This document shows positions 1 to 51,146 of a stretch of 51,146 nucleotides of DNA, in pieces (the first letter of the stretch is position 1; each line of letters starts with the position of its first letter). The translations under genes were made by a program, and so were the position numbers. The stretch comes from Candidatus Micrarchaeota archaeon (GTDB lineage Archaea; Micrarchaeota; Micrarchaeia; Anstonellales; Bilamarchaeaceae), in contig JAUWMC010000002.1 of the NCBI GenBank assembly GCA_030613375.1, forward strand, positions 1 to 51,146, read 5' to 3'. The notes under the pieces were generated by a model. It ran no database searches and was not told where the DNA came from. It worked only from the letters and a program-made list of their open reading frames with translations.

Positions 1-103
1 TTATCTTTTCATTCTCTTCTGAACTATTTTTTTCTTTACTGTTTGAATCACTCTTTCCACCTTCGATGAATTAGAATATAAAAATTAAAAATCGAAGAGG
101 GTT

Positions 104-757
104 CTATGGGGAACCTGCCCACTTTATGTTAAAAGAACCAAGCTCGGGTCCGGTTTTTGCCCCAAAAAGCTTGAGCTGAACTATGAATTTGTCTGCGGTT
201 ATTGCAGCGTACCTTGATGAAACCAGCTTGTTTACAAATGGGGCAATCTCACCTATATCGAATTTGTTCGCAATTACAGGAAGCGGAAGTTTGTCTAGAA
301 GTTGGTAATTAGATGCCCTGCACTTGAAAAGCCAATCCATCCAAATCATCAATGAAGGGGAATCTGAAGCTGAGCCAAACACCTGCCCGACTTTTTTCTC
401 TCCCATAAATATGCCCTTGCTGTCTGCACAAAAAGGGAGGGTTTCTGATTCAGGCTGGATTAGGCGTATTATATCAAAGAGCACATCCGCCTTGTGGTCA
501 ACGCCTTTATCTTTAAGGTTCAAACTTAGGTGGTCCACAGGCTTTGTCTGGTGCACAGGGGATTTCCTTGCCCGAACCAAAGAACCGACATTGATTAGTT
601 TGGGCTCGGAAAGAGGCCTCACTGTCCCGAAGCTGGGCATATCGCTCTCCTTTATGGGGCGCTTTGCAAGCACATTTATTGCAGGGGCTGATCCTTTAGC
701 AGATATTCTAGCGATAACTCTTTCTTTCCCTGGCACCATTGGGAAAATTTGGTGCAT
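104..757 (-). CDS. hypothetical protein; C-terminal half looks paralogous to the C-terminal domain of the 1059..1808 product
   Basis: 217-aa ORF. It shares the block G-x-V..S-[LF]-x-IWM-x-x-L-x-F with the neighbour (SLMIWMDWLF vs SFRIWMHNLGF). The reading frame stays open upstream to 802. Confidence 0.5.
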   Translation of the reverse strand: MHQIFPMVPGKERVIARISAKGSAPAINVLAKRPIKESDMPSFGTVRPLSEPKLINVGSLVRARKSPVHQTKPVDHLSLNLKDKGVDHKADVLFDIIRLIQPESETLPFCADSKGIFMGEKKVGQVFGSASDSPSLMIWMDWLFKCRASNYQLLDKLPLPVIANKFDIGEIAPFVNKLVSSRYAAITADKFIVQLKLFGAKTGPELGSFNIKWAGSP

Positions 758-774
758 ATAAGCATAAAAAACCT

Positions 775-996
775 TCAGCCTCTTCCTCCAGATCGGAAAA
801 CCCTAGTGGGGTGCGCTGTGCGGTCCCCATAGAAACGAAGTACTGTAATTTCTGGATCCGCAACCAAAGCAGCAAATTTGTTTTCTGCAATTGTTGAGGC
901 GAGTAATCCATAAGGAATCTCAAATGCATCAACCAGTGCGGAAAGAGCGCGGATTGAGCGGGAGTTATGAATATTTTTGAATGTTGAGGTTTCCAC
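775..996 (-). CDS. small hypothetical protein (73 aa), possibly the detached N-terminal part of the 104..757 gene
   Basis: ORF with protein-like composition. It overlaps the open upstream extension (to 802) of the next ORF in another frame. Confidence 0.3.
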   Translation of the reverse strand: METSTFKNIHNSRSIRALSALVDAFEIPYGLLASTIAENKFAALVADPEITVLRFYGDRTAHPTRVFRSGGRG

Positions 997-1058
997 TCTT
1001 TGCTGGCCATGGGGTCAGGGATTTGGGAATAATATATAAAAAGATTTGCTTGTTTCCA

Positions 1059-1808
1059 CTAATCTCTGGTTAATGCGCGCAAGGGGACGGAAAGAAAAGA
1101 TGAAGGTTTTTCTTCACGGTGAAAACAAATTTTTACCGTGGTTCTATTCCCCATCGATTCTGCATAAAGGGAAACATAATTTGCTTTTGCTTTTGCATCC
1201 GCATAGAAAAAGTCTGCGATGTTGAAAAGCCCGAATATTGTAGACGCGGGAAGGGAATCCGTAGTAAAGCCGAGGTTGTGCATCCATATGCGAAAAGAAA
1301 CGCCTACTGCAGTTTTTTCAACCGTGCCAATCTCCTTTGAATCCAAAAGAATTTTCTTTTCCGTGAATTCAAGAGTCTTTCCATCTGCTTTTGGGTAAAG
1401 CCTTTTGAGCACTCTGGAAACGTTTCTTATGAGCGGCAGGAAGCCTTCCGGATTTTTTTCGGTTTCTATTGGAGAAGCAGGGAGTTCAGAAACAGGGTCG
1501 TCAAAATCCACCATTATAGAAATGGGCTCGCTTTGAGGCCCATTTATTTCAGCATCCACATCTATCTCCAGTGACATTCTTCCGGAAGGAGGCTCGGAAT
1601 CAGGTTTTGCCCTGAAGAATTGCTGAATTTCCCTGCCATCGGAATCCCTCTTTGGGGGAGTAATGCTCTTTTTTCCTGGAACGGGTGGGGGCGCTTTAAC
1701 CTGGGGCGCAGACGGGCGTTTTTGAGTTACAACTCTTCCTGTGGGTTCCCTTACAGGGCGCTGCGGCTTTACGGGAGCTATGGGTCCACCTCCATTGCCC
1801 TTTTTCAT
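1059..1808 (-). CDS. hypothetical protein with a Pro/Lys-rich N-terminal low-complexity region and a globular C-terminal domain
   Basis: 249-aa ORF. N-terminus reads PIAPVKPQRPVREP..APPPVPGKK. A TATA-like box (minus sense TTTTTTAAAC, 1831-1840) lies about 27 nt upstream of the ATG at 1808. Confidence 0.6.
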   Translation of the reverse strand: MKKGNGGGPIAPVKPQRPVREPTGRVVTQKRPSAPQVKAPPPVPGKKSITPPKRDSDGREIQQFFRAKPDSEPPSGRMSLEIDVDAEINGPQSEPISIMVDFDDPVSELPASPIETEKNPEGFLPLIRNVSRVLKRLYPKADGKTLEFTEKKILLDSKEIGTVEKTAVGVSFRIWMHNLGFTTDSLPASTIFGLFNIADFFYADAKAKANYVSLYAESMGNRTTVKICFHREEKPSSFLSVPLRALTRD

Positions 1809-1856
1809 GGAGTTAATTAGGTGGGAAAATGTTTAAAAAATGGAAGTTGTGGGACA

Positions 1857-2609
1857 TTACTGCACAAGCGTGCTTAATGTCTTCTCTCCCTTGAGAAGCG
1901 CTTCTATCCTTTCAGGGTACAGTGCATTAGCTATATATGAAGGCTTTCCAAGCCCAAGAAGCTCCTTTATCTTGCCTTTCATGCCCCCTGTTACATCTGC
2001 ATGCTCCGCATCCGTAAAATGGGCTGAAACCTCCTCAAAATTGCTCTGGTGGATTTCAGGAACTAATTCCCCATCTGCAAGAACTCCATCTACATTTGTT
2101 CCAAGTATTGTGCGGTTTGCATCTTTTCCAAACCAGGAAACCAATTGATCTCCGGAGCATACTGCACAGCCTAATTCGGAATCAGGAAGCATATCTCCGT
2201 GCAATACCGGCATATACCCGAGTTCTAAGAGCATATCAATTGGCTTTCTATTAAATTCACTAATTCGCTTGTTTTTGAGTTTTCCGAGGAATGCGGGGGG
2301 AATTGAAACTGCCGGAACCCCATTTTTGTTTAGTGCATCTACAAACATTGTAGAGAGACGAACGCATGCGGAATGGGTTTCTGCTGCGCCTCTTTTTTGC
2401 TCATCGGTTTTTACCCCATTATCCAGATTATATTTGACTACGAGAGGGTGGCCGAAAGAACCTGCTCCATGGATTAGAATAATGTCGCGGATTCCATCTT
2501 TCCAGCCCTTTCCAAGCATTTCTGCAATCATATCAATATTTTTCTGGTCTTCTTCAAGGTATCCGCTTTTTTTCGTGAGGACGCTTCCGCCCAGCTTGAG
2601 AACCTGCAT
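1857..2609 (-). CDS. ipk: isopentenyl phosphate kinase (amino acid kinase family)
   Basis: N-terminus is MQVLKLGGSVLTKK, followed by ILIHGAGSFGHP, typical of archaeal IPK. Length is 250 aa. A TATA-like ATTTAAAT lies about 25-30 nt upstream. Confidence 0.88.
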   Translation of the reverse strand: MQVLKLGGSVLTKKSGYLEEDQKNIDMIAEMLGKGWKDGIRDIILIHGAGSFGHPLVVKYNLDNGVKTDEQKRGAAETHSACVRLSTMFVDALNKNGVPAVSIPPAFLGKLKNKRISEFNRKPIDMLLELGYMPVLHGDMLPDSELGCAVCSGDQLVSWFGKDANRTILGTNVDGVLADGELVPEIHQSNFEEVSAHFTDAEHADVTGGMKGKIKELLGLGKPSYIANALYPERIEALLKGEKTLSTLVQ

Positions 2610-2652
2610 GGGTGCATTAAGGAGGAGGGCTATTTAAATTTGGGTGGGTAAT

Positions 2653-2680
2653 TGTGGTTTTATAGATGTTTTGGTGGGAA
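2653..2680 (+). repeat. copy A of a ~28-nt direct repeat (TGTGGTTTTATAGATGTTTTGGTGGGAA)
   Basis: The sequence was read directly. It contains a TTTATA box and the ATG at 2666. Confidence 0.55.
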
Positions 2681-3544
2681 ATACTCAACCAATATATGTA
2701 TTCAGAGAGAGAAATTAAAAGAAGTGTGAAAATGGGCAGGGAAAGGTTCGAAAGGCTGTTGGAAACCAGCTTGACATTAGACCATATTGAAAGGTATTGC
2801 TCTAAGCCAAAAGTGGTAGACACAAACGAACTTTTGAGGGTTGCTTTTGATGCGGTGAATAACCTTGCCCTGCCGATACATGGAAAACTGATTGAGGAGC
2901 TTGGAAAAAGAATGCTTGAAGGTATGATGAATGGGGATACTGTAGAAGCGCTTCTTGCATTGGGCCTGCTTGCTGAAGTTGATGAAAAATCTGTAAGGGA
3001 ACCTGCAAAACGAATTCTCAAGGCATACTACTCAAAGGAATTCACAGGAAAACTGAAAACCCTTAGTGCAAAAAGCTTAGTAAACCTGCTTGAGCTTGGG
3101 CAGGATTTGCATAGCCCCTCACAGTTCGCCATCATCATGGACCATATAGGAAAAATGGCATTCATAGAAGATTTTGGCGATGAGCAAAAAATAAGGATTG
3201 CGAAAGTTGCAGTTAAGCTCCTCTGCCATGAACAGCAGAATGTGGTTTTTGAAGCTGCATTTGTATTGAAAGAGCTCAGAGAACCGAGCAGCTATCCTCC
3301 AATACTCAAGAAACTGATGGACAAGAATTCCAGAATGGAAAATGATGTTCGCAGGATGCTGAGGGCTGCTGCGGAAAATATTGCAATGAAAGTTACCGGG
3401 GATATCTACAACCTGACTTCATCTTATAGAAAGGGGGGGTGGAATCTGAGGGTTTTTGAGAGGATGCGGAAGCACGGCAGGATGCTCAGGGAACTGGAGG
3501 CGGGTTCGGAGCCCAAACTTAGATTGGTGAAACAGAAGAGGTAA
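2666..3544 (+). CDS. alpha-helical repeat (HEAT/ARM-like) protein, function unknown
   Basis: 292-aa helical ORF. Alternative in-frame starts exist at 2696 and 2732. The first 15 nt lie inside a 28-nt motif that recurs just after the stop codon. Confidence 0.6.
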   Translation: MFWWEILNQYMYSEREIKRSVKMGRERFERLLETSLTLDHIERYCSKPKVVDTNELLRVAFDAVNNLALPIHGKLIEELGKRMLEGMMNGDTVEALLALGLLAEVDEKSVREPAKRILKAYYSKEFTGKLKTLSAKSLVNLLELGQDLHSPSQFAIIMDHIGKMAFIEDFGDEQKIRIAKVAVKLLCHEQQNVVFEAAFVLKELREPSSYPPILKKLMDKNSRMENDVRRMLRAAAENIAMKVTGDIYNLTSSYRKGGWNLRVFERMRKHGRMLRELEAGSEPKLRLVKQKR

Positions 3545-3545
3545 G

Positions 3546-3574
3546 TGTGGTTTTATAAAGATTTTGGTGGAAGA
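3546..3574 (+). repeat. copy B of the direct repeat (TGTGGTTTTATAAAGATTTTGGTGGAAGA)
   Basis: It starts 2 nt after the stop of the 2666..3544 gene. It matches copy A apart from a few substitutions and small indels after the TATA box, and the ATG is lost. Confidence 0.55.
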
Positions 3575-3910
3575 ATTTAAAACCCAAAAAATTTGAATAA
3601 TTAGAAATATTTAGAGGTATTGATAAATGAGCAAATTCAGATGCGTATGGCGGAACAGCAGCACAGAGCCTACTTCCATGAAGGGAGAAATGCCTTCAGC
3701 CTGCAAACTGAAGGGTTGCGCGGGCACATTTGAAAAGAAACCTGGATGCAGAACGTTTATGCAGGATGCACTTCCCCCTGAGCCCATAATGACTAGTTTT
3801 GAGTGGGGAAAGATTACGCTTCTTGAAGAGAGATTCAAGAAGAGAGCGCATTTTGGAATCTTAACTGCATGCAAAATGTATCCGACCCGTGCAGTAGCGC
3901 GGGTATAGCC

Positions 3911-3923
3911 TATTTTAAAGCGT
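3911..3923 (+). promoter_or_regulatory. TATA-containing promoter block TATTTTAAAGCGT upstream of ubiX
   Basis: The block starts 32 nt upstream of ATG 3943. An identical 13-mer occurs at 7068..7080. Confidence 0.5.
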
Positions 3924-3942
3924 AATACTTCTGAATTGGAAT

Positions 3943-4476
3943 ATGCGCATCGTTTTGGCAATAACCGGAGCCTCTGGGTTACAGTATGGAGTGAGATTGC
4001 ACGAAGTGCTGAAAGAGCTCGGGCACGAAGTGTGGATTATTCATGGCTCCGGAACAAAAATGGTTGCTGATGCGGAAGGAGTAGAGGTACCTGAAGCGGA
4101 TTTTGGGGAAAATGAAATGGGTGCACCTCCGGCTTCGGGCTCGCACCCTGTAGATGGAATGATTGTTGCGCCTTGTTCTTTGAAAACTTTAGGAGAAATT
4201 GCAAACGGAATTGGCTCGAATCTGGTTTCAAGAAGTGCGGAAGTAATGATTAAGGAAAGGAGGAAACTTGTTTTAGTAGTGCGGGAAACGCCTCTTTCAT
4301 ATATCGCGATTAAGAATATGGAAACAGTTACGCTTGCAGGAGGAGTGATTCTTCCCGCGTGCCCGGGATTCTATTCAAAACCCCAAACTGTGCAGGAAAT
4401 AATTGATTTTGTTTGCGGAAAAACTTTAGATCAATTTGGAATTGAGCATAAGTTGTACAAAAGATGGAAAGAATAG
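3943..4476 (+). CDS. ubiX: flavin prenyltransferase UbiX (prenyl-FMN synthase)
   Basis: Starts MRIVLAITGASG and contains MIVAPCSLKTLGEIANGIGSNLVSR and LVLVVRETPLS, the classic UbiX/Pad1 pattern. Length is 177 aa. Confidence 0.9.
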   Translation: MRIVLAITGASGLQYGVRLHEVLKELGHEVWIIHGSGTKMVADAEGVEVPEADFGENEMGAPPASGSHPVDGMIVAPCSLKTLGEIANGIGSNLVSRSAEVMIKERRKLVLVVRETPLSYIAIKNMETVTLAGGVILPACPGFYSKPQTVQEIIDFVCGKTLDQFGIEHKLYKRWKE

Positions 4477-4478
4477 GC

Positions 4479-5570
4479 TCAGAATGAGGGCGGAGCCATT
4501 TCAAAGGATTGCTCAAAATCTGAGTGCGAAGCAGCTTCTATCTCATGGACATCTACTGCCTTCTTCACAACCTCTGTTGAACGCTTGAGAGTCTGGCTTG
4601 CAGCCATTCCCTTCTCCACATTTGCCGTTGTTGCTGCTGCCTGCTCCAGCGCCTTTGCCCCCTTTGCGGTAGCAGTAAGGCCCATTGCTGCAGATCCCGC
4701 GAATGTTGTTTCTGCACCAGCAACACCCATCTCAAAACTTACTTCCGCACCTGCAGTGGCAAGCCTGCCTGCACTGGAGGTTGCTGCATAAAATGAGTGA
4801 AGCCCCTTTGCTCCGAGCTCGATTGCTTTTGCTGCCGCAATGGAGCCTGCAACTGCAAGTGCCATCTCCACAGTCATTTTCTTCACTCTAGTCTGTATTG
4901 CAGTCATGGAATTGGTGTATGCATTAAGTATGTAAAGTGAAGAATTAAGTCCCCTGCTTGCTTTTTTGAGGCTTTTGAGTGCCCCGGTAAGCTCAGTAGC
5001 TTTTTGCTCTGCAACTGATTCCTTCCCCTCAAGCACTGCACCAGCCAAGTCATTTGCAACGAAATATGCTTTGGAGTATTCTTCCCGGAAAACCTGCATT
5101 GTGCCCTTTTTTTGTTCAGGGGTTTTTCCCTGCGGGTCACCAACCACGGATTTGTGCGCATCGTCCATCCCCTCAAAAAAATCCTGGCGCTCCTTGGTAA
5201 GTGTTACGATAACTTCTTTTGGAGTTGCAATATTATCGGAAAAGATTGAGCCTACGGAACCAACTATGCCGAATATCTGGGCAGCACCCGTGCCCGCATA
5301 AACTATTGCTTTGTCCCCCAAATCCGGCATCTTATCCATTGCGGAGGAGAATTGCTTTTCAATGCTGTTATAACCCTGTCTGAGGCTCTGGAGGGAGCCC
5401 AGCATATCCTCCATTGCAGGAAGATATTGCTGTGCAAAATCTCTTGCCTGCTCAACCTTAGGCGCGCTTACGAAATCCCCCCGGAATTCGTTGCGCACAA
5501 GCGCATGCATCGCCTGCACAGTCTGGTCAAGCTTTTTTTCCTGCTTGGAAATTGGTGCCTTATATGCCAT
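4479..5570 (-). CDS. hypothetical helical protein with Gly/Ala-rich hydrophobic segments
   Basis: 363-aa ORF. It has two hydrophobic G/A/S/T-rich stretches (AIVYAGTGAAQIFGIVGSVGSIFS and MALAVAGSIAAAKAIELGAKG...GVAGAETTFAGSAAMGLTATA) between charged helices. Its start is 7 nt downstream of the lipoprotein gene. Confidence 0.65.
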   Translation of the reverse strand: MAYKAPISKQEKKLDQTVQAMHALVRNEFRGDFVSAPKVEQARDFAQQYLPAMEDMLGSLQSLRQGYNSIEKQFSSAMDKMPDLGDKAIVYAGTGAAQIFGIVGSVGSIFSDNIATPKEVIVTLTKERQDFFEGMDDAHKSVVGDPQGKTPEQKKGTMQVFREEYSKAYFVANDLAGAVLEGKESVAEQKATELTGALKSLKKASRGLNSSLYILNAYTNSMTAIQTRVKKMTVEMALAVAGSIAAAKAIELGAKGLHSFYAATSSAGRLATAGAEVSFEMGVAGAETTFAGSAAMGLTATAKGAKALEQAAATTANVEKGMAASQTLKRSTEVVKKAVDVHEIEAASHSDFEQSFEMAPPSF

Positions 5571-5577
5571 AAGAACA

Positions 5578-6498
5578 CTACTCCATCCTTTTCTTCAGCT
5601 CATCCTTTGTTTCCTGGGGGATGCGGGTACTCTTCAGTACAGAGTTTGCTGCAGCCCTTGCCTGGTTCTTGGTTTCTATGCTTAGGGCAGGATCCTTAAT
5701 CAGTTCTGCAAACGCAAGCGGATCGACTATTTTTACCAGATTAAGGAGGGCAGATTTTGTAGGTGCGGAAATTCCTTCTGTTTTGAGTGCTTTGGTAATA
5801 TCTTCAATTGCTTTTGCCACATCAAGCTTTCCGCTTTTCACCATGGAGATGCAGACCATGTTTGCAAATGGGCCGGAGAGTGAAATGTCCCTTGTGGAAA
5901 GGCCCGGAAAATTGAAATTGTCCCTTGCCGCATCCATGTTTGCAACCATGCTGAGTGCTGCGCGAAAACCCGCATGCCCGGATTTTGCAACTCCGTATGC
6001 AAGAGACTGCATAAGGCTGAGGCGTTCGGGCTCCTTTTTCTTGAGGTCAGATATGCTCATTGAAAAATCAGTGGAGAATGTGCTGGCTGCATGGGTAAGC
6101 AGTTCATCAAGCGCAGGGTTTCCGGTCCCGTAGGTGAAATCTGATTCTGTTTCCGCATACTTGAACACGAATGCATTTACCACATTGTATTTGTCTTCTA
6201 CAGGAACATCGCTTTTCAGAAAATTGAATACAAGGGATGAAGAGCTTACGAGCTCCATGTCCCGGATTGCATTCAGAACTTCCTTTTGCTCAACTTTCGC
6301 CTTCCCAAGCGTAATTGATGGTGCAACTCCCTCTGCAATAGGGGCAGCGTTTTCTCCTTTCTTTACCTCTTTTACCTCAGCCATGTTTCCACATCCTACA
6401 AAAGCAAGCGAAAGTAAGGGAGGCACCAGCGTGAATTTAAGGGCTGTGGCCACCCGGGGGAACTTTTGCGCTTTCCCCGCTTTCAGTTGCTTTTTCAT
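5578..6498 (-). CDS. putative lipoprotein, function unknown
   Basis: 306-aa ORF. The N-terminal signal carries a lipobox (LLSLAFVGC-GN). Confidence 0.65.
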   Translation of the reverse strand: MKKQLKAGKAQKFPRVATALKFTLVPPLLSLAFVGCGNMAEVKEVKKGENAAPIAEGVAPSITLGKAKVEQKEVLNAIRDMELVSSSSLVFNFLKSDVPVEDKYNVVNAFVFKYAETESDFTYGTGNPALDELLTHAASTFSTDFSMSISDLKKKEPERLSLMQSLAYGVAKSGHAGFRAALSMVANMDAARDNFNFPGLSTRDISLSGPFANMVCISMVKSGKLDVAKAIEDITKALKTEGISAPTKSALLNLVKIVDPLAFAELIKDPALSIETKNQARAAANSVLKSTRIPQETKDELKKRME

Positions 6499-6553
6499 AG
6501 AATTAAATTATTGGGAAGAATAAAATTAAAAGGATAGGGCTGAAGTAGGGTCC

Positions 6554-7063
6554 ATGGCGTACCTGAAGAAGCTTGAGCAGTTTCTGAAAGAGAAACAGCA
6601 TGCTGAGCTTCAAAAATTCTGCAGGGAAAAGCTCCAATTTACCCCTGAGGATACGGATTTGCTTTTCTATTATGCAGTTTCCCTTGAGATGCTTGGGAGA
6701 TATGATGCTTCAAGGAATACTTTTGAAAAACTCTTTAGGATTACAAAGGATAAAATTTTCAGGATATGTGAAGCGATCCCGGAATTTATGAAGGGAGATA
6801 AAGAGAAAGCGGTTTCTATTCTCAAGTATGCTACCCGCAAGGATGATAATCCTGAACACCTTCTCTTTGCATTTCGGGTTGCGATAGATGGGGGGGAAGG
6901 AAGGATTGCATCCGAAGCACTCAAGAAAGCCTTTTCTTTGGACCCGAATAAAACAATTGTTCTGCTGCAGGAGTATTTTGAAGGGCTGCATGAAAAGAGG
7001 CCGGAAAGGGTACTGCTTTTTGTTTCTCTGCTTGAGCTCCTGAAGGAAGTTGAAAACACATAA
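6554..7063 (+). CDS. TPR-like repeat protein
   Basis: 169-aa helical ORF with TPR-like A/Y/L spacing (LLFYYAVSLEMLGRYDASRNTFEKL). Confidence 0.55.
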   Translation: MAYLKKLEQFLKEKQHAELQKFCREKLQFTPEDTDLLFYYAVSLEMLGRYDASRNTFEKLFRITKDKIFRICEAIPEFMKGDKEKAVSILKYATRKDDNPEHLLFAFRVAIDGGEGRIASEALKKAFSLDPNKTIVLLQEYFEGLHEKRPERVLLFVSLLELLKEVENT

Positions 7064-7067
7064 TCAT

Positions 7068-7080
7068 TATTTTAAAGCGT
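7068..7080 (+). promoter_or_regulatory. TATA-containing promoter block TATTTTAAAGCGT upstream of the UbiD-like decarboxylase gene
   Basis: The block starts 30 nt upstream of ATG 7098. An identical 13-mer occurs at 3911..3923. Confidence 0.5.
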
Positions 7081-7097
7081 TGTGCAGAGATAAATGC

Positions 7098-8384
7098 ATG
7101 AAGTCTTTTCGTGATTTTGTAGCTGAATTAAAGAAGAATGGCGAGCTAAAACAGATTGAGCCCTCCATGAAGAAATACCTTGAGATGGCAGGGGTGTTCA
7201 GTGCGTTCCAGCCCACGCCGGTTATGGGGCATGCGGAAGAATCTAGTATTCGGTGTGTTTCAAACATTTTTGCAACTAAGGAGAAGGTTGCGGAGTATTT
7301 AGGGTGTGAGGTTTCAAAGATTAGGGAAAAAATGGTAAATGCAATAAATAATCCTTCTGCCCCTGCAAAGGCAAATACTGGCCCGGTGCTTGAAAAAACA
7401 ATGTCTTCTTTGGATGAGATTCCAGTTCCTACCCATACTGACAAGGATGGAGGGCCGTATATCTGCTCAGGAATAGTTATTGCAAAAGACCCTGAGCTTG
7501 GGCAAAACTGCTCATTCCACAGGATGATGGTTATTGATGGGGAGAGGCTGGTTTTGAGGATTTTAGAGAGGCACCTGCATCAGTTTATTGAAAGGGCGGG
7601 GGGAAGATTAGATGTTGCAGTAATAATTGGGGCTCCAATTAATGTGCTTCTTGCTTCAGCTATTTCTTCTAAATTAGGGCAGAATGAATTGGAAATTGCA
7701 AATACTCTAATGCCTTTTGAAACTGTAGAATTAATGAATGGAATAGAAATTCCAAAGGACGTGGAATTTGCATTTGTTGGAACAATAGATTCCAGTGAAC
7801 TTGCAGATGAAGGCCCGTTTGTGGATTTAACTAATACTTATGATATTGTAAGGAAGCAGCCTGTGATGCAGGTAAAGAAGATATATCATAGGGAAAACCC
7901 GATATTCCATGCACTGCTTCCAGGGGGAATGGAGCATAAAATCCTTATGGGAATGCCGAGGGAGCCCACAATTTTCAATGAAGTAAATAAAGTTGCAGAA
8001 TGCACTGGAGTAAATATTACTCCTGGGGGGTGCTCATGGCTGCATGCAGTAGTTTCAATTAATAAGAAATCTGAAGAAGATGGAAAAAAGGCGATTGAAG
8101 CTGCATTTGCAGGGCACAAATCATTAAAAAAAGTAATTGTTGTGGATTCTGAAATTGATGTGAATAATCCAGATGAAGTGGAGTGGGCACTTGCTACAAG
8201 GTTCCAGGCTTCAAAGGATTTAGTTGTAAAGGAGAATGAGCATGGCTCTTCCCTGGACCCTTCTGCTGAACCAGGGGAGAAGGCAAGCATTACTGCAAAA
8301 ATGGGCCTTGATGCAACAAAACCTCTTGAAGGAGAGCACTTTGAAAGGGTGAAATTCCTTGAAGTAAACAAGGAGGATTACTGA
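7098..8384 (+). CDS. UbiD-family prenyl-FMN-dependent decarboxylase; candidate anhydromevalonate phosphate decarboxylase
   Basis: The product has the UbiD fold pattern at about 428 aa. The start is placed at MKSFRDFVAELKK (ATG 7098, 30 nt after the TATA block at 7068); the ORF track start of 7050 is less likely. UbiX, IPK and AcnX genes sit in the same neighbourhood. Confidence 0.82.
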   Translation: MKSFRDFVAELKKNGELKQIEPSMKKYLEMAGVFSAFQPTPVMGHAEESSIRCVSNIFATKEKVAEYLGCEVSKIREKMVNAINNPSAPAKANTGPVLEKTMSSLDEIPVPTHTDKDGGPYICSGIVIAKDPELGQNCSFHRMMVIDGERLVLRILERHLHQFIERAGGRLDVAVIIGAPINVLLASAISSKLGQNELEIANTLMPFETVELMNGIEIPKDVEFAFVGTIDSSELADEGPFVDLTNTYDIVRKQPVMQVKKIYHRENPIFHALLPGGMEHKILMGMPREPTIFNEVNKVAECTGVNITPGGCSWLHAVVSINKKSEEDGKKAIEAAFAGHKSLKKVIVVDSEIDVNNPDEVEWALATRFQASKDLVVKENEHGSSLDPSAEPGEKASITAKMGLDATKPLEGEHFERVKFLEVNKEDY

Positions 8385-8729
8385 ATGATTGAATCTTATG
8401 AATTTGGAAAGATTGTGATTGGTGGGAAAGAATATACTAACGATGTAATTATAGTTAAGGGAAAAGTTTACCCAAACTGGTTTAGGGCGGAGGGGCATTT
8501 TTTATCTAAAGAGGATTTAGGGCCGATTTTGGAAGGGGGAATACATACTTTGCTTATTGGAACAGGATATAACTGTGTTATGCGTGTGGGAGAGGATGTG
8601 CGGAAGTATTGCAGGGAAAAGAAAATTGAATTAATTGAGCTTGGAAGTAGGGAGATTGTGGATAAGTATAATGAGTTTGAGCATAAAGACCTGAGCGGGG
8701 TTGCTTTGGGAATACATTTGACCTGTTAG
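8385..8729 (+). CDS. Mth938-like (DUF498) domain protein
   Basis: 114 aa. The pattern F-G-x-I-x-I-x-G..Y..DVII....V..W......H.L...DL..IL......LLIGTG resembles the MTH938 family. The ATG follows directly after the TGA stop of the UbiD-like gene (cTGAATG). Confidence 0.65.
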   Translation: MIESYEFGKIVIGGKEYTNDVIIVKGKVYPNWFRAEGHFLSKEDLGPILEGGIHTLLIGTGYNCVMRVGEDVRKYCREKKIELIELGSREIVDKYNEFEHKDLSGVALGIHLTC

Positions 8730-11704
8730 TTCATTATTGATTCGAGCATTGGTTCTCCACTGGAGAAGGTTTTTTCAGTTGTTGCTTTTTCTCTTAGGGA
8801 CTGGATGATTCTTCCTTTTAGATACTCTACGTGCTCAGGAAAGAGGTTCATTTTCTCAGCAATTTCCTGAGTGGAGTATTCCGTCCCATTTAATCCAATC
8901 CAGAATTCTGCAATTTTGCGCATCCTGTGTGGAAAAGATTTAATCTGTTGCTTATGCTGGATGGCAAGCATTTTCCCGTCAGTTTCCAGGTCAAATTTTA
9001 AGGTGGGTGCTGCCTTGAGGAACTGGAATGCATCTTCAATAAGGTGTTTCGTAGCAGTAATGCTTTCTATTTCCAGAATTTCCCGTACTTCAGAAAGAGT
9101 GTGGGGCCTCCAATTAGCCATGCCGAGCTTAGCCCTAACTATCAATTCTGCCCTTGGCTCTACGCCTGAAAAGATTCCTGGGGCATCTCCAACAACAAGC
9201 CATTGCCCTGAGCCCAGCCTTGAGTCTCTTCTGGTTTTTTCCGCAATTAATTTAATAATCGCATTTTGCTTTCTCTGGAAAATTGCAGTTTTACATATAT
9301 GGATTCCCTGCTCTGAAAGCGGCCCTATCATTTCACTGCGGGTGTGCATTTTTTTTCCTGCCAATCCGAAAGCCATAGAAACAATTTCCCATTCTGCCTT
9401 GTTTAGTGCATCCATTAACTGAGGGTTTCCTTCAACCATCGCCCCAATTGGGTCTGGAAACCTTTTTTTAGTTTCATTTTCAATAACGGCAGCAACTACT
9501 TTCCACATCGCTTGATCCAAAATCTGCCTTGTTCTGGAAAAGCTTGATATGCCCATAGTGCACTGTAGTTTAGTAAGAGAATGTTTGGTGTTTCCACCCA
9601 AACCAAAATATAATTCAAGTGCACGCCTTTTTTCTGATGGGAGTGTCCTGAGTTCCTCGGAATGCTGAAGCAGGTATCCTGGAGCCCCCAACCTGCTTTT
9701 TTTAATGAGTTGAGAAACTGATTCCATCTCAAGTAAGTGGAGCCTGGCTCGTTTGAGTTTCATCAGTTTTGCTGTAGTGCGTTGGCCATGTGCATTCTCT
9801 CCATCCAGCCCAAAGCGCAGAACCAATACTCTTTGTTGCAATGGAGTTAGAGATGCAAAACTATCTTCATTCTCCGCTACAAACTCAGAAAAATAAGAGA
9901 AATTGCCAGATTGCACATTATTTCCGCTATGAACTTTTGTAAAGAGAGAAATTATTCCTCTTTGCACTAACTGTTTTGCAGTAAAGTTTCCACTCAAACC
10001 CATTTCTTCTGAAACATCGTCATATGAATGTACTCTGGTTCCAATTCCAAACCTGAGCTCCAATGCCTCTTTTTCAATAGGTTTCAATTCAGGCAGAAGG
10101 TGGAAGTTATCATAAACGAACTTCATTAAGGCAGGATCCATCTTAATCCAATTGCCAATGAGAGGAAAGTAATGTGTGTCCATAATCTTTTCCAGAGACT
10201 TGCCAACTTTGACTTTAGCTGATGAATCCAATTTTGGGCATCCTTTGCCTGCCTGTTCAAAATGAAATGTTTTCTCAAGAAATGCTGCATCCAGATATTT
10301 TAAACGGTGCGGAAAATGTGCTCTGTGTTTCTTAAAAAAATCCCGGAGCGTACCATTATTTCCACCCGTGAAAACTTTATTTGCCAACTCAAATAGTGCG
10401 GTGCCTTCCAACTGCCGAATCCTCTCTACGCTCACTGGTGTTTTGCCTCTGTTGATAGCTTGCGCGATTTCTCCCAGGGTATGCATTCTTCCATCTAAAA
10501 ACCCAAAACGCAGTTGCAAAACATTTCTGTGTGTCTCTTTAAGAGAAAGAAGCTTAGGATAATGTGCTATTAGGAAATTCCTCACGCCTCGGTTTAGAAA
10601 CACCCGAACTCCTTTTCCCAGTTGAGTATCCGAAGCAGCATCAAAAGCTTTTTTGAAAACACTTTCAAGCAGGTACTCATGCATCCCAGTAATAGTTGCA
10701 ATCTCATCCATACGATGTGGCCTACTGATTCCCACTCCAAAATGGAGTCTAAGGGCAAGTTCCTTATCCCAATCCATTAAATGGAAGAAACGTTCATTTT
10801 CCTCAACAAACAATCTGTTTTTCCGATCTAATTTATGTGTTTCTCCCAGGTTTTTATCTTCTCTGTTAAGGAGCAGGGAAAGACTGGCAATTGCAGCCTG
10901 ATAATGCACCCTCATTTTGGAGGAGTCCATTCCATTAATCCTTTTTCTTGCACCTGAAACATCATCTCCAACTCCAAAACTGACTGCAATGGCATCCCTT
11001 TCTCTACCAGGCAAAAGAGAAATCGCCTCTGCAAGTTTTTTCTTCATATCCCCAGCTAAGGCCTGTTCTTCTGGAAGCGGAGATACAGAGCACCACTCAG
11101 CAATAAAATCAAGTTCGGTGGTGCCTGTGCGCTTTTCTACGGGCTCATTTGGTTTTGTTGAGTAAATAAGTTCCTGCCTTTCTGCACCTCGCACTGAACT
11201 AGTCCAGAGTAACATGGCATCCTGGACAGATTTGGCCTTTTCAATGGATATCTCTTTGGTTCTTGCAAACGTTTCCAGAGTCATTTCTGGATTTTTCTGC
11301 ATTTCTGCACGATATGCCGAAATATCAGATACACTTGCCAGTGAAAATGATACGCTCCTGAGTGTGCGCTCCATCTCAGGTTTCCATCTTCTAAGGTTCA
11401 ACATTGCATATGCTTCAAAAACAGGGTTTGTTTTGGGTTTCCAGGTGTGTGCAGCAGAAAGAAGCAGTAAAAATCCTGCATTGGCAAAATCAGGGGCAAT
11501 TACATAATTTCTGCTAAGAACTCTCCATTTTGGAGGCGTCTCAGAAAGAGAATTCATATGAACAATAGACCCTGGAACTCTTCCAAGCTTGTTTGCCCGA
11601 AATGCCCTGTGCAGGAGATAGGTATATTTCTCTGCAATTTTAGCGGGGTCTGCCTTGAGGGGTTTGCATAAGATGCGTGCCTGCTTTGAAGCTGCTTCAG
11701 CCAT
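8726..11704 (-). CDS. sigma-70-like protein with divergent region 2, a region 3-like HTH and nine tandem region 4-like HTH units
   Basis: 992-aa ORF with GGAGG 8 nt upstream of the ATG. DFANAGFLLLLSAAHTWKPKTNPVFEAYAMLNLRR aligns without gaps to the sigma region 2.1-2.3 core. LLPGRERDAIAVSFGVG and VLQLRFGFLDGRMHTLGEIAQAI..VSVERIRQLEGTAL are r4-type units. Confidence 0.8.
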   Translation of the reverse strand: MAEAASKQARILCKPLKADPAKIAEKYTYLLHRAFRANKLGRVPGSIVHMNSLSETPPKWRVLSRNYVIAPDFANAGFLLLLSAAHTWKPKTNPVFEAYAMLNLRRWKPEMERTLRSVSFSLASVSDISAYRAEMQKNPEMTLETFARTKEISIEKAKSVQDAMLLWTSSVRGAERQELIYSTKPNEPVEKRTGTTELDFIAEWCSVSPLPEEQALAGDMKKKLAEAISLLPGRERDAIAVSFGVGDDVSGARKRINGMDSSKMRVHYQAAIASLSLLLNREDKNLGETHKLDRKNRLFVEENERFFHLMDWDKELALRLHFGVGISRPHRMDEIATITGMHEYLLESVFKKAFDAASDTQLGKGVRVFLNRGVRNFLIAHYPKLLSLKETHRNVLQLRFGFLDGRMHTLGEIAQAINRGKTPVSVERIRQLEGTALFELANKVFTGGNNGTLRDFFKKHRAHFPHRLKYLDAAFLEKTFHFEQAGKGCPKLDSSAKVKVGKSLEKIMDTHYFPLIGNWIKMDPALMKFVYDNFHLLPELKPIEKEALELRFGIGTRVHSYDDVSEEMGLSGNFTAKQLVQRGIISLFTKVHSGNNVQSGNFSYFSEFVAENEDSFASLTPLQQRVLVLRFGLDGENAHGQRTTAKLMKLKRARLHLLEMESVSQLIKKSRLGAPGYLLQHSEELRTLPSEKRRALELYFGLGGNTKHSLTKLQCTMGISSFSRTRQILDQAMWKVVAAVIENETKKRFPDPIGAMVEGNPQLMDALNKAEWEIVSMAFGLAGKKMHTRSEMIGPLSEQGIHICKTAIFQRKQNAIIKLIAEKTRRDSRLGSGQWLVVGDAPGIFSGVEPRAELIVRAKLGMANWRPHTLSEVREILEIESITATKHLIEDAFQFLKAAPTLKFDLETDGKMLAIQHKQQIKSFPHRMRKIAEFWIGLNGTEYSTQEIAEKMNLFPEHVEYLKGRIIQSLREKATTEKTFSSGEPMLESIMN
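8786..11020 (-). repeat. protein-level tandem array of nine sigma region-4-like units (aa 229-973 of the 992-aa ORF)
   Basis: Unit cores are AIAVSFGVG, LALRLHFGVG, VLQLRFGFLDG, ALELRFGIG, VLVLRFGLDG, ALELYFGLGG, IVSMAFGLAG, LIVRAKLGMA and IAEFWIGLNG. Each is followed by a helix-turn-helix-like stretch. The period is about 75-150 aa. Confidence 0.7.
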
Positions 11705-11839
11705 AAACTAGCCTCCAGTTAAGCATAGGTCCAATTAAACACCTCAAAATACCGGTTTGCATAAAGTAATATAATGTGCCACAACACATATAAACACTAC
11801 AAAATACTATAAAATAACGTACATCCAACCTGTTGAGGC

Positions 11840-12946
11840 TTAAGCCACCTTGGACTCAGCAGTAGTTATCTTGAAACTAGCATCACGCTCCCAGCGATTC
11901 AACACTGAAAGAGGAATTCCCAATAGCGTAAAGAGGCCTCTCCTTTTGACTTCAGAATATAAAAGCAACGAGGTTCTGCGAATTTCTTCCGGTGTGCCCA
12001 GATCATCCCTCCGCATAAGAGTACTGCTCAATTCAACTATCTTACGGTCTGAGAGAAGAGATGCATTCTGCCTTGAAATGATTTTTAGCTTAGTAAATAT
12101 CTTTGGGTTTTTTACGCGCCTTCGCGCAATCGCATCAAATAGATGTTTATTCTGAAGTTTTAGTTCTGCCAATGAGATTAATCTGTTCTCGGCACAATAT
12201 GCATTCACTGCGAAAATAAACTCCCCATACCTAAGAGATCCCCACTCTGTATTCTTACGCACTTCAATATCTTCCCATATGTTAGGGAACCTCTTTCTTC
12301 TTCTCAGAACCGCATTGTACATCTTGGGATTGTTCTCGGCTAAATCCGAAGCATTGGCAAGTCCGTTAACTTCGCAATGGGCATTTACCAGGACGATAAA
12401 CTCCCTATATTTCATCTTGCTCCATGGAACAATTGTAAGGGGCAATCCGACATCATCGATAATCTCCCTTTCGTAAAGTTCAACAGTTATTACTCTCCCT
12501 CCTGGGGCAGCCTCAAGGCCCTTACGCGTAGTTATCTTATTGGCGGCTATGAATTCTTTCGCATATTCTATTACGGCTTTATCCCCCATGGATGCCCAAT
12601 CAATTCCTATGGAGTCCAAGCTGACTGACTCCAGCAAGCCTCTTCTTATTAATCTGCCATGAAGGCCACTGTGCTGGAGCTTTAATGCAGTTCTGCTCCT
12701 AATTCCCTGCGCAGCAATAACCTGCTTTGCAGCAAGAATTAGCTCGGGATCAGTTAATTTGTTCCACTCAAGCCTCCGCTTTTTGTTCTTGCATATTGCA
12801 ACAGGTACAAAAAAAGGCAGCTTTGAATCTGAAAACAGGGGAAGTTTTCCATTAAATCCTTGTTTCCCTTTGAGTAGTATAAGTCCTGGTTTTTGCATCG
12901 CGCGCACTTTGTGGGCGTATGATGTTCTGTGAATAACCGTGTCCAT
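11840..12946 (-). CDS. repeat protein built of five ~50-aa helical (HTH-like) modules; reminiscent of homing-endonuclease-associated repeats
   Basis: 368-aa ORF with five modules: WNKLTDPELILAAKQVIAAQGIRSRTALKLQHSGLHGRLIRRGLL; WASMGDKAVIEYAKEFIAANKITTRKGL; WSKMKYREFIVLVNAHCEVNGLANASDLAENNPKMYNAVLRRRKRF; WGSLRYGEFIFAVNAYCAENRLISLAELKLQNKHLFDAIARRRVKN; and LSDRKIVELSSTLMRRDDLGTPEEIRRTSLLLYSEVKRRGLF. A TATA-like box lies about 30 nt upstream. Confidence 0.7.
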   Translation of the reverse strand: MDTVIHRTSYAHKVRAMQKPGLILLKGKQGFNGKLPLFSDSKLPFFVPVAICKNKKRRLEWNKLTDPELILAAKQVIAAQGIRSRTALKLQHSGLHGRLIRRGLLESVSLDSIGIDWASMGDKAVIEYAKEFIAANKITTRKGLEAAPGGRVITVELYEREIIDDVGLPLTIVPWSKMKYREFIVLVNAHCEVNGLANASDLAENNPKMYNAVLRRRKRFPNIWEDIEVRKNTEWGSLRYGEFIFAVNAYCAENRLISLAELKLQNKHLFDAIARRRVKNPKIFTKLKIISRQNASLLSDRKIVELSSTLMRRDDLGTPEEIRRTSLLLYSEVKRRGLFTLLGIPLSVLNRWERDASFKITTAESKVA

Positions 12947-13088
12947 TAGTAGTTATTTGGTGAGATAAAGTTTAAAAAATGCCACACTTCGTTTTATTTG
13001 CCGGGCACCTCCCAATTTGATGATTGTGGAACTTCCCACAAATACCTATTTAAATGTAAAAAGCCCTCATGGATGCAGGTGAATTTGC

Positions 13089-14258
13089 TTGGAACTGAGT
13101 AAACGCGAGCAAGCAATGCTTCACGGAAAAGAAGGTGAAGCAAAGCAAAAAGCAATGGAAATACTTGTTGCACTCGGAAGAATTTATGGCGCTTCCCGCA
13201 TGATTCGGATTAGCTCTGCACAGATTGCAGGAGTTTCATACAAGACTATTGGAGATGCGGGGCTTGAATACCTAAGACATATGGCTGCGCTTGGGGGGAG
13301 GGTGGAAATCCCCTCATTTTTGAATCCTGCTGGAATGGATACTGAACAATGGGAAGCAATGGGAGTTCCGGAAGATTTTGCAAAGAAGCAGATTGAAGTG
13401 CTGGATGCATATGCAACAATGGGAATACGGACTACCTGTACTTGTACCCCATACCTGATTGGGATTCGGCCTAAGGAAGGGGAACATATTGCATGGAGCG
13501 AAAGCTCTGCGGTTTCTTTTGCGAATTCGGTTCTTGGGGCGCGCACAAACAGAGAAGGCGGGCCTTCTGCATTGTGCGCTGCACTTTGCGGGGTTACTCC
13601 TATGTATGGGCTGCACCTTAAGGAAAATAGGGTTGCTAATTTGCTTGTGCATGTAGATGCGAATTTGGAGAATAAAACAGATTACAGCATTGTGGGACTT
13701 CTTGTAGGGAAGAAGGTAAAAAAGGGGATTCCTGCATTCAAAGGAATTAAACCAAATGAGACTCAAATGAAGTATATGGGAGCTGCAATGGCGGCTTCAG
13801 GCTCTGTTGCGCTTTATTTTGTAGAAGGAGTTACTTCAGAATGGAATGTTTCGCCTGATGCGGAAAAGATTACTATTACTCAGAAAGAGATGGACGAGCT
13901 TAAAGCAAAGATAAATGATGCGGATTCTGCAGATTTGATTACTACTGGATGCCCGCACGCATCCATTTCAGAATTAGAGGAGATTGCAGAAATGCTTGAA
14001 AAAAAACCTGTGAAGAAACCGTTTTGGATTTGCCTGAGCAGGAACATAAAGGATGAAGCGGTAAAAAGCGGTCTTGCTGCACGGATTGAGAAGAATGGGG
14101 GAACACTAGTTGCAGATACCTGCATGGTTGTTGCGCCCCTGGAACGCATGGGCTTCAAATCCCCTGCAATTGATTCCGGGAAAGCAACCGTGTATCTTCC
14201 TACAATGTGCCGGCAAAAAGTGCTCTTTGGAAGACTGGAGGAGATTTTATGGAAATAA
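13089..14258 (+). CDS. aconitase X catalytic (large) subunit, DUF521; candidate phosphomevalonate dehydratase large subunit
   Basis: TTG start. The N-terminus ELSKREQAMLHGKEGEAKQKAMEILV...ISSAQIAGVSY matches the AcnX/DUF521 pattern. Length is 389 aa. Confidence 0.82.
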   Translation: MELSKREQAMLHGKEGEAKQKAMEILVALGRIYGASRMIRISSAQIAGVSYKTIGDAGLEYLRHMAALGGRVEIPSFLNPAGMDTEQWEAMGVPEDFAKKQIEVLDAYATMGIRTTCTCTPYLIGIRPKEGEHIAWSESSAVSFANSVLGARTNREGGPSALCAALCGVTPMYGLHLKENRVANLLVHVDANLENKTDYSIVGLLVGKKVKKGIPAFKGIKPNETQMKYMGAAMAASGSVALYFVEGVTSEWNVSPDAEKITITQKEMDELKAKINDADSADLITTGCPHASISELEEIAEMLEKKPVKKPFWICLSRNIKDEAVKSGLAARIEKNGGTLVADTCMVVAPLERMGFKSPAIDSGKATVYLPTMCRQKVLFGRLEEILWK

Positions 14259-14325
14259 CAAAGCAGCAAAAAACCCATGTAATACTTCATATATCGGGGG
14301 GAATCAGGAGGAACCTCAAACTGAA

Positions 14326-14340
14326 GGGGGGTGTCCCCCC
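14326..14340 (+). other. G6-TGT-C6 perfect hairpin in the spacer between the two AcnX subunit genes
   Basis: The sequence GGGGGGTGTCCCCCC is read directly at 14326..14340. Confidence 0.6.
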
Positions 14341-14361
14341 TGCGGTTCGGGAGGAGATATT

Positions 14362-14757
14362 ATGGAAATAAGTGCACGCATAATTTCCAAAGGAAAAGCT
14401 GTGGGAAAGGCGATGGTTAGCGCGGAACCGATTTCCTTCCTGGGAAGCGTGGACCCAAAAACAGGAATTGTTTTGGAAAAGGGGCATCCTCTTGAAGGGA
14501 AATCAGTTGCAGACAAGATTCTTGTATTTCCGCACGGGAAGGGATCCACCGTAGGGAGCTACGTGATGCTTGGAATGAAGAAGAATGGGGTTGCTCCTGC
14601 AGCTATTGTAAATTTGGAGGCGGAAACAATTATTGCCGTGGGCGCAATTATTTCGGAAATTCCAATGGTGGATAAGCCCGAGGGGGATGTGCTGGAACTT
14701 TTGAAGAATGGGATGGAGGTAACAGTTGATGCTGAGAAGGGGAAAATATCATGGTAA
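14362..14757 (+). CDS. aconitase X swivel (small) subunit, DUF126; candidate phosphomevalonate dehydratase small subunit
   Basis: 131 aa starting from MEISARIISKGKAVGKAMVS..ISFLGSVDPKTG...GKSVADKILVFPHGKGSTVGSY. GGAGG lies 7 nt upstream of ATG 14362. The ORF track start of 14110 overlaps the large subunit and is rejected. Confidence 0.8.
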   Translation: MEISARIISKGKAVGKAMVSAEPISFLGSVDPKTGIVLEKGHPLEGKSVADKILVFPHGKGSTVGSYVMLGMKKNGVAPAAIVNLEAETIIAVGAIISEIPMVDKPEGDVLELLKNGMEVTVDAEKGKISW

Positions 14758-15197
14758 TGACTTACCATAAGGGAGCTCGTGCAGAAAGAGAACTAATCAA
14801 GTATTTTTCTGAGCGCGGATTTATGGTTATACGGGGAGCTGGAAGCGGAACTTCGGGATTGAGCCCGGATGTGCTCGTGTTCAAAGGGCCGAAACAATAT
14901 GTAATTGAGGCAAAGTCAATTGAGTCAGAACACCTATCTTTGGATAGGGGCCAGTTTGAGAACCTGAAGCAATGGTATGAGACCACCAATATGGAAACAT
15001 ATGTTGCATGGAGGAGAAAAAAGGAGAAAGTAGAGAAGGGAGATGATTCTGCAGAAGCCTGGAAGAAAAAGGGGGTGGGGATGCAGTACAGATGGTTGTT
15101 CATCTCAATTGCATTCTTCAAGGAGAATCCAAAATCTTATTCTATTTCTTGGGAAAAGGCGAAAAAATACGGAAAGGATTTGGGAGAGCTTGTTTAG
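14751..15197 (+). CDS. hjc: Holliday junction resolvase Hjc with a C-terminal extension
   Basis: KGARAERELIKYFSERGFMVIRGAGSG...SPDVLVFKG..YVIEAKS matches the archaeal Hjc (PD-(D/E)xK) pattern. About 50 extra C-terminal residues follow. Confidence 0.78.
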   Translation: MVMTYHKGARAERELIKYFSERGFMVIRGAGSGTSGLSPDVLVFKGPKQYVIEAKSIESEHLSLDRGQFENLKQWYETTNMETYVAWRRKKEKVEKGDDSAEAWKKKGVGMQYRWLFISIAFFKENPKSYSISWEKAKKYGKDLGELV

Positions 15198-15228
15198 GTT
15201 TTTTATAGTTTAGTGGAGAAAATAAACT

Positions 15229-15753
15229 ATGGGAGGCAAAACCAAGGAAAAGAAGCCTAAGGAAGAGCAAAGGCCAAAGATTGTTCCAACGAAGGCAGAA
15301 AGGCCCGAATTTACCCAAGTAGTGGACATAAGGGACCCTTGGGAAGGAAAACAAAAAATAAAAATCAAAATGCCCACAAAAAAGGAAATATCTGGGGAAG
15401 TGGACCTTGAAAAAGAAGAGTTTGCAACCAGGGAATCTTTTGCAGAAAAACTCGCGGAGCTGCGGGCAAGAATGGAAAGGAGGGAAAGAAAAGACTCAAG
15501 GTACCATAGGGGAAATGTTGCTTACAGGCCCAGGGGAACAAAGAAGAAAAAACGCACGTATTTAGATAGAATGAGCAGGCTTGGGAGCGTTGCAGGAAAC
15601 CGGACCGGAGCAAAGAAGAAAAAGGCAGGGAAAGAAGGAGAAAACGTAATGGTTTTTACTCCAAAAGAGCTTTATGGGAAGAAAGAAGCAGAACAGCTAG
15701 CCAAGCTTGATGCAGAAAGGCGAAAGAAGCCCAAAAAGAAGAAAGGGAGTTAG
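15229..15753 (+). CDS. Lys/Glu/Arg-rich low-complexity basic protein, function unknown
   Basis: 174-aa ORF. A TATA-like TTTTTTATAG (15199-15208) lies about 28 nt upstream of the ATG. Confidence 0.5.
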   Translation: MGGKTKEKKPKEEQRPKIVPTKAERPEFTQVVDIRDPWEGKQKIKIKMPTKKEISGEVDLEKEEFATRESFAEKLAELRARMERRERKDSRYHRGNVAYRPRGTKKKKRTYLDRMSRLGSVAGNRTGAKKKKAGKEGENVMVFTPKELYGKKEAEQLAKLDAERRKKPKKKKGS

Positions 15754-17873
15754 CCCTTTAGTAATTTTTCAGCAATTAATTTTCCGCTTTCTTTATTCAG
15801 GTAACGGTTATCGTTGCCGCACATTGGATCTAAAATGCATTTAGGACATCCCTTTTCACAGTCGCATTTTTCCAAGCGATCTTTGGTCATTTGTACTATT
15901 TTTTCAAATTTGGAGAATACTACTTGGGTTACTCCGTTTCCATCCTCAACTGAATCATATACATACATTCTTCCAGAGGGATAAGAAAGGCCTCCTAATT
16001 CCTTTGGATCTGCTCCAGTAATTGCAGGCATCATAGAAATAGAAACATGCTCAAATGCATGCAATCCATCTCCGAATTCAGGAATATCATAAACCATATC
16101 CTCTACATCTAGCCAGAGTGCGTAAGTATCGTATTCGTATATATATGGGGTTTCGAAAGTGTGCTCTGCGATTTTTGTTGCTCCAAACACATCTTTAATT
16201 ATAAATCCATAAACCTCTTCGGTAATATGCACTTTTCCGAAGAAAAGCTTGTGGCCCAAACACTCACGCGATGCGAGTTCTTCCACTACTTCTGCACTCT
16301 TGTTGCTTAGTGCGGATGTGTATTCTTCTACCTGGCGGTCCATGGGCTCAACCCATGCCTCCATTTTTTCCAAGTCCAATTTTTTAGAGAGATAAGCACG
16401 GCCTCCATGTAGATAGATTGCACCTTCAAAAAGTTCCTTTATTGCCATTCCTATTCCACGTTCACCTATTCGTTTCTCGTTTTCGGAATTGTATATTTTT
16501 ACTGAGGCTCCTGCGGAACGAAGATTGATAAGGCGGGCGCGCATTGCACCCTCTTTGGTTATGCTATAGAAATTTCCCCATTTTTTTAGGAGTTCTTCTT
16601 CCTCTAGGGATTCAATTATTTTGAGGGTTTCTTCATTTACTTCTTCTGGGGAAAACATCAGATCTTTTGCAGCAGAAAGTGTATGTAATTTACGCACATT
16701 TTCATTCTTTGGGTTTATGTAGCAGTTTTCTGGTTCCCCGTGCAGGTACTCATCCTTATTTTCGATATAATACTGGTCCAAGGGACTTTCTTTTGCAACA
16801 AAAATTCCGTATCCTTTTCCTTTTCTCCCACACCTTCCTATACGTTGACGAACTCGGGTAATTGTTCCTGGAAATCCTGCAAGCACAACTACGTCCGTAT
16901 TCCCTATATCTATTCCTAATTCCAATGCGGAAGTAGTGGCGAGATATTTTATCCTGCCTGCCTTGAAATCAGATTCAATCCTTCTCCTATCACCCTGCCT
17001 TAATCCAGATCGATAAACTGCAAGAGGAATATTCATGCGCGAAGCCATCAGGCCCATCCGCTCAACTAATGAGTGGGAATTCCCAAAAATAAGGGCTTTA
17101 CGGCCTAACTCATCCGCAATACGAAGTGCGGCAACGGAATAGCTTTCCGAAGGAGAAACAAGCAGGTGGTGGAACTCGGAACGGGGAGATGAATTCCCCT
17201 CTACTAAAACGAACTCCTCTCCACACAAACCCTCGCAAAATTCCTTTGCGTTTCCTACTGTTGCAGAGGTTGCAATAAACTGAATATCCCGGTTGAATTT
17301 CTTTTTTATGAGGCGCTTAAGTCTCCAAAGAACATTGGATGCGTGCGCACCAAAAATCCCGGAGTATGTATGCACTTCATCCAAAACTACGTATTTGAGC
17401 TTCTCGAAGAATTTAGTAAAAAGGCGATTGTTTAGGAGGATGAAATGAAGCATATCCATATTGGAAATAATTATCTGGGGTGGGTTTGCACGGATCTTTT
17501 CCCTTTTTCCCTGAGCTGTATCTCCATCGTAGGTTTCGGTACGAACTCCGTATAAAGCAAATTCGGAAAATCTCAGATGTTGGTCTCGGGCTAATGCTTT
17601 GGTGGGATAGAGAAGGAGAGTATTTTCTCCGTTTACTGCCCCATCTACTGCAGGAACTATGAATACTTCACTTTTTCCTCCTGCGGTGGGTGCAACCACA
17701 ACTACATTCTTTCCTTCCTGCACCTGAAGAATTCCTTCCGCCTGATGTCTATATAAGTGCTCAATTCCACGGGAAGCAAATACATTTTTGATTGTAGAAG
17801 AAAGGGGAAAATCTGAGTATTGTGCTTCGCGGGCGGGCTCAATTTCCTCGATTGGATGATAATCTTCAAGCAT
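15750..17873 (-). CDS. DEAD/DEAH-box helicase with C-terminal DUF1998/MZB zinc module (YprA/MrfA-like)
   Basis: Walker A is VAPTAGGKSEVF, motif II is VLDEVHTY, and the SAT motif is ATSATVGN. The C-terminus has HAFEHVSISMMP and the Cys cluster CDCEKGCPKCILDPMCGNDN. Confidence 0.85.
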   Translation of the reverse strand: MLEDYHPIEEIEPAREAQYSDFPLSSTIKNVFASRGIEHLYRHQAEGILQVQEGKNVVVVAPTAGGKSEVFIVPAVDGAVNGENTLLLYPTKALARDQHLRFSEFALYGVRTETYDGDTAQGKREKIRANPPQIIISNMDMLHFILLNNRLFTKFFEKLKYVVLDEVHTYSGIFGAHASNVLWRLKRLIKKKFNRDIQFIATSATVGNAKEFCEGLCGEEFVLVEGNSSPRSEFHHLLVSPSESYSVAALRIADELGRKALIFGNSHSLVERMGLMASRMNIPLAVYRSGLRQGDRRRIESDFKAGRIKYLATTSALELGIDIGNTDVVVLAGFPGTITRVRQRIGRCGRKGKGYGIFVAKESPLDQYYIENKDEYLHGEPENCYINPKNENVRKLHTLSAAKDLMFSPEEVNEETLKIIESLEEEELLKKWGNFYSITKEGAMRARLINLRSAGASVKIYNSENEKRIGERGIGMAIKELFEGAIYLHGGRAYLSKKLDLEKMEAWVEPMDRQVEEYTSALSNKSAEVVEELASRECLGHKLFFGKVHITEEVYGFIIKDVFGATKIAEHTFETPYIYEYDTYALWLDVEDMVYDIPEFGDGLHAFEHVSISMMPAITGADPKELGGLSYPSGRMYVYDSVEDGNGVTQVVFSKFEKIVQMTKDRLEKCDCEKGCPKCILDPMCGNDNRYLNKESGKLIAEKLLKG

Positions 17874-17878
17874 TTGAA

Positions 17879-19555
17879 TCAGCAGGAATAGATAAATCGA
17901 AGCGGTTCCTTGGAATCCAATCTACAGAATCCATACCTCTCAAACTGGACTATTGCCCCTACTTCCAGATCCAGGACTGCTTTTTCGCAGTATCCTTGTT
18001 CTTTTATGAGTGAATTGGGATTGTATTCTCCATTCAGGAAAAGGTCCCCGACTTTCCAGATTTCGCAATCCAAAGGTTCTGAACCCCATTGAAGTTTCTT
18101 TCCTTTAGTTATTTCTTCTCCCATATACCCAACTTTTACTTCATCCATGTTCTCAATCATTTTCACATTGTAGAGTTCCTTTAGGCGGAATATTTCACCC
18201 TCCTTCATCCCTTCGATTTCAGAACGCGGCACATAAAAAGTATCCTTTACAGAATATTGGCGAACTTCTTCCTTATCTGGATAAATTTTCATTTTTACGG
18301 TGCGCTCAGGCGCGCCTTCAACAGTAATTTTGATTGGATTTGGCACAAAAAAGTAATGGGGTGAGGTTGGATCCAAAAGTTTGCGGTTTTCTGAGAGCAA
18401 TTTGTCCCAAACAGGTTCGCTTTCCGCTTTTGTAAGGCCAAAAGAAAGTACAAATTTTTTGATTGCTTCTGGCAAAATTCCCCTTCTTTTGAGGCCCTTG
18501 AGTGTAGGAAGACGTGGATCATTCCATCCTTCTACTTTCCCTTCTTTTACTAATGGGCGAATGTGTCTTTTTCCTACTTTCGTATTCTTTATGGAAAGGC
18601 GGGCAAACTCTACAAGAATTGGTTCCCTCAATTTCAAATCTTTTAGAATCGCAAAATAGAGTGGATTGCGCAATTCGTACTCTTTTGTGCGCATTGCATG
18701 CGTAACTCCCTCGATTGAATCCATTATGGGTGCGGCAAAATCATATGAGGGCCAAACTCGAAATTGTTCACCTTGCCTATAGTGCGCAAAAAGTATTATG
18801 CGAAAAAGACTTGGATCACGCATCGCAGTATTATCTGAAGTTAAATCTCCTTTGTATCTGAGTATTGCTTCACCTACACCATATCCTCCATCAAGCATCT
18901 TTTTCCAGCGGGATTTCTGCTCCTCTGGAGAAAGTTTTCTGCAGTCGCACTCAGCCTGGAGTTCACGATTTTTGCTTACTTGCTCTCCTGTACAAGTGCA
19001 TACATAAGCCTGGTTATTTTCAAGCATTTTTTCTGCATAAGAGTAGAATTTTTCCATATTGTCAGAAGTATAAGTTTCTTCTCCATCCCATTTGATTCCA
19101 AGCCATTGGAGGCCTTCTTTAATTGCATCTACAAATTCGGGCTTTTCTTTTTCAGGATTTGTGTCATCAAACCTAAGAAGCATTTTTCCCCCATATTTCT
19201 TGGCAGTTTCATAATCCAGGAAAGATGCTTTGGCATGCCCAATATGCGGGTATCCTGAAGGCTCTGGAGGAAAACGGGTTACTACTTTTCCCTGTTCTGC
19301 ATTTGGAAGCTCAAGCTCCTTCTTCTCGTGCTTCTTTTCCACAAAAGTGTACTTGGAAAGTTCAGTTTCCAAATCTGAATCGGAAAGCACATTTACTTCT
19401 TCGCAGATGCGTGACGCCTCTTCCATAGTTACTTTCATGTCTTTTTTTGCATCCGGAAAATCTGCAATTACTTTTCCGATTATGGATTTGGGATTGGTTT
19501 TTCCGAAATCCTTCCTGTTTTTGAGAGCATATTTTCGAATAGTTTCACTAAGCAT
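17879..19555 (-). CDS. gltX: glutamyl-tRNA synthetase, archaeal/eukaryal type
   Basis: HIGH region is RFPPEPSGYPHIGHAKA. Length (558 aa) and the catalytic core pattern (LRFDDTNPEKE, WPSYDFA) fit. Confidence 0.9.
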   Translation of the reverse strand: MLSETIRKYALKNRKDFGKTNPKSIIGKVIADFPDAKKDMKVTMEEASRICEEVNVLSDSDLETELSKYTFVEKKHEKKELELPNAEQGKVVTRFPPEPSGYPHIGHAKASFLDYETAKKYGGKMLLRFDDTNPEKEKPEFVDAIKEGLQWLGIKWDGEETYTSDNMEKFYSYAEKMLENNQAYVCTCTGEQVSKNRELQAECDCRKLSPEEQKSRWKKMLDGGYGVGEAILRYKGDLTSDNTAMRDPSLFRIILFAHYRQGEQFRVWPSYDFAAPIMDSIEGVTHAMRTKEYELRNPLYFAILKDLKLREPILVEFARLSIKNTKVGKRHIRPLVKEGKVEGWNDPRLPTLKGLKRRGILPEAIKKFVLSFGLTKAESEPVWDKLLSENRKLLDPTSPHYFFVPNPIKITVEGAPERTVKMKIYPDKEEVRQYSVKDTFYVPRSEIEGMKEGEIFRLKELYNVKMIENMDEVKVGYMGEEITKGKKLQWGSEPLDCEIWKVGDLFLNGEYNPNSLIKEQGYCEKAVLDLEVGAIVQFERYGFCRLDSKEPLRFIYSC

Positions 19556-19619
19556 AAAGAGGATTTAGCTATAAATTAATTAAAAGGGGAAGGGGGGTAG
19601 GTTTCCAGTGAAAAAAATG

Positions 19620-19692
19620 TGGGACCGCCGAGATTCGAACTCAGATAACAAGTCCCCGAAACTTGCAGCTTACCAGGTTGGCTCACGGTCCC
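19620..19692 (-). tRNA. tRNA-Pro (anticodon CGG)
   Basis: A 73-nt cloverleaf was folded by hand: acceptor GGGACCG/CGGTCCC, anticodon stem CAAGT/ACTTG, loop TTCGGGG, T-arm CTGAG-TTCGAAT-CTCGG, discriminator A. No CCA is encoded. A T7 run follows immediately. Confidence 0.9.
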
Positions 19693-19839
19693 AGACAGTT
19701 TGAAGTGAAGGCGATGAAGGCGGCCCTTCTGAGCTTCGAACTGGCTAAATGGGTTAAGTTCTCTTTTTTGGGAATACCTGCTTAAAAATGCTACTGCAAG
19801 CCGAATGAATTTATATTATTTCCCTTCGCAAGTAAATAT

Positions 19840-20814
19840 ATGCAGAGTAAAGCCGGCACAACCGCTTTAGGAAACCCAAAAAGGATTGGGGGAAACAAAA
19901 AGCCTCATGCTGTCCATGACCAGATTCTTTTTTCAAGGGGAGGTGTTTCCTCGGAAAGACTTACCAAAAAGGATCTTATGGTGGGAAGGAAGCTGCTCTC
20001 GGAATTATCTGAAATGAAATACCCTATGAGGGATCGGGCCAGGGTTGTATATCTCAATGGTGGGGAGGCAGGCCAGAAAACAGAGCTTAAAAAAATAGCT
20101 TATGGGCTTGCAGTGCTTGACTTTGTAAAGGCAGTCAACAAGCGTGCAGAAAAATCCTCCACTACAACTTCAGGGGATTACCAGGTATTCTGCAGTTCGA
20201 TATCTGTATTCGCCAGTTTCTTTAAGGGAGAATATTTTTCCGAAGCACTAGAAAAAAATGCGCTTCCGCTTTACATGATGGAATCTGCCCTTGAAGCATG
20301 CTCAGAAATTTATGGAATGGGCACACTTCTTTTTGAAGAAACTTCTACGAGGTACATAGGAAAAGCAAGTGAATTTGTTGAAAATACAAAAAAAGAGGAT
20401 GCTGCACTCCAGAACTATGTTGCCCTGAGAATAAATACGCTGAATGAAAGGCTGGAAAATCAACAGGATAAACTACGCAAAGAGTTTACCAACAAAGTGC
20501 TGAAAGTATTGAAACGTCCTGGCACAAGGGGAGTAAAATACCAAATGCTTACCCGGAATTATGATGGCGCTTCGGTGAATGAGCCCACTGAAGAATTTGT
20601 GCTCTTTGGAAAGCATGACACAAAAAAGGCCCTTTCGCAAAAGCTTGAGAGTGCAGGGAAGCATCACATATTGGTATTAGAATATGAGCTGGAACTGCTT
20701 GAGGAGATACAGGACAAATTCAAGAAAGGACTTCCAATCAATGCAGAAGAAAGGGAAGCGGTCGCAAGACTGAAGGCAGGGGAACACGATAAAAGAATCA
20801 AAGCCATACGGTAG
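19840..20814 (+). CDS. hypothetical protein
   Basis: 324-aa ORF. A TATA-like ATTTATATTA (19809-19818) lies about 30 nt upstream of the ATG. Confidence 0.6.
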   Translation: MQSKAGTTALGNPKRIGGNKKPHAVHDQILFSRGGVSSERLTKKDLMVGRKLLSELSEMKYPMRDRARVVYLNGGEAGQKTELKKIAYGLAVLDFVKAVNKRAEKSSTTTSGDYQVFCSSISVFASFFKGEYFSEALEKNALPLYMMESALEACSEIYGMGTLLFEETSTRYIGKASEFVENTKKEDAALQNYVALRINTLNERLENQQDKLRKEFTNKVLKVLKRPGTRGVKYQMLTRNYDGASVNEPTEEFVLFGKHDTKKALSQKLESAGKHHILVLEYELELLEEIQDKFKKGLPINAEEREAVARLKAGEHDKRIKAIR

Positions 20815-20866
20815 GATTACTTTGGACCGAAGTAAAGCTTAAATATCTGCTCTTCGTGAAAATTAT

Positions 20867-21127
20867 ATGGCCCTAGACGATAAGATTGCAACCCTGGACA
20901 AGAAAACCAAAAAACAGGTAAAGAAAACTCTCAAATCAATCAATATTGCACTAAAACTGAATTCTGTAAAACTCAAACAAAAGAAAATTCCCAAGAAGTT
21001 GGAGCATCTTGTGCAATGGAAGGGTGCCCTGGAACAATGGCAGACAAATTACGGAAAAAGCACAGAGATCATGGATATGGCTGAAGGTTTAGGGGCATAT
21101 CACGAAATTTGCGTATCTCTTGGATAG
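20867..21127 (+). CDS. small Lys-rich hypothetical protein
   Basis: 86-aa ORF with a TATA-like GCTTAAATAT about 30 nt upstream. It ends 9 nt before the giant ORF start. Confidence 0.45.
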   Translation: MALDDKIATLDKKTKKQVKKTLKSINIALKLNSVKLKQKKIPKKLEHLVQWKGALEQWQTNYGKSTEIMDMAEGLGAYHEICVSLG

Positions 21128-21136
21128 GTGGGATGA

Positions 21137-24100
21137 TTGGATTCTCAGTTTAAAGGAAAAGGGAAACCCGTGCTTAATGTCAGGTCACATGAAGAATTAG
21201 GGATAACTGCAATTGCAGCGGTGCCTATACCGACACCAGTGGAAACAGGAAATTTGGCTGAAATTGCAGGAAAGGAAGCAGAAAGAGAAGTAAATAAGTT
21301 AACAAATCTGGGTGGACAAACTGAAGAAATTGCGGAAGCTGCTTTGAATATTGCATCACAAAACACTGAAAATGCGGTTGCGCTGGATTCCCGGGCAATG
21401 GCTGAACTTACTAAAGAAAGCTTAACCGACAAGGTTAACTCTCTGGAAGTGGCTCTTGAAAAAATGAAATCAGGGGAGAAGTATTCTAAGCTTCCCCAGG
21501 AAATAAAAGAAAGAGTTGAGAATGTTGCATGGCTTGCCTCGCAGGCAGGAAACAGGCTGGATTCAATGGAAGGTCCGGGGCAGGAAAATGTGCTCCGAAA
21601 AGCAAGCGAAGATGTTTCCTTTGCAACTTTTGCAATGAGCACAGTGCCTCTTGAAAAACAGGACCCTGCATCTGGAATGGCAAAATTCCACAAAAAGCTA
21701 AAGGAACTGCGGGAAATGGGGATTGAAGAGAGGGTGGGGAGGGAAAGGGAGGGATATATAGAACTGAGGGCTGCTGCAATTGTGGCATCCCTAGAGATAA
21801 GGGTTCGCTCCAATGCTAGGGGCATTGCACTTGCAAAAGAATACCGGAAACAAAACAAAAAATCATATTCAAAGGAGGAAAATAAAAAAATTAGGGGATA
21901 TCTTGCGCTTGCAGCGCAGCTTAATGGGAAAGCGCAGAAAAGCTTGCAGGGAGGGAAGCTTCTTGAGGCAGATGCACTTATTTCCAAATCCAATGCCCTA
22001 TCATCTGCAACCATGATGTACCTGGGCGCAGTGGGGTCAAGAAACTCCATGCGGCCGCCCATTAGGAGAAAAAATGAATATGAAAGGCTCAGAACAGCGG
22101 CAGCCTCCGAAATAAGCAAGATTGAGGGTGCGATGAATGCGATTGCTGCACTTGACACATCAATGGATGTAAAGGAACTCTCTGCAAAAACACTGGAGAA
22201 GTTTGGAGAAGTGCAGGAAGCGTGCGGTGCGGTGCAGAAAAAGGCTGCGGAAGCTGAACTGCTGCGGTTTGATGCATCACGTGAAGGGTATGTGGACAAG
22301 AGGCTGGAAAGAGTAGGTAAACGCACGCGTGGGCTGATAGATGCAGGGCAATACGAGGATGCTACTGAGCTGCTTGGGGTTGCTTTCCTTTACAAGGGAA
22401 CATATGAGAAGAGCTCATACAAGGGAATTGTGGGGGAGGATGAGAAGAAGAAAACACTTGGCCAAAAGCAAAAAGAGCTTGCAAAAAAGTTTGGATATTC
22501 TCCAAAAAGAGATAATTTGAGGCAGGCACGAAGGAAACTGGGGAGGGCTCTTGATGCGCTCTGTCCCCCTGAGAAAGAAGTTAAAGGAAAGCGGATGGGC
22601 GAAGCTTACTACGAGCGGGAGCTTGCAGCTGCAAAAGGCCTTATCAAAAGCGTGAAGAAAGGGCTGACGCATGCGCAGGATGCAAGGCAGGACCAGAAGG
22701 ACCAGCTTCTTGTGCTTGGAAAAGGGCAAAAAAAGAAGCCCGGCTCAGTTGCAACCAACACTGATATCGACCTTATGGCTGCTTACGGGCTTATGGGAAG
22801 GGCAAATGATGCAGAGCAGGTGCTCGACACAACTTTCCAGGATCACCTTGATGCAGAAAGGGAACTTTACATTGCTTCCCTAAACGTTGGGGAAACGATG
22901 GGGCTTCTAGCCACGCAGGACAAGCTGGTAACCCAAAAACAGAAGGAACTTGCAGCTGCTGGAAAAGACCTTGCAAAGCAGTCTGCAGGGATACTTGGGA
23001 ATGTTGCCCTCAAAGAATCGTTCGAAGAAATAGAGGAGCGGGAAAAGGAGGAAGGAATAATTATAACGCCTCATGGGGAAACAGGAGCAGACCGTACCGC
23101 ACTTGCAGTAAACGGAAGGCTTACGGGCACGCTTGATAATGTAATGAAGCAGGAAGCCAGGATGTCCGGCCTGCATGATGCAACCGTAAAAATATTGGGA
23201 GGAAAAACGGAGGAAACTGGGGTAGTTGGGTATAACGTTGCAGAAATAGTTGATTTGCAAAAAGAAGAGCTGAAGCGCTCTGATGAGGTCCTGAAGGAAG
23301 CAGGAGGGATGCAGGCGATAGGGAGAAGTGCATCCACTTACCTCATGGCCTACCGTGCAGGGGAAAGCAGGTTCTGGGGGAACACAAGAACAGTTCAGAT
23401 GCGGGACTATATCCCACGTGCAATGGATAAACTTTATGATGCTGCGAAGCATGTTGGGGATGGAAAATGGAAGGATGCTTCTAAGAGATATGGGGAAGCC
23501 CAGGGCCAGTTTATGGAAGGGTTTGCAACTGCAAGCGAGCGCAAATACAATGACCCCCTAATAGTGGAATACAAGGAAAAAACTCAGAATGCATTTGATG
23601 TGCTTATTGGGGTGAACGAGGGTGAAGCAAAAGACCTGAAAGCAGCAATACTTGCACTCAATGCAACTAACCTTACTGTGCAAACCCAATACAGAGGAAG
23701 CCAGGTGTTTGAAGGAGGGCTTGAAAATATTTTTGTTTCGTTTGAAGATGGAGGCTGGCTAACTCTTCTTGGGCCTGCGGGAATGGTTGCAGCTCAAGTT
23801 TACAGGGCATCTTCAAAGAGGAAGGAAGTGGTGCCCAAAACAAGGGAAGAAAAGCTGGAGCGCATTGGGTATGTTCCTTATGAAAAGAGAGTTGCAAGGA
23901 TGGAGGCTAAAACTGAGGAAGTGCTCAGCGGAAAAACCTCATTGTTTGAAAAAAGAGGGGCATTAAACAGCATAAGAAATGATGCGGATGACTCCCTTGA
24001 AACCTACCAAATTGCGCAGAGCGCGGAGGATGGACTGTTTACTGCCGCTTCGCTTGCTCTCCAGCCGATTTTCATTACTGAAATGACCCGTGATACGGTG

Positions 24101-27100
24101 AGGCATGGCGCGGATGTGAATACTGCAATACTGGCTGCTGCACTTGCCACAGGGAAAATCGGGCAGTTCAGGAAAGCGGCTTCAGAGTTTGCAGAAGTTG
24201 TAGGGAAGGGTGCAGAGCAGCTTGAAAAGCTTAGCAAGCTGCAGAAAGTAGCACAGCACCTGAAAGACCCTGTGGAGCTTGTGCATTTTGCGGCTACAGG
24301 GTACCTTGTGGTGCATGGAACTGCAGGAGCAGTAACAGAATTTGAGTATTTTGCTGCGACAGGGGACACGCGGCACCTTACTGCAGGAGTGCAGTCCATT
24401 GCATTCCAGATTCCTATTCTTACAGGGTTTACTGCACCCATGCTGAGGGGAGGGAAAACTGCTCCCCGTGCAAGGGAAAAATCCCTCCTTGGAAGGGTGC
24501 GCGATCAGCGCTTGGCAGAGCAAAAATTCAGGGAAAGGCTTGAAAAATCCAGGACACCTGAGCAAAGGGAACTGGAACAAAAACTAAAGGAAAGGCCGGA
24601 AGCACCCACTGGGGAAAAAGTAAAGGAAACGATTGCGGAGAGAAAGAGGCTCATAAAAGCAGAAGAAAAGGAATGGGAGGAGCTTAAAACTGAAAGGAAA
24701 GGGGTTACCCCAAAAGAAATTGCCGAGCAATTCAGAAAGATTGAATCCAGTGCAAAAGAAATTGCTGGTAATCGCGAACTTACTGCTGAAGACCAAACTC
24801 ATTTTGCAGAAGGGAGGAAAGCTGAAGCCGCAGAATTGCGGGAGCGCGCAGAAACCCTTAAGCTGGAAGCTGTACGGATAAAATCAGAGCTTGGGGAGAA
24901 AGCAACAATTGATATAATGAAGAGAGTAGACAGGCTGAACAAAACTGCAGGAGCGCTTGAAAAAAGCGCTAAGATAATTGATGCCCAATCCCGGAAAAAG
25001 GTTGCTGTGAAAGTTAAAGGCGTTGTGCCCAAGATTATTGTAACGGAAACTGTTTCGGCAAAGCTGCGCCAGAATCTTGAAATACTTGAGGTAAAAAAAG
25101 AAGTGCGAGCTGCAGCTGAAAAGAAAATCGGCGCATCTGCCCTGGAAGAACGCACAAATGCAATTATGCGCACCTTCAAGGGAATGGAAGAAGTCGGGCG
25201 CGAAGTAGTTGAAAAGAACCCTGAGCTCTTTACGCAGCCCCAGGCTAAATTTGAGGCAAATGTGAAAAGGCTCAGGCAGACAAGAAAAGATGTACAGAAG
25301 ATTAAATTGGTGATGGAAGAGCGTGGCCTTAAGGTCCCTGAAGGAATTGAACGCGATGCAAGGCCTTACCTTGACGTGAATTTCAGGGAAAACGTCCACC
25401 TTGAAGTCTGGCGCATGGAGGCGGAAAAGCTTGGTGTAACTGTTGGGCCTAAAGCCCAGCCTGCTGCAGAAAAGGCGGCTCCGGCTGAAGCCCGGGAAGT
25501 AGAATATTCAACACGCAGGGAAAGGCAGGATGCAAGCTTCATGAAAAAGTATGGTGTTGAATGGGCAGAAAAAACAATTGCTGAAAACCGCCCTGAGGCG
25601 AATGAAACTGTTGAGAACCAACGGCTGAGATACCTTGCGTTTAACCGGATTGCGAGAGAACCTGCAAAAGTAAGGATGGTGCTGAAAGAAAGAACAATTG
25701 AAAACACCCCGAAAGAACTACGGGGCATCGTTGAGATCGAATGGAAAATTTATGTGGAGGGAATGATTCCTGGTCTTAATGAATATAGCCCTGTACGAGA
25801 GATGTCAAGGTTCAAGGCAATCCAATCTGAAAAACTGGCCCCTAAAATAAAAAGTGATGTTGATGGATTCGTGCGCAATGCAGAAGGTGCAAATGCCCAT
25901 GGGGTGGCCCATGATAAGGGAGGGCATGAACGATTCACAAATGTTGTTCTAAAGGGGGAAATCCCTCAGACTGCATGGGTCGGTCCGATGAAAAAGGGCC
26001 CCGGTGTGGACCGCTCTACCTCCTCTGCATTCCACGGCCCATTCTGGGTTGTGCTTGAAGGGAAAGCAGGGGCAAAGAAAGGCCCCATAAGTGCAAAGGA
26101 ACACGTTGCGTACGTGTGCCCATCTGAGAAATACATGGTGGAAACATCCAGGGCAATAAAAGATGCATATTCACAGGGACTAATGACCCGTACGGAGGCA
26201 GTAAAAGCAATTTCAAAGCTCATGACTGCTGCAGAAGCAAAAGAAGCTCCTGCAACCGCCTTCCGCTCTCGGGCAGGCAGGAAGGCAGGGGCAAGGGAAT
26301 TCTGGGCTGAAAGAAGTGCTTTGGCTGAAGGGGAAATTGTTTCGTTTGAACGATTCTCAAGAATGGAAGTAAAGGAAGTGGCTGCGAAGCCGAAGAAGAA
26401 TATCGTTGAGAAGATTAAGGAACTACGTGCGGAGGAAAAACGAACCGGAAGACCCAGCCTAGATCGGGCAATGCTGGAAAGGCAGATTGAGCAAAACCCG
26501 CACCTAAAGAAAGCAGTTGAAGAATATAGACGCATGGTGAGGCTCTCGGTTCGTGCAGAGAAAGGCACGCAATTTGGAATGGTTGGGGATGTAGAAGGGT
26601 TCAAAGCAGAGAATGTAAGGGAAGCTGGGGCGGCAAAGGCAAAAGCAGGAGAGAACCTTGTGGATGCGGAAGCAACTGCAAAACCTGCAGAACCATCTGT
26701 AGGGATGACACGGGCAAGAAAGGCCCTGAAGGCCATGAAAGGAGCAAGGCAGAGGGCAAAAGAGAGGATACTTGCCCTTGCGCGGTTGCCTGCAAAAATA
26801 AAACGGCTCAGAAAACAGCGCAGGAAGGAAAAGCGTGCACAGGTGCTTACACCTAAAGGAGAGAGGGTTAAGGTTCCACAAGAGCAGGCTGAGAATGCAA
26901 GTAAAAGAATGCAGGACACAATATTCAAATCCGCCATTACTGATACAGGAATGAGAAATGCGATTGGGCTCGAACGAGGAAGATCCCTTGCGAAAAATGC
27001 ATGGGCTGAAGTATACAGGGGAGAAGCTAAGCCCACGTTCAAAACCACATTAGAAAAAGATACATACGTGGCAATGAAAAAACAGGTGCAGGCAAGATTC

Positions 27101-29308
27101 GAGCAGGTTGTGGATTACGCGTGGAAGGACACAATACGGGAAAAAACGCACCTGAGAAAGCGCACCAAGAAACCCGCCAGAGTGGCTGATGCTGAGATAG
27201 TTGTTTACCTCCGCATGAAAAAAGTGTTCGGCACCATCTGGGAAGCAAACGTGAAGCGCAAGGGAATGAACCGGAAGGCAGTAAAGGGGATGGTACGTCC
27301 CCAGGAACTTGCTGCTGAATACATGGGATACCTGCAGAGGGGCGCAGGAATGCCAAAGGAGATGCTTGCAAAAGTAAAAGAGATGGGAATTGAAACAACT
27401 TTTCCGCACGATGGAAAATTCGTTACCACCGTAAAAAACCCTTCTGGAAAAACGGTCTTTGGAGACCTGCATGGAGACCACACCTGTCCAGTAACTACAC
27501 TAAAAGAGGTGGGATTCGTTATAGATGCCCGCCCGGACCTGGCTGTGGGAGATACCAGCATCTCCCCGAAGGACAGGTACATCCTGAATAAAGAAATTGC
27601 CCAGGGAACGCAATTCATATTTTTGGGGGATTATATAGATAGGGGACCGCACAGTCTGTATGCGGTTGATTTTGTACAATGGCTGAAAGCAGAAGTTAAA
27701 ACACTTGAAAACGGCTCCCGCGTACACACGCTCAAAGGAAACCATGAAGCCATTTTCACCAGGATTTTCAATATATATAGAAACAAGTCCACTGCAGAGG
27801 TTAAAGGGCTGATACATGAAATTGATGCCCTGCACACTGCAGAAAAAGATGGAAATCTCATTAAAAAACATGCGCTGCGTGAAAATGGACAGATAGGAGA
27901 ACTCAGAAAAGAAGGGATTTTAATAGAACGTGTAGGTACAGAAAAATTACTTGGGGAAATCCTGGATAGATATGGAACATGGGAAAAGGCAGTTGTAGAA
28001 ATGAAAAAGGAAGGGGGGCTGATGCATTTCATTGAAAATACTACTGGCGCAGTGATACTGGAAAATGAGAATGGAAATAGCCTTTATACTCACGGGGGAA
28101 TAGTGGCCAAAACTGCTGCAAGGGAGACGGACGGGACCATAATCAGGAAAACTGATGGAGAAATATTGTATGATGAGATTAGAAGTGCAGAGGACTTTGA
28201 AAAACACTTCAAATATTTCTTTAAGAATGACCTTAACTGGGTCCAGAACGGGGTTCCCACTGAATCTAAAGCAGAGAAGGAGTTCTTACGAAATATGAGG
28301 GAAAGAGGTTATTCAGGAGACTATTCAATAAGATATGCGGGTGTTCCCGAGACTGATGGAGGGGGGTTGCCCAGATCTGCAACATCCAAAGCTGGCAAGA
28401 ACCTCACCCTCTTTGCCGACAACCTAGGTCTCATGGAAATAGGTGTTGGGCATCACCCATCTGGACAAATAAGGCAGATATACTCCCAGGAAATTGGGAA
28501 TGGGAAGAATGTTGTAATGGTAGGCTACGATGCCGCACTTAGCAGCGCATACGGACCTGGATTCAGCAACTGGCAGGGCGGCCAGGCAGGACATAGCACA
28601 GCGTGGGGCTTACCGGGTGAAAGAAACAAAATCGTAACTGCAGGGAGGGAAAATGTGCCCGGGGTTAGAACACACTCAACAATTACCTCCCCCAAATTTA
28701 CAATCCCAGATATGAAAAATCCATACACTAAAGCATGGGAGCAGACTGAAGGGAAGAAAAATGCCGCTGTGCCACCTCTCCCCACAGCAGGAGTTGTCCC
28801 TGCTGCCCCAAAGCGTGCACCAGCACCAAAGAAAACTAAAGGACCAAAGATTATGCCAAAACGCCCAAATCAACCAGTAAACAAATCCCAGTCCGGGCAG
28901 AATGCTCCAATTAATCTTGTAAAAAAGGCGCACCCAAAAATGCCTGAGAATATTGAAAAGTGGGTGGACCCGGAAACAGGGCTGCCATGGAGCAAACTAA
29001 AGGAACACATGAATAATGAAAATTACTCTAAAAAATTCACACTCCCTGTTGAAATTAATGGAAAAGAAACTGAATGGACCATAAAGATTGAAGGCACCAC
29101 ACAGATTATAGGAGAAGAAATGTACTGGTACACCATTTCATCCTGGCCTGCAAATATAAACTACCCTCCCGGCCAGAATACTGGAGCAGTTATAATGCAA
29201 AAAGGAGCAAGCCTGAAGAACCTGATAATCAAAAATATCAAGAGAGACCTCACTCAAACTGGTTCTGGCAAAAAAAGCGGAGCAAAACCCCCCGGTCCAC
29301 GCAAGTGA
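21137..29308 (+). CDS. giant protein (2723 aa): long charged helical regions, a central hydrophobic segment cluster, and a C-terminal PPP-family Ser/Thr-type metallophosphatase domain
   Basis: Uninterrupted 8.17-kb ORF. The earliest possible start is TTG 21137, because an in-frame TGA sits at 21134-21136. AGGTGG lies 5 nt upstream. Confidence 0.85.
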   Translation: MDSQFKGKGKPVLNVRSHEELGITAIAAVPIPTPVETGNLAEIAGKEAEREVNKLTNLGGQTEEIAEAALNIASQNTENAVALDSRAMAELTKESLTDKVNSLEVALEKMKSGEKYSKLPQEIKERVENVAWLASQAGNRLDSMEGPGQENVLRKASEDVSFATFAMSTVPLEKQDPASGMAKFHKKLKELREMGIEERVGREREGYIELRAAAIVASLEIRVRSNARGIALAKEYRKQNKKSYSKEENKKIRGYLALAAQLNGKAQKSLQGGKLLEADALISKSNALSSATMMYLGAVGSRNSMRPPIRRKNEYERLRTAAASEISKIEGAMNAIAALDTSMDVKELSAKTLEKFGEVQEACGAVQKKAAEAELLRFDASREGYVDKRLERVGKRTRGLIDAGQYEDATELLGVAFLYKGTYEKSSYKGIVGEDEKKKTLGQKQKELAKKFGYSPKRDNLRQARRKLGRALDALCPPEKEVKGKRMGEAYYERELAAAKGLIKSVKKGLTHAQDARQDQKDQLLVLGKGQKKKPGSVATNTDIDLMAAYGLMGRANDAEQVLDTTFQDHLDAERELYIASLNVGETMGLLATQDKLVTQKQKELAAAGKDLAKQSAGILGNVALKESFEEIEEREKEEGIIITPHGETGADRTALAVNGRLTGTLDNVMKQEARMSGLHDATVKILGGKTEETGVVGYNVAEIVDLQKEELKRSDEVLKEAGGMQAIGRSASTYLMAYRAGESRFWGNTRTVQMRDYIPRAMDKLYDAAKHVGDGKWKDASKRYGEAQGQFMEGFATASERKYNDPLIVEYKEKTQNAFDVLIGVNEGEAKDLKAAILALNATNLTVQTQYRGSQVFEGGLENIFVSFEDGGWLTLLGPAGMVAAQVYRASSKRKEVVPKTREEKLERIGYVPYEKRVARMEAKTEEVLSGKTSLFEKRGALNSIRNDADDSLETYQIAQSAEDGLFTAASLALQPIFITEMTRDTVRHGADVNTAILAAALATGKIGQFRKAASEFAEVVGKGAEQLEKLSKLQKVAQHLKDPVELVHFAATGYLVVHGTAGAVTEFEYFAATGDTRHLTAGVQSIAFQIPILTGFTAPMLRGGKTAPRAREKSLLGRVRDQRLAEQKFRERLEKSRTPEQRELEQKLKERPEAPTGEKVKETIAERKRLIKAEEKEWEELKTERKGVTPKEIAEQFRKIESSAKEIAGNRELTAEDQTHFAEGRKAEAAELRERAETLKLEAVRIKSELGEKATIDIMKRVDRLNKTAGALEKSAKIIDAQSRKKVAVKVKGVVPKIIVTETVSAKLRQNLEILEVKKEVRAAAEKKIGASALEERTNAIMRTFKGMEEVGREVVEKNPELFTQPQAKFEANVKRLRQTRKDVQKIKLVMEERGLKVPEGIERDARPYLDVNFRENVHLEVWRMEAEKLGVTVGPKAQPAAEKAAPAEAREVEYSTRRERQDASFMKKYGVEWAEKTIAENRPEANETVENQRLRYLAFNRIAREPAKVRMVLKERTIENTPKELRGIVEIEWKIYVEGMIPGLNEYSPVREMSRFKAIQSEKLAPKIKSDVDGFVRNAEGANAHGVAHDKGGHERFTNVVLKGEIPQTAWVGPMKKGPGVDRSTSSAFHGPFWVVLEGKAGAKKGPISAKEHVAYVCPSEKYMVETSRAIKDAYSQGLMTRTEAVKAISKLMTAAEAKEAPATAFRSRAGRKAGAREFWAERSALAEGEIVSFERFSRMEVKEVAAKPKKNIVEKIKELRAEEKRTGRPSLDRAMLERQIEQNPHLKKAVEEYRRMVRLSVRAEKGTQFGMVGDVEGFKAENVREAGAAKAKAGENLVDAEATAKPAEPSVGMTRARKALKAMKGARQRAKERILALARLPAKIKRLRKQRRKEKRAQVLTPKGERVKVPQEQAENASKRMQDTIFKSAITDTGMRNAIGLERGRSLAKNAWAEVYRGEAKPTFKTTLEKDTYVAMKKQVQARFEQVVDYAWKDTIREKTHLRKRTKKPARVADAEIVVYLRMKKVFGTIWEANVKRKGMNRKAVKGMVRPQELAAEYMGYLQRGAGMPKEMLAKVKEMGIETTFPHDGKFVTTVKNPSGKTVFGDLHGDHTCPVTTLKEVGFVIDARPDLAVGDTSISPKDRYILNKEIAQGTQFIFLGDYIDRGPHSLYAVDFVQWLKAEVKTLENGSRVHTLKGNHEAIFTRIFNIYRNKSTAEVKGLIHEIDALHTAEKDGNLIKKHALRENGQIGELRKEGILIERVGTEKLLGEILDRYGTWEKAVVEMKKEGGLMHFIENTTGAVILENENGNSLYTHGGIVAKTAARETDGTIIRKTDGEILYDEIRSAEDFEKHFKYFFKNDLNWVQNGVPTESKAEKEFLRNMRERGYSGDYSIRYAGVPETDGGGLPRSATSKAGKNLTLFADNLGLMEIGVGHHPSGQIRQIYSQEIGNGKNVVMVGYDAALSSAYGPGFSNWQGGQAGHSTAWGLPGERNKIVTAGRENVPGVRTHSTITSPKFTIPDMKNPYTKAWEQTEGKKNAAVPPLPTAGVVPAAPKRAPAPKKTKGPKIMPKRPNQPVNKSQSGQNAPINLVKKAHPKMPENIEKWVDPETGLPWSKLKEHMNNENYSKKFTLPVEINGKETEWTIKIEGTTQIIGEEMYWYTISSWPANINYPPGQNTGAVIMQKGASLKNLIIKNIKRDLTQTGSGKKSGAKPPGPRK
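27440..28470 (+). other. PPP-family (calcineurin-like) metallophosphatase domain inside the giant ORF
   Basis: The ordered motifs GDLHGDH, GDYIDRGP, GNHEA, THGG and GVGHHP match GDxHG / GDxxDRG / GNHE / HGG / GH of PPP and ApaH-like phosphatases. Confidence 0.8.
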
Positions 29309-29553
29309 AAAACCTGCAGAAGAAACAGCTGGATGGGGACAGGGTGAAAATGACTCCCTCTTTTCATAATAAGATTCCAAACTGCAGAAATAAATGAAAA
29401 ATTGCAAATTCCTGAAATATACTTATAAGAATTCGCTGAAAGAGAATCAGATTTTTCAGCTTTAGGAATCTTGAGCTCTGCTCAAGAGCAGAAACAGAAT
29501 ATTTCTCAAATTAGCAAATTCCCAATCAAAAATGAATTAAACCAAAAAGGAAG

Positions 29554-30081
29554 CTATTCCCTTATAATATGGAAATAACGGGAGTAATTTTGATTCTGCT
29601 CCATTTCTTTTAACTGTGTTACTTCATTTTCAGATACTGGAAGATTCTGGAAAAACTTCAGTTTCATCTCATCCAGAAAGCTGTGGTCCCCATCCGCACC
29701 GGACATACAATAAGTAGCAATTGCACCAATTTTCCCTTCCCTCGTTTCAGGGCGATCATTTGCTGACACCAGTGCATAACGGGGAGTAGTGAGAAACTCC
29801 AGGTCTTCCTTGTTTCCATATTCAACTGCAGTTGCTTTCCCACCATCAAAAAGTGCGTTTATGAAACTAATCATTTCTTTCCTGAAAAGCTTTCCGCGAT
29901 TCTCGAGCCTTTTGTCCAAAAATGCCCTCCTTGAAAGAATAAATGATGCCATTCTCTCTGTGAGGTATGTTTTTCCATCTTTATTACGAAAATTCCTAAT
30001 TCCTGCAAATGCTTTTGGGAGACCTGGAAGGATTCTTGCCCTGGGGTTTTTGGGTCCGTTTTGAAGTTCTGTTCCTGCCAT
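29554..30081 (-). CDS. hypothetical protein (175 aa)
   Basis: The start is trimmed to ATG 30081 (MAGTELQNG...). The 410-aa track ORF extends antisense through the divergent promoter and the neighbouring gene. Confidence 0.55.
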   Translation of the reverse strand: MAGTELQNGPKNPRARILPGLPKAFAGIRNFRNKDGKTYLTERMASFILSRRAFLDKRLENRGKLFRKEMISFINALFDGGKATAVEYGNKEDLEFLTTPRYALVSANDRPETREGKIGAIATYCMSGADGDHSFLDEMKLKFFQNLPVSENEVTQLKEMEQNQNYSRYFHIIRE

Positions 30082-30229
30082 GTAGGTAATTAGGGTTAAG
30101 GAAATATATAAAGGTTCTGAATAACGGAGCGAAAGGCATTTAAAGAACACTTTTATAAACATTTTGCAACAGTATATATAGTGCTCCGAGGTGCAATATT
30201 TGGGCGAAACGAGGAAGAGCACACGGAAA

Positions 30230-31441
30230 ATGTCCCGGCCGATTATGGTTGCGCCAGAGAAAAGAGGGGTTAATTGTGCGTTCAAAAAAGTATGCTGCAG
30301 GAAGTGCATGATTCCCCAGCGGCCCATAATTGCCAAAAAAACGAAAAAACTTGTTAAAAAGAAGATTACGAAACTCCTGAAAAAGGTCAACCGGATTAAC
30401 AGACTTCCGTTCTGGCCTGAAAAAAGAGATGCGAAGCTTAATGCAATAAAAGAGCTCCTTTTCCTGCTTGAGGGTGTGGCGATGCCAAGGAGGGATGGAA
30501 GTGTGGAATATGCATTGTGTGGAGAATCAGGTAAAAACGGAACGCAGGTGATGAGGCTGTTGAGCTCGGAGGAACTGGGAAAGATCCTGAAGAAAATTTC
30601 TCTGGAAATTAATCCAGTGGGGGGGTTCATGAGCATTTCAGAATCTGCACCCCCTTCGGGAATGAGGCTCGCTCTTGCACGGCTTCTTGGACAGATAAGT
30701 GCAGTGGAGCTCCCGAAAAAAAGGGGCGCGCTGGATATGCTTATTATGGATGGGGGGATGGAGGGGATAACAGCTATTTCAATCATGGTAGGGGAACCAA
30801 CATTGAAGAATGAAACAAGGTGGGAATACCTCAGGGCGCTTAAATGGATTGTTTCCTGTGCAGAATTTTATGCAGATGGAAATGTGGAGATATCTAATGA
30901 AGATTATGAGCTTGCTGCTGCACTTTCCAGATTTTTCCCGGTTGAGGTCATGGGTGGCCAGGATGAATCAGGCACTACACATTTTTTTGCGCTGGACAGA
31001 CTTCCCCTCCCCTCCAACGTATCTGAATCCAGGCTAAAACAGATGATTACTTTTACAATGTCAGAATTCTTTATGGCGCTTGTGGACATGTCCGCAAGGA
31101 TAGATGCAATATTTTCATCCTCACCTGAGCAAATTGAATATTATTCTGTGCTGGGAAAAGAGTATTACACATCCCTGGAGCTGGGCGTGAAACTGCTTGC
31201 GGGCAACGGAATGAGCAACAGGCACATTTTTGAAATGATTTGCGGCAGGATGGAAAAAACGTTTGGGCCGCATGATGAACTTGACCAAAAAGAGCTTGCA
31301 ATGCTAAAACATGTGGTGAGGAAGCTTGATAGAAATGGGGAAGTTGATTCTGCTGCTGCAGAAACATTCATCTCGGTTCTGGGGGAAGAAGAAATTGACC
31401 TGAGGGAACATCTGGAAAAGATCCGTTTTCATCCTGTCTAG
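30230..31441 (+). CDS. hypothetical protein with a basic N-terminus
   Basis: About 403 aa counted from ATG 30230; GTG 30191 is also possible. The stop overlaps the stop of the convergent UbiA gene in the palindrome CTAG. Confidence 0.6.
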   Translation: MSRPIMVAPEKRGVNCAFKKVCCRKCMIPQRPIIAKKTKKLVKKKITKLLKKVNRINRLPFWPEKRDAKLNAIKELLFLLEGVAMPRRDGSVEYALCGESGKNGTQVMRLLSSEELGKILKKISLEINPVGGFMSISESAPPSGMRLALARLLGQISAVELPKKRGALDMLIMDGGMEGITAISIMVGEPTLKNETRWEYLRALKWIVSCAEFYADGNVEISNEDYELAAALSRFFPVEVMGGQDESGTTHFFALDRLPLPSNVSESRLKQMITFTMSEFFMALVDMSARIDAIFSSSPEQIEYYSVLGKEYYTSLELGVKLLAGNGMSNRHIFEMICGRMEKTFGPHDELDQKELAMLKHVVRKLDRNGEVDSAAAETFISVLGEEEIDLREHLEKIRFHPV

Positions 31442-32334
31442 AGACCCAGTGAGGCAAGCAGCAGGGAAAGCAATCCGCAGAATAATGCCCCAAGTGAATA
31501 TTTTCTTACTATTGAGAAGGTTCTGTCTTCCCTTGCATAAAGAAGGTATAATGCAAGTATCAGGATTGAAATGTCTGCAATAAAGAGGAAAAATCCTGAA
31601 GCAAAATGGATTGTAAGGTCCATCATGTATGGGACTATTGTGAGAGGAATGAAAAGAAGGAAAAGCATTGAGGAGATAAAAAGTGATGGGCCTTTTCCAA
31701 TAATGATTGGAAGGGTTTTGGATTTCCTTGCCTTGCTGTCGCCTTTCATATCCTCTACGGATTTTACTATTTCACGCGCAAGACCTGCAATAAATCCTAA
31801 GAGGGCGATATCCCAAAGTACCTCGGGTGGGGAATCAGTGTAAACATATGCTCCAAAGATAAAGGGAATCGCCATTGTGGTTGCAATAAAGAGGTTTCCC
31901 AGGAGAGGGAGATCCTTGAGCTTTATGTTGTAAAGGATTGCAAACGCATTGTAAAATATTGCGATTAGAAATACAATTTCGTTTATGAGGTATCCTGCAA
32001 TTAGTGAAATTGCAAAGGAGAATATAGAAAGGAGGAGGGCACTCTTTGGCTGAATTGTTCCCTTTACCAAGGGACGATCCATCATTCCGTTTATTTTATC
32101 GGTTTCCCTGTCCATGTAATCGTTTAACGCAAAGGAGCCTACCTCGCTGCAAATTGGAACGAGAAGGGCAAGGTAGAAAAGCTGGTCTATTTGTGGGATT
32201 TCACCTAAAGTAATTACTATTGCTATCATTACTGCAACTGCGAGCATAATTGCGTGCTCGAACCTCACTAGTTTCCAATATTCCCTTAGATGTGCAAGGG
32301 TATCCATCGGAGTGATCTCACGAGGTGGAAGCAT
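31438..32334 (-). CDS. UbiA-family prenyltransferase, probably digeranylgeranylglyceryl phosphate synthase
   Basis: 298 aa and polytopic. The motif is NDYMDRETDKINGMMDRPLVKG (NDxxDxxxD). Confidence 0.78.
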   Translation of the reverse strand: MLPPREITPMDTLAHLREYWKLVRFEHAIMLAVAVMIAIVITLGEIPQIDQLFYLALLVPICSEVGSFALNDYMDRETDKINGMMDRPLVKGTIQPKSALLLSIFSFAISLIAGYLINEIVFLIAIFYNAFAILYNIKLKDLPLLGNLFIATTMAIPFIFGAYVYTDSPPEVLWDIALLGFIAGLAREIVKSVEDMKGDSKARKSKTLPIIIGKGPSLFISSMLFLLFIPLTIVPYMMDLTIHFASGFFLFIADISILILALYLLYAREDRTFSIVRKYSLGALFCGLLSLLLASLGL

Positions 32335-32386
32335 GAATTGCTAACTCAGGAAAGCAATTTAAACTGTGCGCAGGCATGAAAAACAT

Positions 32387-33235
32387 ATGGAACTCCAATT
32401 TCTTGAGAGAAATGCTCCGTTTGAAAATGCCCTTGCATGCATACTGCTCGTTCCATACGAAGGAACAGTATTCTTCAGAAAGGGTGCTGCAAAAGGACCG
32501 GAAGCACTTCTTAAAGGAAGTGTGGAAGTGGAGGAATACGATATAGAACTTGGTTTTGAGCCTATAGGAGATGGGTTTCATGTAATAGAGCCGGTGAAAG
32601 GAGGGGAAAGGAATCCTGAAGAAGTAGCTGCGGATGTGAAGAAGGGAGTTATGCAGATTCTTGAGGCTGGAAAGCTTCCAATAGTTGTGGGGGGAGAGCA
32701 TAGTATCTCTGCAGGAGCCGTGGAAGCAGTTGCGAAAAAGATTCCAGATGTTTCTATTTTGTGCATAGATGCACATGCGGATTTGAGAGATTCATTTGAG
32801 GGGAGCAAATACTCACATGCATGCGCAATGAGAAGGATTATGGAATATGCAGAAAAAGGTGCGCAGGTTGGAGTAAGAAACATGAGCACTGAATGCGCAG
32901 ATTACTTAAGCAAGAATTCAAATTTGAAGAGCTGGGGAAGTGAATTTAGTAATTCTGAAGTGCTGGATGCACTTGGAGAAAACGTATACATCTCTATTGA
33001 TCTAGATGGGTTCAACCCTGCAGAGGTTCCCGGAGTTGGAACTCCGTGCCCCGGAGGCCTTTCCTGGGAAAAAGGAATTGATTTGCTTAAGGAAGTTGCA
33101 AAAAAGAAAAAGATTGTTGGTTTTGATATTGTAGAACTCGCGCCGATTGAAGGGCAGGTGGTAAGCGAGCTTTTTGCTGCTAATTTATTGTATAAGTTAG
33201 CGGGTTACTCTTTATTCCCTGAAAAATTAAGATAA
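32387..33235 (+). CDS. speB: agmatinase (arginase/ureohydrolase family)
   Basis: The Mn-ligand motifs GGEHSIS, IDAHADLRD and SIDLDGFNP are present. ATG 32387 lies about 30 nt after TATA-like GCAATTTAAAC; the track start is GTG 32366. Confidence 0.85.
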   Translation: MELQFLERNAPFENALACILLVPYEGTVFFRKGAAKGPEALLKGSVEVEEYDIELGFEPIGDGFHVIEPVKGGERNPEEVAADVKKGVMQILEAGKLPIVVGGEHSISAGAVEAVAKKIPDVSILCIDAHADLRDSFEGSKYSHACAMRRIMEYAEKGAQVGVRNMSTECADYLSKNSNLKSWGSEFSNSEVLDALGENVYISIDLDGFNPAEVPGVGTPCPGGLSWEKGIDLLKEVAKKKKIVGFDIVELAPIEGQVVSELFAANLLYKLAGYSLFPEKLR

Positions 33236-33991
33236 TTGAAGGTGCTCCTTGAAATAATCTAAAGCATGCTCCTGGAAATGCCTGAATGATTCGTACCCGA
33301 ATTGTTTGCACAATCTTAGCATAAAGGGATGCGGGGAAAAGTGAGATACGGAAACTACATATCCTTCTAAATCCGCGGAAGCAAAGAGAGTGCGCACGTT
33401 CCCCCTTTTTCCCAGTATTTTCTTTACGTAGGAGGATTGCATTGCTTGTTCCTTGGAGATTATTCTTCCTTCTAAATTCTGGTGGAAAAAGTTGAAGTGG
33501 ATTTTCTTCTTTTCCACTTTTCCGGTGATTAGGTTTTTGAGGGGCTTCTCTATACTTACGGAAATCTTCATGTCCTTTCCATCAAATGCAACTTCATATT
33601 CATCTTTCTCAAAATGGGTAAAGAGAAAGCTGGAAAGGAACGGCCTTCCGGATTCCTGCCCAACTGTTTTGGAGAGCAAAACCAATTTGTCCCCTGAAAA
33701 GAATATTGAGCGTGTTGCTCCATGCGAAAAGTGGTTGCCCATCCTTTCCCCATCCAGCAAAATAGGCTGGAAATACTTGGTAGGAATTGCAAATGCAGTC
33801 CTTGCTTCAAATAAAGGAGTGGAAAGTTTGGTTGGCCATTTAAGTGAAGTGTAGAGATTTTTGGAAAGGGAGGGGAATTGGTCCAAGAAATCATGAGTTG
33901 TTTTTAGGCGTACCTGGTCCTCCCCCACCATCTTTTCAAGTAGGGTGAGATATTCGGAATTTGTGGATGCAATTTCGCAAATTTTGCACAT
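33227..33991 (-). CDS. hypothetical protein
   Basis: 254-aa ORF. Its ATG directly abuts the stop codon of the upstream FKBP gene, giving an operon-like arrangement. Confidence 0.6.
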   Translation of the reverse strand: MCKICEIASTNSEYLTLLEKMVGEDQVRLKTTHDFLDQFPSLSKNLYTSLKWPTKLSTPLFEARTAFAIPTKYFQPILLDGERMGNHFSHGATRSIFFSGDKLVLLSKTVGQESGRPFLSSFLFTHFEKDEYEVAFDGKDMKISVSIEKPLKNLITGKVEKKKIHFNFFHQNLEGRIISKEQAMQSSYVKKILGKRGNVRTLFASADLEGYVVSVSHFSPHPFMLRLCKQFGYESFRHFQEHALDYFKEHLQLS

Positions 33992-34639
33992 CTACTCTTC
34001 CTTCAAATCAACCTTTTTAATTCCTGGGATTTTAGATTTGACCGTAACCAAGAGCATTGCCTTGTGAAGTTCGTATTCCTGTCCTTCTTTTTTCTTGAGG
34101 GTTATATTGAGCTCGTTTTCTTTGGAAAGCTTAAAATCTCCTTCAAGTTCAAGATAAGAAATGAGTTCTTTTACCTTGTCCTCAGATTTTGAGTATACCT
34201 TGAGAAGGTTTAGGTGGTAATCTACTTCCTGTCCCGCAATAGGGTGATTAAAGTCTACCATTACTCTTCCTCCAGTTACGCTCTTTACTGTTCCATAGAG
34301 GCGGCCAGTATCCGTATCCACATGGATTACGAGGCCTGGTTCTGGATTTACCTGGTGTTTTGCAAATTCAGTTGAAGACATTATTTTTACAAGGTCTTTT
34401 TTCCTGTCTCCGAATGCCTGCTGAGAAGTAAGATGGATATCCTTTTCCTCACTTTCCTTCATTCCAAGAAGTGCATCGTAAATTCCGGGGATTAGCCGAT
34501 CCATTCCAAAAACTACCATGAGGGGACCTTCTTTTCCATGGAGCTTTTTTGCAATTTCTCCTTTTGTGGAATCAAATGTTCTTCCGTTCTGGTCTTTCCC
34601 TTCTAGCTCTAAGAGTATGAAATCTCCTTTTTCTACCAT
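33992..34639 (-). CDS. FKBP-type peptidyl-prolyl cis-trans isomerase, long archaeal type with insert-in-flap
   Basis: The product starts MVEKGDFILLELEGKDQNGRTFDST and contains NHPIAGQEVDYHLNLLKV. The start is trimmed to ATG 34639, which has TATA-like AATATAT about 33 nt upstream. The track ORF start of 34768 runs into the TnpB 3' flank. Confidence 0.85.
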   Translation of the reverse strand: MVEKGDFILLELEGKDQNGRTFDSTKGEIAKKLHGKEGPLMVVFGMDRLIPGIYDALLGMKESEEKDIHLTSQQAFGDRKKDLVKIMSSTEFAKHQVNPEPGLVIHVDTDTGRLYGTVKSVTGGRVMVDFNHPIAGQEVDYHLNLLKVYSKSEDKVKELISYLELEGDFKLSKENELNITLKKKEGQEYELHKAMLLVTVKSKIPGIKKVDLKEE

Positions 34640-34689
34640 AGTTAACACCAAATAATCAAGAGGATTTAGCATATATTGTGGCGGTGCTC

Positions 34690-34900
34690 TGTGGCTACTC
34701 CCCGCCCTAAAGGACGGGGCTTCTCCTTCACAAATAGATCTTCCTGATTCATAGAGATACTTGCCCATTATACTTTATAATGGTAGAGGCATCTTCTCAG
34801 CAGGCTTTACTTCCCCGCGCCCACGGGTAGCTTGTTTAGAGCCTGAATGTCTATCACCTAGAGATAGGCCCAGAGCTCGTTTGAGTATATTTTTAGCTGC
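34690..34900 (-). ncRNA. candidate omega-RNA (reRNA) region covering the tnpB 3' end and right end
   Basis: The call is positional, by analogy with characterised TnpB systems. The 8-bp hairpin at 34700-34719 contains one pair that is G-U only in the tnpB sense and a C-A mismatch on the other strand. Confidence 0.3.
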
Positions 34901-35923
34901 ATTGAGGTCCCTATGCATAATTGCTCCACAAGAACAATTATGCCACCTCTCCGCAAGCGTTTTCTTTCGTATTAAACCACAACTGCTGCACTCCTGAGAA
35001 GTGTGGGCAGGATTCACAAGAACAACTTCAGAACCAGCTTCCTCCGCTTTGTAGTGAAGCATTTCCCTAAACTCTGCCCAGCTGCAGTCCAATATGTGTT
35101 TTGCAAGGAAACCTTTGCTCAATCCGTTTACATTTAGGTCTTCCATTGCAAGTAAAGAATATGAATTAACCAGCTTCCTGCTGGTTTTGTGAAGAAAATC
35201 CCTTCTGTTGTTGGTAACTTTTTCATATGCTCTGGCTACCCTTAGTTTTGCCTTTCTCCTGTTTTTGCTTCCTTTCTTTTTTCCTGAGAATGATTTTTGA
35301 GCTTGTTTTAGCTTATTTTCTGCTTTCCTCAGGTGTCTTGGATTTATGATTACAGAATCATTGCTTAAATATCCAAAATTCTGTATTCCCAGATCAATTC
35401 CCACTTTTGCACCTTTGTTGCATCTCGGAGTTATTTCAACTTCTGAAGTAAACACTGCACACCATTTTCCAGATGGCACTCGTTTTATTGTGAGGGTCTT
35501 GATTTTTCCTTTTAGTTCCCTGTGTTTTTTGATTTGTATTTCTCCCAATTTTGAGAGTAAAAGTTGTTTGTTTAACTTGAATCCAAACTGGGGATAAGTA
35601 AATGATTTCATTCGTTCTGTTGGCTTGAACCTAGGAAAACCTACTTTTCCGCCTTTTTTCTTTGTTGCAAACATTCCTTTTAGGGCCTTAACAAGCTTAT
35701 CTGCCACGTTTTGAGATACCTGGGAAAATAGTTTGGTTTTCTTTTTTGTTAGGGTATAAAGTTGTTTTCTTGTTGGGAATCTCTTGGTTTTTTCATAATG
35801 TTCTTTTGTATATTCCAGAAGAAAATTCCATAGGTTTTTGCATTCGTATAGGTAAAACTGAAACTCTTTTTCTTGTTCTTTTGTTGGGTAGATTCTGTAC
35901 TTCCAGCTACGTATTACTATCAT
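34775..35923 (-). CDS. tnpB: TnpB (IS200/IS605-family OrfB) RNA-guided nuclease
   Basis: 382 aa. The RuvC triad is present in VGIDLGI, LAMEDLNV and HRDLNAAKNI. A zinc finger CSSCG...CSCG is also present. Confidence 0.9.
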   Translation of the reverse strand: MIVIRSWKYRIYPTKEQEKEFQFYLYECKNLWNFLLEYTKEHYEKTKRFPTRKQLYTLTKKKTKLFSQVSQNVADKLVKALKGMFATKKKGGKVGFPRFKPTERMKSFTYPQFGFKLNKQLLLSKLGEIQIKKHRELKGKIKTLTIKRVPSGKWCAVFTSEVEITPRCNKGAKVGIDLGIQNFGYLSNDSVIINPRHLRKAENKLKQAQKSFSGKKKGSKNRRKAKLRVARAYEKVTNNRRDFLHKTSRKLVNSYSLLAMEDLNVNGLSKGFLAKHILDCSWAEFREMLHYKAEEAGSEVVLVNPAHTSQECSSCGLIRKKTLAERWHNCSCGAIMHRDLNAAKNILKRALGLSLGDRHSGSKQATRGRGEVKPAEKMPLPL

Positions 35924-36174
35924 TGAACTTATCTGGGTTTTAGAGATTTATAAATGAAAGGAAAGTAGGCTTCCACTGAGTCTGGGTCAAAGACCCAAGG
36001 CTAAATCATGAAGCTTGCTTCACGAGATGTAACTGAAGGTTACACAGAGCCCATGGATTTCTTGAGTTCTTCTGAACTCAAGAGTATTTACCGTAAGGTA
36101 AATCTGATCTTGACCGCTACTAGCATAAGAACGCTTTAAAAGTGTTTTTGCTTAACTTTAATCCGGTGCTTTTG

Positions 36175-37266
36175 ATGAATAAAAGCTTGATAGTTAAAGT
36201 ATTAGTTGTATTTTTAGCGCTTCTTTTCCTTATGGAACCCCTTGCAATGAGTGTTAGGAACTGGTCGGGAAACGACGGCGGAGATGCCACCATTTACACT
36301 GGAACAGCAAATGTGAACGTGAGCATTTATTCTTATGGGGCATTCCTGTACATTCAAGCTCCTTCTGAAGTCCAGATAAGCCAAATTTCCGGGAACCCCG
36401 AAGTGCTAAGCCTGGAAGAAGTGGAAGAAGGAAGCGGATTTTACAGGGCTACTCTCAGGGATTCTGCAAAAAACATGGAAATATATAACGGGTTCAAAAA
36501 TTTGGGGATAAACAGCTTTGCGATGGCCCAGATAGGGCTTCCTGATGAATACAGCATTGAACTTGCAAATGAAACCAAAATGGAGATACAAGGAGGCTAT
36601 CAGCAGATGATGATGGAGCCTTTGATAGAAACAGGAAGAAAAGTAAGTTATATGCTTGCGGTGGAAACAGACGGGATAATCACCTACCGCATCATTGACG
36701 CAAAAAGCTATTACTCTAATGTTGAGCTTTCAGGAGAAGGCACAATCGTTGGTGCAAACACTAGTGCATACGCATTCATGATTCCCTGGGAGAACAGAGA
36801 TCTTGTGATTGAAGAGATTATTGAAGAATATGGAGAGGAAAACGTGGTTTATGAAAGAAAAGATTATGTTGTATTCGAACCTCCACTCTCCTCAACAGAA
36901 ACAATGTTCATGAAAACTGAATACGTAACATATATCTCTGAGGGAAGCGCAAGCCTGCTTGAAAACTTCACGAACAAAACCCTGGCAGATCAGGATTTCG
37001 GAGGAAGGGCAACCTTCCCGGATTCTACTCTAAGGATTATTGCTGAGGAAGTTCCTGACCTGGAGTTTGAGTATGAACAGGTAAAAACCTACAATTTGGA
37101 GCTCCCCAATACCTTTGATGGGTATTTGCTTGAAGCTGGAGAAATAGAAGTTGCATCCAATCTTGATTTTGATGAGGGTGAAACTGCACTGGTTAGCTTT
37201 AACGCAACAGTTACCGGAGATATGGTTCTCGGGGTAATGGAAGTATACCTCAATAAGATGAATTAG
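36175..37266 (+). CDS. membrane-anchored or secreted acidic protein, function unknown
   Basis: The N-terminal hydrophobic helix is MNKSLIVKVLVVFLALLFLMEPLA. GTG 36142 is an alternative start. Confidence 0.6.
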   Translation: MNKSLIVKVLVVFLALLFLMEPLAMSVRNWSGNDGGDATIYTGTANVNVSIYSYGAFLYIQAPSEVQISQISGNPEVLSLEEVEEGSGFYRATLRDSAKNMEIYNGFKNLGINSFAMAQIGLPDEYSIELANETKMEIQGGYQQMMMEPLIETGRKVSYMLAVETDGIITYRIIDAKSYYSNVELSGEGTIVGANTSAYAFMIPWENRDLVIEEIIEEYGEENVVYERKDYVVFEPPLSSTETMFMKTEYVTYISEGSASLLENFTNKTLADQDFGGRATFPDSTLRIIAEEVPDLEFEYEQVKTYNLELPNTFDGYLLEAGEIEVASNLDFDEGETALVSFNATVTGDMVLGVMEVYLNKMN

Positions 37267-40200
37267 GCTGCGGGAGCCTCATGAATTTCCGGAGCTTCAA
37301 TTCCCTCTTTTTCTAATTTTACCCCAACTATTTTTGAGACTCCATCTACTCTGCTTACTCCCAATACTGCACTGGCCATCCCCATCATTATATCATTGTG
37401 GCTTACAACAAGAAATTGGGACTGGGGCGCAAGCTCCGTGAGAAGTTTTGCGAGATTCTTTGTATTCACTTTGTCCAGGGGGGCATCTACCTCATCCAGT
37501 ACATAGAAAGGAGAGGGTTTGTAGAACTGGAGTGCGAATACAAACATAAGCGCAACCAGGCTCTTTTCTCCCCCTGAAAGGGATTCAAGCGAATGGTCGC
37601 GGTTGTTCCTCCTTACCTTTATGTAAAGACCTGATTCGAACGGAGTGGAGGGTTTGTCTAAGTATAGATGACCCTCTCCAACATTAATAAGCGTAAAGAG
37701 TTTCTGGAACTGTTTATCTACCTCGTGGAAAGTCTCGAAGAATGCTTCTTTTTTCTTTTCCTCAATTCCTGAAATCATATCGATTACTGCTTCCTTTTCC
37801 ACACGAAGTTTCTCAATCTTTTCCTGCATTTCGGATACTTCCTTTGATTTTTCTTCGTACATTTCCGGAGCTGCAAGGTTTACTGCACCTAATTCGGAAA
37901 TTAGGGATTCTGCAGAACGCATCATCTGGGTAAGCTGTTCCTTTCCTCCTTCCAAAGGTTCAACCTCATTGTATTCTTCAAATTCCGCCTGCAGGTCTAC
38001 GAAGCGCGTATCCAAATTCTCCATTTCCACATCTGAAACTGTTATGGTTTTTTCATGCCTGGAAAGCTCAATTTGGAATTCCCCTCTTCTTTCTCCAAGC
38101 TCCTGGAGCTTTTGCTCAAATGCGTTCATCTGAGTAATAAGTCTCTTGATTGCTGCATTTGAAGCTCCGAGCCTTTCTTCAATCCTAGAAAGATCGTCTT
38201 CTCTTCTTTTGATCTGGGAAACAAGCTGCTTTGTCCTGGAATCTTGCTCTTCCTTTTCTTTTGCGGTGCGGTTCAACCTGGATTCTCGGTCTTTTATGCC
38301 ATCGGTCCTTACTTCAAATTCCCTTTTCTTTGAATCCGCTTGGGCACGCAGAGAAGAGTAAAGCTTTGTTTTGTCCTCCCGTTCTTTCTCCATTGATTCC
38401 AAACGTGAAGATTCATTTTCTATTGCTTTCTGAAGATTTTCTTTCGAGGTAATGATGGAAGCGTCAAGTTCCCCGTGTTTCTTTTCATAAGAGGCTAATT
38501 TGGAAGTAGAAAGTTCTATGGATTTTTCCAGTTTGCGCATCTCATCTTTTATTTCACCCGCACGCATTTCCTTCTTTTTCCTTTCCTCCAGCTTTTCCTG
38601 AACAGATTCAAATTCCACTTCTTTCTTCTTAACTGCAATTTCTGTTTCTGCCTTTTCCCTGCGAAAAGAAGACATTTCGTCCCTTATCGCAGAAAGGTCA
38701 TCGATAAGTCCGGTTTTGCGTGATTTTACTGCTTCAAGCTCTGCCTCCATTTTGGAAAGTTGGGCTGCGGAAGCAACTCCCCCCCTTGTTTTTCCTCCTG
38801 TAATTATGCCAGATTTTTCAAAAAGGTCGCCATCTGTTGTGACCATGCGCTCCTTTGTGATCCCATGCTTTTTTGCTTCATTTGAATCTTTTACGAGAAG
38901 TGTATTCCCAAATGCAAAGTTGATTGCGTTTGAATATTTTGAATTGAACGTTATGAAGTCTACAAGGGGACCCATTCCCCCCTTTGCATTTATCTGAGGG
39001 GAATTCACTTCTTTAAGCGGGATAAATGTTGCCCTTCCTCTTCCTGCTTTCTTCAAGTGGGAGATTATTTTTACTGCGACATCTGCGGAATCCACCACCA
39101 CATAAAGAAGACGGCCCCCTCCTGCTGCATCAATTGCCTTTGAGTATTCGGGCTTGAATTCAATAAGTTCCGCAACTGTTCCGTGGATCCCACCTAGATT
39201 TCCGCTTTCCTTTAATTCGGAAATAAATTGGAGTGCGGGGTTGCGCACACGCGCAGAAGTCTGTGCGCGGAGGGTTGCAACCTTCTCCCTTAGGGAAAGG
39301 AGCTCCCGGTCAAGGCCTGCATTTTCTGCATTCAATTCCTTTTCCCGTGAAAAGAGGCGGTCCTGTGCATCTATCGCACCCCTGAGTTTCCTGCGGAGAT
39401 CTTCAATATCCGCTTCCATGTTTTCCCCTGAGGAAACTTCGGAAATTCCCTCATCTTCCAGAGTTCTTTTCTTTTCTGCAATAAGTGACTGGGATTTTTC
39501 TATTTCCCCTTTAAGAATAAGGGCCTGTTCACGAATGCGGGTGCGCTCATCTTCCAAATCCTCCATGGATTTTCTTAGTGCGGAAACTTCTGCGCTTTCT
39601 CTGTGCTCCAAGCGTAAACTCTCGAGCGGAACCATCTGAGTTCTTAGCTCTTTTTCCTCTTCGGAAAGGGATTGAAGAATCTTTTTCTCAGATGAGATTT
39701 CCTTTTCAAGAGATTCGAGCGAAGCAATTAGCTTCTGAAGAGATTCTTCAGATTCCTGAAGGGATTCCTTCTTTGAGGTGATTTCCGCCTTTGTCTTTTC
39801 CAGTTCCCGGAAAAGCTTTTCCCTTTCCTCCTTTGCACCTATTTCTGCAGAGATTTTCGCTTTTTTATCTTCTTCGTTCTTTACTTCTGCTTCGATTTTC
39901 TCCATTTCCTTCCTTATGGATTCAATGCCTTTTTTCGCATCTTCAAGTGAATTGAGTATTTTCTTTTTCTTCTTCTCTGCGTTCTTGAGCTCAAGCTGGA
40001 TGATTGAAGCTTTTGCGCGCTTTACGGTTTCAGATGCAGAAGAATAGCTAAGAGCGTGTTCTCTTTCGGATTCCAGCTCCTTCAAAAATGCAGTACGTTC
40101 TCCAAGCACGAGGTTTGAGTCTCTAACCCTTCCCTCTACGATTTCAAGTTCTCTAAGCGCCTCTTTCTTTTTTGCCTCGAAATCAGCAATCCCTGCAACA

Positions 40201-40643
40201 GCATCAATTATTCCCCTTCTTTCCCTTCCGCTTATCTCTACTACGCGCTGAACCTCCCCCTGGGCGATTATGTTCCTTCCGCTTGAATCCAGGTTGTATT
40301 TTTTCAGGAGCTCCAGAATTGAGGTACGTGTAGTTTTTTTTCCGTTGAGCATGTAGCGGACTTTTCCATCTTCCTTTATTGCACGCCTTAATTCGTATTT
40401 TTTATCATCCTGAAAATTTAGTATCACTTCCGCAATTTTGGAATTGTGGCAAATTAGGTCTTTTACCTTGCGTGCACGAAGAGACTTTAGGGATTTTTCT
40501 CCGAGTGCAAACCTTACTGCATCCAGCACATTGGTTTTTCCACTCCCATTAGGCCCCGCAAGGCAGATGAAATCGTGCGGCAGCTCAATGTCTGCCTTTT
40601 TGAACGACTTAAAACCCCTGAGCTTTATGCTGGAAATGTGCAT
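37263..40643 (-). CDS. smc: chromosome segregation protein SMC
   Basis: Walker A is LAGPNGSGKTNVLDAV. Long coiled coils and a hinge are present. The C-terminus has the signature LSGGEKSLVALMFVFAL and Walker B FYVLDEVDAPLD. Length is 1126 aa. Confidence 0.95.
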   Translation of the reverse strand: MHISSIKLRGFKSFKKADIELPHDFICLAGPNGSGKTNVLDAVRFALGEKSLKSLRARKVKDLICHNSKIAEVILNFQDDKKYELRRAIKEDGKVRYMLNGKKTTRTSILELLKKYNLDSSGRNIIAQGEVQRVVEISGRERRGIIDAVAGIADFEAKKKEALRELEIVEGRVRDSNLVLGERTAFLKELESEREHALSYSSASETVKRAKASIIQLELKNAEKKKKKILNSLEDAKKGIESIRKEMEKIEAEVKNEEDKKAKISAEIGAKEEREKLFRELEKTKAEITSKKESLQESEESLQKLIASLESLEKEISSEKKILQSLSEEEKELRTQMVPLESLRLEHRESAEVSALRKSMEDLEDERTRIREQALILKGEIEKSQSLIAEKKRTLEDEGISEVSSGENMEADIEDLRRKLRGAIDAQDRLFSREKELNAENAGLDRELLSLREKVATLRAQTSARVRNPALQFISELKESGNLGGIHGTVAELIEFKPEYSKAIDAAGGGRLLYVVVDSADVAVKIISHLKKAGRGRATFIPLKEVNSPQINAKGGMGPLVDFITFNSKYSNAINFAFGNTLLVKDSNEAKKHGITKERMVTTDGDLFEKSGIITGGKTRGGVASAAQLSKMEAELEAVKSRKTGLIDDLSAIRDEMSSFRREKAETEIAVKKKEVEFESVQEKLEERKKKEMRAGEIKDEMRKLEKSIELSTSKLASYEKKHGELDASIITSKENLQKAIENESSRLESMEKEREDKTKLYSSLRAQADSKKREFEVRTDGIKDRESRLNRTAKEKEEQDSRTKQLVSQIKRREDDLSRIEERLGASNAAIKRLITQMNAFEQKLQELGERRGEFQIELSRHEKTITVSDVEMENLDTRFVDLQAEFEEYNEVEPLEGGKEQLTQMMRSAESLISELGAVNLAAPEMYEEKSKEVSEMQEKIEKLRVEKEAVIDMISGIEEKKKEAFFETFHEVDKQFQKLFTLINVGEGHLYLDKPSTPFESGLYIKVRRNNRDHSLESLSGGEKSLVALMFVFALQFYKPSPFYVLDEVDAPLDKVNTKNLAKLLTELAPQSQFLVVSHNDIMMGMASAVLGVSRVDGVSKIVGVKLEKEGIEAPEIHEAPAA

Positions 40644-40902
40644 GGTGCCTTACCTTGTAACGTCAGTATATTCGACATTTTGGTTTAAAAAGCCTTCGGA
40701 GGATTGCTTCAGAAAAAAGGGTTTTTGGAGGTAAATGTAAGTGTTATTCCAACAAAAAAATTTGTAGCTAGGGTTAAAAAGTAGGAGACACAAAAGTGAT
40801 AATTGGTACTGCTTAGTCTGGGGAAGGTAAAAATTACGCGACCAGAAATTGGAATTTCAAAACGTGTGAGATTTCAAAAGGTCTCGGGAAGGATGTGATA
40901 AA

Positions 40903-41628
40903 ATGGCTAAGTTCTTTATAGCAGGATGCTTTGCAGACAATCTAATAATGGATAAGGACGATAATACGATAGAGAAGAAAGATGGTGGACCGGCTTACTT
41001 CATTAAAAACGTATTTGATGAGATCGGGGAAGATTATGAACTTGCAAAGAGCAAGAAGGGAATAATCGAGATCCATATTGAAAATATGGAGGAAACGGGT
41101 AGGTTCCCCCTTGCGTGCAAGATGACTCATACGCCAATTACTTCCAACGTGGTTCTCGCATATGCAGTTTCCAATGAGGTTTGTATAGATAAATTAAAGG
41201 GAGATTTTAGTGAGATTTATGTGGATTCCCGCGGATTTGTCCGAGATCCTAAGACTTTTGGAGGAAAGAAAAACTGGTGCGTAAAAAACGTTGAGAAGAT
41301 AAAGGTGCTGAAAACAACTCCTCTGGAAATGCAATATGTTCCCGAGAACTTACTTTCCCATATAAAGAAGAATGGGGTTCTTGTTGTGATCAAGGGTGAG
41401 GGAAAAATTAGCGTAACCGAAGGTGGGAACGAGCATGAGTATTTCCTTGAAGATCCTTCCGCATGCGCCTCAATAGGGGCAAGGGAAACCTTTTTTGCAG
41501 CATTCGCTTCTGAATACTCCAAAAACAGGGATCCCAAAAAAGCAATGGACTTTGCAGTAGGACATTGCAAAAAGTTCATGAAAAAGGATGATGAAGATAA
41601 ACAGGAGGAAGAAAAGCCTCCTGAATAA
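40903..41628 (+). CDS. short PfkB/ribokinase-like protein with a degenerate active-site motif
   Basis: 241 aa. GGPAYF lies near the N-terminus. IGARETFFAAFA occupies the position of DTTGAGDAF, so GAGD is replaced by GARE. Confidence 0.4.
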   Translation: MAKFFIAGCFADNLIMDKDDNTIEKKDGGPAYFIKNVFDEIGEDYELAKSKKGIIEIHIENMEETGRFPLACKMTHTPITSNVVLAYAVSNEVCIDKLKGDFSEIYVDSRGFVRDPKTFGGKKNWCVKNVEKIKVLKTTPLEMQYVPENLLSHIKKNGVLVVIKGEGKISVTEGGNEHEYFLEDPSACASIGARETFFAAFASEYSKNRDPKKAMDFAVGHCKKFMKKDDEDKQEEEKPPE

Positions 41629-41634
41629 TTTTCT

Positions 41635-42576
41635 TTAATAGTTTGATTTTTTCGGTGTATCCCAGACTCTTGCTGTTGTTTTGCTGGATATCCTTATGTC
41701 TTTTGCTTTCTGGAACTTGTCCAGGATTTCCTTGAATACCGGATCCACGTGTGTTCTCCGATGTTTTGCATCCACTATGAACCTCAATCTTAGCTCAATC
41801 CAGTTGTCTGTAGGAATTACGTAAACCGTGGGCTTTACGTCTCTGGGCTCCAGGAGATACTTATAGGTCATTTTCTTCAATTGCCTGGTGCTTTTTTCAA
41901 CAAATTGTCTTGTGATCTTATTTGCTGCATTTTCCATTATTCCCGTTGCTTTCTTGAGGTTGCTGCTGTAGGTAATAGGGAGCATCAACTCTTCCCAAAT
42001 AAATCCAAAATCCCTTGAGTAGTTAGTTACTACCTTCTCCAATACAAAAGAGTTGGGAATCCCCTTGATCTTTCCCGTGAACTGATCATAATTTGCATCT
42101 CCCCCTATCTCCATAAGTTTCGTATACATCAATTCGATATCTATTACGTCCCCGCTCACTCCATCTATTTCTATTCTGTCCCCTGCTTCATACGGCCTTA
42201 CTGTGATTAAGGTGAGGAAACCTACTAAATTCATTAAAGGTCGTTGGAGAGCAATTGCAATTCCTGCCCCGATAAAACCCATTGCAACTACCAGACTTTG
42301 GGTCTGCTCAATCCAAATCCCCATTGCAATTATGATTGTGACTACGTAGATTAGATAACTGGAAATCTTTGCAAGAAAATACCTTACCTTAAAGAGCTTG
42401 ATTCTCGCAACTATGCCCCCTACCAGTGAATCCAAAAGTAATGCAAAAGAAATTATTGCAAGGGTTTCCACCGCCTTTACTAATAGAGGGTCATTTGGAT
42501 AGAAAATAGGCGCATATTGTGATGCGACAAGAAAAATAACGAATAGTATGAGGAGACCTATCTTTTTCAGCAGCAT
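41635..42576 (-). CDS. small-conductance mechanosensitive channel MscS
   Basis: N-terminal TM helices are followed by YEAGDRIEIDGVSGDVIDIELMYTKLMEIGG, the MscS beta-domain signature. Confidence 0.85.
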   Translation of the reverse strand: MLLKKIGLLILFVIFLVASQYAPIFYPNDPLLVKAVETLAIISFALLLDSLVGGIVARIKLFKVRYFLAKISSYLIYVVTIIIAMGIWIEQTQSLVVAMGFIGAGIAIALQRPLMNLVGFLTLITVRPYEAGDRIEIDGVSGDVIDIELMYTKLMEIGGDANYDQFTGKIKGIPNSFVLEKVVTNYSRDFGFIWEELMLPITYSSNLKKATGIMENAANKITRQFVEKSTRQLKKMTYKYLLEPRDVKPTVYVIPTDNWIELRLRFIVDAKHRRTHVDPVFKEILDKFQKAKDIRISSKTTARVWDTPKKSNY

Positions 42577-42611
42577 AAGTGAAAAAAGGAGGGAAAAAAT
42601 AAAAGGGTTGC

Positions 42612-44198
42612 CTATGCATTGAGCCTTCCAATTATTTCTGCTGCATTATCTGCAAGCGCTTCATTGAATGCTGCCCTTATTGCCACGAATTCCGGATTTA
42701 CGAGAATTTCTGCTGCTGCTTCCCGCATCTCTGCATTTCCCGGGTTTGCGAGATACTCGTTTATTACTACCCTTGCTTCTTCAGTCCTTTCCATGAACTC
42801 TTCTCTCCCGTCCATAGGAATTGCATCCATGATCTGGTTTAGGGCATTGTTGAAACTTCCTCCTGAAGCTCTCAGAATATCCGGCATTACACTTTGACCG
42901 AATTCCGTGAGTTTTCCATCCTTCATTATTCCATTCATTTCCAGAACTTCCTGAGGGTTTTCGTGGAATGAAGGCTCCAAGCCTACTACTGCATTCTGCT
43001 TTAGTGTATCCACCCTTCCCTGCTGTACTGAGACAGTCTCCATGGTCTTTTTTGTAAATTCCAATACCTGCTTTATTGTCTTGTCCTGCTCAACGCCCAT
43101 TTTCTCGAGCCTTTCCTTTAATTCGTCGTCCTTGAGATCCCCTACGGTGGTTTCCTCGCTTTCTTTCTCTGCCTGCGCCATAAGATCTTCTATTAGTTTC
43201 TGGGCTTCTTCTGCCTGTTTCTGCTCCTCATTAGCAAGGCTCTGGAGATCTTGCATCATTTGTGCCTGGGCGGCAGCGTCTGCACCCATCTCCTCTTCAC
43301 CTGCCTCCAGATCCAACAGTGACGGAGGGTTAATAGCGAATCCCAATCCTGCATTCCCAAGAACTCCCGCGTACTCTGCGTAGCTTGCAGCTCTGCTTGC
43401 TTCTGCATATGCTCCTGCATCGTACAATTCTGAACGCTTGTCGGCAATATCAATGAAAATTTCTAACTTTTCAACAACTTCCTGGGGGACTTCGTAGCCA
43501 TCCTTGCGTGCCTGGATTAAAAACTCCTTTACGTCTTCTTTTCTGGCCTCTCTTTGCCTTTTCTCTATCTCATCTATGCTCAGGCCTGCTGCTAATCCTT
43601 CGTCCATAATTCTAGCTGCAGTGTCTGCCCTCTTGTCCATGAATGCATCGATTCTTTCCTTTGGAATGTCTGTTTTTTGTATTTCCAAGTATGCAGTATT
43701 ATTTTCTGCTATGGTGCCTGAACGCATTATGAGCTGCATTGCAATTTTCTTGTTTTTAGGTTCGGCCTGCTGTTTCTTAACCAAGGAAACAACTTTCTTT
43801 ATCTCTCCCTGCCATATCGGAGTTAGCTTGATTCCCTTTGTTCTCTTAAGGAGATCCATTACTGAAGCCAGACTCATGCTAGCTTGCCTTGCTGCTTCCC
43901 CAGTTTGGGTTCTTGTAATTTTAAGAAGGTTCACGAACTGAGGGACTAATTCCGTATTTCCTATTTCGGGATTCAGTTCATTTAGGTCCCTTGTTAGGTT
44001 TGTTTCTGCCTGCTCTAGTGGGGGGGCCATATAGTTCTCTTGGGCATACTGTCTCCTCGCCTGTTCATTCTGTTGTTCTGAACCCATCTGTGCGAGATTA
44101 TTTACTACGGCTGCTTCTGCAGTTTTTTGTGCTCCTTGAACCTGATCTGCTTTCCTTTTTTCGATGTCTTTGTGAGTTCCACCAACCATATATATCAC
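42612..44198 (-). CDS. acidic, helical hypothetical protein
   Basis: 528-aa ORF rich in E/Q/A. No motif was recognised. Confidence 0.6.
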   Translation of the reverse strand: MIYMVGGTHKDIEKRKADQVQGAQKTAEAAVVNNLAQMGSEQQNEQARRQYAQENYMAPPLEQAETNLTRDLNELNPEIGNTELVPQFVNLLKITRTQTGEAARQASMSLASVMDLLKRTKGIKLTPIWQGEIKKVVSLVKKQQAEPKNKKIAMQLIMRSGTIAENNTAYLEIQKTDIPKERIDAFMDKRADTAARIMDEGLAAGLSIDEIEKRQREARKEDVKEFLIQARKDGYEVPQEVVEKLEIFIDIADKRSELYDAGAYAEASRAASYAEYAGVLGNAGLGFAINPPSLLDLEAGEEEMGADAAAQAQMMQDLQSLANEEQKQAEEAQKLIEDLMAQAEKESEETTVGDLKDDELKERLEKMGVEQDKTIKQVLEFTKKTMETVSVQQGRVDTLKQNAVVGLEPSFHENPQEVLEMNGIMKDGKLTEFGQSVMPDILRASGGSFNNALNQIMDAIPMDGREEFMERTEEARVVINEYLANPGNAEMREAAAEILVNPEFVAIRAAFNEALADNAAEIIGRLNA

Positions 44199-44246
44199 TA
44201 GGTGGGTATTCTCGGAATAAATTTAAAAATAAGATAGAAAAGGAGT

Positions 44247-45083
44247 TCAGCGCATGGCAACTGTCTTTGTATCCAAAGCGGTATCCGGCCCTTCATACAT
44301 ATACCAATATGGGCCCGAATCCCCATTATTACGTAATGTAGCTTGACACACAACATCTCCTTTTTGTAGTCTCTCGGGAGCGTTGATCACGAAGAGGCCT
44401 CCTTCATCAAAGCCAAAACCAGTCTTAATGGCCCCATCTCTCATCTTTCCCTCCCATAGAGGAACCCCCCTAGTTTCATGTCTTCCTTCACGTTTGTTGA
44501 AGTACTGAAAATAAACCGTGCCACTATCTGCGAAAACAAGCAATTTGCCCTTAATCATTGGGTTGGAAGCAGGCACATCAACCACCAATACATTTACTTC
44601 TGGTAGTGGTGCTACCAAAGCAACTCCGAATGTTTCAGTAGAACCATCTACCTTAACTTCAAAATCGACTCCGGATCCAGACTTGTCAACAGAAACCAAA
44701 TATGCACCCACCTTTTTCTGTTCACCCAGTCTAAAGTTCATCAACTTCCCCTCAGCATTCTTAAAGTAAGGTTCGAGCTCTTTGGGGTCAGAAAACGTTT
44801 CGTATGTTATATCTGATTTGGATTTTTCAGCAGGAGTCTCATTTGGATTTGCAATTGCAGGAAGCGGAGCACATGCTGCCATAACTGCTGCAGCACCAAG
44901 AGCAAGCATCCTCCTTCTGCCCATCGGTGCAGCAAGAAGTCCTTTCTCACCAGCGAGTTTCTCTTGTCTAGTAGTAAAAATGCGATTTAGAGTTTCCATT
45001 AACCTGGTGCGCAGCCTAAGCTTAGGCTTGTTGAACTTCGCACCGCCTACCTGGACTTTCTGGTCCTGTTTGACATTGGCCAT
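44247..45083 (-). CDS. putative Tat-exported lipoprotein, beta-rich, function unknown
   Basis: A twin-arginine motif GRRRMLALGAAAV is followed by the lipobox VMAAC. ATG 45083 lies about 30-35 nt after TATA-like TTTATATA; GTG 45092 is an alternative start. Confidence 0.6.
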   Translation of the reverse strand: MANVKQDQKVQVGGAKFNKPKLRLRTRLMETLNRIFTTRQEKLAGEKGLLAAPMGRRRMLALGAAAVMAACAPLPAIANPNETPAEKSKSDITYETFSDPKELEPYFKNAEGKLMNFRLGEQKKVGAYLVSVDKSGSGVDFEVKVDGSTETFGVALVAPLPEVNVLVVDVPASNPMIKGKLLVFADSGTVYFQYFNKREGRHETRGVPLWEGKMRDGAIKTGFGFDEGGLFVINAPERLQKGDVVCQATLRNNGDSGPYWYMYEGPDTALDTKTVAMR

Positions 45084-45224
45084 GGGTCTCACCCGTATTA
45101 TTTAGGAACGCGCGCGCTATATAAAGCTTTCTATTTTTACACGCGTTCGGTGAGATTCTGGCACATCTTTACGTCTGAGGGCAATTTTGGGACAGACGGG
45201 CAAAATAATCTGCTGAAAAACTGG

Positions 45225-45398
45225 TCATAATTGGCTTGGGTTCACTTCAACAGGAAATTCCTCAAGATAAAGCTCTGTTGCCTCCTTAGGGTTTGCAAGG
45301 GCCTCCTCGATTGTTTTTCCCTGGCTTGCCATACATATCTCTGGGCACTCGGCAACATACCTGTCCTCCTCCTTGTGAACCACTGCGCTGAATAACAT
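45225..45398 (-). CDS. HicB-like (UPF0150) antitoxin-family small protein, 57 aa
   Basis: The ORF was translated by hand and is below the ORF-track size cutoff. Product: MLFSAVVHKEEDRYVAECPEICMASQGKTIEEALANPKEATELYLEEFPVEVNPSQL. It matches the pattern a-x-i-x-keed-gY-vA-x-cPe-l-x-x-x-sQG-x-T-x-EEAL-x-N-x-kEA-x-x-lyLE. Confidence 0.7.
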   Translation of the reverse strand: MLFSAVVHKEEDRYVAECPEICMASQGKTIEEALANPKEATELYLEEFPVEVNPSQL

Positions 45399-45553
45399 AA
45401 CCTTACCCTGGATTTATTGCTCAACCCAGGTATAAATAACTTGCTAAACCGCATTTCCGCTGGTTTTGCGAGTGGAATTTGGTAACAGAAGCGGAAGAAC
45501 ACATAGCTCAAAAACCAGAAATATTTTTAAAGTTAGGCAACAAAGAGAAAAAT

Positions 45554-46576
45554 ATGAAAATCTCGATTTTTGTCTTGGTCTTGGTAGTTATGTCATCTTT
45601 CGTTTATTCTGCCATCATGCCCTTGAACACAGATATTTCCTCCGGTTGCTTGGAGTATGTTGAATTGGGTGGAAACCACATCATTGGAGAACCGGACATT
45701 TCTGAAGGATCAACCAAGATATACTCATACCGTTTTGAGTTTTATGTTCCAGAAGTAGATGCACATTTCGAAGATTTACGGTTAGAAGTCCGTAGAGATG
45801 GCGGATTTGAGACCTATGAATATTGTGCTGGACCAGTAGCAGCTATAGCAAAGGTCAATGACCTGAGGGCAGGGATAAGCGAAGGGGACAGAGGACAAAC
45901 ATATGTTTCCAGCGGATACGAATTCACCATCACATATGTTCACATCTACCCTGAAGAACAGTTGGTTGTTGGCGAAAATTCGGTTTACTTGGAGAATATG
46001 CCTGAAGTTGAAACGAAGTGCACCACCGGCAGTTGCAAAGACATGCCATATGAAAAAACAGGAATTTGTGCGTTTAATGTTTGCGGTTTTTATCCTGAGT
46101 TAAAAATTGAATCGGATGAACCTCCAGAATCTATTTATTCCAATGAAACATTCACTCTGGACATACAAATTTTGAACGGGGATGAAGTTGATGCTGGAGT
46201 TGTTACAATTGAGATAATTGACACGGATTTTGATGTAGAACCCAGAAAAACAACCCAACTCATCCAAAATAAAGGAGATGTTCCATTCAACAAGTTTGAA
46301 TACAAAGCCACATTTACTCCTGAGGGATATGTAGAACTTGAAACCGGGTTGGAATCTGTGCCAAAAAGAGCAGGTACGATTGCAGTAACTTTCACTGATT
46401 CCAATGATAACGAAAGGCAGTTCACAAAAGAGCTTGGGGCTATCACGATAATGGACCTGTCACCAGAGGAAGAAATGGATCGACCGAAAGCAGAAGAGCC
46501 AGAAGCCGCTGTGGAAAAAGGCTGCCTAGCAGCATTCATACTACTTCTCCCCCTAAGCTGTTACAAAAGAAGTTGA
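45554..46576 (+). CDS. secreted or surface protein with N-terminal signal and C-terminal hydrophobic anchor
   Basis: The signal is MKISIFVLVLVVMSSFVYSA and the C-terminus is GCLAAFILLLPLSCYKRS. ATG 45554 lies about 30 nt after TATA-like ATATTTTTAAAG. The track start of 45479 is rejected. Confidence 0.65.
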   Translation: MKISIFVLVLVVMSSFVYSAIMPLNTDISSGCLEYVELGGNHIIGEPDISEGSTKIYSYRFEFYVPEVDAHFEDLRLEVRRDGGFETYEYCAGPVAAIAKVNDLRAGISEGDRGQTYVSSGYEFTITYVHIYPEEQLVVGENSVYLENMPEVETKCTTGSCKDMPYEKTGICAFNVCGFYPELKIESDEPPESIYSNETFTLDIQILNGDEVDAGVVTIEIIDTDFDVEPRKTTQLIQNKGDVPFNKFEYKATFTPEGYVELETGLESVPKRAGTIAVTFTDSNDNERQFTKELGAITIMDLSPEEEMDRPKAEEPEAAVEKGCLAAFILLLPLSCYKRS

Positions 46577-46632
46577 ACATCAGATTTATAAAGTTATATA
46601 TCCATTAGATAGTTACATATGGATGTGAGATT

Positions 46633-46866
46633 ATGGGAAATGTTTACATCTCGCTGGATGATGAGGATGAGGCAAAGCTGAGGAAGCTTGCCCAGGAAAA
46701 GTATGGGGGTAAGAAGGGTTCGCTTAGCGAAGCCGTTTCCGAAGCAATTGAAAATATGGAAAAACAAAGCAAAGATGAACTAAAAGACGAATTTTTCAGG
46801 AAGCTGGAGGAAGGAATAAGCTTCAAATACAAGATGTACCAAAGGCGGGCTGAGATTTATGACTAA
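46633..46866 (+). CDS. vapB: ribbon-helix-helix (CopG/VapB-like) antitoxin
   Basis: 77 aa. The N-terminal beta-strand plus helices read GNVYISLDDEDEAKLRKLAQEKYGGKKGSLSEAVSEAIENM. It overlaps the downstream PIN gene by 8 nt. Confidence 0.7.
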   Translation: MGNVYISLDDEDEAKLRKLAQEKYGGKKGSLSEAVSEAIENMEKQSKDELKDEFFRKLEEGISFKYKMYQRRAEIYD

Positions 46867-47275
46867 AGTGCTCGTAGATACAAATATGCTGATTTACTCT
46901 GTGCAGAAGAGGGAGCAAAGACACAAAAAAGCAGTGGAAACAATAGAAAAATTGGTTAATGAAAAGAGAATGGTGATTAGCGCCCAGAACCTGGCGGAGT
47001 TTTCAAGGGTAGTAAGGGAGAAGGCGGAACCCGCTGTGGACCATGAAACAGTCAAGGAATACTTATTTGGCTTCATGAAATTTTCAACGGTTCTGGAATA
47101 TTCTGGAACTACAGTGATAGGTGCAGTATCCCTTTCCAAAACATACGGCATACATTTCTTTGATGCACTTCTTGCTGCAACAATGCAGGAAAACGGAGTC
47201 AAGGAAATTCTAACTGAAAATGAAAAGGATTTTGCTAAAGTAAAATGGATGAAAGCAACGAATCCGTTCAAGTAA
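46859..47275 (+). CDS. vapC: PIN-domain ribonuclease toxin VapC
   Basis: The motifs VLVDTNMLIY, FFDALLAATM and ILTENEKDF carry the conserved acidic residues of the PIN fold. Confidence 0.85.
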   Translation: MTKVLVDTNMLIYSVQKREQRHKKAVETIEKLVNEKRMVISAQNLAEFSRVVREKAEPAVDHETVKEYLFGFMKFSTVLEYSGTTVIGAVSLSKTYGIHFFDALLAATMQENGVKEILTENEKDFAKVKWMKATNPFK

Positions 47276-47369
47276 TGGAGAAGTGGCGTAAAACAAGAAA
47301 GTAGCTTAACGCGGGTCATGTTTTTACAGAAATTTTTACCGCAGTGTAAAACAGCAGAAAAAAATTTCA

Positions 47370-47441
47370 TGGACTTGGGGGGAGTCGCACCCCCGGCCTC
47401 TCCCATGCCAAGGGAGCGCTCTACTACTGAGCTACAAGCCC
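47370..47441 (-). tRNA. tRNA-Ala (anticodon GGC) with atypical D- and T-loops
   Basis: A 72-nt cloverleaf was folded by hand: acceptor GGGCTTG/CAAGTCC including the G3:U70 alanine identity pair, D-arm GCTC-AGTAGTA-GAGC, anticodon loop TTGGCAT, T-arm GGGGG-TGCGACT-CCCCC, discriminator A. A T7 run lies downstream and TATA-like TTTATC about 30 nt upstream. Confidence 0.75.
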
Positions 47442-47494
47442 GGACAATTTGAAGGGCACGCAAAGCGATAAATGCGCTTCAATTTGGCCCCGAG

Positions 47495-47530
47495 GTAAAA
47501 TATGAAGCTTCCTAGAAGAAATCTAGGAAG
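47495..47530 (-). terminator. hairpin plus T-run at the end of the Sm-like gene
   Basis: A perfect 9-bp stem CTTCCTAGA/TCTAGGAAG (47508-47516 / 47522-47530) embeds the TAG stop codon. It is followed in minus sense by CATATTTTACC. Confidence 0.4.
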
Positions 47531-47747
47531 GTGAGATATAAACAACGCTGTCTCCACGAAGGAGGCAGGTTCCGATTCCCTTCTTCACTTCATCATTTTC
47601 GAGAAGCTCAGTCTTTTCGAGCACGAGGTTCATGTGGACATCATATGCAGCGAGAATGCCGCGGAATGTCACTCCTCCCTTCAAACCGATAACAACGGTG
47701 TTGTTCAACGCATTATTCAAAACATCAAAAGGTCTTTTTTCTGTCAT
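47523..47747 (-). CDS. Sm-like archaeal protein (SmAP/LSm)
   Basis: 74 aa. Sm1/Sm2 motifs are VVIGLKGGVTFRGILAAYDVHMNLVL and LLRGDSVVYISP. Confidence 0.9.
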   Translation of the reverse strand: MTEKRPFDVLNNALNNTVVIGLKGGVTFRGILAAYDVHMNLVLEKTELLENDEVKKGIGTCLLRGDSVVYISPS

Positions 47748-47831
47748 TCAGATACACCTGTAAGCGAACTTAAGTTCTATCGAAGTATTTTTAAACCGAT
47801 TTATGGGAGGCGGAAAACCAAAATATGAGGA

Positions 47832-48896
47832 TTATATGTACACATTATTCTGCAGGCTTGAATGCCTGCGCAAAGCAGAAGAGTTCTCCTCCCGGAAATA
47901 ATCCGAATAGCTTTCCTTGAGGAAGCCAACTACTTTCGGGAGCTGAAGAATCGACATGAACTCACCCCTGGTATTCTCAGGGAAGTGCCTTCCTTCAAAA
48001 CTATCTATCCAGAATTCCCTTGCCGCCCAGAGCATGGAGCCGAGTTTCGGGAGCTGATGTACCTTTGCAGCATAAACTTCGCGGCAAAGATCCTCCAATG
48101 CAGCAGACGCAACTTCAAGAGAGTCAGTCTCCAAAGTCATAAATAATGGAAGTGCAGCAATATCCTTTTTCCTGAAAAATAGCTTTCTTCCCAGTGCTTC
48201 AACCGGAATTTTAAGGCCGGTCTTGGAAAGGGAAAGATATTCTTCCCCTTCCCTATTTCTGCTCATGCGCTCTTCAAAGATGGAATTCAGAAAATCCATA
48301 ATCCGCTTGTTCACGCGAGGAAGAAGTTCGTCCTCCAGGCAAACAAAGTCATTCAGGCCTTCATTAACAGGTTCCATGTATGCTGAAACGGTTCCCTGGG
48401 CAGGGGCATCTGCAGGTTCCGGCTTGGGTTTGGGTTTTGGGGATTTTGGTTTGGGTTTAGAAGCCTTTTTCTTGGGTGCAGAAATCTGGGTTGGTTTCTT
48501 GGGCAAAGCCACATCTGCCTTCATATTGGAAGCTCCATGTAAACGCATTATGCGCCCCAATACGCCCAGGCCCTGGCCAGTAAGCTGGCGCCCGCTTGGG
48601 AAAAACCCGTAAGCATCGACATAGGTTTGCATAAGAAACCCAGCAACTTCTTTATCCCGGAAAAGAGGGTTGTGGATATCCCCTTCAAGAGGGCAGCCCA
48701 CCTGCTCTAAGGCGCTGAGCACTTTCATGTGGGCAGAAGGGTCAAGAAAACGTAGCGAAGAATCGGCACCCACTAAAGGTGAGTGCATTGGATATTTAGA
48801 ATCCTGGGCAGTGCGCAGGCTAACCTTGGGGGAACGCACTGGCGTTGCAACTACGCGAGAATTGTTCTTTGCACTAATAGCTGCCATAATGGTCAC
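47832..48896 (-). CDS. hypothetical two-domain protein joined by a (Lys-Pro)n linker
   Basis: 354-aa ORF with the linker KKPTQISAPKKKASKPKPKSPKPKPKPEP. The N-terminal segment FRDKEVAGFLMQTYVDAYGFFPSGRQLTGQGLGVLGRIMRLHG resembles the modules of the 11840..12946 product. Confidence 0.6.
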   Translation of the reverse strand: MTIMAAISAKNNSRVVATPVRSPKVSLRTAQDSKYPMHSPLVGADSSLRFLDPSAHMKVLSALEQVGCPLEGDIHNPLFRDKEVAGFLMQTYVDAYGFFPSGRQLTGQGLGVLGRIMRLHGASNMKADVALPKKPTQISAPKKKASKPKPKSPKPKPKPEPADAPAQGTVSAYMEPVNEGLNDFVCLEDELLPRVNKRIMDFLNSIFEERMSRNREGEEYLSLSKTGLKIPVEALGRKLFFRKKDIAALPLFMTLETDSLEVASAALEDLCREVYAAKVHQLPKLGSMLWAAREFWIDSFEGRHFPENTRGEFMSILQLPKVVGFLKESYSDYFREENSSALRRHSSLQNNVYI

Positions 48897-48960
48897 TCAA
48901 AAGTATAGATTATGTTAGGGAAGATAGTTTTTTAAGGGCGTATCCCTCCAGCCTTTTAAC

Positions 48961-49578
48961 TCACTTGGGGTTGTGCTTGATAATCACAATTTTCATTCCC
49001 TTCTGCAGAACAAAATCAGGCGCTGCGGGCTGGAACTGCTCCCCATCATAGATTGCAGCAATAGCCGCTTTCTCTTTTTCAGAAGCATCCGCAACAGTTT
49101 TGCCATCCAGAGAACCGCCAACTGCCTTCTCAACCATCTCAACTTGTGAAAAACGCGGGTCCAAAAGTAAAGTAATTACAGGATGCATAACCATGCTCGC
49201 AAGCTCGCGTGCAAGGGTCCATTCAGGAAGAAGGGGCTCCACACCAAGGCGTTTCATCAAGTTAGAATACTTGGGCTCGGATGCTCGGCAGATTACTCTT
49301 TTCGCGTTTGCATGCTTTGCGTAAAGCGAAACAAGGAAATTTGCTTCTTCGTGACCGGTAACTGCAAAAACGAAATCTGCTTCACCTAGCTTAAGGTCAT
49401 CGAGAAGCGCAGGGTCAGTAGTATCGCCATGAATTACGTTAAAATCTGATTCGCTTGCAAGACGATCGCAAACTTCTTTACTCTGGTCAACTACAGTCAA
49501 CTCGTGTTTCTTTTCCAACAATTTTGCAAGGTTAGTTCCAACCCTTCCAGCGCCAAATATCAAAACCTTCATATTCAT
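48961..49578 (-). CDS. trkA: TrkA/KTN (RCK) potassium-transport regulatory subunit
   Basis: A Rossmann motif VLIFGAGRVGTNLAKLL is followed by a TrkA-C-like tail. The gene overlaps the trkH stop by 4 nt. Confidence 0.85.
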   Translation of the reverse strand: MNMKVLIFGAGRVGTNLAKLLEKKHELTVVDQSKEVCDRLASESDFNVIHGDTTDPALLDDLKLGEADFVFAVTGHEEANFLVSLYAKHANAKRVICRASEPKYSNLMKRLGVEPLLPEWTLARELASMVMHPVITLLLDPRFSQVEMVEKAVGGSLDGKTVADASEKEKAAIAAIYDGEQFQPAAPDFVLQKGMKIVIIKHNPK

Positions 49579-51026
49579 CTCCTCAGTATGTAACGGATAA
49601 GTGCGAGACTCGGGAAAATCTCTATACGACCTAAATACATCAAAGCAATTAAAAATATCTTCGTTCCCTGGGCCATTTCAGGAACCGGGATTATTGCAAG
49701 CCCTACATTGCCCATTGCAGAGGCAATCATGAACATGGAATCTTCAATTTCAAAATCTATTGCCATCAAAACCCCACATCCGAAAAGGAAGAGAAGCATG
49801 TATGCAAAAATGAATGTGGAACTCTCTACTATGAACTCCTCACTTATCGGATTTCCGTTGATTTTTACAATTTGTACAGAACCTACAGGAAGGAATGCGG
49901 ATTTTATATTGCGCATTATTGATTTGAGAACCACTAGGATTCTCCATAGTTTAATTCCACCTGTGGTTGAACCCATCATTCCTCCCATGAGCATGAGTAA
50001 GATGATTATGTAGGTAGGAAAGGCACTCATTATGGAGAGATCTCCGATTGCAAATCCTCCACATGCAATTGCAGAAACGGAATTAAGGAAAGTGTTGAAT
50101 ATTCCCTCGTGGCCAACTACGTAAATAAGGCCAACTGCCGTAACAGTAATGAGGACATAAAAGGCAAGTTCCTCATCAAAGAACGCTTCCTTGAATTTGC
50201 GGGCAAGCAGATTGCGGTAAAAGATGAAACTTGTTGCTCCCCCAAACATCAGGCTCGCAAGAATAATCTTCTGGGAATCATCAAAATCATATGAATCAAA
50301 TGGGAAGAATCCTCCATTGGAAACTCCTGCAAGAGTAAGGTTTACGGAATTGAGCGGATCGAATCCTACTGCATAAAGAAGCACGACGCCTACAAGGGTA
50401 AGGACAAGGTAAATCCCCCAAATATTTCCTGCGGTTTTGCTGATTCCCACATCAGTTGCAGTACGCCCTTCTGCCTTGAGGAAATGTTTTGCTTCTCTTC
50501 CCTTCATCACAGTAAGCATCAAAATGACGATTCCAAGGCCCCCTATCCACTGAGTTACGCTTCTATAGAGGATTATGCTTGGAGGAAGCCCATTCAGCGT
50601 AGGGAGCGCGGAGAGTCCGGTAGAGGTCCATCCGGAAATGGATTCAAAGTATGCGTCTACAGGCTCAAAAGTATAAGCAAGGTAAGGAATTGCGGAAATT
50701 GCGGGGATAATAAGCCATGCGGCGGATACGAGCGCAAGAATCTGCCCTAAAGTGAGTTCTGCAACCTCTTCCCTCATCTTGTCTAGATCCAGGAGATTTG
50801 CATAGTTAAATGGAGTATCGGGCTTGAAAATAGAAATAACGAAATTCTTTATGTTTTGGAATATGTGCTTGAGAATTTGGGGCACTGCGGGAAGGGCCAT
50901 CAAAAGTATCGTGAATGCGAGGGTTGCCCAAGCGCCATCTTCAAGGTAAATGCTGTAGCCTAGGGGTATAAGAAGCGGCAAAGATGCATAAAACATCAAA
51001 ACTGCAAGTCGCTTGAGGAACAGCAT
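49575..51026 (-). CDS. trkH: TrkH/KtrB-family potassium transporter membrane subunit
   Basis: 483-aa polytopic protein with repeated pore-loop-like segments (SGWTSTGLS, VSNGGF, ACGGFA, MGNVGLA). Confidence 0.85.
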   Translation of the reverse strand: MLFLKRLAVLMFYASLPLLIPLGYSIYLEDGAWATLAFTILLMALPAVPQILKHIFQNIKNFVISIFKPDTPFNYANLLDLDKMREEVAELTLGQILALVSAAWLIIPAISAIPYLAYTFEPVDAYFESISGWTSTGLSALPTLNGLPPSIILYRSVTQWIGGLGIVILMLTVMKGREAKHFLKAEGRTATDVGISKTAGNIWGIYLVLTLVGVVLLYAVGFDPLNSVNLTLAGVSNGGFFPFDSYDFDDSQKIILASLMFGGATSFIFYRNLLARKFKEAFFDEELAFYVLITVTAVGLIYVVGHEGIFNTFLNSVSAIACGGFAIGDLSIMSAFPTYIIILLMLMGGMMGSTTGGIKLWRILVVLKSIMRNIKSAFLPVGSVQIVKINGNPISEEFIVESSTFIFAYMLLFLFGCGVLMAIDFEIEDSMFMIASAMGNVGLAIIPVPEMAQGTKIFLIALMYLGRIEIFPSLALIRYILRR

Positions 51027-51146
51027 CAGAATTCACTATCCTTAACTCTTTATATTCTTAACTCGCTCTTCAGGTTTTGAAGAAAGAGGAGATTTTCGAG
51101 AGCAAGCCTCCTTTTTCCTCTTTATTTTCCTCGTTATTCTCCCTTT

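Follow-up and report, generated by a model that had tools for sequence, protein, structure and literature searches.

A sigma-70-family gene with nine sigma-4 modules on a Candidatus Micrarchaeota contig

The locus between UbiD and AcnX

The window (the whole stretch of 51,146 nucleotides analyzed here) lies on a contig of Candidatus Micrarchaeota (DPANN), from a tiny symbiotic archaeon. On its minus strand, an ORF with an ATG start (8726..11704) encodes a 992-aa protein of the sigma-70 family, in which a sigma-2, sigma-3-like, sigma-4 series is followed by eight more sigma-4 modules. The ORF and every motif that an earlier note had quoted from it were found in place. The gene is preceded by an AT-rich spacer of 135 bp (11705..11839, minus strand), in which TATA-like boxes can be read from the sequence and GGAGG is located 8 nt ahead of the ATG; this spacer is a putative promoter and RBS of the sigma-like gene's own. 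Further upstream on the same strand lies the gene for a companion W-repeat protein of 368 aa (11840..12946), with about five 57-aa repeats counted by eye. By blastp this protein matches a 594-aa protein of L005 (E 1.8e-24) and a 695-aa protein of L003 (E 1e-19), and it has no match in Pfam, PDB, PADLOC or PHROG. The W-repeat domain is fused N-terminally to a sigma-2-3-4 module in related genomes, and is encoded by the separate upstream gene in the window.

The two genes form an islet bordered on the left by a UbiD-type decarboxylase (7050-8384) and DUF498 (8385-8729; together 7050..8729, plus strand) and on the right by the AcnX large and small subunits (13089..14757, plus strand), borders that rest on Pfam and synteny. 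The neighbors are archaeal, as had been claimed from the sequence: the IPK-type kinase, both AcnX subunits and Hjc were confirmed, and UbiX and UbiD were added. The UbiD / sigma-like / AcnX arrangement is found in six MAGs that were assembled independently, that of the window and L001-L005. In the more distant Micrarchaeota L007-L011, UbiD directly adjoins AcnX; in the window's subclade, 3.6-7.8 kb of sigma-like genes separate them. The archaeal mevalonate operon of one Micrarchaeota subclade has gained the sigma-like cluster by insertion at the UbiD-AcnX junction. Chimerism, which the earlier note had proposed to exclude, is rejected: GC content runs along the window without a break and synteny is conserved in the six genomes. 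Micrarchaeota or Micrarchaeia is also the name attached to 10 of the 12 UbiD-linked loci, which supports a native, archaeal gene.

The number of sigma-like genes in the islet ranges from one to at least seven, and the islet's architecture and copy number differ in every genome. For instance, the window has the single 992-aa gene and L004 has seven tandem paralogues of about 300 aa. Between genomes, the sigma-like genes are 31-55% identical, compared with 78-85% for UbiD, and by this measure they evolve much faster than their neighbors. No integrase or other mobile-element gene is found in the islet.

Domain organization of the 992-aa protein

The protein as a whole scores 80.5 bits against Pfam Sigma70_r4 (PF04545; cutoff 24.1). 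The sole NCBIfam model above its cutoff is the generic superfamily TIGR02937 (52.9 vs 42.9 bits), and the matched stretch lies inside the r4 array; the best named subfamily (among RpoD, RpoS, FliA/WhiG, ECF and SigK/E) reaches 96.2 bits, below a cutoff of 384.5. Two other identities were considered. A LuxR/GerE-type HTH regulator was rejected, since Pfam GerE matches only u9 (12.4 bits, E 0.12, vs a cutoff of 23.5), and so was an archaeal TFB/TFIIB, since Pfam detects neither the TFIIB cyclin nor the B-ribbon domain at E<=1. Relatives are few: only four were found among 1.84 billion representative proteins, and nearly every family member looked up forms a singleton cluster. On this sequence evidence, the 992-aa protein is best assigned as a native, very divergent Micrarchaeota member of the sigma-70 superfamily.

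The N-terminal part comprises a sigma-2-like domain (aa 20-117; 11354..11647, minus strand), a sigma-3-like domain (aa 122-169; 11198..11341, minus strand) and a region-3.2-like linker (aa 170-195; 11120..11197, minus strand). The sigma-2-like domain begins with a weak region 2.1-like helix and a 25-aa insertion, followed by regions 2.2-2.4 (DFANAGFLLLLSAAHTW...FEAYAMLNLRR). Pfam r2 and r3 give no match in the N-terminal ~200 aa even at E<=10, and it is at the level of the family that these domains become visible. A family profile of the N-terminus matches PDB at E 7e-16, with single, colinear alignments that cover sigma regions 2.2 to 4.2, and its sigma-2 segment scores 21.8 bits against PDB. 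With a control profile that left out r4 and P0012, all six PDB matches are sigma factors (best E 0.0027). The syntenic orthologue in L005 exceeds the Pfam Sigma70_r2 (PF04542) threshold (25.6 vs 24 bits). A profile of the short paralogues aligns to SigA continuously over regions 2.1-4.2 (E 5e-21), to bacterial RpoD at E 1e-12 in a search of 5.8 billion sequences, and to aa 70-249 of the 992-aa protein with 63 bits; NCBIfam full-length sigma models give a weak colinear match of aa 71-239 to FliA/WhiG 27-184 (E 1.4e-4). The sigma-2 domain is thus significant at the family level and too divergent for Pfam in the 992-aa protein itself, where a Pfam check returns r4 only. The sigma-3-like domain contains an HTH-like stretch, LETFARTKEISIEKAKSV, and sigma-3.0/3.1 of SigA falls inside the colinear alignment (profile 72-165 to SigA 220-319). 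Helices at aa 122-137, 143-149 and 154-169 are modeled there by AF2 with pLDDT 73-88, where Pfam r3 is silent. The linker is predicted to be disordered (pLDDT <35, no secondary structure). The order sigma-2, sigma-3-like, sigma-4 and then eight more units that had been described for the protein is supported.

The number of sigma-4 modules is nine, as the earlier note had counted, and three independent tests agree on it: a leave-one-out HMM, a paralogue profile and an AF2 model. In the first, each unit was scored against 500 shuffles and all nine units exceed all 500, marginally for u1 (7.6 bits, with a shuffle maximum of 6.6) and u5 (11.7 vs 10.1 bits) and with 14-33 bits, vs 5-9 for shuffles, for the other seven. 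The profile, built only from single-r4 paralogues of other genomes, picks out nine domains and no others, each coinciding with one of the units (E 6e-35), and the AF2 model repeats one module of 4-5 helices in nine copies. When units are scanned singly with Pfam, u3 (aa 386-437) alone is above threshold (35.1 bits), sub-threshold r4 matches are seen for u4, u5, u6 and u9 (E 6e-4 to 0.023), and u1, u2, u7 and u8 have none. Two structure models were available, both with low overall confidence (pLDDT 55 and 63; pTM 0.33). Sigma factors make up the entire top 50 in Foldseek (E down to 1.8e-5); the full-length model gives no significant Foldseek match (best E 8e-3).

All modules are encoded on the minus strand. 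Module u1 (aa 196-287; 10844..11119) occupies the canonical sigma-4 position, and profile positions 207-276 align there to SigA 307-378 with 38 bits. Each of the eight extra modules is complete, with region 4.1 and a 4.2 helix-turn-helix. Module u2 (aa 302-364; 10613..10801) scores 14.1 vs 5.6 bits in the leave-one-out test, corresponds to paralogue-profile domain 2 and has a motif, EELALRLxFGIGI..PH..EI, that is kept in orthologues. The most canonical is u3 (aa 381-447; 10364..10564; VLQLRFG...SVERIRQLE), with 27.1 leave-one-out bits. It is followed by a helical segment (aa 448-531; 10112..10363) with four AF2 helices and 61% identity to P0002; the repeat HMM found no match in it, and its lead-in-like sequence suggests that it is possibly a degenerate tenth module. 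Next come u4 (aa 532-598; 9911..10111; Pfam r4 19.8 bits, E 5.7e-4; leave-one-out 28.1 bits), u5 (aa 611-677; 9674..9874; 17.4 bits, E 3e-3; pLDDT ~75-86) and u6 (aa 680-747; 9464..9667; 15.8 bits, E 0.01; leave-one-out 33.5 bits). Module u7 (aa 760-826; 9227..9427) has 19.0 vs 8.1 leave-one-out bits and AF2 pLDDT ~75-87, and u8 (aa 840-906; 8987..9187) has 17.9 vs 4.9 bits and a GM.NW..HT.TE motif common to four orthologues. The last, u9 (aa 916-980; 8765..8959; Pfam r4 14.6 bits, E 0.023; leave-one-out 15.3 bits), lies in the area of the best stretch (aa 911-982) of a match to the sigma-factor family PHROG 351. The recognition helix of u3 retains ERIRQ, and those of the other modules differ. 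Modules u2, u4 and u8 are net acidic, which was counted against DNA binding; the net charge of the 992-aa protein is +29, which was counted, with the varied recognition helices, for it.

Within the protein, the modules share a mean identity of 17.6%, less than they share with orthologous modules (51-67% in P0002 and 19-36% in P0003), which argues for an ancient array. No tandem repeats are found at the DNA level in the gene, and intact ORFs of ~1000 aa are maintained in lineages that are only 23-55% identical. Judged by these observations, the nine modules are ancient and individually conserved, and the array is under selection.

Functional residues of sigma-2 were compared through the family-profile alignment to solved sigma factors, using E. 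coli numbering. D403, G408, L412, A415, F427, Y430 and R436 are kept, and the ungapped region-2 alignment proposed earlier is reproduced by HMMER with family profiles. The replacements are Y425 to P, W433 to L, W434 to N, Q437 to R, T440 to P and R441 to E, and the positions of Q406, E407 and N409 are N75, A76 and F78 in the 992-aa protein. We take Q406, E407 and N409 (region 2.2) to be contacts to the beta-prime clamp coiled-coil, and Y425, Y430, W433, W434, Q437, T440 and R441 (regions 2.3/2.4) to be -10 melting and recognition residues. By this alignment, most of what sigma-2 needs to melt the -10 element and to dock on beta-prime has been lost. Canonical sigma function is doubtful given the loss of W433/W434, Q437, T440, R441 and Q406/E407/N409, and the protein has nine sigma-4 modules rather than the single C-terminal one of a bacterial initiation factor. 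Of the description of the protein as a full-length sigma, then, the homology stands and the canonical function, with sigma-2 below Pfam and key residues lost, is in doubt.

Candidate functions

From the sequence, we lean toward an exapted, multivalent HTH DNA-binding regulator of sigma-70 descent, encoded in a fast-evolving UbiD-AcnX sigma cluster. The basic protein would probably bind DNA multivalently and sequence-specifically, each HTH module reading its own short site, and could act as a transcription regulator or a chromatin organizer. Archaea have an archaeal-type RNA polymerase; this, together with the loss of most sigma-2 residues, makes an exapted sigma more likely than a factor that still initiates transcription. 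Across the family the sigma-2 core fold nevertheless persists, which suggests a surviving partner, possibly RNA polymerase. Sigma-4 also binds proteins (the beta flap tip, anti-sigmas and activators), and some or all of the modules could be protein-binding.

Protein binding is central to a second reading, in which the sigma-4 modules, a known protein-interaction surface, would be adaptors of a scaffold or conflict factor, for example one that sequesters host or viral transcription proteins, and the islet would be the site of an arms race between symbiont and host or between virus and host. The divergence of the sigma-like genes relative to UbiD, the variation of the islet between genomes and the singleton clusters all fit, as do the rpoS-like genes reported in DPANN viruses (PMC12647753). 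This reading is nonetheless unlikely: the PADLOC defense families do not match the 992-aa protein or its companions (generic MzaA sigma-domain similarity is seen in two relatives only), no relatives occur among IMG/VR viral contigs, the islet lacks mobile-element genes, and a strongly basic protein fits nucleic-acid binding. A weaker candidate, which we consider quite improbable, is a true factor of archaeal RNA polymerase for initiation or promoter specificity. Its sigma-2-like domain would dock on the Rpo1 clamp coiled-coil, an element structurally conserved among multisubunit polymerases, and its sigma-4 modules would recognize upstream elements, so that at a subset of genes the protein would assist TBP/TFB or take their place. 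The sigma-2, sigma-3, linker, sigma-4 order is indeed kept family-wide, the ~300-aa paralogues included, and the continuous 2.1-4.2 alignment suggests that selection acts on the whole ensemble and not on the HTH alone; the disordered 3.2-like linker is retained, and the seven paralogues of L004 resemble bacterial alternative-sigma repertoires. Against it, the beta-prime contact and the melting/-12 residues (W433, W434, Q437, T440 and R441) are not conserved, we know of no precedent for a sigma-type initiation factor of archaeal RNA polymerase, and archaeal TBP, TFB and TFE are reported from DPANN (PMC8204110).

The earlier suggestion of a factor aimed at the bacterial RNA polymerase of a partner or competitor found no support and is very improbable. 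Only bacterial ancestry and sigma architecture speak for such an effector; the N-terminus shows no evident signal peptide or secretion motif by eye, the protein no longer has the residues for melting and for binding a bacterial core, the Micrarchaeota hosts known to us are archaea (Thermoplasmatales), and the gene sits within a housekeeping operon. The MAG of one relative is labeled just 'bacterium' at NCBI, as might be expected if a bacterial fragment had been assembled or binned onto an archaeal contig; that MAG, however, has archaeal-type UbiD, UbiX and IPK that are 83-94% identical to those of the window. With the same gene arrangement recurring in independent assemblies, no composition break, and an ORF intact at 992 aa whose orthologues are conserved module by module, an artefact or a decaying pseudogene is effectively refuted.

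Comparison with known systems

Sigma-70-classified genes have been known in DPANN since 2021 (fam00359; Castelle et al., 2021; PMC8204110), with mis-binning excluded and without anti-sigma factors; no mechanism was given. This qualifies the statement in the earlier note that sigma factors have no established role in archaea: such genes had already been reported. Like fam00359, the present gene is a sigma-70-type gene native to a DPANN genome. That report puts its emphasis on Woesearchaeota, and multi-r4 arrays, islets of tandem paralogues and W-repeat fusions are absent from its description (PMC8204110). No description of the nine-module form was found in the literature.

The order of sigma-2 (2.1-2.4), a sigma-3-like domain, a flexible 3.2-like linker and sigma-4 is that of group 3 sigmas without region 1.1 (FliA/WhiG and SigB), and the ERIRQ motif of u3 is kept as in bacterial sigma-70. 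Unlike bacterial group 3 sigmas, the gene is archaeal, encodes nine sigma-4 modules where those have one, and carries its insertion between regions 2.1 and 2.2; unlike bacterial sigmas, it lacks most docking and melting residues and falls far below every named NCBIfam subfamily cutoff. The MZA anti-phage system includes a sigma-70-family protein, MzaA, that is likewise long, with extra domains and weak r4-level similarity. It differs in that the NCBIfam score is 35.6 bits, far below a cutoff of 800, with no PADLOC match, and no Mza partner genes occur among the neighbors scanned.

Arrays of complete sigma-4 repeats with an xLxLR[FY]GL core are also found in P0007, P0006, P0010, P0011 and P0016. 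The bacterial P0007, which has Pfam r2, r3 and r4, at least 7 modules in its array and a tsaE-tsaB-rimI context, answers the earlier note, which knew of no bacterial sigma with an r4 array, and it alone among these proteins has an N-terminal sigma-2 and sigma-3; in the other four no N-terminal sigma-2-like sequence is visible. Bacterial tandem-r4 sigmas appear to be uncharacterized and to have arisen independently. The similarity of the database arrays to the 992-aa protein is just generic r4 similarity (E 1e-5 to 2e-8, 22-30% identity). The modules of the database arrays are much more alike (mean 33-59%, vs 17.6% here), which points to younger, independent expansions.

Nine sigma-4 modules in one protein

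The gene at 8726..11704 (minus strand) encodes a 992-aa member of the sigma-70 family that carries nine sigma-4 modules. It is native to a subclade of Micrarchaeota and lies inside a diversifying islet. The ORF starts with ATG. The earlier note had placed it correctly, and all the motifs quoted there were found at the residues given. Upstream of the ORF lies a 135-bp AT-rich spacer with TATA-like boxes, and GGAGG stands 8 nt before the ATG. The whole protein matches Pfam Sigma70_r4 with 80.5 bits (cutoff 24.1) and has no Pfam match to Sigma70_r2 or Sigma70_r3. When Pfam was also run piecewise along the protein, the third module, u3 (aa 386-437), alone exceeded the r4 cutoff (35.1 bits), u4, u5, u6 and u9 gave r4 matches below threshold (E 6e-4 to 0.023), and u1, u2, u7, u8 and the N-terminal 204 aa gave zero Pfam matches.

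Three independent tests agree on nine modules. The nine stretches can be aligned across ~65 residues and have in common a lead-in helix, an xLxLRFGL core, the pattern H-[ST]-L-x-E-[IV] and a long last helix. In a leave-one-out HMM, each unit scored above all 500 of its own shuffles; u1 and u5 were marginal, while the other units reached 14-33 bits and their shuffles no more than 5-9, and neither aa 1-220 nor aa 448-531 yielded an additional unit. An independent module profile, made from the single-sigma-4 paralogues of other genomes alone with zero multi-r4 sequences included, matches the window protein (E 6e-35) in exactly nine domains at the positions of u1-u9. The full-length AlphaFold2 model (mean pLDDT 62.7, with u3-u7 and u9 mostly at 70-88) contains one 4-5-helix module that recurs nine times. 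Between u3 and u4, aa 448-531 (10112-10363, minus strand) are helical and conserved in the closest orthologue, and their start resembles a module lead-in followed by a degenerate xLxLRFG helix (LRDFFKKHRAHFPHRL...AAFLEKTFHF). This stretch, which the HMM does not recover, may be a decayed tenth module.

Sigma homology of the N-terminus

The sigma homology of the N-terminus is visible with family profiles only, the lone sequence being too divergent: a single-sequence phmmer search with aa 1-288 against PDB sequences returned noise alone (Brr2 helicase, E 0.6). NCBIfam sigma models give weak, colinear matches (aa 71-239 with FliA/WhiG 27-184, E 1.4e-4; aa 71-160 alone, E 0.019). A five-sequence profile of aa 1-288 matches solved sigma factors with E down to 7e-16, and some of its alignments run unbroken from region 2.2 through sigma-3 to 4.2 (for instance, profile positions 68-276 with SigA1 187-387). 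The sigma-2/3 segment alone accounts for 21.8 bits in this profile and reproduces the region-2 alignment proposed in the earlier note. When the profile was stripped of its r4 part and of P0012, its most canonical member, all six matches at E<=10 were still sigma factors (best E 0.0027).

Structure comparison points the same way. The AlphaFold2 model of aa 1-288 has a low overall pLDDT (54.8) with some helices locally confident, and every one of the top 50 Foldseek matches to it is a sigma factor (E down to 1.8e-5). Both structure models are low-confidence overall, and Foldseek with the full-length model, used only to check for a competing fold class, gave no significant match and no such class. 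The syntenic 1010-aa orthologue at the related locus L005 exceeds the Pfam Sigma70_r2 threshold (25.6 vs 24.0 bits). A profile built on twelve Micrarchaeota paralogues of ~300 aa can be aligned with SigA without a break from region 2.1 to 4.2 (E 5e-21); in a word-index search of a 5.8-billion-sequence database, it retrieved bacterial RpoD-type proteins only (Pfam r1_1, r1_2, r2, r3 and r4; E 1e-12) and zero new archaeal members. Together, the profile, Foldseek, L005 Sigma70_r2 and paralogue-profile matches establish the homology of the window protein to the sigma-70 family. Together with the three module tests, they also bear out the structural interpretation made from the sequence at the outset, with sigma-2 and sigma-4 homology, and a probable sigma-3 in between, visible to family profiles, and with nine sigma-4 modules.

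By the family-profile alignment, the window protein keeps D403, G408, L412, A415, F427, Y430 and R436 (E. coli sigma-70 numbering). It has lost Q406, E407 and N409, the beta-prime contacts of E. coli sigma-70, and Y425, W433, W434, Q437, T440 and R441, its melting and -12 residues.

A variable slot in an archaeal operon

The gene is surrounded by genes of the archaeal modified mevalonate pathway (an IPK-type kinase, UbiX, a UbiD-type decarboxylase and both AcnX subunits), and Hjc, GluRS and SMC are further neighbours. The adjacent UbiD served as a synteny handle in a species-representative genome collection and led to 12 loci, 10 of them named Candidatus Micrarchaeota or Micrarchaeia. In the more distant Micrarchaeota loci L007-L011 (UbiD 55-62% identical), UbiX, UbiD, AcnX-L and AcnX-S are contiguous and the UbiD-AcnX gap is 2-23 bp, whereas in the window's subclade (UbiD at least 71% identical) the UbiD-AcnX junction holds DUF498 and 3.6-7.8 kb of sigma-like genes. 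The sigma genes are thus a lineage-specific insertion, native to this subclade. Their recurrence at this junction across the subclade, together with the closed junction in L007-L011, excludes a chimera or contamination. The earlier note had asked for checks on a chimeric join; there is no GC break across the 992-aa gene, and the UbiD-sigma-AcnX arrangement recurs in related loci.

The compact UbiX-UbiD-AcnXL-AcnXS operon of distant Micrarchaeota is interrupted twice in the window's subclade (window 3943-14757; L003-L011): between UbiX and UbiD by two genes of unknown function and a TPR gene (4479-7063), and between UbiD and AcnX by DUF498 and the sigma islet. The two adjacent ORFs of the first interruption (4479-5570 and 5578-6498, both minus strand; 363 and 306 aa) are without a counterpart in Pfam, PADLOC or PHROG and are conserved in the sigma-islet subclade only, with 25-74% identity in L003, L004 and L013. 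For the UbiD ORF (7050-8384, plus strand), the mechanical TTG start is probably 16 codons early, the orthologues starting at MKSFRDF (about nt 7098 of the window).

When 1.84 billion representative proteins were searched exhaustively with phmmer, the 992-aa protein had only four clear relatives, and a word-index search with its full sequence returned the protein itself alone. Two of the four, P0002 and P0005, are fragments from one MAG (55% and 44% identical to the window protein); P0003, named 'sigma factor-like helix-turn-helix DNA-binding protein' by NCBI, is 29% identical and P0004 31%. UbiD adjoins P0002 and P0004 as it does the window gene, and the 1010-aa L005 orthologue occupies the same slot. 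Zero relatives of the multi-r4 protein were found on viral contigs or on JGI metagenome contigs. The window modules are 51-67% identical to their orthologous modules in P0002 and 19-36% in P0003, compared with 10-25% (mean 17.6%) among themselves, and the gene has no DNA-level tandem repeat. The array is therefore older than the divergence of these genomes, and each module has kept its individual identity; a recent tandem duplication was rejected on the same two observations. Module number varies, since P0004 is missing u5-u7 entirely and the greater part of u4. The window protein is basic (net charge +29), and its recognition helices are unlike between modules, with ERIRQ kept in u3.

Islet content differs in every genome compared. 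In the window, the 992-aa gene is accompanied by a 368-aa ORF (11840-12946, minus strand) with about five ~57-aa repeats by eye, each opening near a Trp (W..L.D.E....A..F......R..L......Y..L.RRGL). Searches of Pfam, PDB sequences, PADLOC and PHROGs gave no match for this protein; it is homologous (E 1.8e-24 and 1e-19) to the N-terminal domain of proteins in which the W-repeat domain is fused to a sigma2-3-4 module. One such fusion (594 aa; L005 15771-17555) lies with the 1010-aa multi-r4 gene, and the other (695 aa; L003 11345-13432) with a 289-aa sigma-like gene. The UbiD-AcnX slot of L004 holds seven tandem sigma-like paralogues of 304-361 aa (11782-19066, minus strand), and L001 and L002 each have a multi-r4 gene with one extra short sigma-like gene alongside. 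Among twelve aligned short paralogues from several genomes, including the seven of L004, the sigma-2 region has an invariant Cys and a near-invariant Trp, and most carry a C-terminal AGELR motif. Sequence change is far quicker in the sigma-like proteins (31-55% identity) than in their neighbours (78-85% for UbiD).

Elsewhere in the window, a giant 2723-aa ORF (21137-29308, plus strand) lies in a stretch of strong purine skew and higher GC (0.45-0.50), and a calcineurin-like phosphoesterase domain (aa 2107-2215) is its sole Pfam match. An IS605-type OrfB/TnpB gene (34775-35923, minus strand) has OrfB_IS605, Cas12f1-like TNB and HTH_OrfB_IS605 domains. ARAGORN places a tRNA-Pro(CGG) at 19619-19692 (minus strand), which is absent among the Rfam gathering-threshold matches; tRNA-Ala at 47370-47441 is present among them.

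Possible roles and known sigma-like genes

Transcription initiation in bacteria is defined by sigma factors; archaea use TBP, TFB and TFE for it. The loss of the melting and beta-prime-contact residues, together with the archaeal host, argues against canonical sigma action. Sigma-4 is an HTH that reads DNA, and in this basic protein the modules are conserved one by one and differ in their recognition helices. The most economical reading, we infer, is therefore a multivalent, sequence-specific DNA binder, which may act as a regulator or chromatin organiser. Identity as a LuxR/GerE protein or as TFB was rejected on Pfam evidence.

That the family as a whole has retained the full sigma2-3-4 ensemble speaks for a true factor for the archaeal polymerase, a less likely alternative. 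A specific version of it, in which this subclade has hybrid initiation, seems improbable: bacterium-derived, diversified sigma-like proteins (up to seven paralogues per genome) would dock on the archaeal RNA polymerase via the retained sigma-2 fold and make it selective for promoters, either beside TBP/TFB or in their place, and the nine-module form would read an extended composite upstream element. Rapid evolution and copy-number flux would fit a protein-binding or conflict factor, as would the rpoS-like genes reported in DPANN viruses (PMC12647753), but there is no defence-family, viral-contig or mobile-element signal. Membership of a defence system was rejected, the window protein having no PADLOC match, and nothing supports an effector against a bacterial polymerase.

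If the array of the proposed DNA binder does bind DNA, it would amount to a modular multi-HTH reader of natural origin whose module identities have been kept over long evolutionary time, which would bear on protein design and on the evolution of composite DNA recognition. Should any member of the family engage the archaeal RNA polymerase, this would be the first case of a sigma-type factor at work with an enzyme of the archaeal/eukaryotic type. The DPANN sigma puzzle becomes concrete and testable: the genes encode true sigma2-sigma3-sigma4 homologues rather than isolated HTH domains, they belong natively to the genome and occupy one defined slot, comparably variable, within a housekeeping operon, and they diversify quickly into unusual architectures such as the nine-fold sigma-4 array and the W-repeat fusions. 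For the archaeal transcription field, a vague note of 'sigma genes in DPANN' becomes a defined, comparable and experimentally tractable locus.

Genes classified as sigma-70 were reported in DPANN, mainly in Woesearchaeota, in a study that excluded mis-binning, did not find anti-sigma factors and gave no mechanism (Castelle et al., 2021; PMC8204110). Sigma-like genes in DPANN are thus already on record, and the novelty claimed in the earlier note has to be scaled back. The literature searches did not turn up multi-sigma-4 arrays, the islet of tandem paralogues or fusions with the W-repeat, and those on tandem region-4 arrays gave nothing relevant. Arrays do occur in other database proteins. P0007 (L017 915-3692), a bacterial sigma in a tsaE-tsaB-rimI context, combines Pfam r2, r3 and r4 with an array of at least seven extra modules. 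P0006, P0010, P0011 and P0016 have tandem sigma-4 arrays without a visible N-terminal sigma-2-like sequence; P0011 (L015 6001-8817) has at least 11 modules and lies on a 990-kb contig beside GHMP kinases. P0011 and P0007 appear uncharacterised. The modules of these other array proteins are 33-59% identical to one another and share with the window protein generic r4 similarity only, and by this measure they are probably independent, younger expansions.

Follow-up and report, generated by a model that had tools for sequence, protein, structure and literature searches.

What is a tiny symbiotic archaeon doing with one gene that takes up about 0.8% of a 1-Mb genome, seems to behave like an arms-race locus and holds one easily assayed enzyme? 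DPANN archaea live attached to hosts, and for Nanohaloarchaeota it has been proposed that giant variable proteins take part in host interaction (PMC6642349, PMC10266531). Little is understood of how such cells, whose genomes measure about 1 Mb, steer or exploit a host, and the candidate molecules come mainly from Nanohaloarchaeota. The gene studied here lies on a Micrarchaeota (DPANN) contig, of which a stretch of 51 kb (51,146 nucleotides, hereafter the window) was analysed. An earlier note, written from the letters of this DNA, had described a giant ORF ending in a PPP phosphatase behind two small ORFs, had assigned it to a small-genome archaeon, as the source of the contig bears out, and had proposed an effector role. 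What is new is the comparative result, namely an apparent family of about ten members with a constant small partner and mosaic giants, which provides a defined candidate for host interaction in Micrarchaeota.

The coordinates, the lengths and the 9-nt spacing reported for the three ORFs were all confirmed, as was the TTG start of the giant with AGGTGG 5 nt upstream (Table 1). The giant starts 9 nt past the 86-aa ORF, and the 324-aa ORF lies further upstream. A start before this TTG is ruled out because of an in-frame TGA at 21134-21136, and the TTG itself is supported because the homologues align from residue ~10. A GGTG motif occupies the equivalent site in L001, L010, L012, L011, L005 and L004. 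The promoters proposed for the 86-aa and 324-aa genes are represented by TATA-like boxes that are present here and conserved in other loci; the element of the 86-aa gene recurs at equal distance in L010, L012, L005 and L004, and as a variant in L001.

Table 1. Features of the locus, in window coordinates
Feature	Position	Strand	Description
TATA-like box TTTATATT of the 324-aa gene	19810-19817	+	Conserved in other loci
324-aa ORF	19840-20814	+	ATG start; coordinates confirmed
BRE/TATA-like element AAAGCTTAAATAT of the 86-aa ORF	20834-20846	+	21-33 nt upstream of the ATG; read from the sequence
86-aa ORF	20867-21127	+	ATG start; coordinates confirmed
Shine-Dalgarno-like AGGTGG	21126-21131	+	Read from the sequence; shares bases with the 86-aa stop codon; 5 nt ahead of the giant's TTG
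Giant ORF, 2723 aa, ~8.2 kb, ~300 kDa	21137-29308	+	TTG start; coordinates confirmed
N-module, aa 1-950	21137-23986	+	Rich in helix formers; no known family; common to most family members
Cluster of 3-4 weakly hydrophobic Gly/Ala/Thr-rich helices, aa 951-1140	23987-24556	+	Conserved
Highly charged linker, aa 1141-1305	24557-25051	+	44% D/E/K/R by composition
Mid module M, aa 1306-1871	25052-26749	+	~570 aa; conserved globular core ANAHG...GGHERFT...HGPFWVVLEGKAG...AYVCPSEKY
Basic helical pre-phosphatase region, aa 1872-2084	26750-27388	+	Ends in the conserved YLQRGAGMPKEMLAKVKEMGIETT motif
PPP-family metallophosphatase module, aa 2085-2530	27389-28726	+	Predicted from Pfam, motifs and model; two family-specific inserts
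Pro/Lys-rich linker, aa 2531-2589	28727-28903	+	P+G 25%, pI ~11.4
~130-aa tail domain, aa 2590-2723, with stop codon	28904-29308	+	No family assignment

A small conserved ORF of 86 or 107 aa is located directly upstream of the giant in 10/10 loci. The 86-aa protein is Lys-rich, basic (pI ~10) and helical, and it is the most conserved element of the cassette: the small partners share 63-80% identity in loci whose giants share only 24-53% or are unrelated, and in the five loci compared for the 86-aa protein, this protein is 63-78% identical, the N-modules of the giants 24-48% identical or unrelated. The 107-aa counterpart, at the equivalent position in a second clade, is only weakly homologous, with a score of 8 bits where 500 shuffles gave 6.0 at most. 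No match to the 86-aa protein was found in Pfam, PHROGs or PADLOC, and no significant one by profile against the PDB. Because the gap between small ORF and giant is 6-21 nt where the start is clear, which leaves no space for a promoter, and because GGTG lies at the stop codon and the pair recurs in every locus, co-transcription of the 86-aa ORF and the giant is strongly suggested. Most likely, one promoter ahead of the 86-aa gene drives a bicistronic transcript with the giant as second cistron. As a constant partner, the 86-aa protein offers a handle for pull-downs and localisation.

The earlier note had linked both small ORFs to the giant in transcription and had looked to a triplet of genes in relatives; the pair stands, but the 324-aa gene does not occur throughout. 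Homologues of it are found in L010 (74%), L002 (72%, where the contig breaks off within it) and L005 (54%); L001, L012, L004 and the P0007 locus have none. Its product matched nothing in Pfam, NCBIfam, PHROGs or PADLOC and had no significant profile match in the PDB. By its distribution, the gene is an optional upstream neighbour with its own promoter and not a constant member of the cassette.

The giant itself appears to be a real single gene, since an open frame of 2723 codons cannot arise by chance; moreover, N-module, mid module, phosphatase and tail follow in identical order in one 2432-aa ORF of an independent MAG assembly (L005/P0009), which upholds the reading of the 8.2-kb frame as one gene. 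That most of the protein belongs to no recognisable family was also borne out: outside the Metallophos region, the giant had no match in Pfam, NCBIfam or PADLOC, and Pfam and NCBIfam placed no known domain in the N-terminal 2,000 aa of any family member. Like its partner, the giant is basic (pI ~10). Outside the phosphatase and tail modules, 52-64% of the residues are helix formers, and it is at the level of composition only that the helical part of the charged, helical bulk described earlier is supported.

Module by module, the relatives of the giant differ. The N-module is 48% identical to that of P0001, 62% to that of P0002 and ~24-31% to those of P0003, P0004, P0007, P0009 and P0010, and is absent from L010. 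In every family member, the most hydrophobic segments cluster at the relative position of aa 951-1140, a region that is 58% identical to P0001 and matched in P0003, P0004, P0005 and P0008. Its helices reach Kyte-Doolittle values of 1.1-1.3 and summed Hessa dG values of +3 to +9 kcal/mol, below the constitutive transmembrane level; a transmembrane anchor was considered and rejected, the cluster being conserved but too weak to be called transmembrane. Across the charged linker, the similarity partner changes from P0001-like to P0009/L010-like, and the centre of this linker (aa ~1208-1305) had no tblastn match in any relative's locus. Mid module M is 64% identical to L010 and 51% to P0009 and absent from other members; it matched nothing in Pfam, nor by profile against the PDB. 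The pre-phosphatase region is common to P0009 (64%), P0007 (35%, from aa 1914 of the window protein) and P0010 (41% over 138 aa, L012) and is not shared with P0003; it seems to travel with the phosphatase. The tail is conserved in P0009 (46%) and P0010 (34%). The Pro-rich linker and the ~130-aa domain of the earlier description are both present, but the domain called terminal is internal in P0010. The giant can be pictured as beads on a string, with an N-terminal module, a weakly hydrophobic helix cluster, charged or Pro-rich linkers and a variable array of putative modules. In paralogues, a kinase-like motif (D.H..N ... D.E) was seen by eye, for which a three-sequence profile gave noise only, as were caspase-like (AAHG ... 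SCSTG) and GGDEF-like motifs, unconfirmed by single-sequence PDB searches; such searches of P0003, P0008 and P0010 found nothing.

The sole domain recognised by Pfam is Metallophos (aa 2107-2215, E 1.5e-6, above the gathering score). All five motifs quoted earlier for a complete PPP set are present, GDLHGDH at aa 2109, GDYIDRGP at aa 2164, GNHE at aa 2201, THGG at aa ~2318 and VGHHP at aa ~2437, with the signatures GDxHG, GDxxDRG and GNHE in that order. Across the five homologous modules, none of the six metal-ligand motif positions varies, and the downstream metal-binding His motifs (IV and V), TH(G/A)G and VGH, are invariant in 5/5; within the first signatures, P0010 departs from the others at the Gly of motif I and at the inner Asp of motif II. 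The paralogue P0003 aligns to Metallophos positions 2-188 of 191, the last His motif included. Two inserts were recognised, a conserved one of ~25 aa between motifs I and II (ID.RPDL...D.S....RY..N) and a helical one of ~100 aa after GNHE. A PDB profile search with the phosphatase module retrieved BSU1, PP2A, PP5, calcineurin and a Shewanella phosphatase.

An AlphaFold2 model of the module, built on a shallow 5-sequence alignment, reached a pLDDT of 73.6 and a pTM of 0.80 and superseded an unusable single-sequence model of aa 2051-2548 (pLDDT 33). Among the Foldseek PDB matches listed for the model, 50/50 were PPP phosphatases (PP5, PP2A, calcineurin, RdgC, Shewanella), each at probability 1.0; the alignments span 377-437 columns at 12-16% identity to any solved structure, and TM-scores are only 0.30-0.51 because of the inserts. 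The top viral-library matches and PHROG 246 were also Ser/Thr phosphatases, and the phage NinI-like PHROG matched as well. These profile and fold comparisons agree with the PPP fold that had been proposed, and the C-terminal domain is, by profile and predicted fold, a genuine and complete PPP-family metallophosphatase, with a motif set that predicts a complete catalytic site. It shares GDxHG(D), GDxxDRG, GNHE and two His with PP1, PP2A, PP5, calcineurin, the Shewanella cold-active enzyme, RLPH2 and lambda/NinI, and its best PDB matches in sequence and structure are exclusively PPP enzymes. It differs from them in its low identity and TM-scores, in its two family-specific inserts and in its place near the end of a 2,723-aa protein instead of forming an enzyme of ~300 aa. 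The label Ser/Thr-type given in the earlier note goes too far, as PPP-like enzymes also act on phospho-Tyr, nucleotides (Ap4A) and RNA caps.

An exhaustive HMMER search of 1.84 billion proteins (representatives) returned only ~10 relatives. The public copies are all named 'hypothetical' and, where the source is named, come from DPANN MAGs of Micrarchaeota or 'Ca. ainarchaeum'. A metagenome scan yielded one locus, L010. A pattern scan for the N-module in 185,579 GTDB species genomes found no relative; it was too narrow and counts as a weak negative because it missed L005, a GTDB genome with a divergent member. Homologue searches by word index recovered P0001 and P0002 alone, also when given the alignment of the whole family, and are not evidence of absence because they missed P0009, which is in their collection. 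The N-module had no match in IMG/VR viral contigs, and from phage records the phosphatase module drew nothing beyond generic PPP motifs, seen in two jumbo-phage contigs. By these searches, the cassette appears to be rare and lineage-restricted, known, where a source name exists, from DPANN MAGs only.

Comparison of the giants with their flanks revealed a marked discordance. The flanking genes of L012 are 91-94% identical to those of the window, but its giant is only 27-36% identical and 1,133 aa longer; the N-module of the window has its closest counterpart in L001, a locus with SMC, UbiA and arginase of only 60-67% identity. The second clade has the same mosaic and discordant pattern. Most members share the N-terminal module, followed by shuffled C-terminal modules, with the phosphatase in 5/9 distinct large members compared. 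Whole modules and the whole cassette appear to be exchanged by recombination among related lineages, and this apparent module swapping, hypervariability and phylogenetic discordance fit a host-interaction or conflict role.

Among the readings considered, we tentatively favour, at something short of even confidence, a cassette of two genes, lineage-specific and recombining, that would serve interaction between organisms and count an active phosphatase among its payloads. The conserved N-part and the small partner would provide localisation, assembly or transfer, and the variable C-terminal enzymes would be interchangeable payloads acting on the molecules of another organism, most plausibly the attached host cell; the phosphatase might dephosphorylate host phosphoproteins or phospho-nucleotide signals. 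Several observations weigh against this reading. As the earlier note had said of signal peptides, no Sec/Tat-like N-terminal signal or signal-like hydrophobic stretch is visible in the giant, and no segment reaches transmembrane-grade hydrophobicity. The 51-kb window contains no secretion, pilus or VirB4-type gene, Pfam and NCBIfam found no adhesion domain in the giant, and no immunity-like gene co-varying with its C-terminus was found. Furthermore, a PPP phosphatase would fit cell-autonomous signalling just as well, and hypervariability also fits antiviral defence. Because no export signal, delivery machinery or target was found, the effector role, and with it delivery to the host, is something that we infer; and because the kinase-, protease- and cyclase-like motifs of the paralogues lack confirmation, the notion of an enzymatic payload array draws on one confirmed enzyme.

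Comparable cases are SPEARE and other giant surface proteins of Nanohaloarchaeota, likewise very large, strain-variable proteins that take a notable share of a ~1-Mb genome in host-dependent DPANN archaea and for which a part in host interaction is proposed (PMC6642349, PMC10266531). SPEARE, however, combines a Sec signal peptide and a transmembrane anchor with adhesion domains of the Ig-like and laminin-G kinds and with a VirB4/TraG-like or restriction-type ATPase region, and a secretion ATPase gene is adjacent (PMC6642349, PMC10266531). None of these features was found in the giant or the 51-kb window (Pfam, NCBIfam, hydrophobicity, Walker A), and no sequence similarity to SPEARE was detected. 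Giant genes of Omnitrophota and of other ultra-small or predatory bacteria are rare and very long ORFs in cells that are small or episymbiotic; most have no known domains, an action on other cells is suspected, and the title of the preprint implicates cell-wall degradation (10.1101/2023.11.21.568195). They are far longer, belong to a different domain of life and have no detected homology to the Micrarchaeota giant.

A more specific version of the inter-organism reading, which we consider unlikely, is that DPANN archaea of this lineage possess an equivalent of polymorphic effector systems that works without a classical secretion signal. The 86-aa protein would chaperone the weakly hydrophobic helices of the ~300-kDa giant, and the giant, as carrier, would enter or cross the contact between symbiont and host (a cytoplasmic bridge) and display swappable enzymatic modules, here the PPP phosphatase, within the host, with module recombination tracking variation of the host or of its defences.

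The main alternative, somewhat unlikely in our estimate, places the giant inside its own cell, as a cytoplasmic and possibly membrane-peripheral organiser that positions the PPP phosphatase and other modules to regulate phosphoproteins, division or envelope of the Micrarchaeon itself; the 86-aa protein would then serve as a subunit, structural or regulatory. Archaeal signalling normally includes PPP phosphatases, and the giant has neither an export signal nor a predicted transmembrane helix. The locus holds a stable position among housekeeping genes, and there is no sign of foreign origin, since the GC3 of the giant falls within the range of the neighbouring genes. The basic character of both proteins is compatible with binding of intracellular nucleic acid or acidic lipid. 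A cell-autonomous organiser should, however, track the genome tree, yet flanks of 91-94% identity enclose giants that differ in sequence (27-36% identity), length and modules. The phosphatase is present in little more than half of the large members, the N-module itself is replaced in L010, and the family is missing from almost all other archaea, as judged from the HMMER search and the weak GTDB pattern scan. Were this alternative right, the giant would still be an unusual signalling scaffold, replaced wholesale between close relatives.

The module shuffling and the replacement of the cassette between close relatives are also what a fast-evolving intracellular system against viruses or mobile elements would produce, with variable sensor and effector modules in a tRNA-adjacent hot spot and a small-protein regulator; we regard this as quite unlikely. 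The cassette adjoins tRNA-Pro in most loci, its placement relative to a conserved ~170-aa neighbour varies, and defence proteins are commonly large and without export signals. Against these points, no PADLOC model matches any of the three proteins, the giant contains no Walker A/NTPase or HExxH motif and no nuclease or defence-typical domain (Pfam, NCBIfam), and no other defence genes lie nearby. No partial tRNA-Pro repeat, att-like flanking direct repeat or integrase was found at the locus. An integrated mobile element or virus was rejected on the same lack of att repeat and integrase, together with the absence of foreign GC3 and of an IMG/VR match to the N-module.

A conserved N-terminal part with C-terminal parts swapped by recombination is the described hallmark of polymorphic toxins, systems reported as rare or generally absent in archaea (PMC3482391). 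The giants resemble Rhs, CdiA, LXG and MARTX-type toxins in this architecture, with the exception of L010, which lacks the N-module. In LXG systems, small helical partner genes adjoin the toxin gene. A classical toxin against conspecific competitors, with N-terminal trafficking, a C-terminal toxin and a neighbouring small immunity gene, is nevertheless highly unlikely. The searches revealed neither a recognised trafficking domain nor a repeat stalk (RHS, filamentous haemagglutinin), and neither a known toxin domain nor an immunity gene that varies with the C-terminus; the variable part is an array of several modules over 1,000-2,700 aa and not a short tip; the phosphatase is not the outermost module; the constant small gene precedes the giant and does not change with the type of C-terminus; and the lineage is archaeal, unlike that of the bacterial toxins. 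The conserved ~170-aa neighbour was rejected as an immunity gene, being convergent here and upstream of the cassette in other genomes, so that the cassette lies on opposite sides of it in different genomes. If the favoured inter-organism reading is true, a logic of conserved carrier and recombining payload, thought nearly absent from archaea, would have arisen there in an unrelated protein family.

Finally, an assembly artefact, in which the 8.2-kb ORF would be a chimera or concatenation of two strains or of several genes, is extremely improbable: the window is a MAG contig, and the N-half of the giant is P0001-like and the C-half P0009-like, with the join in a charged linker whose central part matches nothing, but no repeat was found at the join, composition is uniform across it, the relatives are only ~50% identical and therefore not co-assembled strains, and L005/P0009 has the same module order in one independently assembled ORF. 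P0015/L017 was rejected as further support of this kind, its contig being without similarity to the window. At least nine further samples yielded assembled giants of 2,100-3,900 aa accompanied by this small ORF.

The three ORFs lie at exactly the coordinates read in the earlier note, and the phosphatase motifs, proline-rich linker and tail quoted there were each found in the giant protein. An in-frame TGA directly precedes the TTG of the giant gene, so that it cannot start farther upstream. The coding strand is strongly purine-rich (GC skew +0.18 to +0.25, AT skew +0.24 to +0.30), and this excess accounts for numerous long ORFs (the longest 393 aa) on the antisense strand within the gene; they are most readily understood as by-products of codon composition, not as genes.

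Features located in the window, in order of position
Feature	Position	Strand	Remarks
991-aa protein	8726-11704	-	
tRNA-Pro(CGG)	19619-19692	-	ARAGORN
Spacer, tRNA-Pro to 324-aa gene	19693-19839		~150 nt
324-aa ORF	19840-20814	+	ATG start, ORF confirmed
86-aa ORF	20867-21127	+	ATG start, ORF confirmed
AGGTGG	21126-21131	+	over the 86-aa ORF stop codon, 5 nt ahead of the giant's TTG
Giant 2723-aa ORF	21137-29308	+	TTG start, ORF confirmed
Antisense ORF (example)	21145-22326	-	
Antisense ORF (example)	25966-27048	-	
Maximal ORF	29554-30786	-	
Maximal ORF	30191-31441	+	
TnpB/IS605 OrfB gene	34775-35923	-	OrfB_IS605 and Cas12f1-like TNB domains; flanked by the FKBP gene and the gene after it

Comparison with related loci revealed that a small ORF is located directly upstream of the giant in all 10 loci with the giant's start on the contig, encoding 86 aa in seven of them and 107 aa in three, the latter from a second clade. 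The gap between the two ORFs is 6-21 nt wherever the giant's start is unambiguous; in loci L011 and L016 the called ATG follows the small ORF by 82 nt, with closer alternative starts in L011. A GGTG motif sits at or over the small ORF stop codon, and a BRE/TATA element (AAAGCTTAAATAT) was found 21-33 nt ahead of the ATG of the 86-aa ORF in the window, a spacing shared by the other 86-aa loci examined. The 86-aa proteins share 63-78% identity and the 107-aa proteins 80%; the giants behind them are 24-53% identical or unrelated. Scoring 8 bits against the 86-aa protein (shuffle maximum 6.0 in 500 shuffles), the 107-aa protein is, by alignment, a weak homologue of it. The 324-aa gene has a promoter of its own, as previously proposed, marked by a conserved TATA box; it is not a constant member of the cassette, being present only in the window, L010 (a metagenome locus), L005 and L002 among the loci compared, and is therefore an optional neighbour.

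When 1.84 billion representative proteins were searched exhaustively by HMMER, the N-terminal profile matched only ten, most of them 2,100-3,900 aa long. Contigs supplied further members, namely those of L010 (at least 2,897 aa) and L004 (at least 725 aa, ended by the contig), P0011 and P0013. All public copies are named "hypothetical protein" and come from Micrarchaeota or "Candidatus ainarchaeum" MAGs, and full-text literature searches yielded no paper on such a protein. In the 90% cluster that contains the window's giant, a 43-aa ENA protein (P0015, from L017) is given as "representative"; it has no BLAST similarity to the window and was rejected as independent support for the giant ORF, its cluster membership being a clustering oddity.

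The sole Pfam match in the giant is Metallophos (aa 2107-2215, E 1.5e-6). Homologous modules are present in five family members, and their alignment showed that the canonical metal-ligand positions (GD.H.D, GD...RG, GNHE, TH.G and VGH) are invariant and that a family-specific insert, ID.RPDL...D.S....RY..N, is also conserved. In the paralogue P0003, the Pfam match runs over the full length of the profile, from position 2 to 188 of 191. In the PDB, a profile built from the five modules matched BSU1, PP2A, PP5, calcineurin, the Shewanella cold-active phosphatase and RLPH2. AlphaFold gave a usable model (pTM 0.80) from the five-sequence alignment and not from the single sequence; with this model, all 50 Foldseek matches listed from the PDB were PPP phosphatases at probability 1.0, with modest TM-scores (0.30-0.51) owing to two large inserts in the module. 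Matches in a viral structure library and PHROGs agreed. These data support the PPP-type assignment of the earlier note: the domain is complete and probably an active enzyme. It is a divergent member of the PPP family, and the three of the family's four defining features that were examined were all found. In the module of P0010, the giant of L012, GD.HGD is replaced by GDMHAD and GD..DRG by GDREGRG (aa ~1579-1640), and the Pfam score is below the gathering threshold; this module may be an inactive pseudo-phosphatase.

Outside the phosphatase, the giant (~300 kDa, pI ~9.9, four cysteines) had no match in Pfam, NCBIfam, PADLOC or PDB, and no internal repeats, Walker A or HExxH motif were found. 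By composition, helix-forming residues make up 52-64% of each module save the phosphatase and the tail. No signal peptide is visible at the N-terminus, as noted earlier. Hydrophobicity is highest in segments at aa ~966-1103, with Kyte-Doolittle values of 1.1-1.3; their insertion energies are positive, so that they are not constitutive membrane helices. All family members nevertheless have an equivalent cluster at this relative position.

The modules differ in their distribution. The N-module (aa ~10-1140) occurs in most members at 24-62% identity and is absent from L010, and the mid module (aa 1306-1871) was found only in L010 (64%) and in P0009, the giant of L005 (51%). The pre-phosphatase region and phosphatase are shared with P0009, P0007 and P0010, and of these two only the phosphatase core is present in P0003. 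The tail occurs in P0009 and, at an internal position, in P0010. In the remaining members, unrelated arrays of 1,000-2,700 aa are found. Against the window, L012 is 94% identical in the helicase and 91% in GluRS, compared with 66% in the small ORF, 27% in the N-module and 36% in the phosphatase, and its giant exceeds the window's by 1,133 aa. L001, only 60-67% identical in SMC, UbiA and arginase, has the closest full-length N-module (46-58%); the two loci were compared by different marker genes, and we infer the ranking of their genome distances. The second clade shows the pattern again: identity is 86% in a neighbour gene, 80% in the small ORF and 53% over the N-terminal ~1,400 aa of the giants, which are unrelated beyond that point. 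On these alignments, the module pattern of the giant is at odds with the genome tree. Genomes also differ in which side of a conserved ~170-aa gene the cassette occupies. The GC3 of the giant (43%) is inside the local range (34-44%), its higher GC stemming from codon positions 1 and 2; neither att-like repeats nor an integrase was found, and searches of viral contigs and phage records gave no homologues. Exchange therefore seems to proceed by recombination among related genomes, not via a recognisable mobile element.

Comparative sequence analysis has demonstrated a genuine two-gene cassette, restricted to this lineage, with an intact PPP phosphatase module and with replacement of modules and cassette; the giant ORF does not stand alone but belongs to a family of recombining cassettes whose small partner is constant. 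Such replacement is typical of proteins facing another organism, be it a host, a competitor or a virus, and we tentatively lean, for this reason, towards a role in inter-organism interaction or as an effector. The host would be the most plausible counterpart, the archaeon being a host-attached DPANN. The conserved N-part and small partner would then act in localisation or transfer, with the phosphatase as one payload among several. Against an inter-organism role, no export signal, clear membrane anchor, adhesion domain or secretion machinery was found, and the confirmed enzyme is one module only. A scaffold working within the cell itself appears unlikely on balance, and an antiviral or conflict system less likely still. 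The carrier-plus-variable-payload logic resembles, by analogy, that of bacterial polymorphic and multi-effector toxins, but two of the three defining features tested were not found, and the trafficking domains, toxin tips and immunity genes of such toxins are absent, making a classical polymorphic toxin very improbable. That the giant is an assembly chimera is scarcely credible, since P0009, an independently assembled ORF, has the same architecture. The SPEARE giants of Nanohaloarchaeota are similar in spirit only; their signal peptide, adhesion domains, transmembrane anchor and VirB4-like ATPase are absent. The giant is a member of neither group, and we rate it as belonging with the giant variable proteins of episymbiotic small-genome prokaryotes.

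The cassette is surrounded by ordinary chromosomal genes (archaeal-type GluRS, DEAH/MZB helicase, tRNA-Pro, UbiA, arginase, FKBP, SMC, AcnX, UbiD, MscS and TrkH) and one TnpB insertion, which is probably recent because the syntenic locus L001 has no TnpB gene at the equivalent position. GluRS is 77-91% identical to that of four MAGs bearing a Candidatus Micrarchaeota or Micrarchaeia label; the window, which is an entire NCBI MAG contig of 51,146 bp, therefore comes from a DPANN archaeon. The adjoining tRNA-Pro(CGG), absent from a gathering-threshold Rfam scan of the window, is kept beside GluRS in seven related loci. The spacer between it and the 324-aa gene is near-identical in L010 (3708-3850), where GluRS is only 79% and the 324-aa protein 74% identical; it is a possible site of a conserved regulatory element or small RNA. 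In L005, ~19 nt of the tRNA-Pro 5' end, GGTTGGCTCACGGTCCC, occur a second time at ~9400-9460, between the tRNA (9683-9755) and a 337-aa gene and about 230 nt from the tRNA; this copy may be a scar of integration or excision, and the window has no such repeat. The two maximal ORFs behind the giant overlap by ~600 nt. Homology of the minus-strand one to L003, L004, L005 and L012 is limited to its last 150-244 aa, so the real gene is about 176-258 aa long and the overlap is probably not real. This conserved gene is found upstream of the cassette in L012 and L004, and not downstream as in the window. In L015, a DHH-family gene adjoining the giant (1-2567, +) contains an intein (Intein_splicing and LAGLIDADG_3 matches); the 445-aa L011 orthologue has no intein match. 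The 991-aa protein contains a strong Sigma-70 region 4 helix-turn-helix match (E 6e-23), a second, weaker one and no other recognisable domain, an architecture unusual for an archaeon.
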